Source of the DNA: Candidatus Nomurabacteria bacterium | GTDB lineage: Bacteria > Patescibacteriota > Minisyncoccia > Phycocordibacterales > UBA9973 | Length of the DNA: 64,000 bases | Direction: 5' to 3' | Assembly: GCA_021413905.1 (NCBI GenBank) | Contig: JAIOPO010000005.1 | Span: 146,957-210,956, forward strand | Shown here: one piece after another, positions 1 to 64,000 of the stretch | Layout: each line of letters begins with the position of its first letter | Numbering within the stretch: the stretch's first letter is position 1 | Position numbers and translations under genes: made by a program | Notes under the pieces: generated by a model | What the model saw: the letters and a program-made list of their open reading frames with translations, nothing else | What the model was told of the DNA's origin: nothing | The model's database searches: none

Positions 1-3000
1 TTTGAAGAAGATAATATACTAAAAGGAGTCACGCTTAAAATATTACTTTGGTTGCCAGCTGAATCTGTAACTAACAATGTACAATTTGAATGAACACCAA
101 CGCTTAATGATTCAAAATTTAAAATATTTAAACCTGAAGTAGCGCTCAAAGTAACAGCACGACAATCTCCTGTACCATAACTAATAGATCCGGCTTCGGA
201 CGAAGTAAAGACGTAAGAAGGTGTTGAATTTATAGATGAAGATATAGCAGAATTTTCTGAAATTACTGGTGCTAAAGTATCAATATTAAAATTCAAAGAA
301 TCAGTAGGATCAAGTGGTTCATTTAAAACAGAATCAGTCCAACCAGTACCTACAGTAATTACATTAGAAGAATCTTCAATATCATCATCTGGAGTAAAAA
401 TAGCTGTATATATTTTACTATCTCCTGGGTCAACTACAACAGAAGACAATGTTCCATTTGATACAGAAATATCACCATCATCAAAACCAGAAGGTTCACT
501 TGAAAATGTAAATGTCACATTTGCCACATCTCCTATTTTTAAATCATAATCATTCAAAGAAACAACTAAAGTAGGTCTCACGGTATTATAAGTAACAATA
601 TTGTCTGTTGAAGAGGAAGACATATTCGGATTACCATTAGAATTATGAGCGACATCAGAAGAAATAGATACAATAACAGTTCCGTCGACAGCCATATCAG
701 ACACTGCAATATTGAAATTCATATGATCTCCCGAATCTGTTACGACGACAGTACCAGCATTAGCTGTTCCAGATAATGTGACATCTGTTTCATCGAAATC
801 TAAAACGGTCTGAGAAAATACAGCTGTGAAATTTATAGGAGAAATATCTGTTGGATCTCTTGGGTCAGTTTGCTCAACGGTCACAGTCAAACCAGAAGTA
901 TCAATATCAAAAGTATGACCTGAATCTGAATCCATAACATTACTAGATACATCTTCTGCTCCAGAAATAGTAATTGTTTTAGTTAAAGGACCGATAGAAT
1001 CTGGCACAGTAAAATCATAACAAAATGTTTTTGAATTATGTATCAAATCACAAGCGTACATAGCGGTAGTTGAAACATTACCAACATCAATTCCATTAAT
1101 TTCTATATCTGGAACATTAGAAATATCTTCATTAAAAACAACAAATATAGTATGAGGAGTAGTTGTTAATTTATTAAAAGTTTGACTATCAGAACTAACA
1201 GAAACTATATAAGGTTTTGAATTATCATAAATAAAAGACAAGATGTTAGACTGTGTATTCAAATTATTTGAAGCATCTTCTGCAACACCAGCTGGAACAA
1301 AAACATCTACAGCTCCATCACCAGGGGTAACATCAAAAGTATAAACAGAATCATTAACTGCTTGCAAATTTGAAACAACTCCGTTGGCAACAACAATATC
1401 GTTTAACAAATCATCGAAGCCAGTTACTCCCCCAAGAATAGCACTTGAGAATGTAGCAGTTATGTTAAAAGTACTATCGCTCGTAGGAACAGGCGAAAGC
1501 GAAGATGTGGAAGTTAATATAACAGTAGGATTTACTGAATTGTATGTAATATTAATTGTATTAGAAGTTGTACTATTTAAATTTAATGCTAAATCTTGAG
1601 CTGAATTAGTTTTTATAAAAACAGAAATTGCAGAAGTTGGATTTGATGGAGAAATTTCAAAAGTATAATTTTCATCACTACCAATCAAATTACCAGCCAC
1701 CCCACCTGTTACATCTATATCATTAAGATTAAAACCTGTAACATGTTCACTAAACAAAACACTTACAGAAATCGGAGATATATTAGTTGGATCTGAAAAC
1801 GTTGTATTTATTGAAACTGTAGGCAATGTTGTATCAGTATAAATATCAATAGAACCCACATTATCAGGCAATACATCTACCGAAGAATTACCGGCCAAAT
1901 CAGTACCAGTTATTGTTACATTTTCCGGAACCAAACCTTCAGCTAAAACATCTGAAATTATTGTTCTATTGTAAGTATACACATCACCAGAGAGATGAGT
2001 AGTTGTACCAGAAACAACATCGTTATTTGAACCTTCAGAATCTATAGAAATATAAGGCGCTGAATTAAGTGTTTCATCAGATGTAATTTTAATAATATAA
2101 CTACCTGCTTTTAAATATGAATTATTACTCAAAGGGAAAATCAATCCTGTATCTGATGAATCATAATATTCTATATTAAATTTTGGAAAAGAAGTATCTA
2201 TTGTATAAATTTGTCCTGTGGTAAATGGTAAATTAGAAAGACCACCGCCAGTTAAATCAAAAACAATTGCATTACTATCTGCTTGTAATTGAATAGTTCC
2301 TTCTCCAGAATAACTATCTACAGTAACAGTCCAAGTTGTACCAGAACCACTAACATTTGAAATTTGAGCGCCTGAAACTCCAGTATTATTTAAAACAAAA
2401 TCTGAAATATCGACACCTGTTACCGACTCAGAAAAAGTAACAGTAAAATCAACACTTGAGACATTTGTAGGAGATGTGTTAGCTCTAACAATAGAAGTTA
2501 CATAAGGTAATGATGTATCAAAAGTAACATTTGTTGAAGATACAGTAGCAACAATATTACCAGCAACATCAGTTCCATTAAAATCAAAATCATAAATTGC
2601 ACCATCTACTAAAGACTGAGCGACAGTACAACCATTTCCAGTACCAATACTAAAATGATTATGTGTACCACTATTTAATGCTGTATTTCTAAAAGTACAT
2701 AAATGAGGAGAAGCATTATCTACTGAACCACCTATTCTAGTGATAGCAATAGAACCACTCGCTAAAGATTCACTTAATGTATAAGAAATTGAAGAAGATA
2801 TTGTAACACTACTTATAAATCCATTACTAACTGGATTCACGGAAGAAAAAACAGGAGCGGTATTGTCCAAAGTAAAAGTATCTCCGGAAACAGGTGTTGA
2901 TGTTATCAAATTACCGGCCAAATCAGTACCAGTTGAAAAGGAAACTGTTTCAGTTCCATCACCAGAACCAACACTGTAAACATAATAATAGTGAGTACTA

Positions 3001-6000
3001 TCAACGCGCACCATATTTACAGCCGAAATATTATCAGGACCTGAAAGAACTATTTGCATTGCCGGAGAAGTAGCAATAGGTTTATTAAAAGTAGCTGTAA
3101 TGGTTAAAGAGTCCCCCATTTTAACAATTCTATCTGTGTCAGAATATGTTACAGATGCTGTTGGAGCAACATCATCTGTATTTAATTGCCCAACTAAAAG
3201 ATACGATGTATTACTTGAATGATCTGAAGCGGTAGCACATAAATAATCAGTATGAACTCCTGTTATATAAAAATCACTTCCACTAGTAAATAAATTTCCA
3301 TAAGTATCTGAAACATCACAAATATTATCAGAGCTAAAACCATATTGAACAGTTGCAGTATCTAAATCTGTATCCGAAGCTGTGATATTTATAGTATCAG
3401 AAGAAACCGGACCTGTGTCTGTACCAGAATTAATTGTTAACACTGGAGGTAATGGATCTGAAGGTATATTGTCTACAGTTAAACCACTAGAGTAATTACT
3501 ATTACTATCTACTGTAAATATTTTATAAAAATAATTTACTCCATTAGTTAAACCAGTATCAGTAAAATGATTCAAACTACCTGTATACAAAATATTACTT
3601 GAACCCAAAACTCCTGGAGCAGAATAAGAAGCACCTTCGGTAGGAGCATCAGAAATTGATGATGTTTTTCTTAACACAAGAACATTATTAAAATCAATAT
3701 CAGTTGGATTGGTCCAAGTCAAAGAAATTTGTTGACTCCCTGCTGAAGAATTCAAACTAGAAATATCATCAGTAGAAAGATTGTCGATTGTAATCGTAGC
3801 ACTATTATTACCAAAACCTGAAGGGGTATGACTAGACACAAAAGAACTTACAGTACTAGTTACAACATAATCAGCTCCAGGAATAGCCGGCATATTTAAA
3901 TGAGTTTTTGGCGTAATGCGAATTTTAAAAATGGTCGGAGTTGTAGTTACAGGAATAGGTGTTCCTCCTGAAAAATTTATAACATTAGACAAAGGATCAG
4001 TTGCAACATTAAAATAAGTTGTATTATTGTCATCACTAGTAACCCTGACTTCACTAATGCCGACATACACACCACTTGATAATGTTACAGTTAAAGATGT
4101 AACAGAATCAGTCCCAGTAGTTGTATAAAAAGTAAATTTATCTAAATCAACAACAGAAGAACCTGGTGCAACTGTAACGCTAGATGGATCAGTACTACTA
4201 CCTAATATAGTAGAAACTGAAAATACCCAATTTGGATTATTTCCGCCATCAAAATTAGTACTGTCAGAAGCATCTATATAATTAGTAGAAGAATTGGCAT
4301 TAGATCTGGAAACATTTACATAAGAAACACTTTGACTGCCAGAAACATCTAAATACCAATAAGAAGAATTTGTACTTCTAAAGTAGATTTTTGTTCCAGA
4401 ACCTTGTCCATTCCAATTTACATTATTAAATGTATAAGTTGAACCAGCATTATATTGTACACGCACCGAAGCTGTTGTAATGTTGTAATTATTTGTAGAT
4501 TGTAAATTACTTGAGAAAACAACTGATGGTAAAAAATTTGTTAATTCATTGTCTGTAGCATCAGCTCCTGAACTATTTGTAATTGTTAAATTATAAAAAG
4601 ATGAACTGGAAGCAGAAGTCATATTCCCTGACAATGTTTGTGTTGTATTACCATTCAAATTAACTGTGCCATTTTGTGCATTAAAAATACCATTGTTTAT
4701 ATAATCACCTGAAAGATTTAAAGTATAATTTTGCCCAGAAACAGTGTTCAATGTATTATTTGAATCAATAGTCAAAGTACCTAAAATATTTGTTACTCCA
4801 GATAAAGATTTAATTGGAGTACCAGTATTACGAGACAAACGCAACCCTCCATAAGATGGCAAAGAAGAAATAGTTTGATTTACTCCTGCATTATAAATGA
4901 CAGTTGATAATTTATGTAAGGTTGTATGAATATTTGTGAAATTTGTAGGAAATACAGTAGCAGTTGTATTTGAACCAAGTCTTAAAAAAGCACCAGTACT
5001 CATTATAAATTGTTCTCCACTATTTCCTGTAATTTGAAAACCTCCATCATACAAAGTACCATTCAATATTTTCAAATATCCATTCACAGTAATAGCACCT
5101 GTCATTGTAGCTGTTTGCCCACTATTATCAACAACAAAATGATAATAAGTTGTAGATTTTATATTTTGAGAAACAGAATTACTAGTATATTGAACGATGT
5201 TACCATTAGCTGTCGCTGTTAAAGTTGTGATCGTTGGGACTGTTCCAGTAAATGTCAAAATAGCATCGACTCCTTGAGTGATTGTGCCAATTGTCGGTTG
5301 TGAACCTGAAAAAATAAGCCCATTATTAACACCGGTATCATTATTGGCAATATTTGTAATTGTAAAAGATTGAGAACCTGAAACAGTTTGTTCGTTTGTG
5401 TCAAAAGTATAAAGACCTGTTCCAGCATTAAATGTACCGTTATTCGAAAGACCTCCCCTAAAAGTAAAAGCCGGATTAGCTACATTTGTAGTCCATGTAC
5501 CACCACTGTTAACAGTAACAAGTCCTATAAAAATATTTGTTCCTGTAACAGAATTATCATTAAATGTACCGGAAATAGAAGAAGTACTGTTCACAGTCAA
5601 GGAATTTGTAGCAATTTGCAATAAAGTTCCAGAAGAAATAACGAGATCGTTCAAAGAAATACTTTTTGCATTATTACCAAAAGTTGTAATACCAGAAGAA
5701 ACAGTAAAAGTACCAGTTGAGGTAATATTTGAATTTAAAGTAATTGTAGCAGTACCTAGTGTTGATATATTATTCCATGTTATTTTATTACCACCACCCC
5801 TGTCAGTATCTAGATTAGTAGATGCGCTAATATTTAACGTAGATAAACTAGCATCAACAACACCACCATTTGAATTATTATAAGTTAAAGTTTTAGTAGA
5901 TCCATCAAAATATACGTTTGGGTAAGAAACAGTTCCTATATTTATAGTACCTGTTGGTTTGATAGTTAAATTTTTCTGTAAAATACCAGTACCTGTGTTA

Positions 6001-7478
6001 GACCATGTTCCAGAACCATCCATTATAATATTCGCACTTCCTGTGATATTTCCATTTTGAGAATCTTGTTTTAAACTTCCACCAACAGTAATATCTCTAG
6101 GAGTATCTGTGCTAGGTAAAGTAAAACCTCTTATTATAGATCCTCTTTGTGTACTGTTTATACTTGTAGTTTGAAAAGTCAGATCATGATCTATATCTAA
6201 ATCAGCCAAAATAGACAGAGTGTTAGCATTTAAAATAGTAGTAACATCATACCAACTCATATTTGCAGAAGGTGTATTTAAAGTAGTACCTGAACCAGAC
6301 AAAATTAAATTTGAATTGCTAGTATTGATAGTTCCTGAAGTCCAAGACAAAGTACCTTGACCATAACCAATATCTCCACTTACAGTGATAATGCCACTAG
6401 TATTAAAATTTAAATTGGTTCTAAACAAAGAACCTGTTCCAGACAAAGTACCAGTACCGTCCATAATCAAAGTTTGGCTAGTAGCACCAGTTACAGTAAC
6501 ATCTGAATTAATAGTTAAATCTCCTCCAACATTTATATTGTAAGAACCACTCAAATTAAAAGCGCTCGAATTTGTGTAATTCAACCAAACAAGATTTCCA
6601 GACACAACTAAATTATTAGACAAAGTAAAATTACCACTAACAGTATTTGATATCACAGCATTTGCAACTGTAATATTATTCCAACTAATTCCACTAGTAT
6701 TAAAAGTGACTCCATTTCCAATATCAAGCATCAAAGTAGAACCTGTTGTCGTAACAACAGCACCACTAGTGGCTGAAATTGTTATAGAAGTTGGAGCATC
6801 ATAAACGACTGTTCCGGAAATTGTAGTATTTGCAGAAGAAGAAAAATTTATATTCATTCTAATTCCACAATCTTGTTGAACACTGGTTGAGAAGGTCGGC
6901 AAAGATGCATGTTGCCAAACACCCGTACCAGTAAAAATCAAAGTTCGACCTGTTCCTTTTATTTGAGCAGTACCATTCATTGTAATATTTGAAGTAGTAA
7001 GATCGTTTGTTGAAACAGTAAGAATTCTACCAGAAGAAACATCAATTCCGTAAAAAGTTTTCCCCGCAGAAATCAAAGTAGATGTTCCATTAAAAATCCA
7101 TTTATTTGAATTTGGAGTAAATGTCATTCCTGAAGCGAGAGTAACATTTCCGGTTGTTGTAATAGTAGAATTCAAAGTAAAAGTATTTGTGTAACCGGAA
7201 AAATTTACAACACTAGCAAAAGAAGGTGCATCGACTGTAATTTGACCTGAACCAGAATCTAAATTAACAGTATCACCCACTGTTGGATAAGTACCGGCAT
7301 TCGTAGAACTAGCAGATGAAACCGTTGACCAAGTAGAACTACTAGACCAGTTACCACCCACAGAACGAGCGTAATAAGTTGAAGCCTGAGCGATATTTCC
7401 AGAAAAAATAAAACACAAAAATGCAAAAATAAAAAATGCAAAAAATTTGTAATTTATTTTCCAAAAGCCAAGTCTCAT
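1..7478 (-). CDS. Giant secreted surface protein, partial (more than 2,490 aa; C-terminus lies beyond window start). It has a signal peptide, Thr/Ser/Asn/Gly-rich repeats, bacterial Ig-like domains and at least one fibronectin type III module.
   Basis: ATG at 7476-7478 (minus) gives MRLGFWKINYKFFAFFIFAFLCFIFSGNIAQA, a signal peptide. The frame then stays open all the way to position 1. The ORF track shows no complete minus-strand ORF in 1-7258, which is consistent with one long incomplete frame. An FN3-like motif LTWTNP...NYFYKIF is present, along with repeated 'TFDNTAPV / DTTLPTVS' BIg-like segments. Confidence 0.85.
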   Translation of the reverse strand, partial: MRLGFWKINYKFFAFFIFAFLCFIFSGNIAQASTYYARSVGGNWSSSSTWSTVSSASSTNAGTYPTVGDTVNLDSGSGQITVDAPSFASVVNFSGYTNTFTLNSTITTTGNVTLASGMTFTPNSNKWIFNGTSTLISAGKTFYGIDVSSGRILTVSTNDLTTSNITMNGTAQIKGTGRTLIFTGTGVWQHASLPTFSTSVQQDCGIRMNINFSSSANTTISGTVVYDAPTSITISATSGAVVTTTGSTLMLDIGNGVTFNTSGISWNNITVANAVISNTVSGNFTLSNNLVVSGNLVWLNYTNSSAFNLSGSYNINVGGDLTINSDVTVTGATSQTLIMDGTGTLSGTGSLFRTNLNFNTSGIITVSGDIGYGQGTLSWTSGTINTSNSNLILSGSGTTLNTPSANMSWYDVTTILNANTLSILADLDIDHDLTFQTTSINSTQRGSIIRGFTLPSTDTPRDITVGGSLKQDSQNGNITGSANIIMDGSGTWSNTGTGILQKNLTIKPTGTINIGTVSYPNVYFDGSTKTLTYNNSNGGVVDASLSTLNISASTNLDTDRGGGNKITWNNISTLGTATITLNSNITSTGTFTVSSGITTFGNNAKSISLNDLVISSGTLLQIATNSLTVNSTSSISGTFNDNSVTGTNIFIGLVTVNSGGTWTTNVANPAFTFRGGLSNNGTFNAGTGLYTFDTNEQTVSGSQSFTITNIANNDTGVNNGLIFSGSQPTIGTITQGVDAILTFTGTVPTITTLTATANGNIVQYTSNSVSQNIKSTTYYHFVVDNSGQTATMTGAITVNGYLKILNGTLYDGGFQITGNSGEQFIMSTGAFLRLGSNTTATVFPTNFTNIHTTLHKLSTVIYNAGVNQTISSLPSYGGLRLSRNTGTPIKSLSGVTNILGTLTIDSNNTLNTVSGQNYTLNLSGDYINNGIFNAQNGTVNLNGNTTQTLSGNMTSASSSSFYNLTITNSSGADATDNELTNFLPSVVFSSNLQSTNNYNITTASVRVQYNAGSTYTFNNVNWNGQGSGTKIYFRSTNSSYWYLDVSGSQSVSYVNVSRSNANSSTNYIDASDSTNFDGGNNPNWVFSVSTILGSSTDPSSVTVAPGSSVVDLDKFTFYTTTGTDSVTSLTVTLSSGVYVGISEVRVTSDDNNTTYFNVATDPLSNVINFSGGTPIPVTTTPTIFKIRITPKTHLNMPAIPGADYVVTSTVSSFVSSHTPSGFGNNSATITIDNLSTDDISSLNSSAGSQQISLTWTNPTDIDFNNVLVLRKTSSISDAPTEGASYSAPGVLGSSNILYTGSLNHFTDTGLTNGVNYFYKIFTVDSNSNYSSGLTVDNIPSDPLPPVLTINSGTDTGPVSSDTINITASDTDLDTATVQYGFSSDNICDVSDTYGNLFTSGSDFYITGVHTDYLCATASDHSSNTSYLLVGQLNTDDVAPTASVTYSDTDRIVKMGDSLTITATFNKPIATSPAMQIVLSGPDNISAVNMVRVDSTHYYYVYSVGSGDGTETVSFSTGTDLAGNLITSTPVSGDTFTLDNTAPVFSSVNPVSNGFISSVTISSSISYTLSESLASGSIAITRIGGSVDNASPHLCTFRNTALNSGTHNHFSIGTGNGCTVAQSLVDGAIYDFDFNGTDVAGNIVATVSSTNVTFDTSLPYVTSIVRANTSPTNVSSVDFTVTFSESVTGVDISDFVLNNTGVSGAQISNVSGSGTTWTVTVDSYSGEGTIQLQADSNAIVFDLTGGGLSNLPFTTGQIYTIDTSFPKFNIEYYDSSDTGLIFPLSNNSYLKAGSYIIKITSDETLNSAPYISIDSEGSNNDVVSGTTTHLSGDVYTYNRTIISDVLAEGLVPENVTITGTDLAGNSSVDVLPDNVGSIDIYTDTTLPTVSINTTFSDPTNISPISVSVLFSEHVTGFNLNDIDVTGGVAGNLIGSDENYTFEISPSNPTSAISVFIKTNSAQDLALNLNSTTSNTINITYNSVNPTVILTSTSSLSPVPTSDSTFNITATFSSAILGGVTGFDDLLNDIVVANGVVSNLQAVNDSVYTFDVTPGDGAVDVFVPAGVAEDASNNLNTQSNILSFIYDNSKPYIVSVSSDSQTFNKLTTTPHTIFVVFNEDISNVPDIEINGIDVGNVSTTAMYACDLIHNSKTFCYDFTVPDSIGPLTKTITISGAEDVSSNVMDSDSGHTFDIDTSGLTVTVEQTDPRDPTDISPINFTAVFSQTVLDFDETDVTLSGTANAGTVVVTDSGDHMNFNIAVSDMAVDGTVIVSISSDVAHNSNGNPNMSSSSTDNIVTYNTVRPTLVVSLNDYDLKIGDVANVTFTFSSEPSGFDDGDISVSNGTLSSVVVDPGDSKIYTAIFTPDDDIEDSSNVITVGTGWTDSVLNEPLDPTDSLNFNIDTLAPVISENSAISSSINSTPSYVFTSSEAGSISYGTGDCRAVTLSATSGLNILNFESLSVGVHSNCTLLVTDSAGNQSNILSVTPFSILSSS

Positions 7479-7859
7479 ATACATATAATAATAACATTTA
7501 GATAAAAAAATTGAATAAAAAAATACAAAAATTAATGTGTATAACTAAAAAAGTTTTTTTAAAAGAAAATTAATTGAATTAAAAAAAATTATAAACAAAA
7601 ATCCTGTAAAACAAAAAAAATGGCACACATCTCAAACAAAAGACAGAAAACAAAGGAAAACCACAAACAAACAATAAACCGAAGATTAAACAATACCACC
7701 TAATATTTTCTATTTTTTACCTTGCAGGTCTTCAAAGAATATAAATTAAAAAAATATTAAATAAAAAATCGCAAGGATAATAATTTAAAAACTTATATTT
7801 TAAAAGATTCGCAAGGACTGTCCTTGCGAATATACATGTTATATTGATATAATATAAGA

Positions 7860-8489
7860 ATGAAAAGAAGGGATAAATTTATCACAGGTAAATATTATTG
7901 GATCTATAATTCTGGATTAAACAAACAACCAATATTCAATACTGACTCAGACTATCACAGATTTATGATCTTATTGTATTTAGTAAACTCTAAAAACAAG
8001 TCTTTTCGACTTGATGATTTAATCAATAAACAAAAAAAGAGTACTGAAGAAATTTTTACAATAGACAAAGGAGATAAGCTTGTGTCAATAGGTGCTTGGT
8101 GTGTTATGCCAAATTATTTTAATCTATTTATTAAACAAGAAACAGATGGAGGGATATCAAAATTCATGAAAAAACTTTGCACAGGATATTCAATGTATTT
8201 TAATATAAAAGAAAAAAGAAAAGGTCCCCTCTTTGACGGACTATTTAAATCAAAAATGTTAGATGAAAAAAATGCAGAAGAGATGAAAAAATTATTTGCT
8301 TACATTCATTTAAATTTACTTGATATGAAATTTTCAGATTGGGAAAATGAAATAAAAAAATCATCGAATGAGATGGTGAAATTTATCGAGTCATATCCCT
8401 ACTCCAGTTATTTAGATTATGATGACAAAAATAGACCTGAGAAAAAAATCATATCACCAGAGAATTTTCCAAACTATTTAAACAATTAA
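7860..8489 (+). CDS. IS200/RAYT-like Y1 (HUH) transposase homolog with a degenerate HUH motif; possibly inactive or domesticated.
   Basis: WCVMPNYFNLFIKQ aligns to the family motif (A)YCLMPNHxHLL(I), but both His residues are replaced (H->Y and H->N). The C-terminal AYIHLN region retains a Tyr, where the family normally has YIHNNP. The overall order FxDxDY...MPN...GPLFDGxFKS fits PF01797-like proteins. Confidence 0.6.
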   Translation: MKRRDKFITGKYYWIYNSGLNKQPIFNTDSDYHRFMILLYLVNSKNKSFRLDDLINKQKKSTEEIFTIDKGDKLVSIGAWCVMPNYFNLFIKQETDGGISKFMKKLCTGYSMYFNIKEKRKGPLFDGLFKSKMLDEKNAEEMKKLFAYIHLNLLDMKFSDWENEIKKSSNEMVKFIESYPYSSYLDYDDKNRPEKKIISPENFPNYLNN

Positions 8490-8545
8490 AAAATTGTTTT
8501 TTAATAAAAAACAATTTATAATTAAAAAAAGAACATTGTAAAAAA

Positions 8546-9048
8546 ATGGAAAAGTTTAATGAATTCTTCTTGATTCCTGTCAGACCAGAGAATCTTGAAA
8601 AGGCTATACAAATAGCTCGAGAAATATTCCCCTACGAAAATTCTAATGACGGAGAATTTCTTCCGGAAAAAGAATACAAAATGTCTCTAAAGGATTTTAA
8701 AAAATTCTTTAATTTGTTTTTAGTTGAATATGAAAATCAGATTATTGGTATAACTGGTTTTTATCGCAACTACCGAAGACTGAGACAAACCAAAGAATTG
8801 TGGCTTTAGCTACTTTGGAATCAGAAGACAATTCAGAAACAAAGGTCTCGGTAAAAAGGTTCTGCTTATTACATTGGAAACAATTAAAAAATTGTACGGA
8901 AAAAAAATTTGTACAATTAAATTGTATACAACAAACAGAAAAGCGGAAACAAAATCCCACAGACTTTATCGGAGTGTCGGATTTAAAAAATACGCACACC
9001 GAAACACAAAACCTTTTCACACTTATTATTTTAAATTAAAAGTGTGAT
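8546..9048 (+). pseudogene. GNAT family N-acetyltransferase disrupted by a +1 frameshift near 8806.
   Basis: Frame 1 reads ...IIGITGFYRNYRRLRQTKELWL and then stops at 8807-8809. The next frame continues as SYFGIRRQFRNKGLGKKVLLITLE...SHRLYRSVGFKKYA up to the TGA at 9046-9048. That continuation carries the classic GNAT acetyl-CoA motif (R/Q)xxGxG. One extra T in 'cttt ag' breaks the frame. Confidence 0.6.
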
Positions 9049-9057
9049 CATAAAAAA

Positions 9058-9085
9058 AATCCGGACAAAATCCGGATTTTTATTT
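9058..9085. terminator. Bidirectional intrinsic terminator with hairpin tccgga-caaaa-tccgga, an A-run upstream and a T-run downstream.
   Basis: aaaaaaaaTCCGGAcaaaaTCCGGAttttTattt. It serves the plus-strand GNAT gene and the minus-strand tRNA cluster. Confidence 0.6.
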
Positions 9086-9161
9086 TGGGGTGCCCATCGG
9101 GAGTTGAACCCGAATTGAGAGTTCCACAAACTCTAGTGTTAACCATTACACCATGGGCACC
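9086..9161 (-). tRNA. tRNA-His (anticodon GTG) with an extra 5' G(-1) and an encoded CCA.
   Basis: The minus-strand read is gGTGCCCATGGTGTAATGGTtAACACTAGAGTTTGTGGAACTCTCAATTCGGGTTCAACTCCCGATGGGCACcCCA. It folds as a cloverleaf with anticodon loop TTGTGGA and a G-1 typical of tRNA-His. Confidence 0.85.
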
Positions 9162-9264
9162 ATGTGACCTTTCCTTAAAAGGTATTCTTATTTATAACAA
9201 TTTTTTATTCATTAGTCCAGTAAATTTTAAACACTAAAAATAATGAAATTATTGGTATTAATTG

Positions 9265-9348
9265 TGCGCAGGGGGAGATTTGAACTCCCACAAGATTACT
9301 CCTGCTACCACCTCAAGGTAGTGCGTCTACCAATTTCGCCACCTGCGC
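9265..9348 (-). tRNA. tRNA-Leu (anticodon GAG) with a long variable arm.
   Basis: The minus-strand read is GCGCAGGTGGCGAAATTGGTAGACGCACTACCTTGAGGTGGTAGCAGGAGTAATCTTGTGGGAGTTCAAATCTCCCCCTGCGCA. The anticodon loop is TTGAGGT, and the variable arm is of the Leu type. Confidence 0.85.
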
Positions 9349-9378
9349 ATTTACTGAGTCTAGCATATTTCCAAAAAA

Positions 9379-9410
9379 ATAAAACCCCGTTAGGGGTTTT
9401 ATTTTTTTTA
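9379..9410. terminator. Bidirectional intrinsic terminator with hairpin AAAACCCC-gtta-GGGGTTTT flanked by A and T runs; it terminates rplS.
   Basis: aaaaaaataAAACCCCgttaGGGGTTTTattttttttatt, immediately 3' of the rplS stop on the minus strand. Confidence 0.7.
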
Positions 9411-9857
9411 TTATTCAGATTTTGTTTCTTCTATTTCAGCTTCGACTTCTTCTTGAGAACGATTATTTGCTACTGAACGAAGTTTACGGCGAACGTCTTT
9501 GACTGCTTTAGTTCTGACGTAGTAGAGTTTTGATCTGCGAGCACGAGCCTTTTTTGTAACTTCTATCTTTTCAACCATTGGAGAAAACAGAGGGAAAATT
9601 CTTTCTACGCCCACACCACTTGCTACTCTGCGTACTGTAAATGTAGCCCCTATTTCTGTACCATGCTTACGAGCAAGTACTATACCTTCAAAAGCCTGAA
9701 GACGAAACTTTGGAGCTTCACCTTTTTTAGCGCCCTTTTTTTCTTCTAATATTTTAGTCCATACACGAACAGTATCACCTGCTCCGAAATCAAGCTTCTT
9801 GCGAGCTTCAATATCTACCGGACTGAATTTTATTGCACTAATATTACTTTTAACCAT
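9411..9857 (-). CDS. rplS: 50S ribosomal protein L19.
   Basis: The 148-aa product contains GDTVRVW...FEGIVLARKHG...TFTVRR..GVGVERIFPLFSP..IEV...RRSKLYY, which is the canonical L19 pattern. Confidence 0.9.
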   Translation of the reverse strand: MVKSNISAIKFSPVDIEARKKLDFGAGDTVRVWTKILEEKKGAKKGEAPKFRLQAFEGIVLARKHGTEIGATFTVRRVASGVGVERIFPLFSPMVEKIEVTKKARARRSKLYYVRTKAVKDVRRKLRSVANNRSQEEVEAEIEETKSE

Positions 9858-9902
9858 GATTTGAATACTTTATCATAAAAGGTTTTAAAAGGCAAATTGA
9901 AA

Positions 9903-10622
9903 TTATTTTAAAAACTTTTTAAATTCTTTAGGTAAAGTAGACTCTATTTTTAGAGTTTCACCCTTTGGATTTTTGATTTCTATAGAAAGAGAATGCAAAG
10001 CAAGACGATCAATATCTTTCGGGCAAATTCCTTTTGAATTGTATAATCCATCACAAACCACAGGATGACTTATTGATTTTAAATGAACTCTAATTTGATG
10101 TGTCCTACCTGTTTTTGGATGAACTTCCAAAAAAGTAAAATCTTTAAATCTTTTTAAGACTTTAAATTCAGTGATAGCTTCACGCAATTCCCCACGCGCA
10201 CCTCTACCAGCCAGACGTTTCCTGAAATCATTAGGACTGCGACCGATAGGTTTATCAATTATAAATTTATCTTTATTTATTTTTCCTTGAGCCAAAGCGT
10301 AATAAACTTTCTTCACTTCCCTGTTTTGAAATTGCTCTTTTATAAATTCATAAGATTTTTGATTTTTCGCCAAAATTAAAACTCCCGATGTGTCTTTATC
10401 CAATCTATGCACTATACCCGGTCTTTTTATTTCAACGCCATTATACATTGCCGGCTCACCGACATTTTTCATCTTGGGATAATTCTTTAAAACCCAATCA
10501 GTGACAAATTTTTCCTTTTTATTATCGGAATTTGTCCTGAGCATAGCCGAAGGATGCACAGAAATACCAGACGGCTTGTCTATCGCTAAAATATCTTTGT
10601 CTTCGTATAAAATCTTGATCAT
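9903..10622 (-). CDS. RluA-family 23S rRNA/tRNA pseudouridine synthase.
   Basis: The catalytic motif HRLDKDTSGVLILAK is present, the size is 239 aa, and the gene is co-oriented with rplS. Confidence 0.85.
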   Translation of the reverse strand: MIKILYEDKDILAIDKPSGISVHPSAMLRTNSDNKKEKFVTDWVLKNYPKMKNVGEPAMYNGVEIKRPGIVHRLDKDTSGVLILAKNQKSYEFIKEQFQNREVKKVYYALAQGKINKDKFIIDKPIGRSPNDFRKRLAGRGARGELREAITEFKVLKRFKDFTFLEVHPKTGRTHQIRVHLKSISHPVVCDGLYNSKGICPKDIDRLALHSLSIEIKNPKGETLKIESTLPKEFKKFLK

Positions 10623-10769
10623 ATTGAAATCTTATTCGAAATGTTATAGAATTACAAGTGCTTAATGTTTTATGAAATTTTTTAAATAAATAATGAGCAT
10701 TTAGCTGTTTTGGTAGGTATCAAAAAAACTAACCAAGTATATATTGAAAACATAATATAAAACACATTT

Positions 10770-10845
10770 GCGCGGTTAGCTCAGTTGGTAGAGCAACCCG
10801 TTTACACCGGGAAGGTCGCAGGTTCGAGTCCTGCACCGCGCACCA
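10770..10845 (+). tRNA. tRNA-Val (anticodon TAC), CCA encoded.
   Basis: GCGCGGTTAGCTCAGTTGGTAGAGCAACCCGTTTACACCGGGAAGGTCGCAGGTTCGAGTCCTGCACCGCGCACCA; the anticodon loop is TTTACAC. Confidence 0.85.
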
Positions 10846-10866
10846 CCCAGCCTAAAGCAGGGCCAT

Positions 10867-10941
10867 GCCTTCGTAGTTCAATGGATAGAACAGAGCTCTT
10901 CTAAGGCTTTGATGTAGGTTCGATTCCTACCGAAGGCACCA
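10867..10941 (+). tRNA. tRNA-Arg (anticodon TCT), CCA encoded.
   Basis: GCCTTCGTAGTTCAATGGATAGAACAGAGCTCTTCTAAGGCTTTGATGTAGGTTCGATTCCTACCGAAGGCACCA; the anticodon loop is CTTCTAA. Confidence 0.8.
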
Positions 10942-10977
10942 TCAGTTAGTGCAAATTGTCCAAAATGTAACACGGAA

Positions 10978-11256
10978 GTGACACAGAGAATAGAAACAGG
11001 ATATTCATGGAAATGTAATTGCGATGTTGAACTTACCGCAGATGTCCTTGATCATGCAGACAAAGACACCGAACTGTTTCTATTCTCTGGTGATGGCGAT
11101 TTTGAATTCTTGATTGAAAAAATAATTGCCAAAGGTGCAAAAGTGACTATTGTCTCAAGTGCAAAGTTGGTGCCAAAAGGACCAAGATATTCTACTTCTC
11201 GATTATCAACAAAGCTTCGTAAACTTACTCAAGCAAGTGGCAGTTTTTGGAAATAG
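10978..11256 (+). CDS. C-terminal fragment of a NYN/LabA-like domain protein preceded by a short zinc-ribbon; it lacks the N-terminal catalytic half and is a probable gene remnant.
   Basis: FLFSGDGDFEFLIEKIIAKGAKVTIVS matches the second half of the NYN fold. The frame is open upstream into tRNA-Arg (…CPKCNTEV…WKCNC) and has no ATG; the only start candidate is GTG at 10978. The N-terminal Asp-containing region is absent. Confidence 0.4.
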   Translation: MTQRIETGYSWKCNCDVELTADVLDHADKDTELFLFSGDGDFEFLIEKIIAKGAKVTIVSSAKLVPKGPRYSTSRLSTKLRKLTQASGSFWK

Positions 11257-11300
11257 ATAACCTCAAATTTCAAATCAAAAAAGAGGCCTAAAAAAGGAAA

Positions 11301-11324
11301 AAGCCGCGAAGCGCGACTTTTTCT
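11301..11324. terminator. Bidirectional intrinsic terminator (GC hairpin plus T-runs) between convergent genes.
   Basis: aaaaGCCGCGaaGCGCGACtttttc; the complement gives gtcgcgc-ttc-gcggc followed by tttt. Confidence 0.5.
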
Positions 11325-11372
11325 AAGGACAGTATTAGTATAGCAATATGATATTTTTTACTGTAAAAACTT

Positions 11373-12779
11373 CTACCTATGATTAATTGAAATTGAACGA
11401 TTCGTATTCTGAATTTCTTTTAACAACCTATCAAGCATATATTTTGTATTGTGTTCAAAATCTTTATCCGTACTTACAGGAATATCAATATTAATTTCTT
11501 TACCTTGGTTCAGATAGTTTACCTTTTTGTTTTTTAAATCAAAAGATACCACTACATCACTTATGCTTTCTTTACTAAGAGACGCATATGCTTTACTTAT
11601 ATTATCTTCCGTAAGAATTTCAGAAAATGCATTTAAATTCTCATCGGATTTCCTTCCTATAAATTTTTCATTCTTGAAAAAAATTGAAAACAGTATATTT
11701 TTATATTTATCACTATGTGATGAGCCGTAAAGTATCTCTATTTCATCTTTTGGAACACTTGGATTTGAAGTAACTTCCCTTACTTGCATAAGTGTCGGAT
11801 GAGAGTACGACATAGTCATTATAAAATCGGTAATGTCTTTCTTTGCAAGATTAATGTTTTCCTTTGTCTCTTCTTTGTTTAAAGTATGATTCTCAACTTT
11901 AGTTAAATCATCGTGTCCCATTAATTGATTTTCTAAAAATTGTTCTTCTAGTTTAATTTTTAATTTCGCAAGAACCTCTTTACTGATGTGCCTATTTTCA
12001 CCAAGTTCATTAACCCAATCAATACTTAAGTCACTGTCAAAAAAGCTATCAAGATATTTGAAGTCTATTTCTTCAATTGGTTTTGTTATCTCTTCTAATA
12101 ACTTATTTTCGGTAGAATTTTTATCCAGATATTCCTTATTTTCAACAAAATTCTGCATTCTATCATCAAGTTGTGTGTCTTCTTTGGATACTTCTTTTTT
12201 ACCAAGAGTAATTGCTTCTCTCCAAAATTTAGATCTCATTTTACCCAAAGTAAGAACATCTATATCTAAATCTATACTTTTCTCAAAATCATAATGATAT
12301 ATAGAGTTACCAGAATTTATTACGCTAGATACATCAACTCCCATGCTCTCCAGTATTGCCATTGCTTTTAAATTATTTAAGGTAACTTGGTAACTCCCAG
12401 TACGATAACTTTCATTTATTGGAACAAGTGATTCCAGATATTTCATATCTTTAAGAAGTCGAAATACGCAATCTTTCAATTCTTGCTTTTTACTTTCATT
12501 AAAATCAGTCGTTTCAATTCTATTTAAATAAATATTTGCTTCGTTATGTATAGTTTCAAGAGCTGAATTTAATTGACCTTCTTTTAAATTTTGCTCAAAA
12601 ATTGAATAGGCAGGATTTAAAAAATTTCGCTGTATAGCATGAGCTTCTTGATACTCCTTCGTTTCTTTTTCTATTTCTAAATTCTCGACTGCTCTCTGAG
12701 GGTTCTCTTTTCGAGTTTTCTTCAAATCTTTCGCAAGATTGTCACGATATTCCGATGAATTAAAATTTGGTTTTTCCAT
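11373..12779 (-). CDS. Hypothetical acidic protein, 468 aa, no recognisable domain.
   Basis: Long ORF with a Lys/Glu-rich low-complexity composition. It is preceded by a copy of the structured leader RNA (12812-12975). Confidence 0.55.
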   Translation of the reverse strand: MEKPNFNSSEYRDNLAKDLKKTRKENPQRAVENLEIEKETKEYQEAHAIQRNFLNPAYSIFEQNLKEGQLNSALETIHNEANIYLNRIETTDFNESKKQELKDCVFRLLKDMKYLESLVPINESYRTGSYQVTLNNLKAMAILESMGVDVSSVINSGNSIYHYDFEKSIDLDIDVLTLGKMRSKFWREAITLGKKEVSKEDTQLDDRMQNFVENKEYLDKNSTENKLLEEITKPIEEIDFKYLDSFFDSDLSIDWVNELGENRHISKEVLAKLKIKLEEQFLENQLMGHDDLTKVENHTLNKEETKENINLAKKDITDFIMTMSYSHPTLMQVREVTSNPSVPKDEIEILYGSSHSDKYKNILFSIFFKNEKFIGRKSDENLNAFSEILTEDNISKAYASLSKESISDVVVSFDLKNKKVNYLNQGKEINIDIPVSTDKDFEHNTKYMLDRLLKEIQNTNRSISINHR

Positions 12780-12811
12780 AAACTTTGTTGGGTTTTATTA
12801 TGGTGCTGGGA

Positions 12812-12975
12812 AGACAAAAAGCTCCTAGCCAGCGATAGTCCGAAGACTACCCGTAACCGTTTCCAGCTACGACCCAACAAAGGTGAACTCTGACTAGGAG
12901 TTCTTTACCTTTGTTGGGATTCATGTGACCATACCATTTTGACTATAAAAAACTACAGATAAAATGGGTTAGGTC
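12812..12975 (-). ncRNA. Copy 4, diverged, of a novel structured leader RNA motif (see findings); it ends in an intrinsic terminator immediately upstream of the 11373-12779 gene.
   Basis: The minus-strand read is GACCUAACCC...GGUAUGGUC...[cccaacaaaggt...AAAGAACUCCUAGUCAGAGUU...acctttgttggg] UCGUAGCUG-GAAA-CGGUUAC [tagtc-UUCG-gacta] ...GCUGGCUAGGAGCuuuuu. It is co-linear with copies at 27789, 39286 and 58546 and shows compensatory stem changes. Confidence 0.55.
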
Positions 12976-13140
12976 TTATTATTAAATTGACTCTTTAAGA
13001 GTAGCATTTTTGACTAAAAAATGCTATCAACTTTTTGTTTTAAATTTCTAGCTCGCCCCGCCAAAAAATCCGAAAGAGAGTCCGCATTTGCATTAGCGGT
13101 CCCCGCACTTTCCATTCTTGGAAAAGCTCTGTGCTTCGCA

Positions 13141-13172
13141 CAGAGGCGCTTCAGCGCGCGGGGAACGCTAGT
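13141..13172 (-). terminator. Intrinsic terminator of the minus-strand operon ending at 13226 (hairpin with GAAG loop plus T-run).
   Basis: The minus-strand read is CCTCTGTGC-gaag-CACAGAGcttttcc, located 55 nt downstream of the pilM-like stop. Confidence 0.5.
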
Positions 13173-13225
13173 GATTACGATTTTGAAAATAGGTTCTGAT
13201 ATGGTTTAATAAACACACCTTAAAT

Positions 13226-13852
13226 TTATTTACTCAATGCCAGACCGACGGCTTTGGCATAACCCAAAGAATCTATAAATGACATCTCGGGTATGTGTCC
13301 ATGTGGTAAATTAAAATTAGTCCAAATATTTGCAAGCTCTACCTTTTGACGAATACCGACAGATAAATATTCTGCAATATTAGGAACCTTCGCCCCATCT
13401 CCGCATAAAATTATTTTTTTAATTTTCGGTCTTTCTGTATTATCAGCATATTTATTTGTATGCCAATAAATAAATTGCCTCTGAACTTCATCTCTAAATT
13501 TAGAAAGCCATTCTATTCCTTGTACTATTTCAGATTCCCCAATATCTAAAGTAATACTCGATACAGATTTACCATTTACAACAAAATGCATATAGGTACG
13601 AACCTTATTAATTTCTATTATTAAATAATTTTCATCATCTACTTTATTTATTAAAACATTAGCCAAGACTTGACCTTCTTGATTTATTGAAACAGGATAA
13701 TTTCCTTTTTTCTTTATATTTTCCGGAAGCACTCCGCATCCGAAACGACCAATTTTTATTGATTTTCCATTTTTTAAAACTTCAACAAATTTAACAAGTT
13801 CACCTGAATCATCAATACCAAAAAAAGATTTAGAAAAAATATTCTTTAACAT
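13226..13852 (-). CDS. PilM-like actin-fold pilus assembly protein, short form of 208 aa.
   Basis: The N-terminus FGIDDSGELVKFVEVLKNGKSIKIGRFGCGVLPE and the C-terminus IILCGDGAKVPNIAEYLS...ANIW resemble the ends of PilM. The middle domains appear to be missing. Confidence 0.4.
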   Translation of the reverse strand: MLKNIFSKSFFGIDDSGELVKFVEVLKNGKSIKIGRFGCGVLPENIKKKGNYPVSINQEGQVLANVLINKVDDENYLIIEINKVRTYMHFVVNGKSVSSITLDIGESEIVQGIEWLSKFRDEVQRQFIYWHTNKYADNTERPKIKKIILCGDGAKVPNIAEYLSVGIRQKVELANIWTNFNLPHGHIPEMSFIDSLGYAKAVGLALSK

Positions 13853-13855
13853 TCT

Positions 13856-13912
13856 ATTATTATATCCTGTAGTGAAAATTTTACAAAGTTATGCTACGGG
13901 ATTATACATTAT
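13856..13912 (-). repeat. Intergenic imperfect inverted repeat, copy 1 of 2: a 9-bp stem, ATCCCGTAG ... CTACAGGAT, that contains the downstream gene's Shine-Dalgarno sequence.
   Basis: ttatatcctgtagtgaaaattttacaaagttatgctacgggattatac. A near-identical copy lies at 14836-14893. On the mRNA strand the 3' arm ...ACAGGAuauaauaa precedes the ATG. Confidence 0.5.
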
Positions 13913-14498
13913 TCTTTTTAAAGAATGCCAAAAATACTGGAACAAAAGAAAATAAAATGATAAAAAATACAATTGGTAAAATAAAATGATCTATATTCTT
14001 AATACGAGAACTTAAAAAATAACCTGTAAAAACCATCAACAATGTCCAGAGAAATCCTCCGACGATATTATAAAAAAAGAAATCTTTAAATTTCATTTTT
14101 CCTACTCCTGCCAAAATAGGTGTAAATGTACGAACAATTGGTATAAATCTTGCTAAACTAACTGCTTTCTTTCCGTATTTTTCATAAAATTCTGATGTCT
14201 TTTGAATATTTTTTTTATTAAAGAAAAAAGAATTAGGTTTTGAAAAAATCTTTGGACCTATGTAATATCCGAAATAATACCCTACATAATCCCCCGACAC
14301 AGCACATAAAAAAGCACCAATAAAAAGAATATAAATATTAAAATATCCCGCTCCCGCCAAAATACCTGCAGTAAAAAGCAAAGAATCCCCTGGTAAAAAG
14401 AAACCGAAAAACAATCCGGATTCAGCAAAAATAAAAAGAAAAATTCCTAAAATTCCTATAGTTTCTATTAAAGTTTTTATATCAAAAAAATGCATCAA
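13902..14498 (-). CDS. DedA/VTT-family membrane protein.
   Basis: FAESGLFFGFFLPGDSLLFTAGILAG motif, multi-pass membrane protein of 198 aa. Confidence 0.85.
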   Translation of the reverse strand: MMHFFDIKTLIETIGILGIFLFIFAESGLFFGFFLPGDSLLFTAGILAGAGYFNIYILFIGAFLCAVSGDYVGYYFGYYIGPKIFSKPNSFFFNKKNIQKTSEFYEKYGKKAVSLARFIPIVRTFTPILAGVGKMKFKDFFFYNIVGGFLWTLLMVFTGYFLSSRIKNIDHFILPIVFFIILFSFVPVFLAFFKKNNV

Positions 14499-14501
14499 AA
14501 A

Positions 14502-14831
14502 TTATTTTGCTTTAGTTCCCGCAGGAATATCATTATTAGGTAAAAGCAAAGAAAACTTACCATCTTCGGTAGACACTGCTAATATCATCCCATTACTTTC
14601 AAAACCTTTTATCATTCTCGGCTCTAAATTTGTAACAAACATACATTTCTTACCCACCAGCATAGCAAGATCTGGAAAATACATAGAAATACCAGAAACA
14701 ATTTGTCTTGGATTTTCTTCTCCTAAATTCACAGACAATTTTAACAATTTATCTGTATCAGGTATCTTTTCGGCAGACAAAATCTCCCCTACTGCCATCT
14801 CTACTTTTTTAAAATCTTCAAATGAAATCAT
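14502..14831 (-). CDS. csaA: tRNA-binding domain protein (CsaA / EMAP-like).
   Basis: A 109-aa product with ...GEILSAEK...LKLSVNLGEE..RQIVSG....GKK..FVTNLEPR...G.ESNGMIL, a tRNA_bind-fold pattern. Confidence 0.75.
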   Translation of the reverse strand: MISFEDFKKVEMAVGEILSAEKIPDTDKLLKLSVNLGEENPRQIVSGISMYFPDLAMLVGKKCMFVTNLEPRMIKGFESNGMILAVSTEDGKFSLLLPNNDIPAGTKAK

Positions 14832-14835
14832 ATTT

Positions 14836-14893
14836 TTATTATATCCTGTAGTGAAACTTTTATAAAGTTCTACTACGGGATTATATCATTACT
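14836..14893 (-). repeat. Intergenic imperfect inverted repeat, copy 2 of 2, between the ruvX stop and the csaA start.
   Basis: ttattatatcctgtagtgaaacttttataaagttctactacgggattatatc; about 85 percent identical to copy 1. Confidence 0.5.
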
Positions 14894-15341
14894 TTTTTAA
14901 ATTTCTCTTATCTAAATATCTCTGCAATATAAGTGCCGCGGCGGACGCATCTATGCGTCCAGACTTTATTTGTTTTACTTTACTATGTGATTGAGATTGA
15001 TTGAAATCTTTTTTCTGATCTTTTGAATTTCGTGCAGTAACAGATGTCAAAAATTCTTTTTGTTTATGTATTGGTAAATTAAATTTCTCTGTAAGTTCTA
15101 AAATAAAAACATCAATACGAGCAGACAAAGCATTTAATTTTCCGGAAAAATCCACCGACTCTCCGACCACAATTTCTGTAATATTTTCTTTTTTAATTAT
15201 CTCTCCTATTTTTTTATATGTATTTTGATCATTCAAAACTATCTCTTTCGGAAATGCTAAAGTGCCATTTTCATCAGAAATAGCCAAACCTATTCTTTTT
15301 GTCCCATAATCTATACCTAAAAATCGGCCTAATAAATTCAT
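14889..15341 (-). CDS. ruvX: Holliday junction resolvase-like protein RuvX/YqgF.
   Basis: The N-terminal LGIDYGTKRIGLAISD motif is diagnostic of YqgF. Confidence 0.9.
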   Translation of the reverse strand: MNLLGRFLGIDYGTKRIGLAISDENGTLAFPKEIVLNDQNTYKKIGEIIKKENITEIVVGESVDFSGKLNALSARIDVFILELTEKFNLPIHKQKEFLTSVTARNSKDQKKDFNQSQSHSKVKQIKSGRIDASAAALILQRYLDKRNLKK

Positions 15342-15386
15342 ACTGAAATACTAGCATAAAAATAACTTTTCTGATATTATCTAAAT

Positions 15387-15614
15387 ATGAGCTTTAAAAC
15401 AGGAACAAGTTTGATAATAATATTGCTTGCAATATGGAGTCTTTTATGGAAATGTTATTCAACATGGACAGCATCAAAAAAAGATGATAAAAGATGGTTT
15501 ATCATATTAATAATATTAAATACTTTTGGTATTTTAGATATGATTTATGTTTTTGGTGTAGCAAATAAAAAATGGTCTGATGTTAAAAATACATTCAAAA
15601 ATTTTTTGAAATAA
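15387..15614 (+). CDS. Small 2-TM membrane protein, possibly a PLD-nuclease N-terminal (PLDc_N)-like domain.
   Basis: 75 aa with two hydrophobic helices; W..ILIILNTFGILDMIYVFG resembles the PLDc_N motif. Confidence 0.35.
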   Translation: MSFKTGTSLIIILLAIWSLLWKCYSTWTASKKDDKRWFIILIILNTFGILDMIYVFGVANKKWSDVKNTFKNFLK

Positions 15615-15703
15615 AGCAATATAATTAAATCAAAAATATTTTTGGAGGCGTCGCATTGCGCCTCTACGGCGCATCTGCCGAGGAGGCAGAAGTGGATAAT
15701 AAT

Positions 15704-15964
15704 ATGTACTACTTTTATGTATTAAGATTTCATAAAAATAAAAAACTATATTATGGTTTTACAAATGATTTAAAGCGCAGAATAAAAGAACATAGAGCTG
15801 GAAATTCTGATTTTAGTTCTAAAAATGGAATATTTGACTTAATCTTCTATGAAGCTTATATTAGTAAAGAGGATGCTAGAGAAGCAGAAAAATATTTCAA
15901 AACAGGACATGGAAGAGAGGTTTTGAAAAATAAATTGAAAAATTATTTTGGAGGCGTCGCATAG
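15704..15964 (+). CDS. GIY-YIG nuclease superfamily protein (YhbQ/URI-like, about 86 aa); its 3' end overlaps the 5' end of tRNA-Ser.
   Basis: MYYFYVLRF...KLYYGFTNDLKRRIKEHRAG is a GIY-YIG core. The ATG at 15704 is preferred over the upstream TTG at 15656. The stop codon TAG lies inside GGAGGCGTCGCATAG, which is the start of the tRNA. Confidence 0.75.
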   Translation: MYYFYVLRFHKNKKLYYGFTNDLKRRIKEHRAGNSDFSSKNGIFDLIFYEAYISKEDAREAEKYFKTGHGREVLKNKLKNYFGGVA

Positions 15965-16036
15965 TGGTTTAGTGCACCTGTCTTGAAAACAGGAGTACCG
16001 CAAGGTACCGTGAGTTCGAATCTCACCGCCTCCGCC
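15950..16036 (+). tRNA. tRNA-Ser (anticodon TGA) with a long variable arm.
   Basis: GGAGGCGTCGCATAGTGGTTTAGTGCACCTGTCTTGAAAACAGGAGTACCGCAAGGTACCGTGAGTTCGAATCTCACCGCCTCCGCC; the anticodon loop is CTTGAAA. Confidence 0.85.
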
Positions 16037-16112
16037 TTGACAACCTGTTAGTTTCGTGTCCCGACTGCCTGAGGTGGCAGTGCGACCCGAGTGCTACCAT
16101 GGTTGTAACAAA

Positions 16113-16146
16113 AACGGAGCATAATGTGCTCCGTTTTTGTTTTTTC
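16113..16146 (+). terminator. Intrinsic terminator downstream of tRNA-Ser.
   Basis: aACGGAGCAtaatgTGCTCCGTtttttgttttttc. Confidence 0.65.
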
Positions 16147-16199
16147 TTCTATAATTTCTCCGAAAAAATTGAATTTGGTACGTATGCTAGAATTAGCAT

Positions 16200-19100
16200 G
16201 TGGATCAATATATACAGCCCATCACAAAGGTATTCACCTCTTTTGAAGAGGCTAAGAACGATGTCGACCAAAATGGTCACTCGTCTCTTTTCATTGATGA
16301 CCGCAAGATACTCAGCCTTACTGACCTCGCCCAAGGAAACCGTAATTTAATCGTTGGCGAGCCGGGCGTTGGAAAGACCGAGCTTCTGAAGAAATTTAAG
16401 GCGCACCATGACACCCTTGGCGACAAGACATGCTTGGTTAATCTTCGCATCGGAAGTCCGATTGAACAGATTGATTCCTTTTTAAAAGAAACGACAACAG
16501 CAAAAAAGGTTCTCATTCTCGACGCACTCGACGAGGTTCGCTCGTCTATTTTCCCGAATGTGCTTCAAAAAATAGAGACTGTATCAAAAGAGAATCCTGA
16601 TCTGATCATTTATCTGTCTTCTCGCTGGATATTCGTAAGCAAATACGCCAACAGCTTTCCGGACTTTCGATTCATCAGAATTCTGCCGTTCTCGACATGG
16701 CAGGTGAAAAAATATCTCATGCATGCCGGACACACTGAGGCTGATGTCGATGCGCTCCTTGCGCGGATCATGCATTTCAATCACGGAAAGCTTTTGGTTC
16801 AAATTCCTCGGTATCTATTTTTCCTAGTTGCCTTTATAAAAGACAAGACCATCGCAAACGTTTCTCAGATATCGAGAAACGAGCTGTTTGAATACTTCAT
16901 TTACTCCAAGCTCGACATTGAGGACAAAAATCTTAACACCGACACGAAGGCGGTCATCAAGCGCATACTGGAAAAACTCGCACTGACAATGGAAATATAT
17001 CAGGCGAACACCATTACGAAAGATGAGCTTATGACATTCTTCGACGATATCGAGTCAGATCTCAAACTGACCGTGCTTTCACATATTACGCTTGAAGTCT
17101 TTTATGCGAAGACTATTCTTCAGGAAAGTACACAGGATCTCAACAGTGTTGAATTTGAAAACGCCGAATTCCAAGAATATCTCGCGGCAAAGGAAATTAC
17201 ACGCTTCTCCGAACCGCACCGTGTCGCTTTCGACTTCGCCGTCGAGGAAAATATCGATGAGATACTTCCGTCATGGTTCAATACGCTCACGTTTCTCGTC
17301 GATATGATTCCCGACATACTCGAACAGCTCTTGGAATTCTCAGGTCTGAGAAGCGGAACATTCAAGATTGCCGATGAAGGATTTTTAAATTTTCTCGGCA
17401 GAGTGAATCCAACAAGCATCTCGTCTGAATTTCGAAGCCGTATATTCATGGACGTAATCAACTATCACGAAAAGACCTTGCAATGGATTCCGGGGCAACT
17501 GACCCATTCGCTTCCGGGCTTCTTCAGTATTGCTCTTGAGGCAGATCTCAAGCGTCTTGCGGAAAGTGCAGAAAAAGAAACTGGCACAAATTATTTCGTG
17601 AAGCTCGGGAATATTGCGTATACGGTTGCGTACTTGTTTGATGCAAAAGTCGCACTCGACAAACCGTACTGGCGCGAAAAACTAATCTCCTACACAAAAG
17701 ACAAAAATGAAAACGGTGTATTGCAACGCCATGCGCTTTTGGCTCTCGAAAAGCTTGGCGACCCAACCGTCATCGACGAGCTACCGAATCTATTACTCGG
17801 GAATGACGAGCTGGTCGCGCGCGAATTTGTATCTGCCTGCATCGCGCTCGATCCAGACCACCCGAAGAGTGTTATCTATGCGATGCAATTGATAAAAGAT
17901 GGTGAGCTGTCCGGTCGGTATGGACTGTTTGAAATGAAAAAGAAATCATCCATCGTTGCCTTTTTCAAGGAATACATAAAAGATGACAAGTTCAGAAAGG
18001 AATTCCTCGATGATGTCCCTATCCTAGGTGAGCAGGATGTCGCGCTCGTCAAAAACATTGAAGCGATTCTCGATGATGAAATTGCGGAACTGTGTAAGGA
18101 GGTTATTGCAAAATCAATCGAAAGCTACCTCCACCAGTCAATCGACCAGTCTGCGTTCGTGAACGGATTGTTTCAATTGCTCAAGAAAAGGGACTCGGGA
18201 TTCATATCAGAAATAGTCAGACGTTTACACAAGGACGATGAGAAAAAACATACCCTGTACTTCGCCCAAGAAACATTTGCGCGAATACTTGGAAAAGACG
18301 ACATCGTTCCATTCCTCGGTGTCATGATTGAGCTTGGTCAACAGAAGATGGCGATGGATACGATGGTTAGAATTAAATATTCCAAGCGCGATGCCTGCGA
18401 AGAAATGTTCGAGTTTGGAAGAAGCAAGTTGCCGACGGAATATGCTGAGTGGGAGGCGGCTATTCAGCGGGGCACACCTCCGGCGGATACTTCACGGACG
18501 GATAAAATGCTCAAGGAATTCAGATTGTACCTACAACCCAAAAAGGGAGAATTTACGATGGGTGTTTTTCATCATTATATCCACGCCGCTGACACACTCG
18601 ATCCGCTCCTAACGAAAAAGGATAAAGACCGACTGATCGAATTGATTACCGGCAGTGTCTTGAACCAAAATCCGACAGCGCATGGCTTCACTATTCAATC
18701 AGAACATCCAGATGGCGGCACTCAACGATACACTACGAGCCAAGTCGTCCAGATGTTTGGTGATGCTCTCCGCGCCGCTCAGCGACTTGGTGTCGATATC
18801 ACTCCGTACCGAAAAAATATCGCGCTCTATATTCCATTCGCATACAGCGAAGAACTTAAAACTATTTTCGAGCTGATTAAAGACTTCAAGCCGGACGAGC
18901 TTGATCCGGTCATTGCGATATATCAGGAGAAAAAAGATGACCTCTGGCGACACCAACCAGAAAGCTTTGCGAATCTCGCACAACAGTATCATCTAGTTGC
19001 GGCAGTTCCCGTACTCCGCGATTTTGTGAAAGAGTCTCGCTTCCGTATCTACAATAGATGCGAGATGTTGAGGATTATTGATTCTCTTGCACCCGATGCC

Positions 19101-20282
19101 GGTTTTCTCAAGGAGATATTCGATCTTTACATCAACAGCGAAAACGAAAAAGAGATTGCGTATATTGCAAACGGTCTTTTGATTACTTCCCACGCCAACG
19201 CCGACGCTATTAACTGGCGACTCGAGGAAATAAAGAAACGCCCATTTGCTTCAAGTCTTCGACCTTACGGAGTAGTCCATAATGTTGGAGTAGAAGAAAA
19301 CGAGTTGCGTCACGATAAGCCGTTTGCCAAGCCACTCTCCGAACTCAAATATTCGGGATTTGAAGAAAAATATCTCGAACTGCTTGATAGCGCGATTGAG
19401 GTCTGGTCTCGTGGGAAGCAGTTTCAGGAGTACGCACAATATATGTGGGAAATCGTGCATTCCTATTTTGAAAATCTCAAAGAGGATCGAGACTACAGAC
19501 CGCTCAGAATGCTCGAAGAAAAAATTGCTACGCTCAAAAATAAAGAAGGGGCAAACTGGCTCGCTTCAAGCATGGTTCGCTTGCGCCGTTCGTATTTGGC
19601 GTATCTTGGAAAGCCGAAGAATTTCTCTGAGGCAATTCGTAACTACAACAAGGCACGAACATTTGAGGAAAAGAAAATCCGCAATTCTGCCGATTTGTTC
19701 CATCACTTACAAGACGTAATCAGTACCGAAATAAAACAATGGGTTGTTGACGATGGAGCATACAATATCATCGTCTCGAAAAAGAAGTACGCAAAAGAAA
19801 ATAAGGAATATGAAAAGCTTGTGCAAATGACAATCGGATCTGAAATCAGTAACGCATGCAGAGGACGCGGTTTTAGAATTGATCTGGCTCGCGAACAGCA
19901 GAAGCTCGATGGGAAGAAAACAGATTTCATTGTCCGTTACGGCTTCGTGGGTCCTATCGTACTCGAAGTGAAGCTCGGCTCCAGTTCGGATTTAAAAATG
20001 AAAAATCCTGAGAATTCAAAATCCTACGAGAGTATGGGAAATTACATGAAGGGATACGGTGCTTCACACGGTATTTTCCTGATCATGGATGACACTGGCG
20101 CAAAGCACATTATGAGAGCAAAGGAAGTGTTCAACCGTATCCCGAGCGTATCAGCAATGGTTCTCGACTGCTTCACTCCGGCGACAAAAAACCAAGCTCG
20201 AAAAACATCGACAACCAAGAAAAAATTAACAAAGAAAAAGTCTGTTGAAAAAACCAAAAAGGCTACTGCGAAAAAATCATAA
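16200..20282 (+). CDS. STAND/NACHT-type P-loop NTPase of 1360 aa with a central HEAT-repeat region, a C-terminal PD-(D/E)xK nuclease-like domain and a Lys-rich tail. Candidate antiviral NLR-like defense protein.
   Basis: Walker A LIVGEPGVGKTELLKKF and Walker B KKVLILDALDEV are present, followed by LIIYLSSR. HEAT/PBS-lyase-like repeats are seen at LQRHALLALEKLGDPTVIDELPNLLLGNDELVAREFVSA. The C-terminus ...KKTDFIVRYGFVGPIVLEVKLGSS gives a D...ExK arrangement, and the tail is KKKLTKKKSVEKTKKATAKKS. The start is GTG at 16200, directly after an in-frame TAG. Confidence 0.75.
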   Translation: MDQYIQPITKVFTSFEEAKNDVDQNGHSSLFIDDRKILSLTDLAQGNRNLIVGEPGVGKTELLKKFKAHHDTLGDKTCLVNLRIGSPIEQIDSFLKETTTAKKVLILDALDEVRSSIFPNVLQKIETVSKENPDLIIYLSSRWIFVSKYANSFPDFRFIRILPFSTWQVKKYLMHAGHTEADVDALLARIMHFNHGKLLVQIPRYLFFLVAFIKDKTIANVSQISRNELFEYFIYSKLDIEDKNLNTDTKAVIKRILEKLALTMEIYQANTITKDELMTFFDDIESDLKLTVLSHITLEVFYAKTILQESTQDLNSVEFENAEFQEYLAAKEITRFSEPHRVAFDFAVEENIDEILPSWFNTLTFLVDMIPDILEQLLEFSGLRSGTFKIADEGFLNFLGRVNPTSISSEFRSRIFMDVINYHEKTLQWIPGQLTHSLPGFFSIALEADLKRLAESAEKETGTNYFVKLGNIAYTVAYLFDAKVALDKPYWREKLISYTKDKNENGVLQRHALLALEKLGDPTVIDELPNLLLGNDELVAREFVSACIALDPDHPKSVIYAMQLIKDGELSGRYGLFEMKKKSSIVAFFKEYIKDDKFRKEFLDDVPILGEQDVALVKNIEAILDDEIAELCKEVIAKSIESYLHQSIDQSAFVNGLFQLLKKRDSGFISEIVRRLHKDDEKKHTLYFAQETFARILGKDDIVPFLGVMIELGQQKMAMDTMVRIKYSKRDACEEMFEFGRSKLPTEYAEWEAAIQRGTPPADTSRTDKMLKEFRLYLQPKKGEFTMGVFHHYIHAADTLDPLLTKKDKDRLIELITGSVLNQNPTAHGFTIQSEHPDGGTQRYTTSQVVQMFGDALRAAQRLGVDITPYRKNIALYIPFAYSEELKTIFELIKDFKPDELDPVIAIYQEKKDDLWRHQPESFANLAQQYHLVAAVPVLRDFVKESRFRIYNRCEMLRIIDSLAPDAGFLKEIFDLYINSENEKEIAYIANGLLITSHANADAINWRLEEIKKRPFASSLRPYGVVHNVGVEENELRHDKPFAKPLSELKYSGFEEKYLELLDSAIEVWSRGKQFQEYAQYMWEIVHSYFENLKEDRDYRPLRMLEEKIATLKNKEGANWLASSMVRLRRSYLAYLGKPKNFSEAIRNYNKARTFEEKKIRNSADLFHHLQDVISTEIKQWVVDDGAYNIIVSKKKYAKENKEYEKLVQMTIGSEISNACRGRGFRIDLAREQQKLDGKKTDFIVRYGFVGPIVLEVKLGSSSDLKMKNPENSKSYESMGNYMKGYGASHGIFLIMDDTGAKHIMRAKEVFNRIPSVSAMVLDCFTPATKNQARKTSTTKKKLTKKKSVEKTKKATAKKS

Positions 20283-20648
20283 TTCGATTTCATTCTTGAA
20301 CGTGTCGAGCGCCATCTCGAACGCATCGAGTCGCGTGCCGGTGCATAGCCCTCCGCACAAGCTGTCTTCGCCATCTGCCATGGCTTTTTCGCTCTCATAT
20401 ATTTCGTACATATATCCCTCGTTCATCTCGCTCCACTCGATTGAAATATACAGTGGCTTTTCGGCCGTGCTGTGTTTTTTACACCACAGACTGTCATCCG
20501 TCGCTCGCTCGGGACAGATGCGACAAAACTCCCAGTCTTTCCGATCCTCCACGTTCACTTTCTCCCAACATCCGTCGCACAGTCCGTTCTCGAACGGCTC
20601 GCTCATCGAGTTCGACGGACATCCTTTCTGTTTGCAAAAATATGCCAT
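20277..20648 (-). CDS. Small Cys-rich, multi-CxxC zinc-binding protein of 123 aa.
   Basis: Five Cys pairs: FCKQKGC, LCDGCW, FCRICP, WCKKH and LCGGLC. It lies between the NACHT gene and the serine recombinase. Confidence 0.5.
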   Translation of the reverse strand: MAYFCKQKGCPSNSMSEPFENGLCDGCWEKVNVEDRKDWEFCRICPERATDDSLWCKKHSTAEKPLYISIEWSEMNEGYMYEIYESEKAMADGEDSLCGGLCTGTRLDAFEMALDTFKNEIEL

Positions 20649-20649
20649 G

Positions 20650-21993
20650 TTATTTTTCTTCGTTTTCTTTTAGTAAAGTAATTTTCTTGTTGTTCAGTAC
20701 CAATCTCGTCCGCAGGTGACCCATCAGCTCGCGCTTCTCAAGCGGCGTACCCTCGCGGAGGACGTACTTCGCGTACTCTCTTGTATTCACATCGTCCTCG
20801 TTGATTGAATACTTCGGTGTACCTTTGGTCGCCAGTCGTTGTAGCCGGTTGAATCGTTTGATTTCTTCCTCCAGTTTCATTCGCATTCCCAGTTCATTGA
20901 TGCTCACTTGATCAATTACCTTGAACAGTTCCTCGATCAATTCTTCCTCGCGGATGTATTTGTTCTTGCAGTTGCGATCTCTTGCCTTCGAGCAGGAGTA
21001 GTAGACATACTTGGCCGTCGTCGTGTCTTTTAGCTCCTTGTACTTCTCCTGCGCCGTGATACCCGAGCCACATAGTCCGCAGGTAAACAATTTCGTGAAT
21101 GCGAATTCTCGATTTTCTCGCACAATCTTGTCTCGTTTCAGTTGCTCTTGTGCTTTCTCGTACAGTTCTTTCGTTATGATCGGCTCATGCTTCCCGTCGT
21201 ACCAATTGCCGGAGTCTCGGGGATACTCGAATGGTCCGTAGTAAATCGGCATGTTGAATATTCGGTACACTCCGCTCAGTGTCAGCGGCCGATTTCCTCT
21301 GGTGTGGAAATTCAGATCGAATCTGAGCCAGTTGTACACCTTTCGTCCGCTCCACCCCTCGTATGCCACTTTCTCGAACATTTTCCGGACGATCGGGGCG
21401 CGGTCGGGGTCGATTGCGATCTGGCATTTCCGGTCGAGCAGTTTCTGGTTCAGATACCCAAGCGGTGCCATGCCCGGCCAGAGTCCCATCTCAACCCTCG
21501 TTCGCAGTCCGCGCTTCACGTTAATGCCTCGGTTGTCGTTTTCGAGCTTCGCTTGCGAGCCGAGAATCATGAGCAGGAATTTCTCGTTCGGGTTGTTTCC
21601 GAACGTCTGCCCGAAGGTGCGTATCTGGTGCAATTTTCCCGCGTCCATGAGGTCGACAATTTTCCCGAGGTCACCCGCGTTTCTACTAATTCGATCCGGT
21701 GCCCATGTCAGGATGCCGTTGAACTTTCCGGCTCGCAGTTCGTCGATGATCTCGTTGAACACTGGCCGCTGACCCGTCTCTTTCGCGCTGTGACTCTCAC
21801 GCTTCATGGTCACAATCTCCAACCCCTCGCGCTCGGCCAGTTGGAGCATCTCCTTGATCTGGCTGTCGATGCTGAGCACCTGCCTCTCTTCCGACTCTGT
21901 CGATTTTCTCGCGTAGAGGCAGTATTTCATCTTGATCGGGATGACTACTTTGGCCGTCGTCCCTAATGGCGCTTGCGTTTGTGTATGGTTCAT
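20650..21993 (-). CDS. Large serine recombinase, integrase type, copy R1.
   Basis: YARKSTESEERQVLSIDSQ is the resolvase catalytic-Ser region. A recombinase domain follows, then the CGLCGSG...CSKARDRNC zinc ribbon and a C-terminal coiled-coil. The probable start is the M of MNHTQ... at about 21993, although the ORF is open to 22080. It is paralogous to 37815-39134 and 53409-54737. Confidence 0.85.
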   Translation of the reverse strand: MNHTQTQAPLGTTAKVVIPIKMKYCLYARKSTESEERQVLSIDSQIKEMLQLAEREGLEIVTMKRESHSAKETGQRPVFNEIIDELRAGKFNGILTWAPDRISRNAGDLGKIVDLMDAGKLHQIRTFGQTFGNNPNEKFLLMILGSQAKLENDNRGINVKRGLRTRVEMGLWPGMAPLGYLNQKLLDRKCQIAIDPDRAPIVRKMFEKVAYEGWSGRKVYNWLRFDLNFHTRGNRPLTLSGVYRIFNMPIYYGPFEYPRDSGNWYDGKHEPIITKELYEKAQEQLKRDKIVRENREFAFTKLFTCGLCGSGITAQEKYKELKDTTTAKYVYYSCSKARDRNCKNKYIREEELIEELFKVIDQVSINELGMRMKLEEEIKRFNRLQRLATKGTPKYSINEDDVNTREYAKYVLREGTPLEKRELMGHLRTRLVLNNKKITLLKENEEK

Positions 21994-22049
21994 ACATCTA
22001 CAGGAATGACGCAATACCGCTATGGAGTCCAGAGCGTCCCGAGTGGTAG

Positions 22050-22060
22050 GTGTTGGTAAC
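22050..22060. promoter_or_regulatory. Recombinase-associated conserved core GTGTTGGTAAC; putative attachment-site core at the R1 site.
   Basis: The same 11-mer recurs at 27696, 39189, 54793 and as GCTGTTGGTAAC at 58454. The left arm ...GATGACGCAA..AGAGCGTCCC is shared with the R3 site. Confidence 0.45.
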
Positions 22061-22083
22061 TTTTTTCTTGATATACTCACTAT

Positions 22084-22497
22084 ATGTCATACAAAGAACG
22101 AGCGCAGAGTTGGTACAAGCGTGCGATAATGGAAACCGATGAGTTCCTAAAATTCGTCCTACTCTTCATTGCAGTAGAAGCATTGCTTGAAGGGCAAAAA
22201 ATATATGCACTGAAAACCAAACCTAGATTATTAGAGACAATCGACCCGAAAGACATATCGATTCTTCGAGAGGCCTTAGATGCAAGACCACACCAAAATA
22301 TGGACGCGGATGGAGACCAAACATGGAACGGTAGATTGGAAAGTGATACGGACTGGATTGGAATTATTCTATTCTTAGCCCGAGCGAGAAATAATCTTTT
22401 TCATGGCGATAAGGCGTACGACGAGGAACGCGATATCTTTATTGTTACATACGGGAATAAAATGATTGAACCGATCGTAAAAAATTTACTTTCATAA
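22084..22497 (+). CDS. HEPN-like domain protein; putative RNase toxin or Abi component.
   Basis: The C-terminal R-x4-6-H motif ARARNNLFHG sits on a predicted all-helical 137-aa protein. Confidence 0.4.
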   Translation: MSYKERAQSWYKRAIMETDEFLKFVLLFIAVEALLEGQKIYALKTKPRLLETIDPKDISILREALDARPHQNMDADGDQTWNGRLESDTDWIGIILFLARARNNLFHGDKAYDEERDIFIVTYGNKMIEPIVKNLLS

Positions 22498-22821
22498 AAT
22501 ATCAAAAGGATTAAACTCTCGAATTTCTTTTTCAAGTCGATCCATTTCTTTCAGCATCCGCATCATGATTTTAATCGACCGCTTTTTCTTCTGTTCACCA
22601 TGTAGCCCAAGCAAATACTCGGCATCTTCATCGGGGATGAATGACGCGAGCGATATATATGAGGCGCACAAAAGTTGAATGCGCTCCTTGATGGCGCGTT
22701 TCAAATTCCGTTTCGATTCCGGCAAATCCGAAATTTTGTTGAACGCGTATCTTGGCTCGGATTCGTTATTATCGTATTTAAAATGTTGGCTGGCCTTAAT
22801 GACCTCTTCGATGTCGTCCAC
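22492..22821 (-). CDS. Hypothetical protein of 109 aa.
   Basis: ORF only; it is adjacent to the HEPN gene and overlaps it. Confidence 0.35.
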   Translation of the reverse strand: MDDIEEVIKASQHFKYDNNESEPRYAFNKISDLPESKRNLKRAIKERIQLLCASYISLASFIPDEDAEYLLGLHGEQKKKRSIKIMMRMLKEMDRLEKEIREFNPFDIL

Positions 22822-22879
22822 ACCCCATTGGATGACACAGACGGCACAGAATACCTAAGCCTGTCGGAGTTAGTAACTA

Positions 22880-23473
22880 TTACTCGCAAATTCCAGAAGA
22901 TACTTGCAAAGTTCCGCTATCAGAAAAAATACACATCGGGAGTTTCGTCGTATGGTCGTAGACGGTGATACCGCTTGGCTGACCTGTTGATCCGACCGTC
23001 AATTGCCCCATGCTCGCAGTTCCAAATCCTGCGGTGCCGGAAACAGACAAATCGGTATTGATGGTTAGAGAATTTACCGTCCCCGTATCAGTCCTAAAAT
23101 CACTAGCGGAAAGACTGCTCGCGCTGAAGTAGGTTGACGACCCATCAGTCGCGGCTGGAATATAGATAGACTGCAATCCTTGCTTGTCTGGATCATACGT
23201 TAGATTGTTTGAAAATCTGAGAAGTGCGGAGAGTTTATCTTTCGAAATCGTTTGCTCGATCAGCTTATTAAAAACACCTGTGGCGAGATTTGAAATGGAA
23301 TCGTCGGTATAAACTTTCGGGGGAACAATCTTAACTGGAGTCACCTTGCTCTTTATCGGAGCGACCACCTGTTTTGTCGCACTGCCTGTGACGGCGAATG
23401 CCGTGTGTATTTCCGTTGCTGAAAATACAGTGATTAATAAAATGGTAATTGATAGTAATAAAGTTTTACGCAT
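22880..23473 (-). CDS. Secreted hypothetical protein with a signal peptide.
   Basis: MRKTLLLSITILLITVFSATEIHTAFA signal peptide, followed by a Ser/Thr-rich mature part. Confidence 0.55.
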   Translation of the reverse strand: MRKTLLLSITILLITVFSATEIHTAFAVTGSATKQVVAPIKSKVTPVKIVPPKVYTDDSISNLATGVFNKLIEQTISKDKLSALLRFSNNLTYDPDKQGLQSIYIPAATDGSSTYFSASSLSASDFRTDTGTVNSLTINTDLSVSGTAGFGTASMGQLTVGSTGQPSGITVYDHTTKLPMCIFSDSGTLQVSSGICE

Positions 23474-23631
23474 CGCTTAATTTAATTGCAAATAGTTTGC
23501 ATTAGTAATAATGATCCGAGTGTAATCCACAGATAATAGTAAGTCAAGTAGTTGCAAACAATTTGCATTTGTATTATTATAGCCTTGCTGTTGTCATTTC
23601 ACTTATAAGCTATTAATAACTAATAAAAGTC

Positions 23632-24558
23632 ATGAATAAAAAATATGCAATCGGGCTTGTTCTCGGAATAGCGTTCATTGGGATTCTTACTTTGGTAATA
23701 AAAGATGGAAAACATGCCCCATCGGCATCGGTCGGTAAAATACAGGTTTCCACGAGCTTCTATCCTCTCTACTACTTCGCAAGCCGTATTGGTGGCGATA
23801 AAGCAGTCGTGACAAACATCACGCCCGCCGGAGCAGAGCCGCACGACTATGAGCCGACCCCGGGTGCTATCGCGGGAATTGAGAATAGCAAACTTCTCGT
23901 ACTCCAAGGTACTGGTCTTGAGGCATGGGGTGCTGATGTAAAAAAGAATATCGACCCGAACAAAACAACCGTCATCACTGTCGGACAAGACTTGATGACT
24001 CAGAACGTGGTTGAAGATGGAAATACTGTCATTGATCCGCATACATGGCTCGCACCGACGCTTGCCGAGAAAATGGCTGACAAGATTCTTGCTGGATATG
24101 TTTCTGTCGATCCTGCGAATGAAGCGTACTACCAAGAGAATGAGGCACAACTCAAAGCCGAGCTTGCTAGTCTTGATTCTGAATACAAACAAGGACTTGC
24201 AAGCTGTGCATCGAAAGACATTGTTACCTCGCACGCCGCCTTCGGATATCTCGCTACCGTCTATGGTCTCAATCAAGTTCCAATTTCAGGTGTTTCGCCC
24301 GATGCCGAGCCATCACCCAAACAGCTCGCCGATGTTGCCGATTTTGTAAAAAAGAACGGCGTGAAGTATATTTTCTTCGAGAGCTTGGTTTCTCCAAAGC
24401 TGTCCGAGACAATCGCTCGCGAAACAGGTGCACAAACGATGGTGCTTGATCCCATTGAGGGCATCACCCCCGAAGACCTCGCGAAAGGTATAGACTATAT
24501 GAGCGTCATGCGAAGCAATCTGCATAATCTTGAAACAGTACTCGAATGCAAAGCGTAA
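23632..24558 (+). CDS. znuA: Metal (Zn/Mn) ABC transporter substrate-binding protein, ZnuA/TroA family.
   Basis: Signal or anchor sequence, FYPLYYFASRIGGDKAVVTNITPAGAEPHDYEPTP, and the TroA-like fold pattern. Confidence 0.8.
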   Translation: MNKKYAIGLVLGIAFIGILTLVIKDGKHAPSASVGKIQVSTSFYPLYYFASRIGGDKAVVTNITPAGAEPHDYEPTPGAIAGIENSKLLVLQGTGLEAWGADVKKNIDPNKTTVITVGQDLMTQNVVEDGNTVIDPHTWLAPTLAEKMADKILAGYVSVDPANEAYYQENEAQLKAELASLDSEYKQGLASCASKDIVTSHAAFGYLATVYGLNQVPISGVSPDAEPSPKQLADVADFVKKNGVKYIFFESLVSPKLSETIARETGAQTMVLDPIEGITPEDLAKGIDYMSVMRSNLHNLETVLECKA

Positions 24559-25319
24559 ACCATTCAAAAAACATAGTTGAAGTTAAAAACGTATCATTTT
24601 CATATGGGTCTGAACTCGTGCTTGAAAACATCAGCTTCGATGTCCACGAAGGTGATTATCTCGGTATAGTGGGTCCTAATGGTGCGGGCAAGACGACACT
24701 CTTGAAAATCATGCTTGGGCTTTTGAAACCCGCGAGCGGTTCAATCAGCTTGTTCGGTACGTCACTATCGGATTTCAAGGACTGGCGAAAGATCGGCTAT
24801 GTTCCGCAAAAAGCAACTAATTTTGATTCCGGTTTTCCGGTGAGTGTGTACGATGTCGTCCTGATGGGATGTTACAACTACAAAGGTCTGTGTTGTCGTA
24901 TCAATACGGGAGACTGTTCCATTGTGGAACGCGTACTAAAGCAGGTTGGCATGTGGGAGTATAGAGATCGTCTGATTGGCGATCTATCCGGTGGACAGCA
25001 ACAGCGCGTGTTCATTGCCCGCGCTCTTGCGACCGAACCGAAAATAATCTTTCTTGATGAACCAACTACCGGAGTAGACAAGAAAATGCACGACGAATTC
25101 TATGACTTGTTGCGTACACTCAACCGTGATGCGGGATTGACGCTTGTGCTTATCTCTCACGATATCGAAAAGATTACCGAAGAAGCCATGCACATCGCCT
25201 GCATTGATCGAACACTTGTCTGTCATACAAGCCCCGAAGAATTTTTGAAGGAAAGCGAATCAAAAAATATGTTTGGTGAAAAAGTTAAAATCGTTAGTCC
25301 GCATCATCACGCCCATTAA
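24546..25319 (+). CDS. znuC: Metal ABC transporter ATP-binding protein.
   Basis: Walker A GPNGAGKTT, the LSGGQQQR signature and Walker B IIFLDEPT. Confidence 0.85.
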   Translation: MQSVNHSKNIVEVKNVSFSYGSELVLENISFDVHEGDYLGIVGPNGAGKTTLLKIMLGLLKPASGSISLFGTSLSDFKDWRKIGYVPQKATNFDSGFPVSVYDVVLMGCYNYKGLCCRINTGDCSIVERVLKQVGMWEYRDRLIGDLSGGQQQRVFIARALATEPKIIFLDEPTTGVDKKMHDEFYDLLRTLNRDAGLTLVLISHDIEKITEEAMHIACIDRTLVCHTSPEEFLKESESKNMFGEKVKIVSPHHHAH

Positions 25320-25323
25320 ATAT

Positions 25324-26118
25324 ATGAATCTTTTTCAGTACACTTTTATTCTTCACGGACTCTCGGCGGGAATCATCGTTGCGGTCATCGCGCCGATGGT
25401 AGGTATTTTTCTTGTGCTTAAACGGTATTCGCTCATTGCCGACACGCTTGCACACGTTTCGCTCGCAGGAATTGCTATTGGTTTACTTGCAGGCATTAAT
25501 CCGGTCTTTACCGCGCTCGGTGCGACCGTGCTTGGTTCGCTCGGTGTAGAACGCCTCCGAATGTCGAAGAATGTCTACGGCGAATCAGCATTGGCGCTCT
25601 TTCTCTCAGGTTCGCTTGCGCTCGCAATTGTGTTGATCTCACTTGCTCGCGGATTCAATACCAACCTCTTCAATTATCTCTTCGGAAGTATTGTGACTGT
25701 CACAATCGGCGATGTGTACACAATCCTTTGCTTGGCGTTTGTCGTGATTGCAATCCTTGCGTTTTTTTACAGAGAAATAATATATGTCACTTTCGATGAG
25801 GATGCGGCGCAGGTTTCGGGTGTTAACACACGACGAATAAACACTATTCTCATTGTTCTCGCGGCACTTGTTGTGTCGCTCTCCATCCCAATTGTCGGAG
25901 TGCTTCTCATTGGAGCATTGATTGTCATCCCTGTCGTTTCCGCGCTTCAGCTCAGAAAGAACTTCATGAAAACAATTCTGTACGCGGAGATAATTTCCAT
26001 CTTCTCTGTCATTATCGGTATCATCGCCTCGTTCTATTTGAACATTTCCGCCGGAGGCGCGATTGTACTTCTCATGCTCGCAATTTTCTTTGGTATCTAT
26101 ATACTTAAAAAGAGATGA
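25324..26118 (+). CDS. znuB: Metal ABC transporter permease.
   Basis: Polytopic membrane protein immediately downstream. The ORF is open from 25273, but the MNLFQY start at 25324 avoids overlap with znuC. Confidence 0.8.
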   Translation: MNLFQYTFILHGLSAGIIVAVIAPMVGIFLVLKRYSLIADTLAHVSLAGIAIGLLAGINPVFTALGATVLGSLGVERLRMSKNVYGESALALFLSGSLALAIVLISLARGFNTNLFNYLFGSIVTVTIGDVYTILCLAFVVIAILAFFYREIIYVTFDEDAAQVSGVNTRRINTILIVLAALVVSLSIPIVGVLLIGALIVIPVVSALQLRKNFMKTILYAEIISIFSVIIGIIASFYLNISAGGAIVLLMLAIFFGIYILKKR

Positions 26119-26540
26119 AAGCAAAACAAGACTTCAACCAAATACTTCGTACTGCCGGACTAAAATGTACACCGCCTCGCTTGGCAGTGCTCGCTTTTCT
26201 CGCGAGTGGCGGACACTATATTAGTGCACAGGAAATTCATGAAAAATTGGGTAAGAAAAAAGGACTTGACCTTGTAACCGTCTACAGAACGCTCGCTTCA
26301 TTTGAGAAGGCGGGCATCATTAAGCGTGTCGATGTACGCAAGGATGCGATATACTATGAATACAATGAAGGACATCACCACCACATCATTTGCACGAAAT
26401 GCGACAAAGTCGCTGAATTCAGTAATACCGGCGACGAAGCACTTATTGAGAAAGCTCTCAAGCAAGTCAAAGGTTTCAGCTCTATCTCGCACCACTCATT
26501 CGACCTCTTCGGGCTTTGCGACACCTGTGCGAAGAAATAA
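26115..26540 (+). CDS. zur: Fur-family metalloregulator, probable Zur.
   Basis: Winged helix plus the HHHHIICTKCDKVAEF ... CDTC metal sites; its stop overlaps the znuB frame. Confidence 0.8.
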   Translation: MKAKQDFNQILRTAGLKCTPPRLAVLAFLASGGHYISAQEIHEKLGKKKGLDLVTVYRTLASFEKAGIIKRVDVRKDAIYYEYNEGHHHHIICTKCDKVAEFSNTGDEALIEKALKQVKGFSSISHHSFDLFGLCDTCAKK

Positions 26541-27696
26541 GTTAGCGGTTACTCTCGCAGTTTTTGGTCTGCTTGTTTTTTGCGCGAGCGCGATTCCTCA
26601 CAATGCTCACGCTCAGGAACTTATGCAAGATAAGATAACGGTAGTTAGAGCGCGTGTTGATTCCGTTGTTACAAAAGTTCCCGAGGATGTGAAAGGGCTT
26701 GATGTCGCATCTCCCGATCAAACGGTGACGGCTACAATACTTGAGGGCGATCAAGCAGGGCAACAAACCACTTTTGATAATGACTACGTCCAACTGAAAA
26801 GTGGCGATACGTTTTTCCTCAATATCACTGTTCGTGCCGAAGACCAGAGTGTTTATTACAATGTCGAAGATCCTGACAGACTGCCGATACTTGGAATCTT
26901 TGCACTAATTTTTGTTCTCCTTGTGATTCTCATTGGTGGCAAGCAAGGTGTGCGCGGACTTGTCACACTGCTCGGCAGTTTCGTCCTTATTCTCTATGTT
27001 CTCGTTCCGGGCATCCTTCACGGCTATTCTCCGATTCTGATCGCCATCGGAGTATCTTCACTCATTATTATCATCGGTTCATATGTTACGCATGGATTCA
27101 ACAAGACGACATCGTGTGCAGTAGCTGGTATGATTGCCACCGTCATCGTGACAGGAATTCTTGCATACATTGCTGTACACGCAGGACGATTCACTGGATA
27201 CGGCACGGAGGAAGCCACATATCTCAGTATGAATGCGCGCGGGCATATAGACATGCTCGGACTTTTACTCGGAGGAATCATGATCGGGCTTCTCGGCGTA
27301 CTCTATGATGTCGCTATCAGCCAAGCAATAACTGTCGAGGAACTGCATCATATTGCTCCGCATATTGGGAAAGGCGTTATTTTCAAACGCTCCATGCGTG
27401 TCGGGCGCGAACATATTGGTGCACTCGTGAACACTCTTGCAATCGCATATGTCGGTGCCTCACTTCCGCTCTTACTTTTGTTCGCTACACCGCCAGTCGA
27501 TGTCATGCTCACGGTGAATCGAGAAATCTTTGCCGCAGAAATTATCCGTATTCTCATCGGTAGTATTGGACTTGTGCTTGCTGTGCCAATCGTGACGGCT
27601 CTTGCCGTAATGGTTTTGGTTAAAGTAAAAAAAGTTGATGACTCGACAAAAAGGGAGGAGTATAAGGCACTTGAGCATTATTCGCATCATCACTAG
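26527..27696 (+). CDS. YibE/F-like polytopic membrane protein with an N-terminal signal peptide.
   Basis: GTG start giving RRNKLAVTLAVFGLLVFCASAIPHNAHA, followed by more than 8 TM helices. The longer ORF that begins at 26302 overlaps zur and was rejected. Confidence 0.6.
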   Translation: MRRNKLAVTLAVFGLLVFCASAIPHNAHAQELMQDKITVVRARVDSVVTKVPEDVKGLDVASPDQTVTATILEGDQAGQQTTFDNDYVQLKSGDTFFLNITVRAEDQSVYYNVEDPDRLPILGIFALIFVLLVILIGGKQGVRGLVTLLGSFVLILYVLVPGILHGYSPILIAIGVSSLIIIIGSYVTHGFNKTTSCAVAGMIATVIVTGILAYIAVHAGRFTGYGTEEATYLSMNARGHIDMLGLLLGGIMIGLLGVLYDVAISQAITVEELHHIAPHIGKGVIFKRSMRVGREHIGALVNTLAIAYVGASLPLLLLFATPPVDVMLTVNREIFAAEIIRILIGSIGLVLAVPIVTALAVMVLVKVKKVDDSTKREEYKALEHYSHHH

Positions 27697-27706
27697 TGTT
27701 GGTAAC
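27696..27706. promoter_or_regulatory. GTGTTGGTAAC core (putative att core) overlapping the TAG stop codon of the YibE/F gene; followed by the right arm CTCGCTACACAATAA.
   Basis: cactaGTGTTGGTAACctcgctacacaataatc; the right arm is similar to those at 39200 and 58466. Confidence 0.45.
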
Positions 27707-27762
27707 CTCGCTACACAATAATCCCGATCCGAGCTAAGATGGTCGAACCTCGAAAAATGAGG

Positions 27763-27768
27763 TATAAT
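27763..27768 (+). promoter_or_regulatory. -10 box TATAAT driving leader RNA copy 1.
   Basis: gaggTATAATttg lies 20 nt upstream of the GACC 5' motif. A -10 box is positioned equivalently before copies 2 and 3. Confidence 0.5.
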
Positions 27769-27788
27769 TTGTTCACAAATTAATAGGT

Positions 27789-27943
27789 GACCTAACCCCG
27801 AAAGGCCTTGTGGCTTCTCGGATATGGTCAAAAAACCGCTACAGTATAAAAGACTCCTCGTCAGAGTCACTGTAGCGGTCGTATCCGGAAACGGGTATGG
27901 GTTTAGCCGAAAGGCTGAATCGCGATGGCGAGGAGTCTTTTAT
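27789..27943 (+). ncRNA. Structured leader RNA copy 1 of the novel motif: promoter-proximal, covarying helices, GAAA tetraloop hairpins and a terminal intrinsic terminator.
   Basis: GACCUAACCCC[ccga..ucgg]GGAUAUGGUC AAAAAA [ccgctacagt AUAAAAGACUCCUCGUCAGAGUC actgtagcgg] UCGUAUCCG-GAAA-CGGGUAUGG [agcc-GAAA-ggct] ..GGCGAGGAGUCuuuu. The 3' segment CGAGGAGUC is complementary to GACUCCUCG in the apical loop. Confidence 0.6.
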
Positions 27944-27988
27944 CAACGAGACTCTTGGTTCATTCGTAAAACAAAACCGCTACAGTGT

Positions 27989-28459
27989 ATGAATGACCTC
28001 AACAAGTTTTTTGCCACCACAAGTGGCAAGTGTGCGTTCGCAATCATTTTTTTAATAATCGGTTTCTTCGGCGGTATGCAGTACAAGGCATACCAGATCA
28101 AGAGCGTCATCACTGATTCGCTCATGCCTGCGATTACGAGCAGTTTGGATGACGCGAGAACGAAAGCGAGCGACGCGAAAATCCGTGCAATCGTTTCGTC
28201 CGCTCGGGCACAAGGCGAACTGTATTACTCGTCTGGCGGCAACGATACAACCTACAAGGGAGTTTGTTCTGATTCTGAATTTACGCATTTGATTGATGGC
28301 GCGAATAGCACGCCGACCTGTAACGAAGCCAGAGACGGTTCCGCATGGGCAGTCGCCATTCCAATGAGCGACTCATCAACCTATGCTTGTTCTGATTCCA
28401 CTGGCGCATCCATCGTCATTAATTATCCGCTCGGTTCCGCTAGTTCTTGCACGAAGTAG
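27989..28459 (+). CDS. Pilin-like or pseudopilin-like small secreted protein with an atypical N-terminus.
   Basis: Hydrophobic N-terminal helix AFAIIFLIIGFFGG, then ...SSARAQGELYYSSGGN, which resembles the N-terminal helix of Gram-positive/CPR type IV pilins. The C-terminal Cys pairs fit, but the canonical G-FTLIE prepilin site is missing. The in-frame upstream extension from 27824 overlaps the RNA and was rejected. Confidence 0.4.
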   Translation: MNDLNKFFATTSGKCAFAIIFLIIGFFGGMQYKAYQIKSVITDSLMPAITSSLDDARTKASDAKIRAIVSSARAQGELYYSSGGNDTTYKGVCSDSEFTHLIDGANSTPTCNEARDGSAWAVAIPMSDSSTYACSDSTGASIVINYPLGSASSCTK

Positions 28460-28462
28460 TAT

Positions 28463-29167
28463 ATGAAAGACATCCAACAATTTCTTTCAACTATGACGGG
28501 TAAGGTTATTGCAATCGTTCTTGTCCTTGGAGTTGGTCTGTTCATCGGATCGCGCGGGGCGACGCACAAAAACGAGCCTGTCACGGAAACACAGACACAA
28601 GTTGCGGTCGCCGATTCGACCCCGACCGCTCCTGTCGCCGTAGCCGAGACCGCGCCGATTCAGAAAACGACTGCCACTCCGAAAAAATCCGCTCCAGTCG
28701 CGCCCACTCCCGCACCAGTCATCACTCAGCCTGATCCAAAACCGGCACCATCAAAATTGCCAACGCGCATCGACGGCCTCGCAAGCATCAACCCGCTCGC
28801 CGCGCTTCAAGAAAATTGGGATACAGATATCGAGAAGGACGGTCCTGTCATAGATATCTCGTACCTCGATAGCAACGGCGACATGATTTCAAACGATGCC
28901 ACCGCCAAGATGCCCATCTCGGCGGATGTGAAGCTCTACGCCGGAAGCGATCCGCTTTCCAAGAAAACAAAACTTGTTTACTCCGGTCATTTTGATTCCA
29001 ACCAGATCGTCTACAATTTTTCTCCGAAGATTCGCATTCCCGAAGAACAAATAAACATCGATCCGAATACCGATTATGATATCGGACTTGCCACTGTCAC
29101 CATCCACACTCCCGAGCAAGGCGACTTCTCGGCAACTGATTCATTCGTAGTTCTCTACGAGAAGTAA
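28463..29167 (+). CDS. Membrane-anchored secreted protein with a Pro/Thr/Ala-rich linker.
   Basis: N-terminal TM helix, then a low-complexity linker of TPTAPVAVAETAPIQKTTATPKKSAPVAPTPAPV. Confidence 0.5.
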   Translation: MKDIQQFLSTMTGKVIAIVLVLGVGLFIGSRGATHKNEPVTETQTQVAVADSTPTAPVAVAETAPIQKTTATPKKSAPVAPTPAPVITQPDPKPAPSKLPTRIDGLASINPLAALQENWDTDIEKDGPVIDISYLDSNGDMISNDATAKMPISADVKLYAGSDPLSKKTKLVYSGHFDSNQIVYNFSPKIRIPEEQINIDPNTDYDIGLATVTIHTPEQGDFSATDSFVVLYEK

Positions 29168-29170
29168 TAT

Positions 29171-29473
29171 ATGGTCTACGCAATTCTAATTTTCGCTCTC
29201 TACTTTCTTCCGTCCATAAACGCGTACTGGAAAAAGAAACGTAATAAAAGTGCAGTGCTGACGCTCAACTTCTTTCTCGGTTGGACTGTCATCGGGTGGA
29301 TCGTTGCGCTCATTTGGTCGTCCACCAATGACGCTCCGGCGACTGTTGTCATCGAAAAGAATACGCCAGTTAAAAGTACTTCAAACGAATTGGTCGAACT
29401 TCACGCGCTCAAAGAAAAAGGTGTCATTACGCACGAGGAGTTCGAGGCTGGTAAAAAGAAAATTCTAGGGTAA
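29171..29473 (+). CDS. SHOCT-domain membrane protein.
   Basis: N-terminal TM helices plus the C-terminal LKEKGVITHEEFEAGKKKILG SHOCT motif. Confidence 0.65.
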   Translation: MVYAILIFALYFLPSINAYWKKKRNKSAVLTLNFFLGWTVIGWIVALIWSSTNDAPATVVIEKNTPVKSTSNELVELHALKEKGVITHEEFEAGKKKILG

Positions 29474-29507
29474 TATCAAGAATATCTAAAGAAAAAGTAA
29501 AGAAAAT

Positions 29508-30191
29508 ATGAAGACCAAAATCGTAGCAATCTCAATACTCATACTGTCCATATTCGGAGCAACTCCTGCACTGGCTACTTTTGGTATTCAAACTAAGACG
29601 AGCCACTGTGTTGCTGGAGCGACTCCCGACACCGCTTGTTCACCGGGTGCGGTTCTCACTACCGATGCAAATATCGTTTGCGTTTCCGGCTACACAAAGA
29701 AAGTCAGAGACGTTACGACTGCAACCAAGAAAAAGGTGTTCAAGGAATACGGACTCGCATGGAGTACTCGCTCGAATTATGAAGTCGATCACATCATCTC
29801 GCTTGAACTCGGCGGTTCAAATGACATTTCAAATCTCTTTCCAGAGTCGTACACTATATCGAACGGCGCACGCGTGAAAGACACTCTCGAAAACTATCTC
29901 CATTCCCAAGTCTGCTCTGGTGCGATCTCACTCACCGGCGCTCAAAAAGCAATCTCCGGCGATTGGACTGTTGCATACCAAAATTGGAAGAACCCGAAGT
30001 CTGCCGCGAAAACAGTGCAGACAAAATCGACCCAGACGACTATGCCATCCACCGATCCTGCCGTAAAGAAAAGTACCTCCGGTATCTGTCATGCAAGAGG
30101 TACGCGCTACTATGCTTCAACGACTCACTTCACATCCTACACCACCGTCCAAGCTTGCCTAGACAGCAGAGGACGGCTACCATTGAACTAG
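29508..30191 (+). CDS. Secreted HNH endonuclease-domain protein.
   Basis: Signal peptide MKTKIVAISILILSIFGATPALA; the HNH motif is YEVDHIISLELGGSNDISNLFPE. Confidence 0.55.
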   Translation: MKTKIVAISILILSIFGATPALATFGIQTKTSHCVAGATPDTACSPGAVLTTDANIVCVSGYTKKVRDVTTATKKKVFKEYGLAWSTRSNYEVDHIISLELGGSNDISNLFPESYTISNGARVKDTLENYLHSQVCSGAISLTGAQKAISGDWTVAYQNWKNPKSAAKTVQTKSTQTTMPSTDPAVKKSTSGICHARGTRYYASTTHFTSYTTVQACLDSRGRLPLN

Positions 30192-30193
30192 AC

Positions 30194-30739
30194 ATGTCCA
30201 CTTTCACTATCCCATTTCCTGAATACGACATCGCAGAAATTCTACAAAAAGAATTCTCGAAGAAAGAGAATTTTTCCGTTGCCATTCCACTGTCCCGTCA
30301 GCAGAAATTCTACGATCTGCTTCTTGTAAACGGAGCGACAAAGAAATCCGTCACCATCCAAGTCAAAAGCTCACGCACCTACCTCGGCTCTCCAAAGAAC
30401 GAGTACCAGTATTACTCATGGCTCAATTATTTCGATATCAAAGACAATTACAGCGACTTCTACTTCGTCTACATGACGTATCCTCAGCTCGACAAGGACT
30501 TCACGCCCCGCGCGAAGTGGGAGCGCATGATCCTCGTATTCAACCAGAAAGAAATGGTTGAACTGCTCAGTAACGTAAAAACCAAAGCCGGAAAGCAGGA
30601 ACGCTTTTTCTCTTTCGGATTGAACGTGACCGACGGCAAGATTTATGGAGCACGCGGATTCGGACATCTCGACAAGAAGGAATTCTCAAAAAATCTGCTC
30701 GCGAACAAAATCGGAGAAATTCGAAAGAAGCTCAGCTAG
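30194..30739 (+). CDS. Hypothetical protein of 181 aa.
   Basis: ORF starting at the ATG right after the upstream stop. The longer ORF in the track, starting at 29963, overlaps the previous gene. Confidence 0.4.
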   Translation: MSTFTIPFPEYDIAEILQKEFSKKENFSVAIPLSRQQKFYDLLLVNGATKKSVTIQVKSSRTYLGSPKNEYQYYSWLNYFDIKDNYSDFYFVYMTYPQLDKDFTPRAKWERMILVFNQKEMVELLSNVKTKAGKQERFFSFGLNVTDGKIYGARGFGHLDKKEFSKNLLANKIGEIRKKLS

Positions 30740-32194
30740 TTAACCAAACAACAACCCCGGCTTCTTGCCGTATTTTTCAATAATCTGAATCATGGAGATG
30801 GAGAAAGCGTCCACGAGGTCGTCATGGTTCTCCTTGCCGAAGCCGACAAGTTCGTCAATGAGTTCACCGCAACCCTCATTGTAAAAGAAAACCTGCTTTT
30901 TCTTGATCGGCACCGCCGCGATTCGCAGACGCGACGCCTTGTCGGTGACACTCGGCACGCCAATGATGTCGTGGCTCTCCTGCATAAGCTGGACGATGGC
31001 TTCTTGCATGCCGTTGTTTTCCATGAATACTTTGACGGGTACTTTGTTTACCTGCTCCGCGGCAATGGAGTTTTTTAGATGTTCGAGAAGTTCCTTTACT
31101 CCGACTTTCGTATGGAACGGATATGGCTGAACGTACACGCGGAGGTTGTCGCCTCGGTTGTAAACATAGAGAACAACAAAGGCCGGAAAGTCAGCACTCT
31201 CTTTTTGCGAGATGGCGAGGTCTACGCCGATACAGATGCGATCCGGCTTTCCTTTTGGAAGCTCATCGTAGTACTGGATGTCATCAAGCGTTACAATCTG
31301 TTCCTCGCTCGCGACAATCTTCAGCATGTACTCACGCAACCATGCGATTTCATCCATCGTCTTTTCATGCTCGGCTTCAATCGACTCCGGCGTTGGATAT
31401 TTACTCGGCCATAACGGAACGCCTTTCGCATCGACGATTGGGTATTCGCGAAAAACAGGGTTCATACTTTTCAGTTCGCCCCGCTCAATTTTCTTTTCGA
31501 GCCGTCTGAGCACGGAGTCCTCGTGAAGCAAGTTACCGACGGCTATAATACGAGTCTTTTTCGTACCGGCAGGTATTACGTCTCCTGTCAGCCAGTTGAA
31601 CGTCTTGTTACGACCCTCTCTCGTTCGCACCGAATCCAAGTCCTCGATGTCGTCAAGGATGATGAGGTCGGGGCGGTGTTGGTTGTGCCTTGCACCGCGA
31701 ATACTTTGTTCGGTCGAACAGATCATGATCTTCACATTCAGTTTCTTTATGATTATCGCCGTCGCGTTGCCGAGACTGTTCCGCTCTTCCTCAAATGGTC
31801 CTAAGTCTTTTTTCAGAAGCTCGTTGTGCAAAAGTTGCTCCTTTATATTCGACAAGTGTTGTCGGGCTTTCTGCTCGGTCTGACCGCACAAGACAATGAA
31901 CTTTTTCTGCTGTACGCCGAGTATCGACCACAGAACATATGCCGTCGAGACGAGCGTGGATTTTGCCGAGCCACGGAACGCAACAATGACGGCAAGCTTG
32001 ATCTTGTCGTCTTCAAGAATACGGAACATCTCCTCGTGAAAAGGCGCAGTCTCATACTCCATGTATTGAGACATGTATATCGGGAAGAAGAACTCGAAGC
32101 TGTTGCGGACGACTTCCTTGCGGAAGCGTTGATCCTTGAGTATCTTGCCGAAGATGTCGTCCGAGCTATTCTCTTTTTTGCGTTTTTTTGACAT
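30740..32194 (-). CDS. Phage terminase large subunit-like protein (TerL), module A.
   Basis: Walker A AFRGSAKST and Walker B LIILDDIE. The C-terminal RNaseH-like nuclease Asp residues are present at ICIGVDLAISQ and HDDLVDAF. It is paralogous to 40449-42047. Confidence 0.65.
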   Translation of the reverse strand: MSKKRKKENSSDDIFGKILKDQRFRKEVVRNSFEFFFPIYMSQYMEYETAPFHEEMFRILEDDKIKLAVIVAFRGSAKSTLVSTAYVLWSILGVQQKKFIVLCGQTEQKARQHLSNIKEQLLHNELLKKDLGPFEEERNSLGNATAIIIKKLNVKIMICSTEQSIRGARHNQHRPDLIILDDIEDLDSVRTREGRNKTFNWLTGDVIPAGTKKTRIIAVGNLLHEDSVLRRLEKKIERGELKSMNPVFREYPIVDAKGVPLWPSKYPTPESIEAEHEKTMDEIAWLREYMLKIVASEEQIVTLDDIQYYDELPKGKPDRICIGVDLAISQKESADFPAFVVLYVYNRGDNLRVYVQPYPFHTKVGVKELLEHLKNSIAAEQVNKVPVKVFMENNGMQEAIVQLMQESHDIIGVPSVTDKASRLRIAAVPIKKKQVFFYNEGCGELIDELVGFGKENHDDLVDAFSISMIQIIEKYGKKPGLLFG

Positions 32195-32591
32195 GGTTTC
32201 TAATCGACGAGAGCTTCAACGCCGCCTTTATTTGCTTCCGTTCCTCCTTAGTGAGTGCTTCTTCCTCCGCAAGTCCTTTCACTTCGAGCGTGTCGCCGTA
32301 GCGATCGCTGTGCGTCTTCAGATACAAAGCAATAGCCTTAAACTCCTTGTCGCCGATGAGCGAGAAGAGCTGGGTTTCCGCGATGTCGCACATGAAATTG
32401 CGGCCTTCTTCAAGCGCGGCATCCATCGCTTTCTCGAAGGACTTCTTCTCCTTGACCCATCGGTAAATGGTCGCGCGGGAGAGCTTCACCTTTTGGCACG
32501 CCTGCTCTATCACCGGCGTGCGTTTCAGTTGCTCGATGAACGCCTCCTTGAGCGCATCCTGCCGAGCTTTAATTGAATCTTTCCTACTCAT
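32166..32591 (-). CDS. Small HTH protein, putative terminase small subunit, module A.
   Basis: HTH KLSRATIYRWVKE; it overlaps the TerL start and is paralogous to 42028-42423. Confidence 0.45.
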   Translation of the reverse strand: MSRKDSIKARQDALKEAFIEQLKRTPVIEQACQKVKLSRATIYRWVKEKKSFEKAMDAALEEGRNFMCDIAETQLFSLIGDKEFKAIALYLKTHSDRYGDTLEVKGLAEEEALTKEERKQIKAALKLSSIRNHVKKTQKRE

Positions 32592-33348
32592 ATATTTTTT
32601 CGACTTTTAGCTTGGTAAGTTTTTCCCATCGGTCGATGATGGTCTGGCAGTACTCGGTGTCCATCTCGACTCCGATACAGATGCGCTTCGTCTGCTCGCA
32701 GGCAAGGAGCGTCGTGCCACTTCCGAGGAAGCCATCGAACACGACATCGCCGATGCGCGTGCTGTTGAGTACGAGTTGGCGTATTAATCCAATTGGCTTC
32801 GTCGATGGATGCCAAGGACTGCGGTTCGGTCGCGGATGCACGATGACGCTCTTGTCTTTCGATTTGAGAAATTCGTGCGTGCCGTACCATCCGTAGGCGA
32901 TCAGTTCGTGTTGCGGTGCGTAGTCCATGCGACCGATGACGGCATGCGTTTTGACCCAGATGAGCAGTTGCGTGAACTTCATTCCGGCGGCAAGCATGCC
33001 GTTACGAAGCGCGAATATCATCTTGTCGCAGTTGAAGATGTAGAAGGCGTTCTTGCGTTCGAGATGCGGTCGAATTGCTTCGATCCAGTCACGAGAGAAT
33101 GCCTCATATTCGGCATCACTCTGCAAATGATCATTCGCGATTGTCTTGTCTTTGAGCAAAGGCTTGAGAGCTTTCTTACTTTCAGTCAGATTCACACCGT
33201 ATGGCGGATCTGTAATCACTGCCTTGATCTTCCTGTTAGCGACGAGTCTCGCGACCATGTCCTTGTTTCGGGAGTCCGCACAGAGAAGTAAGTGATTTCC
33301 GAGGCGAAAGGTATCGCCGTATTTAATTGAGTTTTGTGATTGGGTCAT
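32584..33348 (-). CDS. DNA methyltransferase (N6-adenine / N4-cytosine, beta class).
   Basis: Motif IV VITDPPYG precedes motif I DGFLGSGTT. It is paralogous to 62235-62984. Confidence 0.85.
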   Translation of the reverse strand: MTQSQNSIKYGDTFRLGNHLLLCADSRNKDMVARLVANRKIKAVITDPPYGVNLTESKKALKPLLKDKTIANDHLQSDAEYEAFSRDWIEAIRPHLERKNAFYIFNCDKMIFALRNGMLAAGMKFTQLLIWVKTHAVIGRMDYAPQHELIAYGWYGTHEFLKSKDKSVIVHPRPNRSPWHPSTKPIGLIRQLVLNSTRIGDVVFDGFLGSGTTLLACEQTKRICIGVEMDTEYCQTIIDRWEKLTKLKVEKIYE

Positions 33349-34648
33349 TGGATATTTTCTTAAATCTGTTAATGATTACTTGGCAGAACACGGGATCCCA
33401 CTCGCAGACGTACGCCGTGCGATTGAGCTGTTCGCATGCCGACAGCATGCTTCCCGAACCGGCCGTCATGTCGAGAACGATGTCGCCGGGCTTTGTACAC
33501 CTACGCAAAATTTTCTCGTGAATTGAGGGCGATTTTTGGGTCGGGTGTTCCATCTCACTTCCGGCCATACGCTTGACCATCCAGATATTGAGCAAGTCGA
33601 GGATGTCTTCGATGAGACGGTTGCCGGTACTGACTTCTTTGTTCTGAACCTCGTTGTAGTTCTTGACCTTGTCCGAGAGGTATGGACGACCCATCGTGCC
33701 GTAGACGACGAATTCTGTTACTTTGTTGAAAGCGTTTTTAGGCGTGGGCGAGGCGTTGTCCTTAATCCAAATACAGAGACGCTTCGAGTCAATCTTCAAT
33801 TCCTTGAACACTGTCTGAAAGAGCCAGACGTAGCGTTCGTCGCACCACCATGCCTGATGGCAGTCCGGCTTTGAGACGGCGAGCGCGTTCTGCATGATGA
33901 CCTGCACGAATGCGCGGTACGCATCGTCCGTCATATTGTCTTTGGTTTTGCCGCCATACCCACCGTTCTTTTTGCCGACACCTTTGTCGTAACTGAGATC
34001 AATGTTGTAAGGTAAATCCGTATCGACGAGGTCTGCTCTCGCGTCTCCCATTAATATCTTTGCCGTCTCGGGGAGCGTTGCATCCCCACAGATTAATTTG
34101 TGGCGACCGAGTTGGAATATATCGCCCATCTGTATCTCCGTCTCTTTCGCTTTCTCGACTTCATCCTCCTCGTTGAAGTTTTCGTTTGCTTCGACTTCGA
34201 GGTTGTCGTCGAAGATGTTACTCAAATCCATTGAGTCGAATCCGGCATTCAAGAGTTCGCCGAGATCGAAGTCTCGGGCGAGAGCCTCCCAGTCCCAAGA
34301 AGCCCCCGACCTATTTGACGTAAGTAGGTAGTCTTTGAACTCTGCCTCTGTTAATTTACGATTCGGTACGCGCACTTCAATTTCTTCCTCGCCTCTGCCA
34401 AGCAGGGAGAGCGCGAGGACGCGCTGATTACCGGCGACGAGCGTGCCGTCCGTGTTGATACATGGCAGTTCTGCGACGTTGAATTTTTTGAGACTGCGCT
34501 TGAGTCCTTCGAGTTGAACGGAGGAAAGCGTACGCGGATTTTTTGAATATGGTACGAGCGAATCCACTTTTCGCTTTTCTGTGTGCCATTCTAATTTTTG
34601 TTGAGACATAGGCTGTTTACTTTTGTTTCTTATTAATAAAGAAGACAA
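33323..34648 (-). CDS. ParB-like nuclease N-terminal domain fused to a DNA methyltransferase.
   Basis: ParB/Srx-like VPYSKNPRTLS...GNQRVLAL. The MTase motifs are TDLPYN and LDMTAGSGSM. It is paralogous to 42410-43690 and 62971-63999. Confidence 0.8.
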   Translation of the reverse strand: MSSLLIRNKSKQPMSQQKLEWHTEKRKVDSLVPYSKNPRTLSSVQLEGLKRSLKKFNVAELPCINTDGTLVAGNQRVLALSLLGRGEEEIEVRVPNRKLTEAEFKDYLLTSNRSGASWDWEALARDFDLGELLNAGFDSMDLSNIFDDNLEVEANENFNEEDEVEKAKETEIQMGDIFQLGRHKLICGDATLPETAKILMGDARADLVDTDLPYNIDLSYDKGVGKKNGGYGGKTKDNMTDDAYRAFVQVIMQNALAVSKPDCHQAWWCDERYVWLFQTVFKELKIDSKRLCIWIKDNASPTPKNAFNKVTEFVVYGTMGRPYLSDKVKNYNEVQNKEVSTGNRLIEDILDLLNIWMVKRMAGSEMEHPTQKSPSIHEKILRRCTKPGDIVLDMTAGSGSMLSACEQLNRTAYVCEWDPVFCQVIINRFKKISNDPITKLN

Positions 34649-34786
34649 AATAAAAGCCGCATTTCTCGATAGAAAGACTTAACGTACCAACTCTTAAGTT
34701 GACGCGCTTAGGCTTTTATTCGAGTTATGCGGTTTACGTTCTAGACGTACACGGCCTAACTGGTTGTCTTTGTGCCAATCAATTCT

Positions 34787-35248
34787 CTAGGAGAACTGAG
34801 CGGCTATGAATTCTTGCACAAGATTCGGATACTTTTCGAGAACTTCGGAGAATTCCATTTCTTGAATAGTCTTGCCGAATTTCTCGCGCTCCGCGTCGTC
34901 CAGTATTCCCGTGAGGGAAGGGACTTCGTCGAAGCTTACTTCTTTCGGAAGGAAATCCGGATTGTTCCTGACTTCGTTCCCAATATATTTTTCGACTTTG
35001 GCTTTGGCGACAAGGTCGCCGGTTTCTCCATCAAAAAATGGTTTCTCTAATTCAATGAACATTGCACTCTGCGGTTTGGACAGCGAGAACTTTTTCTCTG
35101 AGAGATTTACCATGGGGTGTCGACTGCACTCCGCAACACTACCTCTTTTAATTTGGAGAGAAACTTTTTTCGCATCCATATTCCAATTATATGCGGCTCC
35201 GTGACATACGCAATCCCCGGGTGATCGAAACGACACGGTTAGAAACAT
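34787..35248 (-). CDS. Hypothetical protein of 153 aa.
   Basis: ORF only. Confidence 0.35.
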   Translation of the reverse strand: MFLTVSFRSPGDCVCHGAAYNWNMDAKKVSLQIKRGSVAECSRHPMVNLSEKKFSLSKPQSAMFIELEKPFFDGETGDLVAKAKVEKYIGNEVRNNPDFLPKEVSFDEVPSLTGILDDAEREKFGKTIQEMEFSEVLEKYPNLVQEFIAAQFS

Positions 35249-35309
35249 TTGACAATACTTAGTGAAAAAGTAAAGTGTAAGATTTTTCCGACTCTAATTT
35301 TCAGAAAAA

Positions 35310-35990
35310 ATGCTAAAATATTTCTACATGCAATTCGACACAAGTCACTTACTCATCGGAATTTTGAAAGGAATGTGGGCGTTCAAAAAACTCTGGCTAC
35401 TCGCCGGAGGCGTTTTTCTCCTCGCGCTCGCGTTGCAAGTGGTGACCGATTTGCTCAACCGCAAAAGTAGAATTCGCTGGTTCTTCAGCAAGAAAAAGAT
35501 TTTAGATTTACAGCGACTCACTCCATCCGAGTTTGAATCGTACACAGCCGAGTTGTTTCGCTCCCTCGGTTACAAGACGCGAGTCGTCGGCGGTGTCGGT
35601 GACGGGGGCATAGATGTTGAAGCCGAGAAGGACGGAGTTGTCCACTACATCCAGTGCAAGAAGTTCATCACACGCCAAGTGCCGGTCGGTGCAGTACGAG
35701 ACTTCTACGGCGCAATTGCCGACAAGTTAAACGGAGGGAAGGGTTACTTCATTACCACAAACATCTTTACTCTGGATGCCGAGAAATTCGCCGAGGGTAA
35801 GCCGATTGAACTCGTCGACAGATTCAAGCTCATGGACTACCTGCGTCTCGCCAAGGTCGATGCGCCTGTCGGCACCACCAGTTCTGTCTGTCCGAAGTGC
35901 GGCGGACGGCTCGTTGAGCGATCCGGCAAATTCGGTCGTTTCCTTGGCTGTTGCAATTACCCGAAATGCTCTTATACTGTAAAGGCGTAG
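35310..35990 (+). CDS. Membrane-anchored Mrr-like restriction endonuclease catalytic domain with a C-terminal topoisomerase-type zinc ribbon.
   Basis: N-terminal TM LWLLAGGVFLLALALQVV. The Mrr_cat-like segment is GGVGDGGIDVEAEKDGVVHYIQCKKF. The C-terminal zinc ribbon is CPKCGGRLVERSGKFGRFLGCCNYPKC. Confidence 0.6.
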   Translation: MLKYFYMQFDTSHLLIGILKGMWAFKKLWLLAGGVFLLALALQVVTDLLNRKSRIRWFFSKKKILDLQRLTPSEFESYTAELFRSLGYKTRVVGGVGDGGIDVEAEKDGVVHYIQCKKFITRQVPVGAVRDFYGAIADKLNGGKGYFITTNIFTLDAEKFAEGKPIELVDRFKLMDYLRLAKVDAPVGTTSSVCPKCGGRLVERSGKFGRFLGCCNYPKCSYTVKA

Positions 35991-36277
35991 AGGGAGGGTT
36001 TGCATTTTAGAAAACACTTTTGAAATCCGTCAAGACCGTTTTCACCCTCTAAAATTTGTAAATGAGACAGTGCTGAAAACCGCGTTTTTGTGTCTCATCT
36101 GTAACATTCACAAATATGAGACCGCGACCCACAAAGCTAATTTTAACGGGTGCGAGTATCCGAAACAACCCTTGTGGGGGTTGGGAGTCTGGGTACCGTA
36201 CCCACGTACACCGCCATTGACAGGTAGCACGAGATGCACACAAAAAGCACCTACTAGGTGCTTTTTGTGTTTAATAA

Positions 36278-37381
36278 ATGTATGATGATTTCATGGCAAA
36301 ATGTATCTATTGTCTTAAAGATGAAACTAAAACTACTTTCCAATCACGAGAGCATGTTTTGCCTGAGTTTTTAGGACTATATGATCCTCAAACGCCAGTT
36401 TTGAGAGACTGTGTTTGCGATTTATGTAACTCAATTTTTTCTAAATTGGAAACAAAATTTAGAGAGGATACCTTTGAAGGTATCCTAGGTCAAAGGTTAA
36501 ATTTTCAAAACCAAAACAGTATTACCGTTAGGAATAAAAATTTCAAGATCACACCCTTAAGTAAATTCCGGAATCAACTTTTTATGAGAACTTTTTTCTT
36601 ATTAAAAATAGAAAATGAAAAACTTGTTCCCGACTTAAGAGGTCACGTAACTTTAAAAATGAAAAATGGTGGATATAGAGTTTTTCTCTTGGAATCACTA
36701 TCAACACTTAAAAAAGAGTCTTCAAAATTTAATAAAATCAAGAAAGACATCACAAAATTAAGTAAAGAAGATATTTGGATTTTTGTTTCTAAGAAAGAAG
36801 CGTCAATCGAGCAAGTAAAAGATATTCTAAAAAACTATGGTGTAACATATAATGAAAAAGAAAGAGGTTCAGGAGATGATATCTCTGAAACTGTTGAAAT
36901 TGCGGAAAATTATGATGGTACAGTGGATAAGGACATTGTACGAGTAATTGCAAAAATTTGCTTCAATTACCTTTGTTATTGTGCAAGAGAAGACAATCAA
37001 CCTAACATATTATTTCATGAAAACTTTGACTCAATTCGTAGATTTATTTATAAAGGAGAAGGAAGACCACAAAGTTTTTTCAGTATTGATGAGAATCGTA
37101 TTCTTGGAGAAGAAAGTGGTAGTAATAAAAATTACCTAGGACATAGTATCTGTTTTGGTGAGGAGAATGGAAAACTATATTTTCGGATAACATTGTTTGG
37201 TTTTCAGCCCTATAAATTATTTTTAGGTGATATTCCACCAGAACTCAAACATCAATTATTTGGTTGTGCTCATATATTTGATCCATTAGGAAAGAAGATT
37301 CACAACATTGCTCAAAACAGACAACCTATAGCGCTAGATGCTTTAATGCTTTCGTTTGGACTTTTAAAACGTTTTCGTTAG
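36278..37381 (+). CDS. Hypothetical protein of 367 aa with an N-terminal Cys-rich HNH-like segment.
   Basis: CIYCLKDETKTTFQSREHVLPEFLG...CDLCN. Confidence 0.4.
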   Translation: MYDDFMAKCIYCLKDETKTTFQSREHVLPEFLGLYDPQTPVLRDCVCDLCNSIFSKLETKFREDTFEGILGQRLNFQNQNSITVRNKNFKITPLSKFRNQLFMRTFFLLKIENEKLVPDLRGHVTLKMKNGGYRVFLLESLSTLKKESSKFNKIKKDITKLSKEDIWIFVSKKEASIEQVKDILKNYGVTYNEKERGSGDDISETVEIAENYDGTVDKDIVRVIAKICFNYLCYCAREDNQPNILFHENFDSIRRFIYKGEGRPQSFFSIDENRILGEESGSNKNYLGHSICFGEENGKLYFRITLFGFQPYKLFLGDIPPELKHQLFGCAHIFDPLGKKIHNIAQNRQPIALDALMLSFGLLKRFR

Positions 37382-37390
37382 AACTAAAAA

Positions 37391-37822
37391 ATGAATAAGA
37401 AAAACGTATACAAAGATAAGGACGGACGGGATATATTTCAAGTTAATACGATTTTTAATGTGCGTATTGAAAAAACATATTTACATCCCGAATATGATTT
37501 AACTGCTGACACAAATGAAATGACTGACACGGGACTTATGATTGTCTTCAAGCTTGAATCAAAAAACACCACTCTTCCATCATTTGTAGGACGATGGGAT
37601 CATAAACAAGGAGTACTCGATATAGATATATTCAAAGTTAGTAGAAAGATTGTAACCGACTTTCGTGCTGGTAAAAACAACTATGGTGGACATCACCCTT
37701 TACTAATTTCAGAAAGTCCTCGTTTGTTTGCAATAGATATAAATATACCTAAGGGGAAAATAATAGAAGGCGCAATGACTTTTAATATTGGTCACGGACA
37801 TGCTCCTATATTATTTAACTAG
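37391..37822 (+). CDS. Hypothetical protein of 143 aa.
   Basis: ORF only. Confidence 0.35.
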   Translation: MNKKNVYKDKDGRDIFQVNTIFNVRIEKTYLHPEYDLTADTNEMTDTGLMIVFKLESKNTTLPSFVGRWDHKQGVLDIDIFKVSRKIVTDFRAGKNNYGGHHPLLISESPRLFAIDINIPKGKIIEGAMTFNIGHGHAPILFN

Positions 37823-39134
37823 TAAGACTAAGCTTCTTATTCGCCAAACATATCTTACTCTTCAAGCAACCCAACAACTCTCTTTTTTCAATATCAGATC
37901 CTTCTTTTAAAATAAATTTTGCGTATCCTTGTATATCTACATTTGAAACATTAATTTTTTCTTTGGTTCCTAGTAGGAATCTTTGAAATTTAGTAAATCT
38001 TTCGATATCGTTTTTTATCTTTTCTTTGACTTCAAACTCATTGATCGAAATGTCTTCGAGCAGTAATTCAAATTGTTTGATTAACTCTTTCTCTTCAGTA
38101 TAGCCACATTTACAATGTTCGCCTTTGGCTTTAGTACATCCGTAATAAACATAACGATGCACATTTCCATTTTGTTGCTTTTTAAACTTTTCGTCAGCTG
38201 TAATTCCTGATCCGCAAAGCCCACAAGTCATCATTTTTGTAAAAGCGAATTCTTTGTTTTCAACTCTTAACACATTACTTTTTATTTGCTCTTGAACTAA
38301 ATCAAACAATTCTTTTGTAATTAACGGTTCATGTTTTCCTGTATACCAATTACCTGATTTTTTTGGATATTCAAAAACTCCGTAATAGAAAGGATTATCC
38401 AGTATCTTGTAGAGATTACCTAAACTTAAATGTTTTTTACCTACAGCTGTTCTGAAATTTAAATCAAATCTTAGCCAATTGTATATTTTTCTCCCACTAC
38501 ATTTTTCATATGCAACTTTTTCAAACATCTTTTTAATAGTTGACGCTCTTTCAGGATCAATTAACACCTCGCATTTTCTATCTGTCATTTTTTGATTTAA
38601 ATAACCAGTAGGAGCTACTCCAGGTCTTAGCCCCATTTCGGCTCTCGTTCGTAATCCTCTTTTTACATTTACACTTTTATTATCGTTTTCTAGTTTTGCT
38701 TGCGAACACAAAATCATTAAAAGAAATTTTTCATTTGGTGAATTCTTAAAATGTTGCCCATAAGTTCTAATTTCTAAAAGAAATTGCTGATCCATTAAAT
38801 CTACAATACTTCCTAAGTCACCAGCATTTCTACTTAATCTGTCGGGTGCCCAAGTTAGAATTCCATTAAACCTACCATGTCGCACATCTTCTAATATTTC
38901 TTTATATACAGGTCTTTGTCCTGACTCTTTGGCTGAATGTGATTCTCTTCTGATTTCAACAACATCGAGACCTTCTTTTTCAGCTAAACTAAGCATTTCT
39001 TTAACTTGCGAATCAATAGATAAAACTTGACGTTCTTCTGATTCAGTCGATTTTCTAGCATACAGTACGTATTTAATTTTTTGTATTGGTGCAAGAATTT
39101 CTTTTCCAATACGTGCTGACATATATGTTTCCAT
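37815..39134 (-). CDS. Large serine recombinase, integrase type, copy R2.
   Basis: IKYVLYARKSTESEERQVLSIDSQ, the CGLCGSG...C zinc ribbon, and roughly 65-70 percent identity by eye to R1 and R3. Confidence 0.85.
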   Translation of the reverse strand: METYMSARIGKEILAPIQKIKYVLYARKSTESEERQVLSIDSQVKEMLSLAEKEGLDVVEIRRESHSAKESGQRPVYKEILEDVRHGRFNGILTWAPDRLSRNAGDLGSIVDLMDQQFLLEIRTYGQHFKNSPNEKFLLMILCSQAKLENDNKSVNVKRGLRTRAEMGLRPGVAPTGYLNQKMTDRKCEVLIDPERASTIKKMFEKVAYEKCSGRKIYNWLRFDLNFRTAVGKKHLSLGNLYKILDNPFYYGVFEYPKKSGNWYTGKHEPLITKELFDLVQEQIKSNVLRVENKEFAFTKMMTCGLCGSGITADEKFKKQQNGNVHRYVYYGCTKAKGEHCKCGYTEEKELIKQFELLLEDISINEFEVKEKIKNDIERFTKFQRFLLGTKEKINVSNVDIQGYAKFILKEGSDIEKRELLGCLKSKICLANKKLSLTS

Positions 39135-39188
39135 ACATATATTAATGACAGAAAAAGAGCCTTTTGCTAAGGATTAATCATTGGCAAC

Positions 39189-39199
39189 GTGTTGGTAAC
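39189..39199. promoter_or_regulatory. GTGTTGGTAAC core 55 nt upstream of R2, flanked on the right by the arm TTCGCTTAACAAAAATA and leader RNA copy 2.
   Basis: ggcaacGTGTTGGTAACttcgcttaacaaaaatag. Confidence 0.45.
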
Positions 39200-39285
39200 T
39201 TCGCTTAACAAAAATAGTTATATGCGATAGGATTGATGGATTAATACAGACATATGCTGTATTATGTATATATAATTTAATAACC

Positions 39286-39432
39286 GACCTAACCCCTAAA
39301 AGCCTTTGGTTTATAGGATATGGTCAAAATCCTTCCCAGTAAAAAACTCCTCGTCAGAGTTACCTGGGAAGGTCGTATCTGGAAACAGATACGGATCACC
39401 GAAAGGTGGTCGCTGACGGGGAGCTTTTTGTT
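39286..39432 (+). ncRNA. Structured leader RNA copy 2 of the novel motif.
   Basis: GACCUAACCCC[ccua..uagg]GGAUAUGGUC AAAA [ccttcccagt AAAAAACUCCUCGUCAGAGUU acctgggaagg] UCGUAUCUG-GAAA-CAGAUACGG [cacc-GAAA-ggtg] GCUGACGGGGAGCuuuuu. A -10 box TATAAT is at 39271. Confidence 0.6.
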
Positions 39433-39461
39433 TCTCGTCAAATTAAAACCTTCCCAGTTTT

Positions 39462-40427
39462 ATGAAAAATAAAATATGTTTTCTCTCGTTTTTGTTTTTA
39501 GGATTATTAATGCTGTTTTCGACAGCAAGTGCTGATGTTTCATTTAATAAGAATTTATCTTATGGAATGAAGAACAATCCTGATGTTGCAAGATTACAAA
39601 CTTTTTTACAACAGCAAGGATATTATAATGGTCCTGTTTCAGGAAATTACTTTACTCTTACTCAACAAGCGGTAAGAAGTTTTCAGGTAAAAAATAATAT
39701 AAGTCCAGCAAGTGGATATTTTGGGACAATGACTAGAGGTGTAGTTAATTCTATTACTGCAAAAAGTGACTCGGTAAGTTCAATACTTCCTAGTGGATGC
39801 ACTTCAACTTCAATATATAGCATAACAACAGGAGAATCTTGTGTTTCCTTGAATTCGTTATCAGATGCTGCTAAAAAAGCTAAAGAGATTGTTGAAAAAA
39901 CACATCCTGTAGGCGAAACAACAGAACAAGCAAAAGCTAAACTTAACCAGATGTTCAATGATGCTAATAACCAAAGCACCACAGCTCCAATAGATTATGG
40001 TACTTTTTCAAGAGTACAGTTAAGTCAGTATGCTAATAATCCATCAGTATACAAAAGTCAGAAAATAGAAGTTGTTGGAAGTGTTGTATCGTTTCTCCCA
40101 AAGGGTGGTAGTGGTGGAACAACTAATTATATAAACCTTCTAGATCCCATATCTAATGTTCAAGTAATGGCTGAAGTTAAAAGTTCTATTGATTACACTA
40201 TATTGGTTAATAAAGTAAAATCGGGAGATACTTTCAGAGCATACGGAATTGGAACTGCAAGTGGCAACTTTACTAATAAGTATGGATCCACGGTGGTTAT
40301 TTCTGTGTTTCAACTTTTAGCTGCTGATAGTTGTGATTTTGGTTCTTCTGTAACTAATCTTACTTCTGATTCTAGTCCATATGGATGGACATGTAGTGGT
40401 ACAATGCAACATGTGATACCACAATAA
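39462..40427 (+). CDS. Secreted protein with an N-terminal peptidoglycan-binding (PG_binding_1-like) domain.
   Basis: Signal peptide, then VARLQTFLQQQGYYNGPVSGNYFTLTQQAVRSFQ. Confidence 0.65.
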   Translation: MKNKICFLSFLFLGLLMLFSTASADVSFNKNLSYGMKNNPDVARLQTFLQQQGYYNGPVSGNYFTLTQQAVRSFQVKNNISPASGYFGTMTRGVVNSITAKSDSVSSILPSGCTSTSIYSITTGESCVSLNSLSDAAKKAKEIVEKTHPVGETTEQAKAKLNQMFNDANNQSTTAPIDYGTFSRVQLSQYANNPSVYKSQKIEVVGSVVSFLPKGGSGGTTNYINLLDPISNVQVMAEVKSSIDYTILVNKVKSGDTFRAYGIGTASGNFTNKYGSTVVISVFQLLAADSCDFGSSVTNLTSDSSPYGWTCSGTMQHVIPQ

Positions 40428-40448
40428 AGCTATTAAGTAATAAATATG

Positions 40449-42047
40449 CTATCTTTTTCTCATCATCCTCATAAAATTCCGACGTTCATATTCACTTTCT
40501 AACATTAGAGCTACATCTACTTTCTTTTCTTCCTCTTTTCTCACTTCAGGATCCTGTATATCAGAAGCTTTAGGTATTGGTATGGAAGAAGGTATAACCA
40601 AACGATTCGGGTCTCTTTCTGCATCCATAACTGTATGCATTAGCATTGATAAAGCATCCAAGAGATCGTCATATTTTTCATAACCAAATCCATATATTTG
40701 GTTTTCTAATATAGGTATACCTTCTTTTGGAAATAATACTTTTCCTTCCAAAAAATAATTTGTAGTAGCCCTTAATCGTTCAGCCTTATCTTTTGAACCT
40801 GGATTATAAGGAATAACATCTATCCCTTTATCTTTGGCTTGTTGATGTATATAACCTTGCGCGCCAACTTTTTCAACAACCACCTTAGGTGTTAAATTAA
40901 CTGATTTGAAATAATTAACTTCATTTTCAATAAACTTAATTATCTGAGGAAATTCTATTCTTTTATTGAATATCTTAGGTCTGATATAGATTTTTATTTT
41001 ATCCTGATATCCAAAAACATCAGCATAAACTCCAGCAGTAAAATCATTTTTATTACTAGTACCCGTCGCAGGATCAATAGACATAATGGTAAAACGATAA
41101 TCGTTAGCATAATCTAGCGCCGGAATTTTGTCATATCTTTTAATTAATTCATTCCTAATAATCTGCGACTCCTCATTAATTGGATTCAACATAAACTCTC
41201 TTTGCCATGCATTTTCATCATTCATGACCTTAGTTCTTTTTTCCTGATCAATCAATTCTTGAGAATGAAACTTCTCTTTCCATAAAGGAATACCTTTATC
41301 ACCAAAGAAAGGAAATCTTACTGCTTTACCAAATATTTTATTATCCGCAATATCATTGCAAACCCTTATCAACACAGAATCTTGATGAAGTGGCGTACCA
41401 ACTAAAACCATTCTGGCATTTTGATCTCCTGCGGGCAAAACATCTCGCGTTAACCACCGATACATATTATCTCTTTTTTCTTGACTGTCGACTGTTTTAT
41501 CAGTTTCAATATCGTCTAAGATAAATAGTTGTGGTCGGTACTGATTGTATTTAGTACCGCGAATACTTTGTTCTGTTGATCCAATGCCAATTTTTGCTTC
41601 ATACTGAGGCAATATTAATGCTTCTGCGCCCCATTGTCCTTGTATTTCTTTAAAGGGTCCCATATCAGCTTTTAATCTAGAATTATTTTCAAGTTGAAAT
41701 TTAATATCCTGTAATTTTTCTCTAGCCTGTGAATTCGTTCCACCTAAAATCATTACATATTTTTTATTTTGACAACCTAAAATAGACCATATGACATAGC
41801 TCATAGTAATAATTGTTGTTTTTCCACTTCCACGGAATGCCATTATGACTAAATTAGTAAAATTGCTTTCGGTTAGATGAATTATTGATCTATGGAAATC
41901 AGCTGTCGGGTGTGATATGTATTCACTGAAGTAATAATGAAAAAACCAAAAATGACTTTTCTTTACTAATTCTAATCTAAATGCTCTATCATTGATCATT
42001 CTATCAATGATCTTTTTGTATTCCTTTTTAGTTATTTTCTTTTTCAT
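40449..42047 (-). CDS. Phage terminase large subunit-like protein (TerL), module B.
   Basis: Walker A AFRGSGKTT, Walker B LFILDDIE, and nuclease Asp residues at MSIDPATG and YDDLLDAL. Confidence 0.65.
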   Translation of the reverse strand: MKKKITKKEYKKIIDRMINDRAFRLELVKKSHFWFFHYYFSEYISHPTADFHRSIIHLTESNFTNLVIMAFRGSGKTTIITMSYVIWSILGCQNKKYVMILGGTNSQAREKLQDIKFQLENNSRLKADMGPFKEIQGQWGAEALILPQYEAKIGIGSTEQSIRGTKYNQYRPQLFILDDIETDKTVDSQEKRDNMYRWLTRDVLPAGDQNARMVLVGTPLHQDSVLIRVCNDIADNKIFGKAVRFPFFGDKGIPLWKEKFHSQELIDQEKRTKVMNDENAWQREFMLNPINEESQIIRNELIKRYDKIPALDYANDYRFTIMSIDPATGTSNKNDFTAGVYADVFGYQDKIKIYIRPKIFNKRIEFPQIIKFIENEVNYFKSVNLTPKVVVEKVGAQGYIHQQAKDKGIDVIPYNPGSKDKAERLRATTNYFLEGKVLFPKEGIPILENQIYGFGYEKYDDLLDALSMLMHTVMDAERDPNRLVIPSSIPIPKASDIQDPEVRKEEEKKVDVALMLESEYERRNFMRMMRKR

Positions 42048-42423
42048 TTTGAGGTAAAGCTAATAGTAATGCTTGTCGAACAAGTTTTTCTTGTTCGACA
42101 TTAAGTACAGGACTTTCATTTATTATTTTTCCGCTAACTTCGACACGTTCACGAAATTTAGGATTTCTATGTTTTAACCAAAATGAAATCGCTGACCAAT
42201 TCTTTTCACGAATAAGAACAAGTAATTGATTCTCACTCATGTCATTAACCAAGTCTTCACCTTCTTGCAAAGCTATTTCCATTTCCTTTCTAAAAACCTC
42301 ATCTTCTTTCCGCCAGCGATATACTGTATTTCTTGAAAGTCCGATCTGCTCACAAGAAACCTGAATTATTGGAATTTTTTTAAGTTTTTCCAAAAACTCG
42401 TCTTTCTTCCTAGTTTTTTTCAT
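42028..42423 (-). CDS. Small HTH protein, putative terminase small subunit, module B.
   Basis: HTH GLSRNTVYRWRKE. Confidence 0.45.
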   Translation of the reverse strand: MKKTRKKDEFLEKLKKIPIIQVSCEQIGLSRNTVYRWRKEDEVFRKEMEIALQEGEDLVNDMSENQLLVLIREKNWSAISFWLKHRNPKFRERVEVSGKIINESPVLNVEQEKLVRQALLLALPQNEKENN

Positions 42424-43690
42424 AGAATTTTTTTATTATCTTAGCTTTTCGACCAGTCAATTTTTCATATCTCCGTATTGCAAGGTCACAAAAAATTGGC
42501 TCAATTTCAAGTGAGTATACTTTGCGCCCCAATTGTTCGGCGCAGATCATCGTACTTGCAGATCCGGAGAAAGCATCAAAGATAATATCACCTGGCTTTG
42601 TGCAGCGCATAATAAACTTATGGTGCAATTCAGGATTCTTGCTCGTCGGGTGCTCCATTTGATTCGATGGAAGTCTTTTGGTCGCCCAAAGATTCGATAT
42701 GTCTTCAAGGAGTTGGTTGCCCGTGCCTAAATCTTTGTTTTGAATCTCATTTAGATTTTTCTGTAAGTCAGACAAATACGGTGAGCCTTTTGTGCCGTAA
42801 ACACAAAACTCTGTGCATTTATTAAATGCAACAGTAGGGGTCGGAGAAGAATTATTTTTTACCCAAACATTTAATCTTCTATTTTTAATCCCGAGTTCCA
42901 TATACAGAGTTTGGAAAACCCAAACCCATGCTTCGTCTGACCAAAATGCTACATGGATATCTTCGATTGAAACAGCGAGAGAAGACTGTAGTACTTTTCG
43001 GATAAACTCAACATATTCTTTAGGTGGTTGATTGTCGTCAAAAGAACCGCCGTAGTTGCTTTTATTGCCAACTCCTTTGTCATATGAAAGCCCGATATTA
43101 AAAGGTGGATCATTGTATATAGCTGTCGCCCTGTGTTCGCCGAATAATTTTTGCACAGCATGTATATCCGTAGAACTGGCGCAGAGCAATTTGTGATCTC
43201 CCATAACTATGAGATCACCCTTTTGCACGACAGGCTTCTTTATCTTTTTTAATTCTTTCGATACATCAAACTTGTCGTCTTTTGTATCCCTGTCTTCGTC
43301 CCAAGACTTTGCCAATTCTATTTGGTCAAATCCAATATCAGTCAGCAAATCTATTTCAAACGATTTTAACTTCTCAACTTGCCACTCCCCGTCATTTATA
43401 TTGGATTCTAAACCTATTTTTATTCTTTCTTCTTTTGTAAGTTTCCGATTTGGAACAAGTATATTAACTTCCTTAATACCAAGTTTCGTAAGAGCAGTTT
43501 TTCTTTGATTACCTGAAAGAATTGTATTGTCTGTGTCTATTACAATTGAAGCGTGAAATCCTCTTTGGTTAATTCTTTCCGTTAACTTTTCCAAGTCTTC
43601 CTTGCTAATTTTACGCGGATTTTCTTTCCACGTTAATAAATCTTTTACTTTTCTAACTTCTGCGCTCCAAAATAATTTGGATTTATTCAT
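42410..43690 (-). CDS. ParB-like domain fused to a DNA methyltransferase, module B.
   Basis: NDPPFN motif IV and FDAFSGSAST motif I; the N-terminus is ParB-like. Confidence 0.8.
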   Translation of the reverse strand: MNKSKLFWSAEVRKVKDLLTWKENPRKISKEDLEKLTERINQRGFHASIVIDTDNTILSGNQRKTALTKLGIKEVNILVPNRKLTKEERIKIGLESNINDGEWQVEKLKSFEIDLLTDIGFDQIELAKSWDEDRDTKDDKFDVSKELKKIKKPVVQKGDLIVMGDHKLLCASSTDIHAVQKLFGEHRATAIYNDPPFNIGLSYDKGVGNKSNYGGSFDDNQPPKEYVEFIRKVLQSSLAVSIEDIHVAFWSDEAWVWVFQTLYMELGIKNRRLNVWVKNNSSPTPTVAFNKCTEFCVYGTKGSPYLSDLQKNLNEIQNKDLGTGNQLLEDISNLWATKRLPSNQMEHPTSKNPELHHKFIMRCTKPGDIIFDAFSGSASTMICAEQLGRKVYSLEIEPIFCDLAIRRYEKLTGRKAKIIKKFYEKN

Positions 43691-44118
43691 AATGCTTAAA
43701 TAATTAAACTTTTAATACAAGAAAAACCAAGATTACTCTCAGCTCTAACTTTTAAAAGATAAACTTCAAAAAGCTAGAGCTCAACGGCTAAATAATTGTT
43801 GATCTCCACCTTTTTAGAGTTCATCCGATGTGAGCTTGTAGGGATTACTCCCTAGTCTCCAACACACACCAGCACTTACCTAAATAAATGGGGTATTAAA
43901 TTTTTCTTGAGGTTAAAAGAATTTCGACTAAAAAATTATTTTAACCCATATACATTATACTAGCTTTTTTATTTTTTTATCTTTTTTTGAATTAACAAAA
44001 AATCCTTTGTTTACAAGGGTTATATATTAGCAAAGTCCTTAAAAAATATTATGCAATATAATTTTACGTCTTGTAATGGGTAAATTGAGTTATTAACTTG
44101 CGCTAAACATATAATGCT

Positions 44119-44754
44119 GTGTATACTAGTTATACTATGATAAATAACCTGAGTGATAAAGACAAGAGAGCCTTTGCCCTTATCCGCAACAAGGTTATAC
44201 ATTATGGTAAAAGTCCTACCCTTCGTCAGATCAATGAAGTTACGGGTGGAAAGTCCCCACGCTCTGCAAGCCTTGTAATTGATAGACTTGTATTGTCTGG
44301 TCTTATAAAAAAGAATGGAAGAGATATGATGCTTGCAAATACTTACCAAGAAAGCTCTGTAAGTACAATAGATGTACCATTGGTTGGATCTGTTTCGTGT
44401 GGAGTACCAGTTTTTGCAGAAGAAAATATACAAACCTATATTCCTGTTTCAGTAAAACTTGCGAAAAAAGGTTCAGAGTATTTTTTTCTCCGAGCATTTG
44501 GTGATTCAATGAATGAGGCAGGAATAAATAGCGGTGATTTACTTCTTATAAGACAACAAGACACGGCAGAGAGTGGAGATAAGGTTGTTGCGCTCATTAA
44601 TGATGAAGCAACGGTAAAGATTTTTGAAAAGACTCGTGATGCTATTATTCTACGACCAAAATCAAATAATAAAATTCACAAGCCTATTATATTAACAACT
44701 AACTGCATGATCCAAGGAGTAGTCGTTGCGGTGCTTCCAGAGGATCTGTGCTAA
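44119..44754 (+). CDS. LexA/CI-like repressor (wHTH plus S24 peptidase). The preferred start is the ATG at 44137.
   Basis: DNA-binding N-terminus TLRQINEVTGGKSPRSASLVIDRLVLSGLI. The S24 Ser-Lys dyad appears at AFGDSMNEAGI and ATVKIF. A palindrome GTATACTAGTTATAC overlaps the start. Confidence 0.75.
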   Translation: MYTSYTMINNLSDKDKRAFALIRNKVIHYGKSPTLRQINEVTGGKSPRSASLVIDRLVLSGLIKKNGRDMMLANTYQESSVSTIDVPLVGSVSCGVPVFAEENIQTYIPVSVKLAKKGSEYFFLRAFGDSMNEAGINSGDLLLIRQQDTAESGDKVVALINDEATVKIFEKTRDAIILRPKSNNKIHKPIILTTNCMIQGVVVAVLPEDLC

Positions 44755-44969
44755 AAAATATGGCAAAATCAGTAGTAGTAACAAATGAATCAGAGTCTGG
44801 AAGAAATCAGAATTTTCATGACAACAAATCAGGAAAAGATATGACACGAGCTGGGTTCGTAAAAGAAATTGAACAAGGTAATTACGATGATTATCATGTA
44901 CGTATGGTCAACGGTGTAAAAACACCCGTGTCGAACCCTGACGGTAAAGAAGGTAACAATTTGGATTAA
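44748..44969 (+). CDS. Small hypothetical protein of about 70 aa.
   Basis: Short ORF whose start overlaps the repressor's stop; YHVRMVNGVKTPVSNPDGKEGNNLD. Confidence 0.3.
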   Translation: MLKNMAKSVVVTNESESGRNQNFHDNKSGKDMTRAGFVKEIEQGNYDDYHVRMVNGVKTPVSNPDGKEGNNLD

Positions 44970-44974
44970 ATTTT

Positions 44975-45793
44975 ATGGCAGATATTGATTCATACATAGA
45001 AGACCTTAAGAAAAAATCGGAAGAAAGATTTGAGCAATTTAAAATTGTAGACATCAGTAGCATTAAAGAAATATCGAACGATGCCTATCTAGAGAAACCA
45101 ACATGGCTTGGTGGTGATAAAAAGTTTGTATGTTTATTTATTGATCTTGATAAGTCATCCAAGATATCATTCAAAAAACATCCAAAGACGATGGCTAAAA
45201 TATATGATTATTTTACACAGAACATTGTTGATATATTAAATCACCCGACATTCGGAGCCGATTATATTGATATCAAAGGAGACGGAGCATTCGGTATTTT
45301 TGAAGGCGATAAGGCTTCTTACAAAGCACTATACTGTGCTATTACTTTTAAAACCCTATTCGAGCAATCGATTCGAGATAAGTTTAGCGACGAAGAAGAT
45401 CAATTGAGTTGTAAATTTGGAATACATAAAGACAAACTCCTTGTGAGAAAAATAGGAAAGCGAGGACATGGTAATTACAACGAAGTTTGGGCAGGTAGAT
45501 TAGTTAATAACGCTGCGAAGCTAGCAAACCAGGCAAAAGACATCCCTCAAGATATTGCTTATCCTCTCTCACTCCCTATTCTTATATCTGAACAAGTTCA
45601 TAGCGACTTTGAGAAAAATAAAGAGTTCGGATTTTATCACTGCTGTACTGGTAATGGTCAACCTCTGCCAAATCAAATAGAAATGTTCAAAGAGGTCAAT
45701 GATTTTTCTGATGAGACATTGGGTGATAAGTTTTATTACACAAGAGTGATTTGGTGTAAAAATTGCGCTGATAATTACATTAACCTTATCTAG
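44975..45793 (+). CDS. Class III nucleotidyl cyclase-like protein (adenylate/guanylate/pyrimidine cyclase fold), cyclase 1.
   Basis: The metal-binding Asp motifs FIDLDKSSKI and IKGDGAFGIF match the F.DI.GFT and KTIGDAYM patterns of class III cyclases. Confidence 0.55.
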   Translation: MADIDSYIEDLKKKSEERFEQFKIVDISSIKEISNDAYLEKPTWLGGDKKFVCLFIDLDKSSKISFKKHPKTMAKIYDYFTQNIVDILNHPTFGADYIDIKGDGAFGIFEGDKASYKALYCAITFKTLFEQSIRDKFSDEEDQLSCKFGIHKDKLLVRKIGKRGHGNYNEVWAGRLVNNAAKLANQAKDIPQDIAYPLSLPILISEQVHSDFEKNKEFGFYHCCTGNGQPLPNQIEMFKEVNDFSDETLGDKFYYTRVIWCKNCADNYINLI

Positions 45794-45795
45794 AT

Positions 45796-46269
45796 ATGGA
45801 AAACCTAAAATACACCTTCGGACAAGTAAATGATTGGATTAAAACGGCGGATCAAAAAGCCATGATCTTAGGGTCATTTAATATCGCTGGTTTTATATAT
45901 CAACTTGTGAATCTCGACAAATTGGTGTGTGGAAGTATTTATACACTAATATTGTCTATAGTATCAATCGCCGCCACGTTGGTTACTCTATATTTCTGGC
46001 TTAGGATTATCTATCCAAAACTTGATAATAAACACAAGAAGTCCAAAATTTACTTTCAACATATCGCAAACGCCTACGAAAATGATATCGCTTCAGGGAT
46101 AGATGATTTACAAAAGATAGATGATGAGGAATATAAAAAAGATTTGGCTAGCCAGATTGTAATAAATTCAATCATTGCAAAGAAGAAATATGCTTCTATT
46201 CAAAAATTTATTTGGGCTTTTGGAGTTCAGTTAGTCACTCTACTTTTACTGCTAATTAGCCTGATCTAA
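45796..46269 (+). CDS. Small 3-TM membrane protein, SLATT/PycTM-like putative pore-forming effector.
   Basis: 157 aa with two adjacent N-terminal TM helices and a C-terminal TM helix; no nucleotide-binding domain is evident. Confidence 0.45.
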   Translation: MENLKYTFGQVNDWIKTADQKAMILGSFNIAGFIYQLVNLDKLVCGSIYTLILSIVSIAATLVTLYFWLRIIYPKLDNKHKKSKIYFQHIANAYENDIASGIDDLQKIDDEEYKKDLASQIVINSIIAKKKYASIQKFIWAFGVQLVTLLLLLISLI

Positions 46270-46270
46270 G

Positions 46271-47062
46271 ATGTCTGAATTTAAAGACAGTCTTATAAGA
46301 GATACTGACTATTTTTTTGATGGCGATTATGAAATCGTACAAGGTAGAATGATTCCTAGTGTAGATGAAGTAGCCTTTGGTAGGTTTGGGAAGGAAGTTG
46401 AATTAGCCATGCTATTTATTGACGTCAAAGAATCCACAAAAATAGTAGACGCTTTTCGCCTGAAAACTGCGGCTCGTATGTATCAGTCATTTTTAAGAGG
46501 AGTAACTTTGATTGCCCTCAAAAATGGTGGTGAAGTAAGAAGCTTTAATGGTGATGGTGTATTAGTTACCTTTCATGGTGATTCAAAGTGCGACAATGCG
46601 GTTCGGTCTGCATTGCAAATGATGGATTTTGCCAATACAGTCTTGAAACCAAAATTAAGAAGTTATTTCGTTAATAACAAACAAGCACAAAACCTTATTT
46701 TTGATTGTGGTATTGGGATAGATATCGGTAATGTATTTGTAGTGAGAGGTGGTGCTAAGGGTGATGATAATAATGATCTAGTATGGGTCGGCAATCCAAC
46801 AAATTATGCAGTTAAACTTTCAGCGCAATCAAAAGTACAAACACTAGGCAGTCTTGCTACAGCTCCTGTTACAACAGTTTACAATATACATATCACAAAT
46901 CGAGTTTATGTAAACCTCAAACCTGAACTTAAAACAGTAAAAGGTTCTGGCGTTTTTGCTTTCAATATTTGGAACAGACAGCCATCAGCATTGGGAGGTC
47001 TCTTGCCTGGTTCTTTGGCTACAACGACAATTTATCGAACAAATAAAACTTTACCTTTTTAA
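46271..47062 (+). CDS. Class III nucleotidyl cyclase-like protein, cyclase 2.
   Basis: LFIDVKESTKI and FNGDGVLVTFHG motifs. Confidence 0.55.
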   Translation: MSEFKDSLIRDTDYFFDGDYEIVQGRMIPSVDEVAFGRFGKEVELAMLFIDVKESTKIVDAFRLKTAARMYQSFLRGVTLIALKNGGEVRSFNGDGVLVTFHGDSKCDNAVRSALQMMDFANTVLKPKLRSYFVNNKQAQNLIFDCGIGIDIGNVFVVRGGAKGDDNNDLVWVGNPTNYAVKLSAQSKVQTLGSLATAPVTTVYNIHITNRVYVNLKPELKTVKGSGVFAFNIWNRQPSALGGLLPGSLATTTIYRTNKTLPF

Positions 47063-47110
47063 AATTTTTATTTCCTGTGAAAATTAGTACACTTTTGATA
47101 CAATAAACAA

Positions 47111-47614
47111 ATGATCAATTTAATTATCCTTGTATTTTTGATAGCAGTTGTTTTTATCTTTCTTAAAAAATATTTTCCAGACATATTTAATGAAAAAGAT
47201 AAGCCAAGCAAATCTCCGTATAATTACAAGAAAAAAGATTTTTTAATGAGTCGAGCAGAACATGAGTTTTTTGATATTCTTGTTGATATAGTAGGTAATC
47301 AATATTATGTATTTCCACAAATACACCTATCAACTATTTTAGACAATAAGGTTGTAGGACAAAATTGGAGAGGTGCCTTTCGTCACATAGATGAAAAATC
47401 AGTTGATTTTGTTATTTGTGATAAAGCATATATCAAACCAATTCTTGCCATTGAATTAGATGACAAAACACACGAAAGAGAAGATAGAAAAGGACGAGAT
47501 GGAGAAGTAGAGCGTATTCTTAAGGAATCAGGACTATCTCTTTTAAGATTTGGGAATAATGGGAGTTTTAATAAGGAAGAAATAAAAAGATCTATTTCAG
47601 AAAAAATAAAGTAA
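47111..47614 (+). CDS. Membrane-anchored DUF2726-like PD-(D/E)xK nuclease-fold protein.
   Basis: N-terminal TM; ...YVFPQIHL...VDFVICDK...LAIELDDKTHE gives a D...E.D arrangement. Confidence 0.55.
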   Translation: MINLIILVFLIAVVFIFLKKYFPDIFNEKDKPSKSPYNYKKKDFLMSRAEHEFFDILVDIVGNQYYVFPQIHLSTILDNKVVGQNWRGAFRHIDEKSVDFVICDKAYIKPILAIELDDKTHEREDRKGRDGEVERILKESGLSLLRFGNNGSFNKEEIKRSISEKIK

Positions 47615-47629
47615 TAGAAATCTATAGCA

Positions 47630-48610
47630 ATGCCGGACATAAAGAAAAACTTAATGTTGCTAACTGGTGCAGGGTTCACACGAAATTTTGGTGGGTTTTT
47701 AGCACGTGAGATGTGGTCAAAAATATTTAATAATCCAATTGTACAAGCAAGCGCAGAAGCACGAGGATTACTTTTGAATGATTTTGACTTTGAGTCTGTC
47801 TACTCGGCTAAAATGAGCCATGGAGAAGAAACAATAAAGATTATAAGAGAGGCTGTCGAAATGGCATATAAGGATCTTGATGATACAGTAAAAAATTGGG
47901 TTTTTAATCATGGCAATCCAACGGCACTTAATACATACGGGTTAGGTGAGCTTCTTAGTTTTATATCAAGTAGAGGTTCAGATAAAGGATGGTTCTTTAC
48001 CCTCAATCAAGATTTATTTATGGAACGAAAACATAATTACAGATCACCAGGAGCAATGTTTAGTCAGCCTTTTATTGAAGGAGATAATGGTAAAATTGGA
48101 ATTATAACTTTACCCAATGAAAACGGTGTAGAAAAAGTTAAAAATACTTTAAATAATGCAAGTTATATAAAACTACATGGATCATATGGCTGGATTTCAT
48201 CACACGGTGGCAATCAGATGGTAATTGGTAAAAACAAAGTAAATGATATTGATCAAGAACCATTATTAAAATGGTATTTTGAGATTTTTCAAAATCTAAT
48301 TAAAGAAGGTAATAAAAAATTATTAATCATTGGCTATGGGTTTGCCGATAATCATATAAACGACATTCTGCTTAACGGAATACAGGAGCATGGTCTTAGT
48401 TTGTATATAATAAGCACAACTGATCCAGAAACATTTAAAAATAGACTTGAGGGAAAACCGTCACATTTAGGCAGTTGGGAGGTTTCTAAATATTCAAAAA
48501 TATGGGATGGTGTTAAAGGATATTTTCCTTATTCATTAAGAGATATATACCCTCCAGACCAAAGTATTACTACCATATCACTAGAAATTAAAAAGGCTTT
48601 GGAAAGTTAA
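47630..48610 (+). CDS. SIR2_2-family (SIR2-like) protein; putative NADase effector.
   Basis: LLTGAGFTRNFGG, FFTLNQDLFMER, KLHGSYGW and LLIIGYGFADNHI motifs. Confidence 0.55.
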   Translation: MPDIKKNLMLLTGAGFTRNFGGFLAREMWSKIFNNPIVQASAEARGLLLNDFDFESVYSAKMSHGEETIKIIREAVEMAYKDLDDTVKNWVFNHGNPTALNTYGLGELLSFISSRGSDKGWFFTLNQDLFMERKHNYRSPGAMFSQPFIEGDNGKIGIITLPNENGVEKVKNTLNNASYIKLHGSYGWISSHGGNQMVIGKNKVNDIDQEPLLKWYFEIFQNLIKEGNKKLLIIGYGFADNHINDILLNGIQEHGLSLYIISTTDPETFKNRLEGKPSHLGSWEVSKYSKIWDGVKGYFPYSLRDIYPPDQSITTISLEIKKALES

Positions 48611-48673
48611 GTTACAGCTAACTGTAACATTTAAAGTCCAACTTGTGTCACTTTTGTAACTTTTTGAGATGCT

Positions 48674-48763
48674 CGAGACGCGTCGTTATGGTATGATAAA
48701 AAAAGTCTCAAAAGCCTTACAGGTCTTGTTTGCGAAAGGTTCTAACACGAGACCGCCCGCATT
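48674..48763 (+). pseudogene. Degenerate tRNA-Ser-like sequence (pseudo-tRNA) followed by a copy of the tRNA-Ser trailer block.
   Basis: It aligns end to end with tRNA-Ser 15950-16036 (GACGCGTCG.., ..GTCTCAAAAG.., ..ACAGG.., ..GGTTCTAACAC.., ..CCGCCCGCA), but the acceptor ends do not pair. Confidence 0.4.
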
Positions 48764-48832
48764 GACAACCTGTTAGTTTTGATGACCCATTTAGTTATGT
48801 ACTAAGTGCGACCCACAAACCTACATGTTGCA

Positions 48833-48866
48833 GAAAAAAGAACGACAATTGCCGTTCTTTTTTCTT
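48833..48866. terminator. Bidirectional intrinsic terminator.
   Basis: aaaaaAGAACGacaattgCCGTTCTtttttc. Confidence 0.55.
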
Positions 48867-49254
48867 AACTGAAATCTATTTCAAAATTATACATTCCCAT
48901 ACCACAAGTTCCCCTGAGTGGCTCACCAGCTTTAGGTATGCCGATATCAATTATTTCTTCTGCTGATTGAGAGAGAATTTTTTGATAATTAATTGATTTA
49001 ATAACCAAAGAAGCTGAACAGTCGTATGTACCGCTTGTTTTTACAATTAATTTTGTAGGAATACCTGCTTTAGCATTACTTAGTTGTGGAGAATACCCAC
49101 CCTTAGCATCAATTGTTATGTATTGTATCCCGTCTTTTATCTCGGTATTTTGAATTATTTTACTAGAGTCTTTTGTTGTTGATCCACCTGTTAAAACAAT
49201 ACCTATGGCAACAATAAGACCTAGTGTAATGATTATTGAAACTGTTTTGTTCAT
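48865..49254 (-). CDS. Membrane-anchored cupredoxin-like small protein.
   Basis: N-terminal TM and a C-terminal ...TCGMGMYNFEIDF cupredoxin-like end. Confidence 0.4.
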   Translation of the reverse strand: MNKTVSIIITLGLIVAIGIVLTGGSTTKDSSKIIQNTEIKDGIQYITIDAKGGYSPQLSNAKAGIPTKLIVKTSGTYDCSASLVIKSINYQKILSQSAEEIIDIGIPKAGEPLRGTCGMGMYNFEIDFS

Positions 49255-49272
49255 AAAGTAATTATATCAAAA

Positions 49273-50280
49273 TTAAATATTAAATAATGGATTTATAACA
49301 CCAAGACCTGCCAGCCCTGCGAGTAAAGCAAATATACCAAGACCTACAACAACAACTCCCGCAGATTTAAAGAATAAGGGTGCATGTTTACCATGCGCAA
49401 AAGATGCCGATCCAAAAGATAGAATTGAAAGCACTGGTAATGTTCCAAGAGCAAATGTAAACATAATCAATAATCCAGACATAAAAGATCCACTTGAAAT
49501 AGCTGCTACTTGCATAGCCTGTGTAAATCCACATGGTAAGAAGAATGTGGCAAATCCTATAATAAGAGGAGTTAAAGTTTTATGTTCAACCTTTCTAAAG
49601 AAATTAAAAACACCTGAAGGTAAGGTAACATTACTCTTTTTAAAAACTCCTACTAAATTTAAGCCAAGTAGTAGCATAACGATTGAAGCCACAATACCTA
49701 GTATTGCTGAGAATGTGAAACTTATACCAATAGCATTACCTATAAGTCCTAAAACTCCACCCAAAAGAGCAAAGCTGACTAATCTACCAGTATGAAAAAG
49801 TATGAAAGTTTTAGTATCGCTTATATTATCTTCAGAGATTTTCGCAGAAAGAGATAATACTAGACCACCGACAATCGCAAGACAACTTGAAACAGATGCA
49901 ATAAGACCAACGATAAAACTTGTCATTGGAGTAGTCTTACCTCCAATACCTAAATTGAGAATTCCTGATTTTTGTAATATGAAAAATAAGACAAGAAAAA
50001 CTAAACCAATAGGTATAGCTTTCCAAATAACATCATCTTCTTTATTTTTATTAAGTTTTTTTTCAACCGACAAAGAGTATCCATTGGGTTTAATTTTATC
50101 TGCAAGAATGGTTGCGATTTCGTCTATGTTCTGTTCAGTATTCATTTCAACATCTACGGTCTCATTTTTTAGATTTACATTTGATTTAACAACAAAAGAC
50201 TGCTCATTCAAAATATCTTCTATCAAGATTTTACATGATGCGCAGTGTGTTCCAGTTACATAAAATTTGTAATTTTTCAT
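49273..50280 (-). CDS. Heavy-metal-associated (HMA) domain fused to a DsbD/CcdA-like polytopic membrane region.
   Basis: N-terminal GTHCASCKILIE HMA motif; the remainder has 6-8 TM helices. Confidence 0.55.
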   Translation of the reverse strand: MKNYKFYVTGTHCASCKILIEDILNEQSFVVKSNVNLKNETVDVEMNTEQNIDEIATILADKIKPNGYSLSVEKKLNKNKEDDVIWKAIPIGLVFLVLFFILQKSGILNLGIGGKTTPMTSFIVGLIASVSSCLAIVGGLVLSLSAKISEDNISDTKTFILFHTGRLVSFALLGGVLGLIGNAIGISFTFSAILGIVASIVMLLLGLNLVGVFKKSNVTLPSGVFNFFRKVEHKTLTPLIIGFATFFLPCGFTQAMQVAAISSGSFMSGLLIMFTFALGTLPVLSILSFGSASFAHGKHAPLFFKSAGVVVVGLGIFALLAGLAGLGVINPLFNI

Positions 50281-50303
50281 TGTTTTATAAGTTAATATTT
50301 ATT

Positions 50304-50774
50304 TTAATCATAATTGAGCACTATCTTGTCTCCATCTTTCATATAATAATTCCCAAAATCCAATTTATCTACACCATTTACTGTCATCCTTATATTTGAA
50401 CCGAAAGAGTTTATATCCTTATTCCAAATTTTGAAAAACTCACTGAGTTTAGTATCTCTACCTCGAACTACTGATGAAAACTCCAAATGGATAACTCCTA
50501 ACTGTGAATCTTCGTCGTGAGTGTGAATTGGATTATGAACCGCACCAAGTCCAATATTTGCGGGGATTTCTACTTTTTCTCCTTTTATATATATAGAAAG
50601 CTCAGGATGCCAGTGAATTCCGTTTCGAGAAATTATTTCTGATTCATAAGGATTTTCCACACTACTAGATGAGGGTTTGTCTGAATATACGAAATAAACA
50701 AAAACCCCAATGACTAAAATGGCTAGTATCCATATCCAGATATTTTTATTATTTTTCTTGTGCTTATTTTTCAT
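50304..50774 (-). CDS. Membrane-anchored His-rich hypothetical protein.
   Basis: TM anchor, then HWHPE...HNPIHTHDED, which are possible metal ligands. Confidence 0.4.
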   Translation of the reverse strand: MKNKHKKNNKNIWIWILAILVIGVFVYFVYSDKPSSSSVENPYESEIISRNGIHWHPELSIYIKGEKVEIPANIGLGAVHNPIHTHDEDSQLGVIHLEFSSVVRGRDTKLSEFFKIWNKDINSFGSNIRMTVNGVDKLDFGNYYMKDGDKIVLNYD

Positions 50775-50776
50775 AA

Positions 50777-53095
50777 TTATAATCTCTTACTTTTAATTCT
50801 CAGTGAGTTCGACACAACTGACACTGATGACATCGCCATCGCAAATCCTGCAAATACTGGATTAAGCAACCAGCCAAAAATTGGGTAAAAAACTCCAGCC
50901 GCAAGAGGGATTCCTACAATATTGTAAATGAATGCCCAAAAAAGGTTTTGTTTAATTCCTCGCATTGTTATTTTTGATAACCTTATTGCTTTTACAATTT
51001 TTGAAATATCTCCACCCAGGAGTGTAATTCCTGCTGACTCAATGGCAACATCAGTACCTGTACCCATGGCGATACCGACATCGGCTTGAGCTAGTGCAGG
51101 AGCGTCATTTACTCCATCACCCGCCATAGCAACAACATGTCCTTGGGATTGAAGTTCTTGTATTTTTAATAACTTATCTTGAGGTAAAACATGAGCAACA
51201 ACTTCATCGACTCCAACAAGAGATGCGATGTGTTTCGCCGCTTTTTCATCATCGCCTGTAAGCATCACTACTTTAATTCCAAGTTTATGAAGAGCATTAA
51301 TAGCTTCTTTTGATTCAGGTTTTATTTCATCTGCAACCATTACAAAACCAAGAACTTTTTCTTTTGTAGATATAATGACAGGAGTTTTTCCTTGGGATGT
51401 AAACTCTTCTAGCAATGTTTGATCAAAAGAAAGATTTAAATCTTTAATAAGCTTTATATTACCAACAAAATATTCAACCTGCTTAACAGACCCTTTTAGA
51501 CCTTTTCCTTGAATTCCTTCAAAGTTTGAAACTTCTTGTATGGGGATATTCTTCTCTTTTGCATAGTTCACAATTGCGTGTGCGATTGGATGTTCAGATT
51601 TTTTCTCTAGTGTTGCAAGTATTCCTATCAAATCTTCATTACTCATATCTGAGCTATTTTGGATATCAACAAGTGTCGGTTTCCCAATTGTTATCGTTCC
51701 TGTTTTATCCATCATGACAGTATCAACTTTGTGTAATTTCTCTAGCGTAGCCGCATCTTTAATCAGTATTCCTTCCTTTGCTCCTTTACCAACCCCTACA
51801 ATGATTGCAGTCGGGGTAGCAAGTCCAAGTGCACATGGGCATGCAATAACTAATATCCCGACAAAGGATACAAGTCCAAATGAAAGAGCTTGTGAAAATC
51901 CAAGTGAGCCAGTTCCAAACGCCAACCATACCCCCAAAGTCACAAAAGCTAAGATAAGAACTATCGGTACAAAAACGCTTGAAATCTTATCAGCTAATGC
52001 CTGAATAGGGGCTTTACTCCCTTGGGCTTCTTCAACCATGTGTATAATTTGAGCCAGCAATGTTTCTGATCCAACTTTTGTGGCTTTAAAAACAAACGAT
52101 CCACTTGTATTAATTGTTCCTGCGACCACACTATCTCCAATCTTTTTCTGTACTGGCATTGGCTCTCCTGTTACCATTGATTCATCAACAAAAGATGATC
52201 CCTCAGTAATGACTCCGTCTACTGGAATCTTTGTTCCTGGTTTAACAATAATTAAGTCTCCATGCTTAACCTCATTTATAGAAATCTCTACTTCCTTACC
52301 TTCACGCACAACCAAGGCTGTTTTTGCTTGAAGATTTAAAAGTTTTTCTATCGCATCTCCTGTTTTAATTTTTGAACGAGCTTCTAAATATTTACCAAGA
52401 GCGATAAAAGTAATCACTACAATGGTCACATCGTAGTAAGTATGATCTACATTTATAAAAGGTCTGAGTACTTCTTCAAATGCACTGACAGCAAAACTAT
52501 ATAAAAAAGCGGCAACAGTACCGATACCGATAAGTGTATCCATATTAGCTTTGCCATATCTTAAGAAACGATAAAACCCCAGAAGATATGGTTTCCCTAC
52601 AACAAATAGAGTATAGGTCGCAAAAATAGGTAATAGATGGTGAAAAAATTCTTTGAGTGTATAGCTCATCATAGGGACAATACTGTACTGAGCAAGAATA
52701 TCCCAAGTCATGACGAAAACACTAAAGATGGCTAGTGGAATAGCTGACATGACTTTAGATTTCATATCCTTTATCTCTTCAATCTTTTCCTTTTTTGACT
52801 GATTTAATCCTAAATGTTCAGCATGTTCGTTTTCACTCATACCCATAGAACTCGCAGGCATGCTTTCCGTACTATGATCCATAGGTGCTATCAAAGAATA
52901 CCCAAGCGGTTCCAATTTCTTATTAAAAGATTCAGCGTTAGTTTTTGAACTATCAAAAACAATCTTTGCGTTCTCGGTACCATTGTTTACTGAAATATCT
53001 TCCACTCCATCGATTTTTTTTACTGTTCTTTCAATAATACTTGCACACGAAGCACAATGCATACCTTTAATTTTGTATATCTTTGGAGTATTCAT
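50777..53095 (-). CDS. copA: Copper-translocating P1B-type ATPase.
   Basis: HMA motif [12 protein letters not shown]; transmembrane CPC motif; DKTGTIT phosphorylation site; [10 protein letters not shown]. Confidence 0.9.
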
Positions 53096-53098
53096 AAA

Positions 53099-53362
53099 TT
53101 ATTTTCGCTTAAGCTGATAAACTTTTAAAATTTCCTTAGTAGCAACATCGACTTTGCCACTTTTAATTTGACCAACAACACAATGACCAAGGTGGCTCTC
53201 AAGGAGAATATCCTCAATACTTGAAAGACCTTGTTTTACAGCAGAGGTCTGGGTAATGACATCGATACAGTACTTTTCCTCTTCAATCATTTTTTGGATA
53301 CCTCGAACTTGTCCTTCTATTTTTTTGAGCCTTGTTATGAGTTTTTGTTTATCTTTATGCAT
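53099..53362 (-). CDS. csoR: CsoR/RcnR-family copper-sensing repressor. Revised start at MHKDKQ.
   Basis: ...RLKKIEGQVRGIQKMIEEEKYCIDVITQTSAV...HLGHC. The track ORF extends to 53404 but would include the operator palindrome. Confidence 0.8.
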   Translation of the reverse strand: MHKDKQKLITRLKKIEGQVRGIQKMIEEEKYCIDVITQTSAVKQGLSSIEDILLESHLGHCVVGQIKSGKVDVATKEILKVYQLKRK

Positions 53363-53400
53363 AATGCTATTATACCCCCTAGGGGGTATAATAGCAAGTT
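53363..53400 (-). promoter_or_regulatory. csoR-copA promoter with the perfect 20-bp palindrome TATACCCCCTAGGGGGTATA, a CsoR-type operator, lying between a -35 TTGCTA and a -10 TATAAT.
   Basis: The minus-strand read is TTGCTAttaTACCCCCTAGGGGGTATAATagcattATG. The spacer is 17 nt, and the operator matches the ATACCC...GGGTAT CsoR-box style. Confidence 0.55.
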
Positions 53401-53408
53401 TCAAAATG

Positions 53409-54737
53409 TCAGTCTACTAGAGTAATCTTCTTCTCTTTCAGTATCAATCTACTCCTCAAATGTCCCATTAATTCACGCTTCTCAAGTGGTGTACCTTCTC
53501 TCAGCACATACTTGGCATACTCTCTTGTGTTCACATCATCTTCATTGATGTTGTATTTCGGAGTGCCTTTAGTTGCCAACCTCTGCAGTCTGTTAAATCG
53601 CTTGATCTCTTCTTCAAGTTTGATTCGCATACCCAGTTCGTTGATGCTTACCTTATCGATTACTTTGAACAGCTCCTCGATCAATTCTTCTTCTCGTATA
53701 TATTTATTTTTACAATTCCTATCTCTCGCCTTGGAACATGAGTAGTACACATACTTGGCAGTCGTGCCATCTTTGAGTTCCTTATACTTCTCCTGTGCCG
53801 TTATTCCTGACTCGCACATTCCGCAGGTAAATAATTTGGTAAATGCAAACTCTCGATTTTCTCTCACAATCCTATCTCGCTTCAGTTGCTCCTGTGCTTT
53901 TTCAAATAGCTCTTGAGTAATGATCGGCGTATGGCTTCCTTGGTACCAGTTATCGCTATTTCGTGGATACTCGAATGGTCCATAGTAGATCGGCATATTG
54001 AAGATACGATAAACCCCTGAGAGTGTCAGGGGCTTATTTCCTCGGGTATAGAAATTTAGATCAAATCTGAGCCAGTTGTATACTTTTCTTCCACTCCATT
54101 TTTCGTATACCACTTTCTCAAACATTTTCTTGATAATCGGCGCTCGTTCTGGATCAATCACTATTTGGCACTTTCTGTCCATTAGTTTTTGATTCAGGTA
54201 TCCAAGCGGTGCCATTCCAGGCCATAACCCCATCTCCACTCTCGTTCGCAATCCTCGCTTCACATTGATACCTCGATTGTCATTTTCAAGTTTTGCTTGG
54301 CTTCCTAATATCATCAGGAGGAACTTCTCATTTGGATTATTTCCGAATGTCTGCCCAAAAGTTCGTATCATATGCAGTTTTCCTGAATCCATCAGGTCTA
54401 CGATTTTTCCCAAGTCTCCTGCGTTTCTTGAAATTCTATCTGGTGCCCAAGTCAGTATTGCATTGAACTTCTCTTGTTTGAGTTCCTCGATAATTTCATT
54501 GAAGACTGGTCGTTGTCCTGTCTCCTTTGCACTATGGCTCTCACGCTTCATGGTGACCACTTCAAGCCCCTCGCGGTCTGCCAGTTGGAGCATCTCGCTG
54601 ATTTGGCTATCTATGGAAAGCACTTGTCGTTCCTCAGATTCTGTTGATTTTCTTGCGTATAAGCAGTATTTAATCTTCTTTGGTTCAACCTCTGGTTTCT
54701 TTACGCCTTGCTCTTGGTTTGGGTTTTCTATCTTCAC
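53409..54737 (-). CDS. Large serine recombinase, integrase type, copy R3; its stop is 4 nt from the csoR ORF.
   Basis: KYCLYARKSTESEERQVLSIDSQISEMLQLADREGLEVV. It is near-identical to R1 over long stretches and has a zinc ribbon CGMCESG...C. Confidence 0.85.
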   Translation of the reverse strand: MKIENPNQEQGVKKPEVEPKKIKYCLYARKSTESEERQVLSIDSQISEMLQLADREGLEVVTMKRESHSAKETGQRPVFNEIIEELKQEKFNAILTWAPDRISRNAGDLGKIVDLMDSGKLHMIRTFGQTFGNNPNEKFLLMILGSQAKLENDNRGINVKRGLRTRVEMGLWPGMAPLGYLNQKLMDRKCQIVIDPERAPIIKKMFEKVVYEKWSGRKVYNWLRFDLNFYTRGNKPLTLSGVYRIFNMPIYYGPFEYPRNSDNWYQGSHTPIITQELFEKAQEQLKRDRIVRENREFAFTKLFTCGMCESGITAQEKYKELKDGTTAKYVYYSCSKARDRNCKNKYIREEELIEELFKVIDKVSINELGMRIKLEEEIKRFNRLQRLATKGTPKYNINEDDVNTREYAKYVLREGTPLEKRELMGHLRSRLILKEKKITLVD

Positions 54738-54792
54738 AACTACATTGATGACGCAAATCGTCCTAGGAGTCTAGAGCGTCCCACCGCCATAG

Positions 54793-54803
54793 TGTTGGTA
54801 ACT
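54793..54803. promoter_or_regulatory. GTGTTGGTAAC core upstream of R3; the left arm is shared with the R1 site.
   Basis: tgaTGACGCAAatcgtcctaggagtctAGAGCGTCCCaccgccataGTGTTGGTAACtaaaacgcc. Confidence 0.45.
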
Positions 54804-54880
54804 AAAACGCCTTTATTTAAAGGTCGATTTTTGGTAAAATGCATTTACTGGCATAAGAAACTTATGCCCAATATTAAAGT

Positions 54881-57400
54881 ATGAAAATTTTTATTCGCAA
54901 TAATCTATATCGCTCAAAAAAATTTTGGCTCACAAAAAAATGGTTTGAAGAAAAACCAATTTTTAGCTTTTGGGCAAAAATCTTTAAACTCGACTTTAAT
55001 ATAAATAAGGGTAAATATTCGGCACGCTTATTGTGGCCTTCAATTTTTCCCTTCATTCGGACCCTTATCTATTCTGTTTTTATAATCGCAATTTTTGAAA
55101 CGTACAGTTACTTTTTTCCAGTAGACCAAAAGATATTTAGCGATCAAGTTACCGATACACTACTTTCGGCAATTGCCAGTGTTTCCGGTGTATTCCTTGG
55201 TCTTTATTTTACAGCTGTTTCCGGTATTGCTAGTAATTTTTTATTGCGTGCCACTCAAAACATAAGGCGTTACTTCCTCTCAACTCCAATTGGAGAACAA
55301 TACGTTAAAACCGTAGCCCTTACAGGCATCATAAGTATTTTTTACCTCTTGGCAAAATCGTTTGGACACCCAATACATCCAGTTGGCTTAGTATTTCTTT
55401 GTATTGGTGGAGCCTATATCATAATCAGATTTTGGAGTGTTGGATCAAATGTTTTCTATTCATTGGAACCAACTGTTGCCCTGCCTTCAATCGGTAAAAA
55501 CATTGCAGACCTATTGAGGGGGGTTACGCCACCGGGTTTTAAATGGGATAAACCAGCAATACAAAATCATCAAAGACGCCTAGTGTCAGATAATTTAGAG
55601 CTTGCTAAAGACCTTATTAATTTTGGAATTAAAGAGATAAAGCTTTCAAATGAACAATTGCATATTGCTCTTCGTTATTTAGGTGGTTTGCTTTTTTTGT
55701 ATCCTCAATACAAGAAGAAGATACCGACTAATAGCTTTTGGTTCAAAACAAAAAATCAGTACGATAGTTGGACCTTGGCGGATTCAACACAAATCGCTCT
55801 TGCCTTAAACACTGGCACAAGTTTGCAACCCAAGACAATCAAAGATTTTACTTGGTTTGAAGAAGAAACTTTGGATATGAGTGTAAATATTTTTGAGTTT
55901 TACGCCAAAGAGAAAAATGTTGCCTCTGTATTCCAAGGACTAGAACTTTTTGTAGAAATCGCTGAAGTTTATGCGAATGATTTTGATGAGGAAGGACTAA
56001 AGCTTCTTTTACAGAAAACAGAAAAGGTTGCAGGATTGATTGACCTAGAAAAAGTAGCAGATCCAAAAAATGTTCGGTATAAAGAACAAATGGCTTTTAT
56101 TGATACTCAAGGTCGGTTAGCGATAGGAGCGGTGCTTGGATTGGCTAGGTATCTTGATACTGCTTCTGCGGAAAGCTTATCCACGACTATTTCAAATATT
56201 AAATGGTATTCAAATAGAGACATTTATCTTACTGGGTTACCTTTGTCGGTTCTATCGCGTCTGGAATCCACTGCAAGTGATTTAAAGGCTGAAATGCTAA
56301 TTGAGGGTAAGCAACTTTCCCCTGAGTGGTATATACGCACTCTTTGCGTTCAGAAATACTTATTCGCACTCTTAGGTTATTTCAAATATCTAAAGACTCT
56401 TCATTCAACTTACTTTGAACCAAAGCTTGGGAAATTACTTGCCGAGGATCAATTAGGTCTTGCTGTTCAATTGGTGCAACGCTGGATCGAGTTTACTCAC
56501 AAATATAATCGGCTCGTTGGATTGATTGCAAAACATATTGAAGATTGCGTACCTTATCACCAAGTCAAAGATCTTTCTTGGATAGAGTTTAGTGCGGACG
56601 AAGAGTATAAAACCGCAAGGGACCGCGAAAAAGAAGTAACTGATAAAATGATTAGATTATTGCCTCGATTAATGACAATGCCTACCGAAAGCGATATGCC
56701 AGACTACTTTGGGCAAGCTCTTACGCAAGGCGTTCAGGCCTGTTATGAGGCGTGTGAGGAGAACGACCCAGTTAGATTGAAAGCAATATTCCCGGTTGTT
56801 TTTATAGCTTCACTTTCGGCTTTTGATATGACCCGAGTGAGAGTTCAAAACTGGTCCGAAGAACAAAGCAAAATAATCTATTCAACAGAACCTCTTATAA
56901 ATCTCTACGAACTAAGTGGATTTGCTAAATTGTATTCAGAGCTCTACCAAAACACGGAGCTTTGGAATGTTGTGCAAACACCGTGGGACACTTATTTGGG
57001 TGGTATCGATGCAGTACAAGAAATTACACGCATAGCGGCCATTACTAACTATCGATGTGGACTTTTCATGATCATGCCACAAGCAACCTTACGAACAAAC
57101 TGGCAAATGCGATTTAGTAATAAAATGAGAGAACAAGGTTTAGCTGTTTTCCCCGACAGTAGAAGTTATGACTATGTAAATGGCCGAGAAGATCCTGCGC
57201 ATGCGAGCGCGGTTATTCGTGTAGTTACTCGATCAGGTGGTTTGAGTTTATCTACAGGTCAGACTGTATTTTTCGTAACATATTTATCCCAACACCCGGG
57301 GGCAACAGGAATTGATCTACCAGACCAACGCGACATGAGAGAACAAATACAACGAGAAGAAGAAAGATCTAATGAGGAAGAAAACAACGACTATGAATAA
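54881..57400 (+). CDS. Large polytopic-membrane-anchored protein of 839 aa, unknown function.
   Basis: About 6 N-terminal TM helices, then a cytoplasmic region of roughly 600 aa with no recognisable motif and an acidic C-terminal tail. Confidence 0.55.
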   Translation: MKIFIRNNLYRSKKFWLTKKWFEEKPIFSFWAKIFKLDFNINKGKYSARLLWPSIFPFIRTLIYSVFIIAIFETYSYFFPVDQKIFSDQVTDTLLSAIASVSGVFLGLYFTAVSGIASNFLLRATQNIRRYFLSTPIGEQYVKTVALTGIISIFYLLAKSFGHPIHPVGLVFLCIGGAYIIIRFWSVGSNVFYSLEPTVALPSIGKNIADLLRGVTPPGFKWDKPAIQNHQRRLVSDNLELAKDLINFGIKEIKLSNEQLHIALRYLGGLLFLYPQYKKKIPTNSFWFKTKNQYDSWTLADSTQIALALNTGTSLQPKTIKDFTWFEEETLDMSVNIFEFYAKEKNVASVFQGLELFVEIAEVYANDFDEEGLKLLLQKTEKVAGLIDLEKVADPKNVRYKEQMAFIDTQGRLAIGAVLGLARYLDTASAESLSTTISNIKWYSNRDIYLTGLPLSVLSRLESTASDLKAEMLIEGKQLSPEWYIRTLCVQKYLFALLGYFKYLKTLHSTYFEPKLGKLLAEDQLGLAVQLVQRWIEFTHKYNRLVGLIAKHIEDCVPYHQVKDLSWIEFSADEEYKTARDREKEVTDKMIRLLPRLMTMPTESDMPDYFGQALTQGVQACYEACEENDPVRLKAIFPVVFIASLSAFDMTRVRVQNWSEEQSKIIYSTEPLINLYELSGFAKLYSELYQNTELWNVVQTPWDTYLGGIDAVQEITRIAAITNYRCGLFMIMPQATLRTNWQMRFSNKMREQGLAVFPDSRSYDYVNGREDPAHASAVIRVVTRSGGLSLSTGQTVFFVTYLSQHPGATGIDLPDQRDMREQIQREEERSNEEENNDYE

Positions 57401-58439
57401 ATACTTTAAAAAAATTAAAGAGGCAGTGTTGGTCTACTTAAAAGATCCTCTTTTATTGCGAAAGTGGGATCAACCAGATTATTACCGATATAGAGGACGT
57501 GGTGATGATAATAATCAGTTGTCATTCAGGAGTTCACGAAACAGACGTCATGGGTATCATTATCACGGTACGTCTTCAATGTTTATTGAAGATATGTTTA
57601 GCGGAATAATGCCGTTTATGATTTATAGCGGCGTTAGAGAAAAGTATCCTGCAAAAATTGAACCAGCCGCACCCGACAAAGAAGCAATAATTGCTCAAGG
57701 TCTTTCTGGTCGCAGACATCGAACAGCATTAGGTGAAGGTCTTTGTGATTTTATTCGTGATACAGCACATGTGCTTTTTCAAGACGGCGTAGCAATATAC
57801 GAAATTATTTATAAAAAGAACGAAGCTGGAGAAACCGAAAGCTATAGCTTTGAATTAATGGACCATTATGGTCTATATAGATTTTTTGGCAATTACTATC
57901 AATTTGTTTCTTGGGCTGATGCAAAGGCTTCACATACCAAAGTTCAAATAATCAAAATACCGAAAGAAAAAGTATTACGCATCGAGTTCCCAAAAGAACT
58001 CGGTGGGCAAAAACGTATCAATAAAATATTAAAACGATCATGGGAACTCGGACAAGAGATTATTCCTAAATTTCAAATGGACGCAATGGAAAAACAAGAA
58101 AACATTGGCTTTGATTCAAAGATATATACGGAAGCAAAGTATTTAGAAATTGCGACTCTTACAAAAGACTTGGGATGGAACCAGCGTCAGTTATCAACCA
58201 ACCATATTACGGAATATTATGCCCTTCTACGTCTTCTTAGGCAAAAGAAAGTAGAAGCTACTGTTCGAGAAATGATTTTTACCAAACTTAATGAAGCCTT
58301 AAATGGATCAGTTTTAAACTTTGGTGCTCAAGTTTCAATGGATAATCTTTTTACCGCTTCTGATATTGATGTACGTGTCAAAAAACTTAAAGAAGGTAAC
58401 ACAACTTTTATTGATTTGTTCACCGATACAAGTTTTTAA
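57393..58439 (+). CDS. Hypothetical protein of about 348 aa, translationally coupled to the upstream gene.
   Basis: The ATG sits inside the TATGAATAA overlap with the stop of the 54881 gene. The product is Arg/His-rich near its N-terminus. Confidence 0.5.
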   Translation: MNKYFKKIKEAVLVYLKDPLLLRKWDQPDYYRYRGRGDDNNQLSFRSSRNRRHGYHYHGTSSMFIEDMFSGIMPFMIYSGVREKYPAKIEPAAPDKEAIIAQGLSGRRHRTALGEGLCDFIRDTAHVLFQDGVAIYEIIYKKNEAGETESYSFELMDHYGLYRFFGNYYQFVSWADAKASHTKVQIIKIPKEKVLRIEFPKELGGQKRINKILKRSWELGQEIIPKFQMDAMEKQENIGFDSKIYTEAKYLEIATLTKDLGWNQRQLSTNHITEYYALLRLLRQKKVEATVREMIFTKLNEALNGSVLNFGAQVSMDNLFTASDIDVRVKKLKEGNTTFIDLFTDTSF

Positions 58440-58453
58440 GATTTGAAATCTAG

Positions 58454-58465
58454 CTGTTGGTAACT
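58454..58465. promoter_or_regulatory. GCTGTTGGTAAC core variant with right arm TCTACTACACAATAAAC, upstream of leader RNA copy 3; no recombinase is adjacent.
   Basis: atctaGCTGTTGGTAACtctactacacaataaactcg; the right arm is homologous to those at 27707 and 39200. Confidence 0.4.
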
Positions 58466-58545
58466 CTACTACACAATAAACTCGATATAAGCTAAAGTAC
58501 AAAAATACCTGTGAAAATGGTATAATTCGTTTACAACTGAATAAG

Positions 58546-58688
58546 AGACCTAACCCCTCAGGGATTTTCTTGAGGATATGGTCGAAAGCCCTATCAAGCA
58601 TAAAGAACCCGTCATGGGGTCGCTTGATAGGCCGTATTGGGAAACTGGTACGAGAGGTTTCGACCTCTACCCGTGGCGGGCTTTTTGT
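58546..58688 (+). ncRNA. Structured leader RNA copy 3 of the novel motif.
   Basis: GACCUAACCCC[ccuca..ugagg]GGAUAUGGUC GAAA [gccctatcaagc AUAAAGAACCCGUCAUGGGGUC gcttgatagggc] CGUAUUGG-GAAA-CUGGUACGA [gaggt-UUCG-acctc] uACCCGUGGCGGGcuuuuu. An extended -10 box TGgTATAAT is at 58517-58525. Confidence 0.6.
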
Positions 58689-58732
58689 GTAAAAGCTCGA
58701 TACGGAATTATTAACTAAGTCCTATCAAGCAA

Positions 58733-59350
58733 ATGAATAATGAAAATACAGAGCCTGTTAAATCAGTCTCAGGTAGCTTAATAATCCTTTGGCTTCTAGG
58801 TGTATCCGTAGCTATTATGGGTATCGCTGGAGGATCTATCACGGTTATATTAGCTGGGATAATTTTATTACCAATCACTAATACTCTCATCAAGAAGTAT
58901 CTCAAGATAAATCTATCGAGTATGGCTCGGGTCGTAATCGCCGTACTGCTCATTGTCGTAGGTTCTATCGCTTCAAGTTCTCTAGATGAAGCACGCGAGA
59001 AAGTTAGTGAAAATTCTTCAATTGACACAGTTTCTCAAGAAGAAGTTTACAGTGAGATTGCCTCATTTAGTGGCAAGGGCAACCAAGATACAGGATCGTT
59101 TTCTGTTACAGGTAAAAAAGTAAGAATAACAGCAACTACATGTTGTGGTAGCAGTTCATCGGGTACTTATTCAGGAGTGAGCCTCAAAAAAGAAAATGAC
59201 GGTTACACTGGCCCAGGTTTGTCTATTTCTACAGAGGGGTCTGAGAAGGGTCAAGGACAAACGACTTACCGCAATCTTACACCTGGTCAGTATTACATCC
59301 AGGTCATTACTGGAGTTAACTGGGAGGTTAAGGTTGAGCAAGTAAACTAG
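58733..59350 (+). CDS. Membrane protein with 3-4 TM helices and a Ser/Gly/Thr-rich extracellular C-terminal domain.
   Basis: ILWLLGVSVAIMGIAGGSITVILAGIILLPI..., then ...TTCCGSSSSGTYSG. Confidence 0.5.
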   Translation: MNNENTEPVKSVSGSLIILWLLGVSVAIMGIAGGSITVILAGIILLPITNTLIKKYLKINLSSMARVVIAVLLIVVGSIASSSLDEAREKVSENSSIDTVSQEEVYSEIASFSGKGNQDTGSFSVTGKKVRITATTCCGSSSSGTYSGVSLKKENDGYTGPGLSISTEGSEKGQGQTTYRNLTPGQYYIQVITGVNWEVKVEQVN

Positions 59351-59352
59351 CT

Positions 59353-60150
59353 ATGAAACTTCAATTACCAAGTTTCGTCAGTAGGTATTTCAATAGAAAG
59401 GATGGTCTCAAGAAATATCAGGAATCGATCAGTTCGTTCCTCTCTGATAGTGAATTATCTGTTGAAGAAAATGACAAATTAGTCGAGATCCAAAAAGAGT
59501 TTGGTTTATCAGTAGATGATGTGGGTAGTATTCATAAAAAATCAGTCGCTTCCGTATTTACCAGTATTGGTTCCGACAAGCGAATTACCGATGACGAAAA
59601 GAATGCCCTCGAGAAGTTACTTAACCATTTCAATCTAACGAAGAGTGATATCTCTTTCAATCAAGACAGTTTTAACAAGTACTATACGCTCGCACTTGTG
59701 GATAAGGGCGTATTGCCGACGATAGACAATGCTCAAGCTGAAGTAAATATTGTCTTCAAAGAGGGAGAGACTCTCCATTGGGCGGTCGCGGCAAGTATGA
59801 TGAAGCGTAAACGAGTAACTACTCGCGTCAATTATGGAGGATTTACTGGTTCAATAAAAATTATGAAAGGTGTGCGTTATCGTGTTGGTTCAATTGGGGT
59901 ACAGAGTGTATCAAAGGAGATATTAGACAATGAAGATTCTGGTATATTTTATGTGACCAATCAAAGAATTGGATATATAGGTTATCGTAAACAATTTTCA
60001 TTCCCATTTAAGAAGATTGGTTCACTCGAATTACGTTCTGATGGCCTCCACATCTTTAAGGATGGGAAAGAAGCACCGTACATTCTTGAACTGCGTGATT
60101 ACGAAGTGGCGCTAGCAATGATTTCTTCGATTCTTAACAAAGTTGAGTAG
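59353..60150 (+). CDS. Hypothetical protein of 265 aa.
   Basis: ORF; translationally close to the upstream gene. Confidence 0.45.
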   Translation: MKLQLPSFVSRYFNRKDGLKKYQESISSFLSDSELSVEENDKLVEIQKEFGLSVDDVGSIHKKSVASVFTSIGSDKRITDDEKNALEKLLNHFNLTKSDISFNQDSFNKYYTLALVDKGVLPTIDNAQAEVNIVFKEGETLHWAVAASMMKRKRVTTRVNYGGFTGSIKIMKGVRYRVGSIGVQSVSKEILDNEDSGIFYVTNQRIGYIGYRKQFSFPFKKIGSLELRSDGLHIFKDGKEAPYILELRDYEVALAMISSILNKVE

Positions 60151-60156
60151 TGGAGT

Positions 60157-61656
60157 TTATATTCCTAACTTTTTAAACTCATCAGAATACTTTTGTGCAA
60201 TATCAGCTATTTTTTCTACTTTGATTGTATTCAGATCGAAAACAAAGCATTCGTCATTGATATCAAGGATATACTTCAATGATTCTTCAGTGTAAAGATG
60301 TTCTGTCGCCACATCTATGAGTCTTGCAAGGCTCAGGTTCATCAAATCGACTTCTTCTTCGTACAGGTTAACAAATTCTGTATACCTCTCGCTCATGTCT
60401 ACGTCGAACAATGTCGAGGTGTTTTGGGTTAGTTTTTTAAACTGACAAAGTGTCTGATGATTCATAATCGGTGTTGCATTTTTTTCAATAAAAAGAAACA
60501 TGCTTGATATCGGGAATAGAATCTCGATCTGCTTTTTGTATTCCGATATGAAGTCAGTATCTTCACTGCAAGTATATAAACTTTCTCCAGTTACCACTTC
60601 AATTTTTCTAGTCATTTCTAAAAAGTCTTTTTCAACTGTTTTCTTATTCAACTTTTTTGAATCAAAAAGTTCCTCAAAATACTGTTTTGACTTTTGTAGT
60701 TCTTCATACCAAGCCATGAATAATTCCTTATGGTTCTTTTTCGTATTTCCGTTCCATGTATCAAAACGCTCACTCACATAAATTGGTGAGTAGTCATTAA
60801 TAAACAACCCGTCACCTAGCCACTCAAATAGTGTATCCTTAACAAGTTTTTCAATGGATATGTGTCTGCTTTTTGCATATTCTTCAACGAGAGTCAGAAT
60901 GCCATCTTCGGTATCAATATCCTTTTTACAAGACGCAACGCATCTGTCAGTCACTATTTTTCTGAACAAGTCCTTGATTGGAAGTTCTGCGAAGAATGCA
61001 TGAGGAAGAAAGCCGTCCTTTTCAGCCGTACTCTTTTTGATTTTCTTGGCACCCTCGTAATACATTCGGGAATATATGCGATCAACAATCAGGTTCTTAT
61101 CATCACTACTCAATGACCCATCTTTATATCGTTCATACAGGAAGACCTGATCATTCATATACTTTTCACAACCAGTAATTTCTGCATCCAAGAGAAGAAA
61201 GTCATCGCGTATTTCCTTTGAGAGGTTATAAAAAGTGAAAAGGTGCAATAAGTTCTCATATCGCAAGTATGTATTTCGTATGAGAAAGCGTATGCTTTCA
61301 TCGGTAGTAATATCTTTTGTGAACACCCGCTCGGATATATGCTTGAGTCTTTTTGCATAAGAAAGAAAATGATCAAGCATTCTCTGGTTTCGAAGGAGTG
61401 ACAGTTCAGAGCGATACAGGAACATCTGCGTATCCATCTTCATCGTATCTTCAAGCTGAACAATATTTATGTACTTGTTGTATTCACTTGCTTCTGGTCT
61501 GTTCGGATTCCATCCTTTAGTTAGAGCATATATATCAGACTCGGACAGACCATCTTTTCCTGTTTTTTCTCGGTGAATATCATTATGAACAAGTGCTTTC
61601 ACTCGTTCAAATGGAGTTATGTTTGATCTTCTTAAAATATTGGTGAGACTTTTCAT
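60157..61656 (-). CDS. Hypothetical protein of 499 aa with no P-loop; it occupies the position held by TerL in modules A and B.
   Basis: Long ORF; no Walker motifs seen. Confidence 0.5.
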   Translation of the reverse strand: MKSLTNILRRSNITPFERVKALVHNDIHREKTGKDGLSESDIYALTKGWNPNRPEASEYNKYINIVQLEDTMKMDTQMFLYRSELSLLRNQRMLDHFLSYAKRLKHISERVFTKDITTDESIRFLIRNTYLRYENLLHLFTFYNLSKEIRDDFLLLDAEITGCEKYMNDQVFLYERYKDGSLSSDDKNLIVDRIYSRMYYEGAKKIKKSTAEKDGFLPHAFFAELPIKDLFRKIVTDRCVASCKKDIDTEDGILTLVEEYAKSRHISIEKLVKDTLFEWLGDGLFINDYSPIYVSERFDTWNGNTKKNHKELFMAWYEELQKSKQYFEELFDSKKLNKKTVEKDFLEMTRKIEVVTGESLYTCSEDTDFISEYKKQIEILFPISSMFLFIEKNATPIMNHQTLCQFKKLTQNTSTLFDVDMSERYTEFVNLYEEEVDLMNLSLARLIDVATEHLYTEESLKYILDINDECFVFDLNTIKVEKIADIAQKYSDEFKKLGI

Positions 61657-61657
61657 A

Positions 61658-61855
61658 TTATTTTCTCCTTCTTAGTGATTCTTCTAAAAACTCAACACGC
61701 TCCTTCAATTCCGTGTTGACGATGTTTTTGGAAAGTGTAGAGGCAAGCTTGGCGATCATAGATGCTTGCTTGAGTGACATTTCTTTATTTAGTACCTTTC
61801 GTATGGTATCTGAAAGAATGTTATTTATTTCTTCTAGATTAATTGGTTTAGTCAT
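61658..61855 (-). CDS. Small hypothetical protein of 65 aa.
   Basis: Short helical ORF packed between neighbouring genes. Confidence 0.3.
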   Translation of the reverse strand: MTKPINLEEINNILSDTIRKVLNKEMSLKQASMIAKLASTLSKNIVNTELKERVEFLEESLRRRK

Positions 61856-61856
61856 A

Positions 61857-62231
61857 CTAGTTATTTTCTACGATTTCAAACCAAGCTCTCACTTCATGAG
61901 CCTTTCCACTTTTAATAATGTTTTTGTAGAGTGCAAAGATAACATTTGGGGTTAACTTTCTTGCCCAAGAATTTATATCCTGAACTAATCCATCTTTCTC
62001 GAGTCTTTTGTTCCAGTCAGTCAATGTACCAGTATTGACTCCATACTTTTTTGAAAAATCTATCTGTGTTTTTATAGCAAGTAGCTCGAATGCTGATTCT
62101 TCTTCAATACCAAACTTCTCAAGTGCTACCCTCGGTTGTCCTTTTAGGAATGAAGGAAGAGACTTCCAAAGAGCATACCTTTCGTATGTTTGTTTCTTGT
62201 ATGGATCTTTAGAAAAGTCTTCTTCTTGCAT
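61857..62231 (-). CDS. Small HTH protein, possible terminase small subunit analog, module C.
   Basis: Possible HTH KKYGVNTGTLTDWNKRL; it sits immediately downstream of the methyltransferase pair, as TerS does in modules A and B. Confidence 0.35.
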   Translation of the reverse strand: MQEEDFSKDPYKKQTYERYALWKSLPSFLKGQPRVALEKFGIEEESAFELLAIKTQIDFSKKYGVNTGTLTDWNKRLEKDGLVQDINSWARKLTPNVIFALYKNIIKSGKAHEVRAWFEIVENN

Positions 62232-62234
62232 AAG

Positions 62235-62984
62235 TTAAACTTTTACCGCTTTCATTCCCGTGAGTTTTTCGAGTCTTGCGACAGATATCTTTACATACGA
62301 TTCATCAAGCTCGATACCTATACACTTTCGACCTAGGTGCTGGCATGCAATCGCTGTTGATCCGCTACCAAGAAATGGATCGTAAATAATATCTCCGATC
62401 TTAGTTGAGTCAGGAATGATTCTTCTCAGTAACCCAATAGGTTTTTGAGTAGGGTGAAGTTTTGACTTACTTGGTCTAGGATAATAAATTACATTCTTTG
62501 ATTTAGATCTTTCTGTTTTATGTTTTCCAAACCAGCCATAGGCAATCAATTCGTATTGAGATAGGTAGTCCTTGCGACTCATGACGGGCTGATTTTTGAG
62601 CCAAATAATCATTTGGCTGTAATAGAAACCTGCTTGTTTCATTCCAGAACGTAGACTTGGGAACATAGGGTCTGCGTTGAAGATATAGACCACATTGTGC
62701 TCTTCAAGATACGGAATAGTAATACCGAGATATTTCTTGGTAAAGTTTTCATATTCTTCTTCGCTTTGCAGATGATCGCCTGCAATTATTTTTTCATCTT
62801 TAACTCCAAGTTTTGCAAATCCTTTTTTATTCTCGACATACGCGACTCCATAAGGTGGGTCGCAGAGAATTGCTCGTATCTTGTTTTTACCAATCACTTT
62901 CTTAACAAATTCTCTGTCAGTAGAGTCACCGCATCCAATGAAATGATTTCCAACCTGAAAAATATCTCCTTTATTTACTTTCAT
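62235..62984 (-). CDS. DNA methyltransferase (N6A/N4C, beta class), module C.
   Basis: Motif IV ILCDPPYG followed by motif I DPFLGSGST. Confidence 0.85.
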   Translation of the reverse strand: MKVNKGDIFQVGNHFIGCGDSTDREFVKKVIGKNKIRAILCDPPYGVAYVENKKGFAKLGVKDEKIIAGDHLQSEEEYENFTKKYLGITIPYLEEHNVVYIFNADPMFPSLRSGMKQAGFYYSQMIIWLKNQPVMSRKDYLSQYELIAYGWFGKHKTERSKSKNVIYYPRPSKSKLHPTQKPIGLLRRIIPDSTKIGDIIYDPFLGSGSTAIACQHLGRKCIGIELDESYVKISVARLEKLTGMKAVKV

Positions 62985-63999
62985 ATATTTTCTTCGCCTT
63001 AAGGTTTGTAAATTTTTCCCATCGGTCGATCACGATAGTTGCAAAAATTGGATCTTTCTCAACCCCTCGCCAGACACGATTTAATTCTTCACATGCAATC
63101 AAATCAGATCCACTCCCAGCAAACCCACTGAAGACAATATGGAGAGGTGCACTGCAACGCTTGAATGGCTTCTCATTTAAAGCCACAGGCTTCTGCGTAG
63201 GGTGAAGATAGCTTTGCGTGTTATCTCTTTTGACTAACCAAAGATCAATCATGTCTTGTAGTTCATCTAGCACTTGATTTCCAGTGGTTACTTCTTGATT
63301 GAGAATCTCGTTGGCATTTCTGAAATTTGGATTGAGATATGGCTTTCCAACTGTGCCATAGGTACATGGTTCATATAATCTGTTCCAGGCAATTTTAGGA
63401 GTGCAGTTCTGATTGGATTTTATCCAGAGACACACTCTTCTTTTCTTGATTCCGTGCTTGTCATAGAGAGACTGCGTCAATCCTATGCTGTTTGGGTCTG
63501 ACCAATAAAAGAAATGTGAATCTGGCTTGGAGAACTTTTTAGCTGTTTCAACGCTCTTGTCGAGAAATTCATAGTATTCTTTTTCACTTTTATTATCCTT
63601 ATATTCTCCGCCATACTTTCCGCCATATTCCCATGAAATATTAAACGGTGGATCGCAGAAAATGATGTCCGCCAGTTCATCTTTCATCAGCTCTTTTACT
63701 TGGTTTTCATCAGTAGAATCTCCAACCAAAAGCCGATGCTTTCCGAGTTCGTAAATCTCCCCAAGCTTCACTTTTGCAACAGGTGTGTCTTTGATGGCTT
63801 TACCAAGATCAAAGTCATCTTCTGTCATATCAACGTCGTCAAATAAGTTCTGAAGTTCTTCATCCCCAAATCCGACATCAAGAAGTAATCTCATATCAAA
63901 ATCTTTCAAGAGTTCTTCATTCCACGACCCAGTATTCTTGTTAAGTCTCAAGTTGAGTTCCTTCTCTTCTTCGAGTGTTAGTTCTCGTGAAGGAACCAT
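62971..63999 (-). CDS. DNA methyltransferase with a ParB-like N-terminal region, module C; probably 5'-partial, with the ParB part beyond the window end.
   Basis: DPPFN motif IV and FSGFAGSGSD motif I. The N-terminus aligns with residues around 95 onward of the 33323-34648 protein, and the frame reaches the window edge. Confidence 0.75.
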   Translation of the reverse strand: MVPSRELTLEEEKELNLRLNKNTGSWNEELLKDFDMRLLLDVGFGDEELQNLFDDVDMTEDDFDLGKAIKDTPVAKVKLGEIYELGKHRLLVGDSTDENQVKELMKDELADIIFCDPPFNISWEYGGKYGGEYKDNKSEKEYYEFLDKSVETAKKFSKPDSHFFYWSDPNSIGLTQSLYDKHGIKKRRVCLWIKSNQNCTPKIAWNRLYEPCTYGTVGKPYLNPNFRNANEILNQEVTTGNQVLDELQDMIDLWLVKRDNTQSYLHPTQKPVALNEKPFKRCSAPLHIVFSGFAGSGSDLIACEELNRVWRGVEKDPIFATIVIDRWEKFTNLKAKKIYESK

Positions 64000-64000
64000 G

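Follow-up and report, generated by a model that had tools for sequence, protein, structure and literature searches.

Four structured repeats in a 64,000-nucleotide stretch of DNA from a Candidatus Nomurabacteria bacterium (the whole stretch is called the window below) raise the question of which RNA they encode and how it bears on the gene that follows each copy. An earlier note had taken them for an undescribed RNA, and each of the four was re-located in the window sequence at the position and on the strand claimed. The Rfam search assigned them all to LOOT (RF03000; gathering threshold 46.4 bits), with coverage of model positions 1-121 of 121: copy 1 at 27789..27921 (plus strand, 75.2 bits), copy 2 at 39286..39411 (plus, 75.8 bits), copy 3 at 58547..58668 (plus, 82.1 bits) and copy 4 at 12834..12975 (minus, 76.7 bits). 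These limits hold for the part covered by the Rfam model (P0, P1, P2a/P2b, P3 and P4). No Rfam family besides LOOT matched the four copies, either at the gathering threshold or with E up to 10. The repeats are LOOT family members, and nothing sets them apart at the family level. The word "undescribed" has to be dropped because a known Rfam family was matched, an outcome that the note had named beforehand as decisive against it. The name LOOT refers to OD1, OP11 and TM7. The motif was reportedly presented by Weinberg et al. in 2017 in the supplement of a paper in NAR (45:10811). It has been an orphan since then, with no function assigned in the searchable literature (Weinberg 2017 supplement, Rfam 14 and 15 papers, CaCoFold remark). 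The Rfam entry is of the type 'Gene; sRNA' and carries no genomic-context annotation. Its model ends after P4 and therefore leaves out the T3' strand, the U-run, the 5' box and the downstream copies of T5' and X that are described below. Our comparison set consists of 117 homologous loci from related candidate-phyla (CPR) genomes, almost all of them Patescibacteria MAGs, lineages known for LOOT; 91 homologues entered the pairing alignment. Four regular-expression matches in MAGs labelled non-CPR (L004, L015, L030 and L066) have no P2a helix and were treated as false positives.

The elements described previously, namely 5' GACCUAACCC, P1, GG(A/U)AUGGUC, an A-rich linker, P2, P3 and P4, were found in all copies. 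P2 is 10-12 bp long, P3 has the form CGUAnnnnGAAAnnnnUACG, and P4 carries a GAAA loop in copies 1 and 2 and a UUCG loop in copies 3 and 4. Next comes a 3' segment that can pair with the P2 apical region, and then a run of 4-5 U. What had been called the P2 apical loop is present and pairs with this 3' segment, but it is not simply a loop, as it can fold into a hairpin of its own, the small P2b of the Rfam model. We designate the two strands of P2a as X (5') and X' (3'), and those of the long-range helix T as T5' (apical region) and T3' (3' segment). In copy 1, P2 (27836..27878, plus strand) comprises X CCGCTACAGT at 27836-27845, T5' GACTCCTCGTCA at 27852-27863 and X' ACTGTAGCGG at 27869-27878. 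X, T5' and X' are located at 39331-39340, 39347-39357 and 39362-39372 in copy 2, at 58590-58599, 58608-58618 and 58622-58631 in copy 3 (both plus), and at 12908-12918, 12890-12900 and 12873-12883 in copy 4 (minus). Folding z-scores of the four window copies range from -4.7 to -7.8. Among the 91 homologues, 89.8% of the cells are paired, versus 68.6% in shuffles and at most 44% with slid partners, and 36 of the 47 pairs in the LOOT helices change on both sides; 0 of 500 shuffles reached the observed values. The structure is far above chance, and the earlier claim of a covarying structured RNA is borne out by these figures. The P0/P1 internal loop, CCUAA(C/A)...(U/C)AUGG, in which CCUAA and AUGG are invariant, resembles a GAAA-tetraloop receptor, the 11-nt form of which is CCUAAG...UAUGG. 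The pair flanking this receptor-like loop is A..C in 42-43 sequences, C..U in 43 and never A..U.

The best-supported LOOT helix is T, which falls outside the Rfam model. This loop-to-3' pairing had been said to covary, and it does so in the 91 sequences: 99.9% of it is paired and 7 of 9 core pairs are changed on both sides. The helix is 9-12 bp long, with a mean duplex energy of -21 kcal/mol, and is followed by 4-6 U; the U-run is found 26-42 nt past P3 in about 96 of 116 loci. A terminator-like helix plus U-run is thus built from the P2 apical region, as had been proposed. Being G+C-rich with an adjoining U-run, T has what an intrinsic terminator requires in this respect, and it could stop transcription. 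It is not a simple short-loop hairpin: between its strands lie 60-70 nt with X', P3 and P4. A simple consensus terminator scan missed it. Combined with P2a, T would give an H-type pseudoknot. A second partner for T3', a copy of T5', sits just past the U-run. In copy 1, T3' TGGCGAGGAGTC and the U-run (27938-27941) occupy 27926..27941, and the T5' copy GAGACTCTT (27948..27956) is paired with T3' in the minimum free energy (MFE) fold. The same region of copy 2 (39413..39440, plus) holds T3' CTGACGGGGAG at 39413-39423, the U-run at 39425-39429 and the T5' copy GTTTCTCGTCA at 39430-39440. In copy 3, T3' CCCGTGGCGGG and the U-run (58682-58686) span 58670..58686 on the plus strand, with a weak T5' copy at about 58694-58705. 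Copy 4 (12803..12832, minus) has T3' CTGGCTAGGAG at 12822-12832, the U-run at 12816-12820 and a weak T5' copy at about 12803-12815. Duplexes of T3' with the T5' copy reach -10 kcal/mol or lower in 71-82% of loci versus 22-31% of shuffles (p ~1e-9). G.U pairs outnumber A.C by 50 to 8 in this pairing, which therefore operates at the RNA level and on this strand. As the T5' copy is transcribed after the U-run, it has no influence on the termination decision itself.

On the 5' side, the -10 box TATAAT that had been noticed 9-20 nt upstream of copies 1-3 is indeed present, at 27763-27768, 39271-39276 and 58521-58526 (plus strand). It is accompanied by a conserved 5' box, ACAAATTAATA at 27775-27785 in copy 1 (27763..27785 with the -10 box) and at 58533-58543 in copy 3; its consensus ACAAYTNAATA was found again in most homologues. 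A pairing partner for this box in the spacer or the LOOT body was no better than in shuffles, and a consensus promoter scan gave only background-level calls. That LOOT lies behind a promoter-like -10 box and ahead of a co-oriented gene is confirmed. The genes had been placed directly past the U-run, but their actual starts are 45-60 nt beyond it, at 27989-28459 (plus, ATG 27989) for copy 1, 39462-40427 (plus) for copy 2, 58733-59350 (plus, ATG 58733) for copy 3 and 11373-12779 (minus, ATG 12779) for copy 4. The label PG-binding holds for the product of the gene after copy 2 (PG_binding_1, PF01471), but 'pilin-like' and the other labels have no Pfam support. A co-oriented ORF starts about 65-95 nt past P3 in most homologous loci, and it is found at a fixed distance and in the same orientation in about 88% of them. 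Leader homology between genomes ends at ATG -4 to +3, and the proteins past that point are unrelated: the 101 downstream proteins include 32 unrelated Pfam families with at most 3 members each, and most of them have no domain. Methylases, nucleases and small membrane proteins are among them, as are many proteins without a Pfam domain.

The P2 5' strand X is repeated 0-6 nt ahead of the downstream ATG in about 40-46% of loci, including all four window copies, so that X' can cover the translation start. The X copies in the window are CCGCTACAGTG (27977..27987, plus; ending 1 nt short of ATG 27989), CCTTCCCAGTT (39449..39459, plus; 2 nt short of ATG 39462, and paired with X' in the MFE fold), CCTATCAAGCA (58721..58731, plus; 1 nt short of ATG 58733) and CCCAACAAAGT (12782..12792, minus; 2 nt short of ATG 12779). 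Pairing of X' with the X copy at -10 kcal/mol or lower occurs in 46% of loci versus 4.9% of cross-locus controls (Mann-Whitney p = 7e-15). X copies at the start codon belong to 14-20 independent X classes, and in 40 of 44 loci no more than about 6 nt separate the end of the 11-mer from the ATG. The earlier note had not described that X and T5', the two variable 5' strands, each recur downstream, X right at the start codon. An X copy was not found in about 55-60% of LOOT loci (p = 0.2 versus control), and start-codon occlusion is therefore not universal in the family. For loci without an X copy, the search for a nearby trans target of X gave nothing inside the 8-kb chunks. Nearly all pairs in P2a and between X' and the X copy are Watson-Crick; G.U and A.C each make up about 2%, and simple selection for an RNA helix does not explain this. 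Two proposals for X were set aside. One takes the X copy for a substitute for a Shine-Dalgarno sequence, but Shine-Dalgarno-like motifs precede only 7% of background ORFs and are rare in all genes of these loci, which makes their absence uninformative. The other, that X class tracks gene family, was rejected: a single protein family has leaders of three X classes, and leaders of a single class are followed by unrelated proteins.

Predicted folds of the LOOT leaders contain the mutually exclusive pairings of an expression platform. When either state was forced, the energy difference between conformers averaged +0.6 kcal/mol, so that the two would be nearly isoenergetic. The 3' half alone folds with X' paired to the X copy in 34 of 35 cases, and the MFE folds of the four window leaders display all three conformers. 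Inclusion of the pseudoknot in the energy may tip the balance clearly towards the native fold and away from the occluding one, and the start site would then normally be open.

With confidence a little above even, we favour the explanation that LOOT is a cis-acting structured leader that works as a two-tier attenuator, at termination and at translation initiation, and gives rise to a short RNA and a long mRNA. We infer the promoter, the termination, the start-codon occlusion and the direction of regulation in this scheme from the sequence features described above. Transcription would start from the -10 box. A conserved scaffold, made of the receptor-like P0/P1 loop and the GAAA- or UUCG-capped P3 and P4, would hold the two variable helices P2a and T. 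Formation of T at the U-run would stop transcription after about 140-165 nt and release a short RNA. Read-through transcripts would carry the second T5' directly past the U-run and the second X, in the four copies 1-2 nt short of the AUG. Since these downstream copies are present, the 3' half (X'-P3-P4-T3') can re-pair with them, and the translation start would then be buried, in a genome where Shine-Dalgarno sequences are rare. A protein, RNA or kinetic cue seems likelier than a metabolite to choose between the conformers.

The genomic setting adds a link to integrative islands with a large serine recombinase, which the earlier note did not have. The conserved TGTTGGTAAC recombination core of these islands is about 90 nt away from the start of LOOT. 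Candidate att cores with a LOOT-type right flank only were found 83 nt upstream of copy 1 (27697..27706) and upstream of copy 3 (58455..58464). Those beside the 5' end of recombinase A (22051..22060) and 57 nt from the start of recombinase C (54793..54802) have a recombinase-type left flank only, and the one between recombinase B and copy 2 (39190..39199) has both flanks; all are given on the plus strand. Recombinase B (37815..39134, minus; Pfam Resolvase, Recombinase and Zn_ribbon_recom) is divergent from copy 2, and its homologues A and C are at 20650..22080 (minus; phmmer E = 9e-181) and 53409..54737 (minus; E = 3e-175). In three of the four cases the copies appear to open the att-proximal end of an integrative island as its first transcription unit, ahead of variable cargo genes. 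Of 111 homologous loci, 45 have a large serine recombinase inside the 8-kb chunk, and in 37 of these 45 it is upstream of LOOT and divergent from it (binomial p = 3e-16); the distance to LOOT ranges from 26 nt to several kb. We found no paper that links large serine recombinases to CPR bacteria, and no description in the literature of an RNA partner for these enzymes.

This setting invites a reading in trans, which we regard as possible but clearly the less probable one: LOOT would be a leader-derived, specificity-coded antisense RNA, the immunity or incompatibility determinant of a mobile island. The short RNA or a processed 3' half would pair through X' and T3' with the X and T5' copies on long transcripts of the same code, whether these belong to its own island or to an incoming sibling, like P4 CI, P1/P7 C4 and Gifsy-1 IsrK. 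The location of LOOT elements on integrative islands fits this, and so does the arrangement of the targets, one copy on either side of every specificity segment, the downstream one (for X') at the translation start. X falls into 49 discrete classes at no more than 1 mismatch across 93 loci, a class structure that would also account for the 28 'cross-covariations' described in LOOT (PMC7657543). Precedents exist in P4 CI (seqA/seqB/seqC) and IsrK (PMC4825925) and in C4 (PMC8198154). X also differs in all four co-resident copies, but with four copies from one window this is statistically not informative, and copies 1 and 2 have a common T class. Moreover, X' and T3' are both buried in helices in the native fold and no processing site is known, the controlled genes are diverse cargo and not a conserved antirepressor or replication gene, and LOOT has no sequence or structure homology to C4 or IsrK. 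We can only tentatively go further and propose that LOOT is the identity, immunity or incompatibility RNA of an uncharacterised class of CPR islands with a large serine recombinase and with TGTTGGTAAC as the core at which they recombine. If this were true, a fast-diversifying Watson-Crick X code and a slower T code would let the resident short LOOT RNA silence transcripts of the same code, and would control both cargo expression and which elements co-reside in tandem arrays. LOOT would then be a counterpart of the immunity RNAs P4 CI and P1 C4 with a new structure, a pseudoknotted scaffold that has a tetraloop and a receptor. Such a specificity code could show how mobile elements in reduced genomes regulate cargo or exclude one another.

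It is doubtful that LOOT is a free-standing small RNA gene, with a promoter and a terminator to itself, whose function (binding a protein or acting as a sponge, for instance) has nothing to do with the adjacent gene. The Rfam type, the promoter-like and terminator-like boundaries, the compact fold with tetraloop and receptor-like motif and the lack of an X copy in more than half of the loci are all compatible with it. However, the spacing and orientation of the downstream ORF, the conservation of the downstream T5' copy in both subgroups, the independent X classes adjoining the ATG and the preservation of the leader right up to the ATG across genomes speak for a connection with the gene, and the present evidence favours a cis leader over the sRNA classification. 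"Riboswitch-like or attenuator-like leader" was the earlier wording; the structured leader with its terminator-like helix stands, whereas a small-molecule riboswitch, in which a ligand would stabilise or block P2b/T exchange, is unlikely. Its complex, conserved fold and its alternative pairings with a terminator-like expression platform would suit one. The downstream genes are nevertheless extremely diverse and have no common pathway, several copies per genome precede unrelated genes, and most of the conserved nucleotides can be assigned to helices, tetraloops or the receptor-like loop, which would leave little conserved unpaired sequence for a pocket. Least probable, to our mind, is a role at the DNA level (arm of an att site, protein-bound palindrome, single-stranded DNA structure) or as an RNA cofactor or guide of the large serine recombinase. 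HEARO and IS605-orfB are orphan RNA motifs beside mobile-element genes that were later shown to be guide RNAs, and the recombinase association, the proximity to the TGTTGGTAAC core and the strictly Watson-Crick repeats of X, X' and the X copy could point the same way. But strand-specific G.U wobbles in T and in the pairing of T3' with the T5' copy, the GNRA/UUCG tetraloops and the non-Watson-Crick, receptor-type covariation point to RNA, and the recombination core is a separate sequence upstream of it. The X copy is, if anything, rarer near a recombinase (odds ratio 0.36), and many loci, copy 4 among them, lack a recombinase in their neighbourhood. Guiding of the att flanks in the manner of a bridge RNA was rejected: compared with 45 bp on each side of the core, in identity or complementarity, X and T3' gave 6.8 and 6.4 matches of 11, and controls 6.9 and 6.3.

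The cis attenuator that we prefer can be set beside known systems. The segments of C4 were reportedly designated a1/b1, a'/b' and a2/b2 by Citron and Schuster in 1990. Like LOOT, P4 CI and C4 of P1/P7 (immI operon) are encoded in a leader on a mobile element and have specificity segments with complementary copies upstream and downstream in one transcript; the outcome, premature termination or blocked translation of the next gene, would also be alike. C4 is co-transcribed with the icd and ant genes that it represses (PMC8198154). LOOT differs in having no homology to these RNAs (no match to RF01695, for instance), in burying its specificity segments in the helices of a predicted pseudoknotted fold and in a putative terminator that is intrinsic and intramolecular. 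It also differs from the C4, P4 CI and IsrK type in that diverse cargo follows it, and not a key lytic, replication or antirepressor gene. IsrK of the Gifsy-1 prophage lies, as LOOT does, on a horizontally acquired element, and one promoter yields a short terminated RNA and a read-through mRNA whose translation start is governed by alternative leader structures (PMC4825925), both of which we propose alike for LOOT. IsrK, however, activates translation in trans and needs Hfq (PMC4825925), and the LOOT isoforms, like any action of LOOT in trans, are putative. Riboswitch and attenuator platforms share with our model the mutually exclusive pairings that set termination and start-codon access. LOOT departs from them in that it has no evident ligand or coherent regulon, the predicted terminator helix joins distant segments in a pseudoknot, and the sequestered region is copy-specific and not a Shine-Dalgarno sequence. 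The IS110 bridge RNA and other recombinase-associated guides are likewise structured non-coding RNAs with variable segments beside a recombinase near an element end. With LOOT, the recombinase belongs to another family and stands at a varying distance, and no match was seen between the variable segments and the DNA that flanks the core.

LOOT is abundant in poorly understood candidate-phyla bacteria. The model proposed here turns a bare motif into a testable scheme, in which an extended RNA ends in a terminator of pseudoknot type, both variable strands are mimicked downstream and the start codon can be masked, in organisms that seldom use Shine-Dalgarno sequences. It gives LOOT a defined place at the ends of serine-recombinase islands with defence-like and membrane cargo, and suggests a revision of the Rfam model and of its sRNA classification. 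As regards the islands themselves, a viral origin was rejected after the core pattern gave 0 matches in IMG/VR, and so were integron-like cassettes bounded by X repeats, as no consistent extra copies of X or X' were found around the cargo genes. A block that encodes TerL (40449-42047), TerS (42028-42423) and a ParB-N/N6_N4 methyltransferase (42410-43690), all on the minus strand (40449..43690; PHROGs, Pfam), is convergent on the cargo gene of copy 2, and this synteny recurs in other genomes.

All four leader copies in the window (copies 1–3 from 27789, 39286 and 58546 on the plus strand, copy 4 from 12975 on the minus strand) are LOOT RNAs (Rfam RF03000). When the window was scanned with Rfam, they scored 75–82 bits (gathering score 46.4), the match in each copy spanning the entire 121-position model; a relaxed Rfam scan of the copies revealed no second family. 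The earlier note had regarded this RNA as undescribed, while itself taking a match to a known Rfam family as refutation; RF03000 is such a match, and the claim is therefore wrong. The observation is real and well described, and it concerns a known family rather than a new class. The four copies were found as the note had described them, with GACCUAACCC, P1, (A/U)AUGGUC, an A-rich linker, P2 of 10–12 bp, P3 (CGUAnnnnGAAAnnnnUACG), P4 capped by GAAA or UUCG, and a 3' segment complementary to the P2 apical region followed by a U-run. TATAAT boxes are located 9–20 nt 5' of copies 1–3. The leaders are far more stably folded than shuffled sequence (z-scores of −4.7 to −7.8). Rfam classifies LOOT as an sRNA gene, and the motif is reportedly in the supplement of Weinberg et al. 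2017. LOOT is among the examples given by the Rfam 14 and Rfam 15 papers, and no function is reported for it in the searchable literature. The interest lies in the added features, which provide a testable mechanism and a context for LOOT.

Pattern scanning across genomes, one for each species, yielded at least 117 LOOT loci, a set skewed to LOOTs resembling the window copies. The loci listed are almost all from Patescibacteria (CPR) MAGs; a few matches in MAGs labelled otherwise were without P2a (the helix of strands X and X') and were discarded. The Rfam model stops at P4, and our alignment of 91 LOOT sequences was extended to the U-run. In this alignment the loop-to-3' pairing that had been proposed, helix T (T5' in the P2 apical region with T3' in the 3' segment), proved to have the strongest support of all helices in the RNA. 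Pairing holds in 99.9% of its cells, both sides vary at seven of nine core pairs (one pair being, for instance, GC 35, AU 25 and CG 21 times), and two U.G wobbles are conserved. The local P2b hairpin of Rfam competes for these nucleotides, with pairing of only about 71%. An H-type pseudoknot would result from P2a and T combined. A U-run follows T3', 26–42 nt past P3, in about 96 of 116 listed loci. The built-in terminator proposed earlier holds for the sequence hallmarks of intrinsic termination but not for the geometry of a simple hairpin. The P0/P1 internal loop covaries in a non-Watson-Crick manner, as CCUAA[A]...[C]AUGG (42–43 times) or CCUAA[C]...[U]AUGG (43 times). In alignment A1, A..U is never found at this position pair (copy 3 positions 8 and 31, window 58554 and 58577). 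The covariation, considered along with the GAAA loops of P3 and P4, suggests a putative variant of the 11-nt tetraloop receptor.

A copy of T5' directly 3' of the U-run offers T3' a further partner. A T3':T5' copy duplex of −10 kcal/mol or lower is found in 71–82% of listed loci versus 22–31% of shuffles (p ~1e-9), and is common to loci with and without a second X. Within it G.U exceeds A.C by 50 to 8, which indicates pairing at the RNA level and on this strand. X, the 5' strand of P2a, recurs just 5' of the start codon. Matches of at least 9.5/11 to this X copy are present in 37 of 118 listed loci versus 1.9% of cross-locus controls. When only the start-codon region is considered, X':X copy pairing reaches −10 kcal/mol or lower in 46% versus 4.9% of controls (p = 7e-15), the remaining listed loci being indistinguishable from control there. 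The repeat spans 14–20 independent X classes, with the 11-mer ending at most about 6 nt from the ATG at 40 of 44 loci. In each of the four window copies the repeat is present and stops 1–2 nt short of the ATG. Across all loci, about 92% of the pairing in P2a and X':X copy is Watson-Crick and G.U is no commoner than A.C (2% each), unlike in P3 and helix T, where wobbles are many. Such near-pure pairing suggests a constraint or a copying mechanism (e.g. quasipalindrome correction) beyond ordinary RNA-helix selection.

Open reading frames in the LOOT orientation begin 65–95 nt past P3 in most listed loci, and leader homology between genomes often ends at −4 to +3 relative to the ATG. Members of a single protein family follow leaders of three different X classes, and each of these leaders carries the X copy that matches its own X; the reverse also holds, a single X class being found ahead of unrelated proteins. 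The proteins encoded downstream vary widely: among them are DNA methylases, nucleases, SHOCT or zinc-ribbon membrane proteins and PG-binding proteins, and the majority have no Pfam domain. This diversity argues against a metabolite riboswitch.

The best-supported reading is that LOOT is a cis-acting, two-tier attenuator, for which we infer promoter use, termination and occlusion. Helix T and the U-run would end most transcripts, giving a short RNA, and read-through transcripts could refold onto the downstream copies, so that the start codon is hidden. Shine-Dalgarno-like motifs accompany about 7% of long background ORFs across all fetched CPR loci, a rough figure that takes the first ATG of each ORF as start site. 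With such motifs so scarce, control could plausibly be exerted through structural access to the start region. Forced P2a and forced X':X copy differ by a mean of only +0.6 kcal/mol over 35 distinct leaders, and the 3' half folded alone gives X':X copy in 34 of 35. The competing states are visible in the minimum free energy folds of the window leaders: copy 1 has native P2a/P2b with the full T3':T5' copy hairpin, and copy 4 has native P2a/P2b with a weak T3':T5' copy hairpin only. Copy 2 adopts X':X copy and T3':T5' copy, burying the start region, and in copy 3 helix T is lengthened by A-run:U-run pairing.

The main rival is that LOOT could be a trans-acting specificity code of the immunity or incompatibility kind, since its layout closely parallels leader-derived phage RNAs: P4 CI RNA pairs with seqA and seqC, IsrK has short and long isoforms (both PMC4825925), and P1 C4 represses icd and ant, with which it shares an operon (PMC8198154). 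Such a code is favoured by the large number of discrete X classes (49 at no more than one mismatch, versus 17 for T), which may also account for the 28 'cross-covariations' remarked among LOOT helices with CaCoFold (PMC7657543). Against action in trans stand the helices that bury X' and T3' and the diversity of the cargo. DNA-level and guide-RNA readings were also tested, and no support was found.

A large serine recombinase gene lies within the 8-kb chunk at 45 of 111 listed loci, upstream and divergent in 37 of the 45 (p = 3e-16). The recurrent synteny is a leftward recombinase, a rightward LOOT with 1–3 rightward cargo genes, then a leftward block of TerL, TerS and ParB-methyltransferase. 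Three tandem island units of this kind occupy 20650–64000 of the window, with one minus-strand recombinase each (A, 20650–22080; B, 37815–39134; C, 53409–54737). The window contains five exact occurrences of GTTGGTAAC, all of them on the plus strand. Flanks swap around the 10-bp core TGTTGGTAAC as site-specific recombination predicts; the core is invariant at unit borders, and the swaps fit attL, attR and attP-like junctions. The plus-strand core at 39190–39199 (site 39191) has a recombinase-type left and a LOOT-type right flank. Those at 22051–22060 (site 22052) and 54793–54802 (site 54794) are recombinase-type on the left and unrelated on the right, and those at 27697–27706 (site 27698) and 58455–58464 (site 58456) are unrelated on the left and LOOT-type on the right. 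This places LOOT as the first transcription unit, some 90 nt in from an island end. In units B and C, 57 nt separate the core from the recombinase start codon, so that the recombinase may have its promoter across the junction. The two-core pattern is repeated in L007, L052, L065 and L069. The core pattern itself had no match in IMG/VR. At L027, L099, L052 and L069 the att-like core is doubled, with copies 11 bp apart (e.g. GTTGGCAACttGTTGGTAAC). Copy 4 and many other listed loci have no nearby recombinase, and the X copy is somewhat rarer near one (odds ratio 0.36, p = 0.02).

The minus-strand blocks of ParB-N/N6_N4 DNA methyltransferase, TerS and TerL (40449–43690, 30740–34648 and 60157–63999) converge on the LOOT-led cargo. 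No portal or capsid genes adjoining them were identified in the window, and the islands look like phage-derived or satellite-like elements, not complete prophages. Candidate defence or accessory cargo of the islands is located on the plus strand at 44975–48610 (cyclase-like proteins with weak Guanylate_cyc similarity, and a SIR2_2 protein at 47630–48610) and 29171–30191 (a superinfection-immunity plus SHOCT protein at 29171–29473 and an HNH-like protein at 29508–30191). Five tRNA genes lie left of the island array, at 9089–9348 (minus), 10770–10938 (plus) and 15950–16034 (plus), the last just before a 1360-aa ORF that precedes recombinase A.

A conserved ACAAYTNAATA box, outside the Rfam model, is found between the -10 box and P0 in most listed loci (27775–27785, 58533–58543 and 39272–39282 on the plus strand, 12979–12989 on the minus strand). 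It has no significant pairing partner and is probably the transcript 5' end. Upstream of LOOT at 27747–27768 is a hairpin (ACCTCgaaaaatGAGGTATAAT) whose 3' strand runs into the -10 box. The hairpin covaries (other forms are ACCCT/AGGGT, GCAC/GTGC and ATAGC/GCTAT); it might serve to terminate transcription reading in from outside, act as an operator, or extend the RNA at its 5' end. Such a hairpin is also seen at L065, L073, L051, L067, L069, L075 and L099. Finally, locus L096 contains two 100% identical LOOT-plus-gene copies (2724 and 7057), 4.3 kb apart inside a 1.9-kb duplication, which may be of recent origin or an artefact of assembly.

Follow-up and report, generated by a model that had tools for sequence, protein, structure and literature searches.

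A PycTM-type Pycsar locus with two distinct cyclases around one effector in an integrative element of Candidatus Nomurabacteria

The Pycsar systems with a PycTM effector (Tal et al. 2021), including the Anabaena pair AnPycC/AnPycTM (PMC11224242), are compact operons of a class III-type PycC cyclase with an Asp/Asp/Asn/Lys set of residues and a multi-pass effector of the PF18967 family. The published PycTM effectors belong to the 3TM pJV1-spdB3 family and do not possess a cyclic nucleotide-binding domain (CNBD), which is carried by PycTIR only. Homodimers are formed by the PycC and PucC enzymes of solved structure, the PycC of clade A has two consecutive cyclase domains per chain, and the characterised AnPycC and BcPycC are both cUMP producers. 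Pycsar loci with several stand-alone cyclases and a 3TM pJV1-spdB3 effector have so far been mentioned in one 2026 preprint as 'Pycsar-1', in a single sentence that speculates on a relay or an amplifying role (Chakravarti et al., bioRxiv 10.64898/2026.08.12.744502).

The locus described here is located in a stretch of 64,000 nucleotides (the window) from Candidatus Nomurabacteria, an ultra-small bacterium of the CPR. Seven ORFs on the same strand that had been delimited in an earlier sequence-only reading of the window were confirmed (Table 1). The matches on which their annotations rest are far above chance. PADLOC and Pfam matches agree with the earlier proposal that the trio of cyclase, membrane protein and cyclase is related to Pycsar, and the core at 44975-47062 is identified as a PycTM-type Pycsar system in which two distinct PycC cyclases surround one effector. 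The locus shares the cyclase type, the catalytic set, the effector family without CNBD and the compact operon with the published PycTM systems. However, it has two divergent flanking cyclases (26% identity to each other) instead of one, it is found in a CPR host, a LexA-family repressor comes first, and the operon is carried by a terminase-bearing integrative element. It is a recurrent two-cyclase variant of a known system. The preprint gives no architecture, frequency, residues or experiments for multi-cyclase loci, whereas their gene order, recurrence and modular shuffling are shown in this work.

Table 1 Positions of the features of the Pycsar locus and of the surrounding element in the window
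Feature	Position	Strand	Evidence or remark
Large serine integrase	37815-39134	-	phrog_95 3.5e-62
LOOT RNA	39286-39411	+	within element backbone
PG_binding_1 protein gene	39462-40427	+	within element backbone
TerL	40449-42047	-	phrog_38 2.1e-77
TerS	42028-42423	-	Pfam/PHROG
ParB_N-N6/N4 methyltransferase	42410-43690	-	Pfam/PHROG
Element backbone as a whole	37815-43690	- (two + features interspersed)	
Promoter/operator-like block	44098-44136	+	layout conserved in orthologous loci; predicted function
LexA-family S24 repressor	44137-44754 (longest ORF from GTG 44119)	+	TIGR00498, Peptidase_S24
DUF3892 protein, 73 aa	44748-44969	+	PF13031, phrog_11939
Cyclase 1 (cycD), 272 aa	44975-45793	+	PADLOC PycC, PDB 8jsz
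PycTM effector, 157 aa	45796-46269	+	PF18967, PADLOC PycTM
Cyclase 2 (cycB), 263 aa	46271-47062	+	PADLOC PycC, PDB 7r65
DUF2726 protein	47111-47614	+	PF10881
SIR2_2 protein	47630-48610	+	PF13289

Both cyclases matched the PADLOC PycC model (9.8e-66 for cyclase 1 and 6.4e-56 for cyclase 2). Cyclase 1 matched AnPycC, a uridylate cyclase (PDB 8jsz), in sequence (5e-24), and 8jsz was also the best fold match of its AF2 model (pLDDT 82.8; E 1.2e-16, TM 0.71). Cyclase 2 matched BcPycC (PDB 7r65) in sequence (6e-19) and as the best fold match of its AF2 model (pLDDT 83.4; E 9.4e-21, TM 0.78/0.89). AnPycC and BcPycC are thus, by sequence and model, the closest solved structures, and the two proteins exhibit cyclase folds, not GGDEF or Thg1. 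The paired metal-binding Asp motifs that had been pointed out (FIDLD/GDGAF and FIDVK/GDGVL) are present in the translations with both Asp pairs intact. The invariant residues in the family of cyclase 1 are D57, D103, N178, K182, C223 and C261, and those in the family of cyclase 2 (59 members) are F49, D51, N93, D95, G96, N178 and K182. The catalytic residues do not vary in either family, whether a locus has one cyclase or several.

Cyclase 1 is AnPycC-like (clade D-like) with a Zn-ribbon at its C-terminus, and its F55, K101 and F106 correspond to the uracil-pocket residues F60, K104 and F109 of AnPycC. These residues suggest that its product is probably cUMP. Cyclase 2 does not possess the pyrimidine-selecting residues Y50, D94 and R97 of BcPycC and has F49, N93 and G96 in their places, so that a product shared with cyclase 1, and hence the convergence of both cyclases on one receptor, is putative.

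The protein between the two cyclases scored 41.4 bits against PF18967 (cutoff 27.2) and matched the PADLOC PycTM model (1.2e-25). It is strongly hydrophobic at residues ~40-73 and 135-157, with a weaker segment at ~22-38. From these matches it is identified as the sole effector of the operon and as a small multi-pass membrane protein, in line with the PycTM-like half of the earlier description as SLATT-like or PycTM-like. The same description regarded the system as atypical since the effector has no cyclic nucleotide-binding domain. This view is not upheld because the published PycTM effectors also do not have one, and the feature is normal.

The unusual feature of the locus is the cyclase-PycTM-cyclase sandwich, which looks as if both known layouts with two genes, cyclase-to-PycTM and PycTM-to-cyclase, had been overlapped on a single PycTM gene. 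The co-occurrence of the trio extends to other genomes. The order cycD-PycTM-cycB was identified in 13 other loci, and three more loci exhibit cycB'-PycTM-cycB, where the upstream gene is a second cycB-like cyclase. Of the 34 informative clusters that were anchored on cycB in metagenomes and dereplicated at 95% identity, 11 have an extra cyclase upstream of PycTM, and the sandwich makes up about one third of the dereplicated cycB-type systems. At least five PycTM lineages contain trio loci, which are interspersed there with two-gene relatives. Single-cyclase operons comprise ~37 PycTM-cycB loci without an upstream cyclase and eight cycD-PycTM loci.

The sandwich could have arisen by accident, with two Pycsar systems colliding in a cargo hotspot, one effector being lost and one cyclase left as an orphan that is decaying or has no function. 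The locus is indeed a recombination-prone cargo bay of mosaic ancestry. Its PycTM also groups with two-gene PycTM-cycB systems, which makes cycD the 'extra' gene and means that a response of PycTM to the product of cyclase 1 is not implied by ancestry. However, the same order recurs across the lineages and clusters given above, cycD in the trio loci retains all catalytic and Zn-binding residues, and the genes still overlap or lie only 1-3 nt apart. Accidental juxtaposition is therefore considered unlikely.

An obligate heterodimer, which takes up the heterodimer suggested in the sequence-only reading, would have the two paralogs pair as one enzyme, like C1/C2 of mammalian adenylyl cyclase, soluble guanylate cyclase and the tandem-domain PycC of clade A. 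The active sites of class III cyclases are built across the dimer interface, the clade A chain provides a precedent, and the pairing recurs with tight linkage around PycTM (gaps of 2 nt after cyclase 1 and 1 nt before cyclase 2). However, the complementary loss of residues that is typical of heterodimeric cyclases is seen in neither partner, as each family has kept both metal-binding Asp residues and the Asn/Lys pair without variation, and both families are far commoner in operons with a single cyclase. The partners are also swapped freely, with cycD 45-75% identical while cycB is 79-89% identical. The identities of cycD, PycTM and cycB to those of the window are 49, 91 and 89% in L014, 75, 64 and 84% in L027, and 69, 63 and 54% in L053, which indicates that the three genes recombine independently. 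In the eight closest trios, the weakest co-variation is that between the two cyclases (rho 0.14, p 0.26), compared with rho 0.55 and 0.35 between PycTM and the two cyclases; this test is small (8-12 loci) and its statistics ignore phylogeny. Together with the homodimers of the solved PycC and PucC enzymes, these findings render an obligate heterodimer quite improbable.

A relay, an amplifier or a dual signal is more doubtful still. One product would activate the other cyclase, or PycTM would integrate different nucleotides as an AND-gate or for evasion of Apyc1-type nucleases. The pocket residues do differ (F/K/G/F in cycD and F/N/G/L in cycB), and phage Apyc1 nucleases degrade cyclic nucleotides (PMC9117128). 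However, no cNMP-binding or other regulatory domain was recognised in either cyclase by Pfam or in the AF2 models, and each family signals alone to PycTM elsewhere.

Two independent sensors are favoured over an obligate heterodimer, since neither cyclase has lost catalytic residues and each of the three genes recombines on its own. The whole reading, in which two sensor cyclases and a single PycTM effector form an 'OR-gate' in a repressor-linked operon, is held with moderate confidence. Each cyclase would form its own homodimer and sense phages separately. When a phage infects the cell, either cyclase would make a 3',5'-cyclic mononucleotide, probably cUMP in the case of cyclase 1, and the nucleotide would activate PycTM, leading to membrane damage and, as an abortive infection, to cell death or arrest before phage release. 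Judging from gene content, two sensors would broaden the range of phages detected. Such a proposal of broader recognition by several sensors with one effector has been made for Thoeris with several ThsB TIR proteins and for CBASS with two nucleotide synthases (PMC13069673); they use unrelated enzyme families and signals, and the analogy is functional only.

The first gene of the operon scored 132.2 bits against the TIGR00498 lexA equivalog (cutoff 110.95), matched Peptidase_S24 (1.4e-27) and aligned along its full length to E. coli LexA (3e-20), as expected from its earlier description as LexA-like. It has Cys-Gly at the cleavage site of LexA (Ala84-Gly85) and an intact Ser/Lys dyad (Ser in GDSM, Lys in TVK), and its PHROG class is transcriptional repressor/CI-like. 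It is identified as a self-cleaving LexA-family repressor with a winged HTH and an S24 peptidase, and it is probably the immunity repressor of a mobile element. Its start is most likely ATG 44137 rather than GTG 44119 because this ATG is conserved in L003, L023 and L027 and, in the shorter protein that results, LexA is matched from residues 3-5 onwards.

The string GTATACTAGTTATAC, which had been described as an operator-like palindrome at the start of the repressor gene, was found at 44121-44135. However, its palindrome arms are just 5 bp (GTATA/TATAC), and the conserved element is a tandem direct repeat, [G/T]TATAC-N3-TTATAC, kept in orthologous loci, with its copies at 44121-44126 (GTATAC) and 44130-44135 (TTATAC) ending 1 nt before the ATG. 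A -35-like TTGCGC (44098-44103) is separated by an 18-nt spacer from a probable -10 box, TATACT (44122-44127), which the repeat overlaps. The layout TTGnnn-16/18-TATACT-N3-TTATAC-(T/C)ATG is kept in L003, L023 and L027, where the rest of the intergenic region has diverged.

The operon is probably transcribed from this predicted promoter, so that its expression would be tied to the repressor and may increase on RecA-dependent cleavage; SOS-type control is plausible. An S24 repressor adjoins 10 of the 26 cyclase-first loci and is thus not obligatory. Lambda cI-rexAB and the CBASS operons regulated by CapH/CapP or CapW are comparable in that a repressor responsive to damage controls an abortive-infection module or shares its transcript. 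The regulator of the locus differs in being a LexA equivalog that carries an S24 domain for self-cleavage, and its control of the operon is predicted. The DUF3892 gene that follows the repressor (phrog_11939, 2.6e-28; PF13031, 22.2 bits with a cutoff of 22.3) has a same-position counterpart only in L014 among the Pycsar loci compared and is an optional operon member.

The two genes downstream of cyclase 2 had been counted in the signalling cluster. The DUF2726 protein (PF10881, 6.3e-29; DUF559, 8.5e-5, PD-(D/E)xK-like) has a hydrophobic N-terminal helix and no match in PADLOC. It occurs near Pycsar in two other loci only, on the opposite strand, and the DUF2726-SIR2_2 pair is also found behind a CBASS-like cassette in L110. 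The SIR2_2 protein (PF13289, 1.5e-8; generic PADLOC SIR2 models) matched the SIR2 family protein 8yhx (6.6e-6), with the HGS motif included, and is a putative stand-alone NADase. It was found in none of the other Pycsar loci compared; it lies downstream of CBASS cassettes in L104, L110 and L111 and, in three further loci, among unrelated defence genes. A larger system of five to seven genes, with one or both proteins as extra effectors of the cyclases, is highly improbable. In its favour, all genes have the same orientation and are closely spaced (48 and 15 nt), a cyclic-nucleotide cassette is followed by SIR2_2 as the last gene in four related elements (that of the window and those of L104, L110 and L111), and SIR2 domains deplete NAD as effectors of other systems. 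However, both genes are absent from all 16 other sandwich loci, and SIR2_2, in which there is no sensor domain, is also a neighbour of KAP NTPase/RloB, of DUF4238 or of unrelated genes. The gap between cycB and DUF2726 contains a promoter-like site with an extended -10 (47077-47104), and the co-residence is accounted for by shared element ancestry (ParB-methyltransferase match, 4.6e-188). The two genes are, from these distributions, independent cargo and not part of the Pycsar core, with SIR2_2 a recurrent terminal gene of the cargo bay.

Within the immunity region of a phage-like integrative element of ~11 kb, the operon comes first among the cargo. No capsid genes were seen in the element, which may be a satellite or a decayed prophage. 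The same backbone flanks Pycsar in eight of the other loci, and CBASS takes the place of Pycsar at the same position in the sister elements L104 and L111.

All seven plus-strand ORFs that the sequence-only reading had placed at 44119-48610 were found, and the cyclase motifs quoted in that reading are also in the sequence. The cyclase-PycTM-cyclase trio is tightly packed, with 2 nt between cyclase 1 and the membrane protein and 1 nt between the membrane protein and cyclase 2. The downstream spacing is 48 nt (cyclase 2 to DUF2726) and 15 nt (DUF2726 to SIR2_2). The exact proteins are recorded under locus tags K8Q94_03335 and K8Q94_03345 of a Candidatus Nomurabacteria bacterium MAG, so that the window belongs to the Patescibacteria/Parcubacteria (CPR). 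The genes and other features of the window are listed in the table.

Features of the Pycsar locus, the GC-rich second element and the LOOT RNAs (RF03000; the four copies score 75-82 bits, gathering score 46.4)
Feature	Coordinates	Strand	Remark
S24/LexA-like repressor	44119-44754	+	longest ORF
DUF3892 protein	44748-44969	+	73 aa
Cyclase 1 (cycD)	44975-45793	+	
PycTM	45796-46269	+	157-aa membrane protein
Cyclase 2 (cycB)	46271-47062	+	
DUF2726 protein	47111-47614	+	
SIR2_2 protein	47630-48610	+	
Second element, serine integrase	20650-22080	-	
Second element, TerL	30740-32194	-	
Second element, TerS-like	32166-32591	-	
Second element, MTase	32584-33348	-	
Second element, ParB-MTase	33323-34648	-	
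Mrr_cat restriction endonuclease fused to Top1-type zinc ribbon	35310-35990		cargo position of GC-rich element
HNH_5 protein	36278-37381		cargo position of GC-rich element
LOOT RNA	12834-12975	-	
LOOT RNA	27789-27921	+	
LOOT RNA	39286-39411	+	
LOOT RNA	58547-58668	+	

Both cyclases fit PycC-specific profiles and not housekeeping cyclases. Cyclase 1 matches the PADLOC PycC profile PDLC02369 (9.8e-66) and cyclase 2 matches PDLC02367 (6.4e-56). The generic Pfam Guanylate_cyc profile gives only 21.4 bits for cyclase 1 and no match for cyclase 2. The closest solved structures are the Anabaena uridylate cyclase AnPycC for cyclase 1 (8jsz, 5e-24) and the Burkholderia cUMP synthase BcPycC for cyclase 2 (7r65, 6e-19). 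The same two structures are the best fold matches of the AlphaFold2 models of cyclase 1 (pLDDT 82.8; E 1.2e-16, TM 0.71) and cyclase 2 (pLDDT 83.4; E 9.4e-21, TM 0.78/0.89), and they are followed by ordinary class III cyclases. Neither GGDEF nor Thg1, the unrelated folds that would have spoken against the proposed cyclases, is among the structure matches of the two models.

The two cyclases are only 26% identical to each other. Both carry two metal-binding Asp and the Asn/Lys(Arg) pair of class III cyclases. The residues are D57/D103 with the transition-state pair N178/K182 in cycD, invariant or nearly so in the family, and D51/D95 with N178/K182 in cycB, invariant in the family. The PycC clades were defined as in PMC11224242 and the Pucsar preprint (August 2026, bioRxiv 10.64898/2026.08.12.744502). 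Cyclase 1 has both marks of clade D, the C-terminal Zn-ribbon and the F/K/F pocket. Its F55/K101/F106 are the counterparts of the AnPycC uracil pocket F60/K104/F109, which is experimentally required for UTP use (PMC11224242). Its Zn-ribbon residues are C223 and C224 (a CC variant of CxC), C261 and C264, where AnPycC has C221/C223/C260/H263 (PMC11224242). C223, C261, K101 and F106 are invariant in the cyclase 1 family. The clade B pyrimidine-selecting residues of BcPycC (Y50/D94/R97) were not found in cyclase 2, which has F49/N93/G96, invariant in its family, at those positions; cyclase 2 is therefore not filed in clade B. At those positions it is closer to the AnPycC-type pattern (F...x-G-D-G) than to the BcPycC pattern.

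The 157-aa protein between the cyclases matches Pfam PF18967 PycTM with 41.4 bits (gathering cutoff 27.2) and the PADLOC PycTM profile with 1.2e-25, so that the adjacent PycTM or PycTIR effector expected of a Pycsar system is present. The cluster had been called atypical in the sequence-only reading because this protein has no cyclic-nucleotide-binding domain. Published PycTM effectors (small 3TM proteins, pJV1-spdB3 family) do not have one either, and it is carried by PycTIR alone; the supposed atypical feature is therefore the norm. The locus is, with high confidence, a PycTM-type Pycsar system. Instead of the canonical single cyclase with a single effector, it has two cyclases around one effector, and since this arrangement recurs in 16 other loci, the locus is filed as a Pycsar variant. 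Its distinctive trait is this pair of divergent cyclases around one effector, both with full catalytic sets.

Related loci were collected from species-representative genomes with the cyclase 1 alignment as query (22 loci) and from metagenomes with the cyclase 2 alignment as query (80 loci), and their gene orders were read by ORF-level searches with the proteins of the window. In the cycB family, the order PycTM, then cycB-type cyclase, is almost universal, and 37 such loci have no upstream cyclase in upstream sequence long enough to show one. The usual layout of the cycD family is cycD followed by PycTM (8 loci). The cycD-PycTM-cycB sandwich was identified in 13 loci besides the window, and a version with a second cycB-like cyclase in first position (cycB'-PycTM-cycB) in three more. 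Co-occurrence of the trio in other genomes, on which the proposal had been staked, is thus frequent. Other two-cyclase orders are exhibited by loci L009, L012, L017, L068, and L071. An extra upstream cyclase is present in 11 of the 34 informative cycB-anchored clusters (dereplicated at 95% identity). The two-cyclase architecture is recurrent, especially in CPR genomes; it has been noted once in passing and not studied.

On the PycTM tree, the sandwich loci are spread over at least five lineages and interspersed with two-gene relatives; the arrangement therefore arose or disappeared more than once. The window itself is a mosaic, with a repressor and cycD similar to those of the group of loci L027 and L003 and with DUF3892, PycTM, and cycB similar to those of locus L014. 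The identities to the window for cycD, PycTM, and cycB are 49, 91, and 89% in L014, 75, 64, and 84% in L027, and 69, 63, and 54% in L053.

The two paralogs had been proposed to form a heterodimer. All catalytic residues are kept in both cyclases, alone or paired, and neither family exhibits the complementary catalytic degeneration of heterodimeric class III cyclases. The cycD and cycB families each occur mostly as the sole cyclase of a locus, and cyclase partners have been exchanged between loci. An all-against-all Mantel-type comparison of 8 close trios, a small sample that without phylogenetic correction gives weak evidence, showed that PycTM identity follows both cyclases (rho 0.55 and 0.35) and that the cyclase-cyclase correlation is the lowest (rho 0.14, p 0.26). 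The suggestion that PycTM co-varies with cycB and not with cycD was dropped, since the test shows correlation with both. The solved PycC and PucC enzymes are homodimers. The intact residues, solo occurrence, shuffling, weak co-variation, and homodimeric PycC and PucC enzymes together favour two independent homodimeric sensor cyclases that feed one effector. Thoeris with several TIR sensors and CBASS with two synthases have an analogous design of multiple sensors and one effector.

Against this reading, a relay between the cyclases is possible at lower probability. In one sentence, the Pucsar preprint mentions more than one cyclase in some Pycsar-1 loci as 'raising the possibility' that the signal is relayed or amplified, and this sentence is the only literature found on two-cyclase Pycsar. 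The heterodimer is also possible and of lower probability, given the full residue sets, the mostly solitary families, and the swapped partners. It is similarly less probable that one of these catalytically complete cyclases is a functionless orphan.

The gene upstream of the trio had been read as a LexA-like repressor, and this assignment is borne out. The protein scores 132.2 bits against the NCBIfam LexA equivalog TIGR00498 (cutoff 110.95) and can be aligned with E. coli LexA over the full length, including the catalytic Ser (GDSM), the catalytic Lys (TVK), and the cleavage-site loop. Its cleavage site is Cys-Gly, compared with Ala-Gly in LexA; UmuD is also cleaved at Cys-Gly. The conserved start of the repressor is the ATG at 44137, and the 15-mer GTATACTAGTTATAC is located at 44121-44135. 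Four orthologous loci (the window, L003, L023, and L027) exhibit a common layout 5' of the ATG (TTGnnn, 16-18 nt, TATACT, 3 nt, TTATAC), and the remaining intergenic sequence diverges among them. What had been taken for an operator palindrome is therefore read as a conserved tandem direct repeat. The repeat overlaps a probable -10 box and a very short leader, and a putative operator role is plausible. Among 26 cyclase-first loci, 10 have an S24 repressor immediately upstream, compared with none of 32 PycTM-first loci.

TATAC-N4-TATAC with at most one mismatch occurs at 12 sites in the window compared with 3.4 expected, and none of 100 shuffles reached 12, which suggests that TATAC-type -10 boxes are widespread in this genome. 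Several copies are just upstream of gene starts, and examples are found at 7831-7844, 22072-22085, and 26350-26363. A regulon cannot be inferred from these copies, which look like generic TATAC-type promoter boxes.

Leftwards of the operon are genes for a ParB_N-methyltransferase, TerS, TerL, and a PG-binding protein, a LOOT RNA, and a large serine integrase gene. The same backbone flanks Pycsar in many other loci. In two sister elements, CBASS genes are found at the same position behind the S24 repressor: CD-NTase and Cap15 in L104 (2210-5993), of which the ParB-methylase matches that of the window with 4.6e-188, and SAVED and SMODS in L111 (1419-5829). The operon thus occupies the immunity region of a compact integrative element as exchangeable cargo. 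The S24-led cargo bay of L110 (35-3777) contains a CD-NTase-like protein and a 234-aa partner. The element, which may be a satellite or a decayed prophage, carries genes for a serine integrase, TerL, TerS, ParB-MTase, and the LexA-like repressor, and no capsid, portal, or tail genes were found between 37.8 and 48.6 kb. The identity of its TerL to known phage terminases does not exceed 28%, and the scan of IMG/VR found no close relatives.

The block at 16000-36000 has a GC of about 0.46, compared with about 0.32 in the host background, and begins immediately after tRNA-Ser(tga) (15950-16036). A second copy of the backbone is found in this block; the window therefore contains two elements of the same family, different in GC, in tandem. 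The Mrr_cat and HNH_5 genes of the GC-rich element directly precede the integrase of the next element. A serine integrase on the minus strand often comes immediately after plus-strand defence cargo (L001, L042, L056, L071, L075, and L110; 35310-39134 in the window), and this order fits tandem integration at one site.

In the proposed mechanism, two sensor cyclases would produce one signal class that acts on the single membrane effector PycTM, and the system would be expressed from the promoter of the LexA-type repressor on the mobile element. We give this mechanism as a whole an even chance or slightly better. A wider proposal is more tentative, and its parts taken jointly fall short of an even chance: the sandwich would be a true two-input immune device in which two sensor cyclases that evolve independently, and that may respond to different phage triggers or even make different nucleotides, act on one shared 3TM effector, carried in the LexA-gated cargo bay (Pycsar and CBASS interchangeable) of previously undescribed, terminase-bearing, tandem-integrating elements specific to CPR/Patescibacteria.

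For phage sensing by Pycsar cyclases, a natural system with two different cyclases and one effector offers a clean genetic test, in which each single catalytic mutant would be expected to become sensitive to a different set of phages. Such a system could reveal the triggers by comparison. No literature was found that links Pycsar to Patescibacteria. Ultra-small CPR bacteria shuttle cyclic-nucleotide suicide systems (Pycsar or CBASS) as interchangeable cassettes; the carrier is a compact element with terminase genes, on which the cassettes follow a LexA-type repressor. This exchange bears on how a dense defence repertoire is kept in streamlined genomes.

The DUF2726 and SIR2_2 genes had been included in the signalling cluster, and their distribution speaks against it. 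They accompany none of the other two-cyclase sandwich loci, and the genes downstream of cycB vary by locus and are unrelated in L003. In L014, a UPF0489-domain gene (9104-9862) lies 3 nt after cycB at the position of the two genes. SIR2_2 is a large stand-alone family, with members next to KAP NTPase/RloB, DUF4238, or unrelated genes as well. In L104, L111, and L110, the same SIR2_2 (71-93% identical) closes the cargo bay after a CBASS cassette. L110 is also the one other locus with the DUF2726-SIR2_2 pair. Both genes are best read as independent cargo and not as cyclase effectors, and they are perhaps a separate defence candidate. The SIR2_2 protein (326 aa) consists of a SIR2_2 domain with no second domain and scores 31.5 bits against NF042942 SIR2_antiphage (cutoff 500). 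It shares the SIR2 domain with Thoeris ThsA, DSR, SIR2-HerA, and SIR2-pAgo, but the partners and sensors of such systems (SLOG, HerA, pAgo, or a long C-terminal domain) were found neither in the protein nor in nearby genes.

Right after SIR2_2 is a minus-strand copper/heavy-metal cluster (48865-53095) with a cupredoxin-like protein, membrane proteins, and a P-type ATPase. Its genes adjoin Pycsar nowhere else, and the cluster is therefore assigned to the host sequence that flanks the element. A plus-strand ORF of 1360 aa (16200-20282), located between tRNA-Ser and the first integrase, has only faint P-loop/NACHT/HEAT matches and may encode a STAND-like defence NTPase. The minus-strand leader upstream of the ParB-methylase/terminase operon (43735-43900) folds unusually well (-54 kcal/mol, z -4.55; none of 200 shuffles as good); Rfam gave no match for it, and five related loci showed no conservation that could be aligned. 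Each of the four LOOT RNAs closely precedes a gene, which in most cases encodes a membrane or secreted protein; the encoded proteins are not homologous to one another and belong to no Pfam family. Two of the four copies are located in the two mobile elements, between integrase and terminase.

Follow-up and report, generated by a model that had tools for sequence, protein, structure and literature searches.

A probable attachment-site seam between tandem prophage-like elements with large serine recombinases behind a tRNA-Ser gene of Patescibacteria

We analysed a 64,000-nucleotide stretch of DNA (hereafter the window) in which three prophage-like elements, X, Y and Z, stand in tandem behind a tRNA-Ser(TGA) gene, with one large serine recombinase in each. 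A structured block, here called the trailer, directly follows the tRNA gene and recurs where Y and Z adjoin. The features are listed below, with element ends named according to the interpretation developed in the text.

15950-16036, plus strand: genuine tRNA-Ser(TGA), the probable integration target (B arm); ARAGORN call, 61.7 bits with the Rfam tRNA model, cloverleaf fold
16037-36215, no strand: element X, about 20 kb; composition, Pfam and PHROGs matches, paralogy map
16037-16106, plus strand: trailer copy 1, probable left-end (P') arm of element X; 56 bits with trailer covariance model R1; box A at 16037-16054, inner hairpin at 16064-16081, GACCC box at 16079-16088, closing strand
16107-16145, plus strand: intrinsic terminator, probably brought with trailer copy 1; terminator scan (16 pairs, then a T run) and fold
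20650-22080, minus strand: large serine recombinase of element X; Pfam Resolvase, Recombinase and Zn_ribbon_recom
36090-36215, plus strand: candidate degenerate right-end (P) arm of element X, starting with GTGTCTCATCTGTAAC and ending in CACGTACACCGCC
36216-48761, no strand: element Y, about 12.5 kb; Pfam and PHROGs matches
36216-36269, plus strand: candidate degenerate left-end arm of element Y, beginning ATTGACAGGTAG, with a box-A remnant and a terminator at 36237-36269
37815-39134, minus strand: large serine recombinase of element Y; the same three Pfam domains, PHROG 'integrase' at 3.5e-62
48645-48761, plus strand: probable right-end (P) arm of element Y, holding a stretch previously described as a degenerate tRNA; nhmmer homologues; direct-repeat motif GTGTCACTTTTGTAAC at 48645-48660, conserved middle CTCGAGACGCGTCG at 48672-48685, half-site resembling a tRNA 3' end at 48736-48761
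48742-48776, plus strand: putative P-P' core, with CTAACA at 48742-48747 and TGTTAG at 48771-48776, 23 nt apart
48762-64000, no strand: element Z, extending past the end of the window; Pfam matches, paralogy map, homologues behind other tRNA-Ser genes
48762-48835, plus strand: trailer copy 2, probable left-end (P') arm of element Z; 101 bits with R1; box A at 48762-48779, first GACCC at 48784-48788, inner hairpin at 48788-48808, AGTGCGACCC at 48805-48814, closing strand pairing with box A
48832-48865, no strand: bidirectional terminator AGAAAAAAGAACGACAATTGCCGTTCTTTTTTCT; fold, kept with the trailer in many loci
53409-54737, minus strand: large serine recombinase of element Z, 89% identical to the X integrase

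The trailer is confined to these two places. Its 18-mer TTGACAACCTGTTAGTTT, for which 0.05 occurrences would be expected by chance, is found in the window exactly twice, at 16037 and 48762, and a search allowing up to three mismatches adds no other site; the second box is exact at 16079 and 48805 and nowhere else in the window, and model R1 matches only the same two copies. The sequence between the boxes differs from copy to copy and forms in each a local hairpin nested in a longer one (fold z-scores of -3.7 and -3.2), and a terminator of the rho-independent type stands behind both. All of this agrees with the initial annotation, which had described one block shared by the real tRNA-Ser and a second site. 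Nor is the block a high-copy repeat, with two copies in 64 kb here and, elsewhere, one per 8-kb locus except in L050. Copy 1, whose closing strand also pairs with box A, is a GC-rich variant in line with the high GC content of element X, and copy 2 is almost identical to trailers in L011, L030, L037, L039, L050 and L056. Judged from sequence and fold, the terminator at 48832-48865, where a simple terminator scan gave no call, would stop transcription from two sides, that of the trailer and that of the convergent string of cargo and integrase genes of element Z; the left-end arm of Z with its terminator spans 48762-48865. Rfam, searched with the window in full and more sensitively with 48550-48950, returned terminator-driven noise and no family. 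The conserved unit is longer than the extent given earlier for the second block (48674-48835): it starts at 48645 and the terminator reaches 48865.

The stretch ahead of copy 2 had been aligned with tRNA-Ser along its whole length, a likeness that we find confined to the last ~26 nt, where the T-loop and the 3' strand of the acceptor stem are mimicked. Globally aligned from 48674, it shares 54 of 87 positions with tRNA-Ser and is equalled by 5 of 1000 shuffles; with the last 26 nt removed, the z-score of the alignment is 0.2-1.7 in the window copy and its homologues. A hidden Markov model built from 92 tRNA-Ser genes does not score the stretch above shuffled controls, ARAGORN calls no tRNA in it, the Rfam tRNA model (RF00005) gives no match at E-values up to 10, and the fold has a z-score of -0.8. 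Homology to tRNA over the full arm was rejected on the results of the tRNA-Ser model and of the trimming of the last 26 nt. What is conserved instead is the 117-nt arm itself, for which nhmmer finds homologues in L008, L032, L056 and L061 (4e-35 to 3.7e-6), all with an exact 20-mer, GTGTCACTTTTGTCACTTTT. In L056 the arm accompanies Y-type genes, the gene set there being that of element Y and ending in the same arm, and L008 combines the tRNA and the P arm with element Z, X and Y being absent. Y thus appears to end on its right with the tRNA-like part, and the adjoining element, Z, to begin with the trailer, rather than both parts forming a single module inside Y as first proposed.

Gene order is shared among the three elements, and in each the recombinase lies 1.6-4.6 kb to the right of the trailer or its remnant. 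Element X stands out by composition (GC 0.44-0.53 against about 0.31 in the flank, with steps at 16000 and 36000) and encodes a serine integrase, a LOOT RNA, a terminase large subunit, DNA methylases and an Mrr-like nuclease. Element Y comprises, in order, an HNH protein, the serine integrase, a LOOT RNA, an endolysin-like protein, terminase large and small subunits, a ParB-methylase, a LexA-like repressor, a Pycsar-like pair, a second cyclase, DUF2726 and SIR2_2. Element Z opens with copper genes (cupredoxin, DsbD/HMA, P-type ATPase, CsoR-like), followed by the serine integrase, a LOOT RNA and methylases. Pfam and PHROGs searches detected no capsid or tail genes in the elements, and a literature search on the LOOT RNA gave nothing of use. 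At the boundary between X and Y, the proposed P arm of X aligns globally with that of Y at z = 3.7, a score reached by none of 1000 shuffles, and its assignment is less certain than that of the other parts; the sequence that follows resembles an L188-type box A, ATTGACAACTTGGTAG, which suggests a left-end arm of Y. We also considered that a pseudo-tRNA end had been joined at this seam to the 3' box of the trailer, GCGACCCACAAAGCTA, and rejected that candidate, since the 16-nt match lies within the shuffle range (score 27, shuffle maximum 30); a P arm of X joined to a degenerate box A of Y appears to fit better.

The recombinases of X and Y, the two that were scanned, contain all three domains (Resolvase, Recombinase and zinc ribbon), and the YARKS serine motif is invariant. 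The Z recombinase is 84-96% identical to enzymes encoded 0.7-4.7 kb downstream of trailers in L019, L022, L033 and L038, partial copies of it lie at contig ends in L027 and L044, and homologous recombinases are found at 0.7-4.7 kb downstream in 10 trailer loci altogether. Six trailers (L010, L016, L021, L036, L050 and L055) have no integrase within 3-7 kb, which speaks against an attachment site. Neither the window nor the recurrent neighbours of trailer loci include a tyrosine integrase; neighbours with a Pfam match are efflux, multicopper oxidase, DUF305 and BNR proteins, and three clusters have no match. Comparison with GenBank phages gave no DNA match and at most 28% integrase identity. 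In a metagenome scan seeded with the Z recombinase alone, about 38 of 80 integrase-anchored loci carry a tRNA-Ser, always convergent with the integrase, with a 3' flank that holds a box-A relative, (T/A)nGACAAyTTnGTATCGG..GACCC; in these loci box A diverges as integrase identity falls. We infer that the serine recombinase is the catalyst of integration.

Searching genomes with the trailer 17-mer matched 57 loci, about 42 of them from Patescibacteria. Wherever upstream sequence is available in the latter, the 17-mer starts 1-2 nt after a tRNA-Ser, except in eight loci where a degenerate tRNA-like stretch takes the place of the gene. The trailer generally occurs once per locus, behind an isoacceptor that differs among genomes (anticodons TGA, GGA, GCT, ACT and CGA, in about 45 genomes of Patescibacteria altogether). 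A cupredoxin gene that is 98-99% identical lies behind tRNA-Ser(GGA) in L030 and L037, behind tRNA-Ser(GCT) in L039 and in the TGA array of the window; by this comparison, cargo moves between tRNA-Ser isoacceptors and between genomes. In L050, a 4.8-kb metal-resistance segment without integrase lies between two trailers. Scanning viral contigs for the exact 18-mer yielded two matches, both unrelated, and no free or circular form; a 14-mer of the second box gave 120 chance matches, none with box A. Two integrase-bearing viral contigs have neither trailer nor tRNA, and one of them (L061) has a diverged right arm at its end.

Unoccupied genes and one complete element indicate what integration would add. 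The unoccupied tRNA-Ser genes of L012, L035 and L039 end in CTCCGC followed by AAAA and a plain terminator, with no trailer. Together with the variation of the first box with recombinase lineage, these genes contradict the earlier assumption that the trailer is the tRNA's own. In L032, a tRNA-Ser(GCT) joined to a trailer is followed, beyond a truncated integrase, by a P arm ending in GTTCTAACACGACGCTCTCCGCC and, past the boundary, by AAAAGAAC; the DNA there is not a trailer and represents native flank, which identifies this end as attR. Further right ends were found in L246, L061 and L212, the last with an exact 24-nt repeat of the tRNA 3' end, which comes closer to what tyrosine-integrase systems, with their long identity cores, would show. 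In the window family, the core shares only ~6-8 nt (CTCCGC) with the tRNA end, and strand exchange is likely to fall within this shared stretch, as judged from attL and attR of L032, where the breakpoints lie at the tRNA/trailer boundary, outside the hairpin. The core hexamers, CTAACA-N23-TGTTAG, are centred on G 48759 within CCCGCA and have the same spacing in L008 and L056. The evidence is all comparative: P joined to P' was seen at tandem seams only and in no circular or excised form, and we saw no empty site for the window's own tRNA-Ser(TGA).

Taken together, a recombinase near the junction, a tRNA with element flank at one end and a tRNA-3'-like fragment at the other, and unoccupied tRNA-Ser sites lacking the element-end sequence point to an attachment-site junction, as do the association of trailer, tRNA-Ser and recombinase and the complete element of L032. 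We consider it probable that 48645-48865 is the seam of the tandem prophage-like elements Y and Z, members of a Patescibacteria family that inserts at tRNA-Ser 3' ends by means of a large serine recombinase. On the side of Z, the left-end arm would start with box A (TTGACAACCTGTTAGTTTTG) and GACCC, which together make a recombinase half-site built into a hairpin of ~75 nt, and the homologous arm of X would be the one that now lies behind the real tRNA-Ser at 16037. On the excised element, P joined to P' would form attP, which the integrase would pair with the tRNA-Ser 3' end as attB; after exchange, the tRNA body would be kept and gain the element's trailer and terminator, and the native flank would come to lie behind the P arm. 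Later arrivals would insert beside the tRNA, displace older elements outward and leave P-P' seams. The canonical reaction of serine integrases is between attP and attB only, and growth of an array into an occupied tRNA-P' site is not textbook behaviour. A junction at a tRNA gene is in itself a fairly ordinary feature; the type of enzyme is unusual and the folded tail is conserved. The two origins first suggested for the repeat, a recombination scar or a tRNA-derived module, both lead in the direction of an attachment-site junction; the position of the module, the ownership of the trailer and the extent of tRNA likeness had to be revised.

The trailer may have a second role. The attP of serine integrases covers ~50 bp arranged as an imperfect dyad about a central dinucleotide, and few of its bases are identical to attB; a P arm of 117 nt and a hairpin of 75 nt far exceed this, which counts against a simple attachment site and suggests that part of the module has some other function. 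The ~75-nt hairpin may well act also as RNA, because compensatory changes maintain it. The inner stem occurs as 11 different 5-mers, which match their own partners at 4.8 of 5 positions and foreign partners at 1.8 of 5, with anchors and register set by the fold of the individual sequence; other box-A subtypes, different in sequence, retain the outer stem, and two of its pairs show double changes. On the tRNA-sense strand, G.U pairs outnumber A.C pairs by 64 to 14, a bias that favours this strand, and trailer folds reach z-scores of -3 to -4. In a model-fitted alignment, the inner stem is 62% paired and overall covariation is modestly above shuffles; since this alignment left the register unfixed, the inner helices were compared with own and foreign partners. 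RNAalifold, given 35 trailers aligned with MAFFT, returned a trivial 6-bp stem only, since the inner hairpin varies and its copies were not in register, and this approach was set aside.

The most serious of the other explanations builds on these observations and complements the attachment-site reading: the trailer would be an attachment arm and at the same time a functional RNA of the element, made only once the element has integrated, as the downstream portion of the tRNA-Ser transcript, possibly as a processing signal, an insulator against read-through or a trans-acting small RNA. We regard it as an appreciable possibility, short of an even chance. Besides the compensatory changes and the G.U bias, the strong terminator that always stands behind the trailer fits such a transcript, and the earlier suggestion of a small RNA or processing signal gains some support from the conserved fold. 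On the other side, no Rfam family covers the trailer, an inverted second protein-binding half-site would mimic covariation of the outer stem, and in L004 and L035 the inner hairpin is deleted; many family members have box A, GACCC and the terminator without a long hairpin, which would make the hairpin inessential for integration. Should the RNA be made, it would possibly serve as a replacement 3' trailer or insulate the antisense cargo-integrase genes from read-through of the tRNA promoter. More tentatively still, one may combine these points into a single picture, in which the elements carry a left-end RNA that contains a recombinase half-site and is made from the tRNA-Ser promoter only once integrated, the recombinase recognises the 3' end common to all tRNA-Ser isoacceptors, and the integration-dependent RNA signals that the element is integrated, stabilises that state or insulates those antisense genes.

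It is unlikely that the trailer is instead a host-encoded, vertically inherited 3' element of tRNA-Ser beside which mobile elements insert. Its presence behind tRNA-Ser in about 42 Patescibacteria genomes and its conserved structure would be expected of such an element, but it is missing from other tRNA-Ser genes of the same loci, there is generally one copy per locus with the isoacceptor changing by genome, and it is near-identical, terminator included, behind different tRNAs that share the 98-99% identical cargo. Box A moreover follows the integrase lineage in the integrase-anchored loci, and the trailer is duplicated at element-element seams, where element DNA precedes it.

A decayed duplicate of the host tRNA-Ser with its native trailer, arisen at 48674-48835 by segmental duplication or by displacement through an arriving tRNA-carrying island, is still less probable. 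The 54 of 87 identities, which so few shuffles equal, and the same trailer after both stretches are what recommend it. Against it, the likeness disappears without the last 26 nt and the tRNA-Ser model finds nothing; the 117-nt arm, 45 nt of which lie ahead of the 'tRNA', is conserved at the right ends of elements elsewhere, lies beside Y-type genes in L056 and forms an attR without trailer in L032. A neutral pseudogene would also have lost the exact 20-mer kept in four loci, and unoccupied tRNA-Ser genes have no such trailer. Finally, an integron-like cassette site, in which the trailer would be an attC-type folded imperfect hairpin between gene cassettes, can be practically set aside, given that no tyrosine or integron integrase occurs in the window or among recurrent neighbours, that the boxes are unlike the attC R''/R' consensus (compared by eye) and that breakpoints fall at the tRNA/trailer boundary and not in the hairpin, even though a long imperfect hairpin with conserved outer stem and variable centre and the integrase-free segment between two trailers in L050 recall such a site.

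The attachment-site reading would explain how the tiny genomes of Patescibacteria gather defence genes (the Pycsar-like pair, SIR2 and the DUF2726 nuclease) and metal-resistance genes, namely by the stacking at tRNA-Ser of 12-20 kb elements that move among isoacceptors and genomes. It would also add a lineage of serine integrases that targets a tRNA 3' end and tolerates almost any right-hand flank, of interest to those who mine such enzymes and their attachment sites as tools. An attachment arm that doubles as a tRNA-trailer hairpin would make it possible to test whether a mobile element rewrites the 3' terminus of a transcript from a host tRNA gene and, for annotation, the 17-mer and the 117-nt arm would provide precise markers of element ends in this clade.

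Among known systems, the closest in organisation may be the tycheposons of Prochlorococcus, 910 of 937 of which use tyrosine recombinases (10.1101/2020.12.28.424599). Like them, X, Y and Z appear to be small cargo-carrying or satellite-like elements, inserted site-specifically at tRNA genes that include tRNA-Ser(TGA), with adaptive cargo (metal, nutrient or defence genes) and a tandem arrangement in which newcomers push older elements from the tRNA and leave partial tRNAs and decayed remnants. They differ in their large serine recombinase, shared with their relatives, in their Patescibacteria host and in a seam made of a 117-nt conserved arm and a ~75-nt structured trailer, where tycheposons leave a partial tRNA. 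Classical integration at tRNA genes relies on tyrosine integrases with identity cores of 25-76 bp (PMC4383910; 10.1101/2023.11.06.565760; PMC8092301, on Mycobacterium prophages). As in those islands (P4-type; Islander, PMC4383910), the tRNA 3' end is the apparent target and the gene end is restored, a fragment resembling the tRNA 3' end marks the far end of the element, and the tRNA family is that used by phage mv4, which integrates at the 3' end of tRNA-Ser (10.1101/2023.11.06.565760). Unlike them, the present elements have a serine recombinase and a shared core of only ~6-8 nt, and closely related integrases use any of five tRNA-Ser isoacceptors.

The enzymes have the Resolvase, Recombinase and zinc ribbon domains of the Bxb1, phiC31 and A118 integrases, and the putative attP, with dyad hexamers ~12 nt from the centre and little identity to attB, may resemble those of phage large serine integrases, from which the window enzymes differ in being at most 28% identical to any integrase of a GenBank phage. 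Known large serine integrases mostly target protein-coding genes, the Int-S sites of M. abscessus are not at tRNAs, and we know of no large serine integrase that needs a 117-nt arm or a hairpin. In size (12-20 kb) and content (integrase, repressor-like gene, small and large terminase subunits, endolysin-like gene), and in having no detected capsid or tail genes, the elements resemble PICI-like satellites; no helper phage, packaging site or capsid-remodelling genes were identified for X, Y and Z, and the three may be phage satellites or decayed prophages. For the trailer, an analogy may be drawn with 3'ETS-leuZ of Escherichia coli, a small RNA derived from the 3' external transcribed spacer of a tRNA transcript: both would be structured trailers of a tRNA transcript upstream of a terminator, with the difference that the trailer described here appears to have been imported by a mobile element and to double as a recombination arm.

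The feature at 48674-48835, initially annotated as a degenerate tRNA-Ser copy with its trailer block inside element Y, sits exactly on the seam between Y and Z. Three related large serine recombinases and a shared feature order indicate that the window holds a tandem row of three prophage-like elements (X, Y and Z) on the right-hand side of tRNA-Ser(TGA).

Features of the tRNA-Ser locus, the trailer copies and elements X, Y and Z
15950-16036, plus strand: tRNA-Ser(TGA) (ARAGORN; Rfam 61.7 bits)
16037-16054, plus strand: first box, copy 1, TTGACAACCTGTTAGTTT, directly 3' of tRNA-Ser(TGA)
16079-16088, plus strand: second box, copy 1, AGTGCGACCC, 24 nt past the first box
16107-16145, plus strand: strong terminator, copy 1, behind the second box
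48762-48779: first box, copy 2
48805-48814: second box, copy 2
48832-48865: terminator behind trailer copy 2
20650-22080, minus strand: large serine recombinase of X (Resolvase, Recombinase and zinc-ribbon domains)
37815-39134, minus strand: large serine recombinase of Y (Resolvase, Recombinase and zinc-ribbon domains)
53409-54737, minus strand: large serine recombinase of Z, 89% identical to that of X (the domain scan covered X and Y)
12834-12975, minus strand, and 27789-27921, 39286-39411 and 58547-58668, plus strand: LOOT RNA (Rfam, 75-82 bits)

Past each recombinase, the common order is LOOT RNA, terminase large subunit, terminase small subunit/HTH protein and ParB-type DNA methylase. The terminase large subunit is present in X and Y, the small subunit/HTH position is supported in Y alone, and in Z the ORF at the terminase large-subunit position (499 aa, 60157-61656) matched nothing in Pfam or PHROGs. 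Within 20650-36000, X encodes a terminase large subunit, and within 36278-48610, Y encodes both subunits along with an endolysin-like protein; neither region has a recognisable capsid, portal or tail gene, so that X and Y may be decayed prophages or phage satellites. The GC content, about 0.31 as far as position 16000, is 0.44-0.53 at 16001-36000 and about 0.33 beyond. One LOOT RNA lies in each element, right of the integrase and shortly before a gene on the plus strand, with flanks that are also alike in X and Y (repeat families D2, D16 and D20), and a fourth (12834-12975) lies left of tRNA-Ser with no integrase near; this RNA may be a hallmark of the element family.

The three elements differ in cargo: X has a YibE/F protein and an ATPase-like protein of 1360 aa, Y has DUF2726, SIR2_2 and, besides its Pycsar-like cyclase-effector pair, a further cyclase, and Z has a copper cassette with a CsoR-like repressor. 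The 1360-aa ORF (16200-20282), directly behind the X trailer, has no Pfam match, but its sequence opens on GEPGVGKT, which is P-loop-like; a fragment with 79% identity occupies the same position in L018 (L numbers denote loci in other genomes, metagenomes or viral contigs). The defence cargo at the right end of Y (44975-48610), preceded by a LexA/S24-like repressor (44119-44754), comprises a cyclase weakly matching Guanylate_cyc with a PycTM effector, a cyclase paralogue, a DUF2726 nuclease-like protein and SIR2_2. The copper cassette of Z (48865-53404) runs from trailer to integrase with cupredoxin, DsbD/HMA, a 156-aa protein, a P-type ATPase and the repressor.

At the left of the window, an apparently empty ORF list at 1-7544 (minus strand) is explained by one giant protein gene of at least 2514 codons that runs off the edge. 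Next to tRNA-Ser, a GIY-YIG gene (15656-15964), with GC-rich hairpins upstream, lies between two 34-nt repeats (15623-15656 and 15929-15962), each made of 21 nt of upstream DNA and the first 13 nt of tRNA-Ser. The arrangement resembles that of a small cassette inserted in the D-arm of the tRNA, as if restoring its 5' end. A related GIY-YIG gene lies directly behind the same tRNA in L008 (4125-4450).

The trailer recurs at the seam as the initial annotation had it: the 18-mer first box has just two matches in the window with up to three mismatches (chance expectation 0.05), and the 10-mer second box is exact at both sites. The stretch between the boxes, correctly described as differing, forms a hairpin in each copy (CUGCC...GGCAG and UUUAGU...ACUAAG). 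In both copies the first box also pairs with the stretch 3' of the second box, giving an irregular hairpin of about 75 nt with fold z-scores against shuffles of -3.7 and -3.2.

The whole-length likeness of 48674-48763 to tRNA-Ser held for its 3' end and failed for the remainder. Global alignment of 48674-48761 yields 54/87 identities, equalled by 5/1000 shuffles; against tRNA-Ser genes, this stretch and four homologues give z of about 3 with the last 26 nt kept and 0.2-1.7 with them removed. With an HMM trained on 92 tRNA-Ser genes, the window stretch and its homologues score no higher than shuffled controls, and neither ARAGORN nor a permissive Rfam scan finds a tRNA at 48674-48761. Since these results point to the 3' end alone, the likeness is confined to GGTTCTAACACGAGACCGCCCGCA, which resembles the T-loop and acceptor 3' strand GAGTTCGAATCTCACCGCCTCCGCC.

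A search of species-representative genomes with the 17-mer TTGACAACCTGTTAGTT returned 57 matching loci, about 42 of them in Patescibacteria. In the Patescibacteria loci with upstream sequence the trailer starts 1-2 nt after a tRNA-Ser, whose anticodon is TGA, GGA, GCT, ACT or CGA depending on the genome; the exceptions have a degenerate tRNA-like stretch upstream. Past the first box come an inner hairpin and G(C/T)GACCCACAAAGCTA, then a strand that complements the first box, and last a terminator. Ten loci have recombinase homologues (52-96% identical to those of the window) at a distance of 0.7-4.7 kb on the downstream side of the trailer; these nearly always converge on the tRNA, with mostly metal-resistance genes intervening; no tyrosine integrase is among the recurrent neighbours. 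Unoccupied tRNA-Ser genes (L012 and L035, GCT; L039, ACT) end in CTCCGC/AAAA and a plain terminator. Because such tRNA-Ser genes in the same loci lack a trailer, it goes with an insertion and does not belong to tRNA-Ser genes in general. A cupredoxin gene of 98-99% identity accompanies near-identical trailers and their terminators behind tRNA-Ser(GGA) in L030 and L037, tRNA-Ser(GCT) in L039 and the TGA array of the window; such identity across three other genomes and different isoacceptors indicates recent transfer.

A trailer covariance model found no extra copies in these loci save in L050, which has two. There (2211-7210), a 4.8-kb metal-resistance stretch without integrase has tRNA-Ser(TGA) and trailer on one side and a tRNA-end-like stretch and trailer on the other, and may be a non-autonomous or decayed member keeping both ends. 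Short trailers in L004 (658-711) and L035 (7285-7338), with the first box fused straight to GACCCACAAAGCTA, appear to have lost the inner hairpin by deletion between two GACCC repeats.

The 117-nt arm that ends Y at the seam (48645-48761) has close counterparts in three loci, L008, L032 and L056 (nhmmer E = 1e-31 to 4e-35), and a more weakly matching homologue in L061 (3.7e-6). All carry GTGTCACTTTTGTCACTTTT exactly at the arm start, where the window copy differs by a single substitution (GTAAC in place of GTCAC). In L056 the arm stands behind Y-type genes for a methylase, a LexA-like protein and DUF2726 (88% identical), and the trailer comes next. L032 holds one small element whole on the minus strand, with tRNA-Ser(GCT) and trailer, metal genes, a truncated integrase and the arm, which ends GTTCTAACACGACGCTCTCCGCC and is followed by AAAAGAACTT and no trailer. 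By its layout, L032 is an attL-attR pair, the trailer being the left (P') and the arm the right (P) end. L246 has a tRNA-end-like right end without trailer 6.5 kb from its tRNA-Ser, and in L212 the tRNA 3' end is repeated exactly over 24 nt at a distance of 13.2 kb, with the first box of another element coming next. L008 has upstream genes and Z-type copper genes in common with the window (71-97% identity), and just 1.15 kb, holding a GIY-YIG gene and a fragment of a reverse transcriptase, separates its real tRNA from the arm and trailer, which shows X and Y to be insertions.

At the X/Y seam, 36090-36215 aligns with the arm of Y (z = 3.7; 0/1000 shuffles as good), and CACCGCC/ATTGACAGGTAG, with a degenerate first box past 36215, precedes a terminator (36237-36269). 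The alignment gives the array order tRNA, P'x, X, Px, P'y, Y, Py, P'z, Z. A different interpretation of the X/Y junction, built on a 16-nt match to the second box, was dropped, the match falling within shuffle range.

The L032 junctions are CTCTCCGCA/TTGAC (attL) and CTCTCCGCC/AAAAG (attR), and to their left an arm-specific ACGACG stands against the CCCTCA of the tRNA. By this comparison, exchange must fall within CTCTCCGC, inside which we infer strand exchange to occur. Two hexamers in inverted orientation, CTAACA and TGTTAG, frame the seam in the window, L008 and L056; separated by 23 nt and centred in the same CCGC, they would fit the layout of serine-integrase attP sites.

A reverse search with an alignment of six integrases retrieved 80 metagenome loci (64-96% identity). 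About 38 of the 80 have a tRNA-Ser of varying anticodon (ARAGORN), in every case downstream of the integrase and in convergent orientation to it, and 3/80 a tRNA-Asp in its place. These tRNA-Asp(GTC) relatives (L196, 1503-1662; L240; L255) have a flank like the first box (ATTGACAACTTACTATCGG in L196) and suggest an occasional target switch. In nearly all cases a first-box relative lies in the 3' flank of the integrase-proximal tRNA, with the consensus (T/A)nGACAAyTTnGTATCGG, then GACCCGA, then a terminator. The exact first box of the window accompanies only a 96% identical integrase (L182), and TTGACAACTTGGTAGATAC accompanies integrases at 84-88%; with this lineage dependence, the first box and first GACCC vary as a recombinase half-site should. 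Many integrase-anchored members lack any long hairpin. In L208 (12501-13614), tRNA-Ser genes GGA and ACT stand 0.9 kb apart, each with a trailer of first-box type behind it and one integrase adjacent, an arrangement resembling an element remnant hemmed in by two targets.

Every one of the 35 distinct trailers has one common fold, a two-stem hairpin. The inner stem occurs in 11 different 5-bp versions, pairing 4.8/5 with its own partner, a figure partly built in because anchors were taken from each sequence's own fold, and 1.8/5 with foreign partners; a model-fitted alignment is poor here (62% paired). The outer stem, the first box paired with the 3' strand, could show no variation in the trailer-search set, the first box being fixed by the query. 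Among integrase-anchored relatives that have a different first box, the 3' strand is altered correspondingly (ACUUGGUAG with CUAUCAAGU, CAAUUUAGUA with UACUAGAUUG, CUAUCGGC with GCCGAUAA). A second inverted protein-binding half-site could mimic this covariation; the excess of G.U over A.C pairs in the outer stem (64 vs 14) favours a structure on the tRNA-sense strand, i.e. in RNA. Since integration removes the native terminator of tRNA-Ser, and the cargo-integrase genes lie antisense to the tRNA, our best guess is that this module would act as replacement trailer, insulator and terminator.

No description of such a system was found in the literature searched, and no phage integrase in GenBank is more than 28% identical to the recombinase here. 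Among known systems the tycheposon family of Prochlorococcus comes closest; it forms tandem arrays at tRNA genes where newcomers push older elements outward, and in which 910/937 elements have tyrosine recombinases (bioRxiv 10.1101/2020.12.28.424599). Phage mv4 also uses a tRNA-Ser 3' end, with a tyrosine integrase (10.1101/2023.11.06.565760), and in M. abscessus integration at tRNAs is linked to tyrosine integrases and to cores of 25-76 bp (PMC8092301). The present family has a serine recombinase; its common core is short, and five tRNA-Ser isoacceptors are targeted by integrases of 84-96% mutual identity. The Y/Z seam is a real attachment-site seam with a structured extension.
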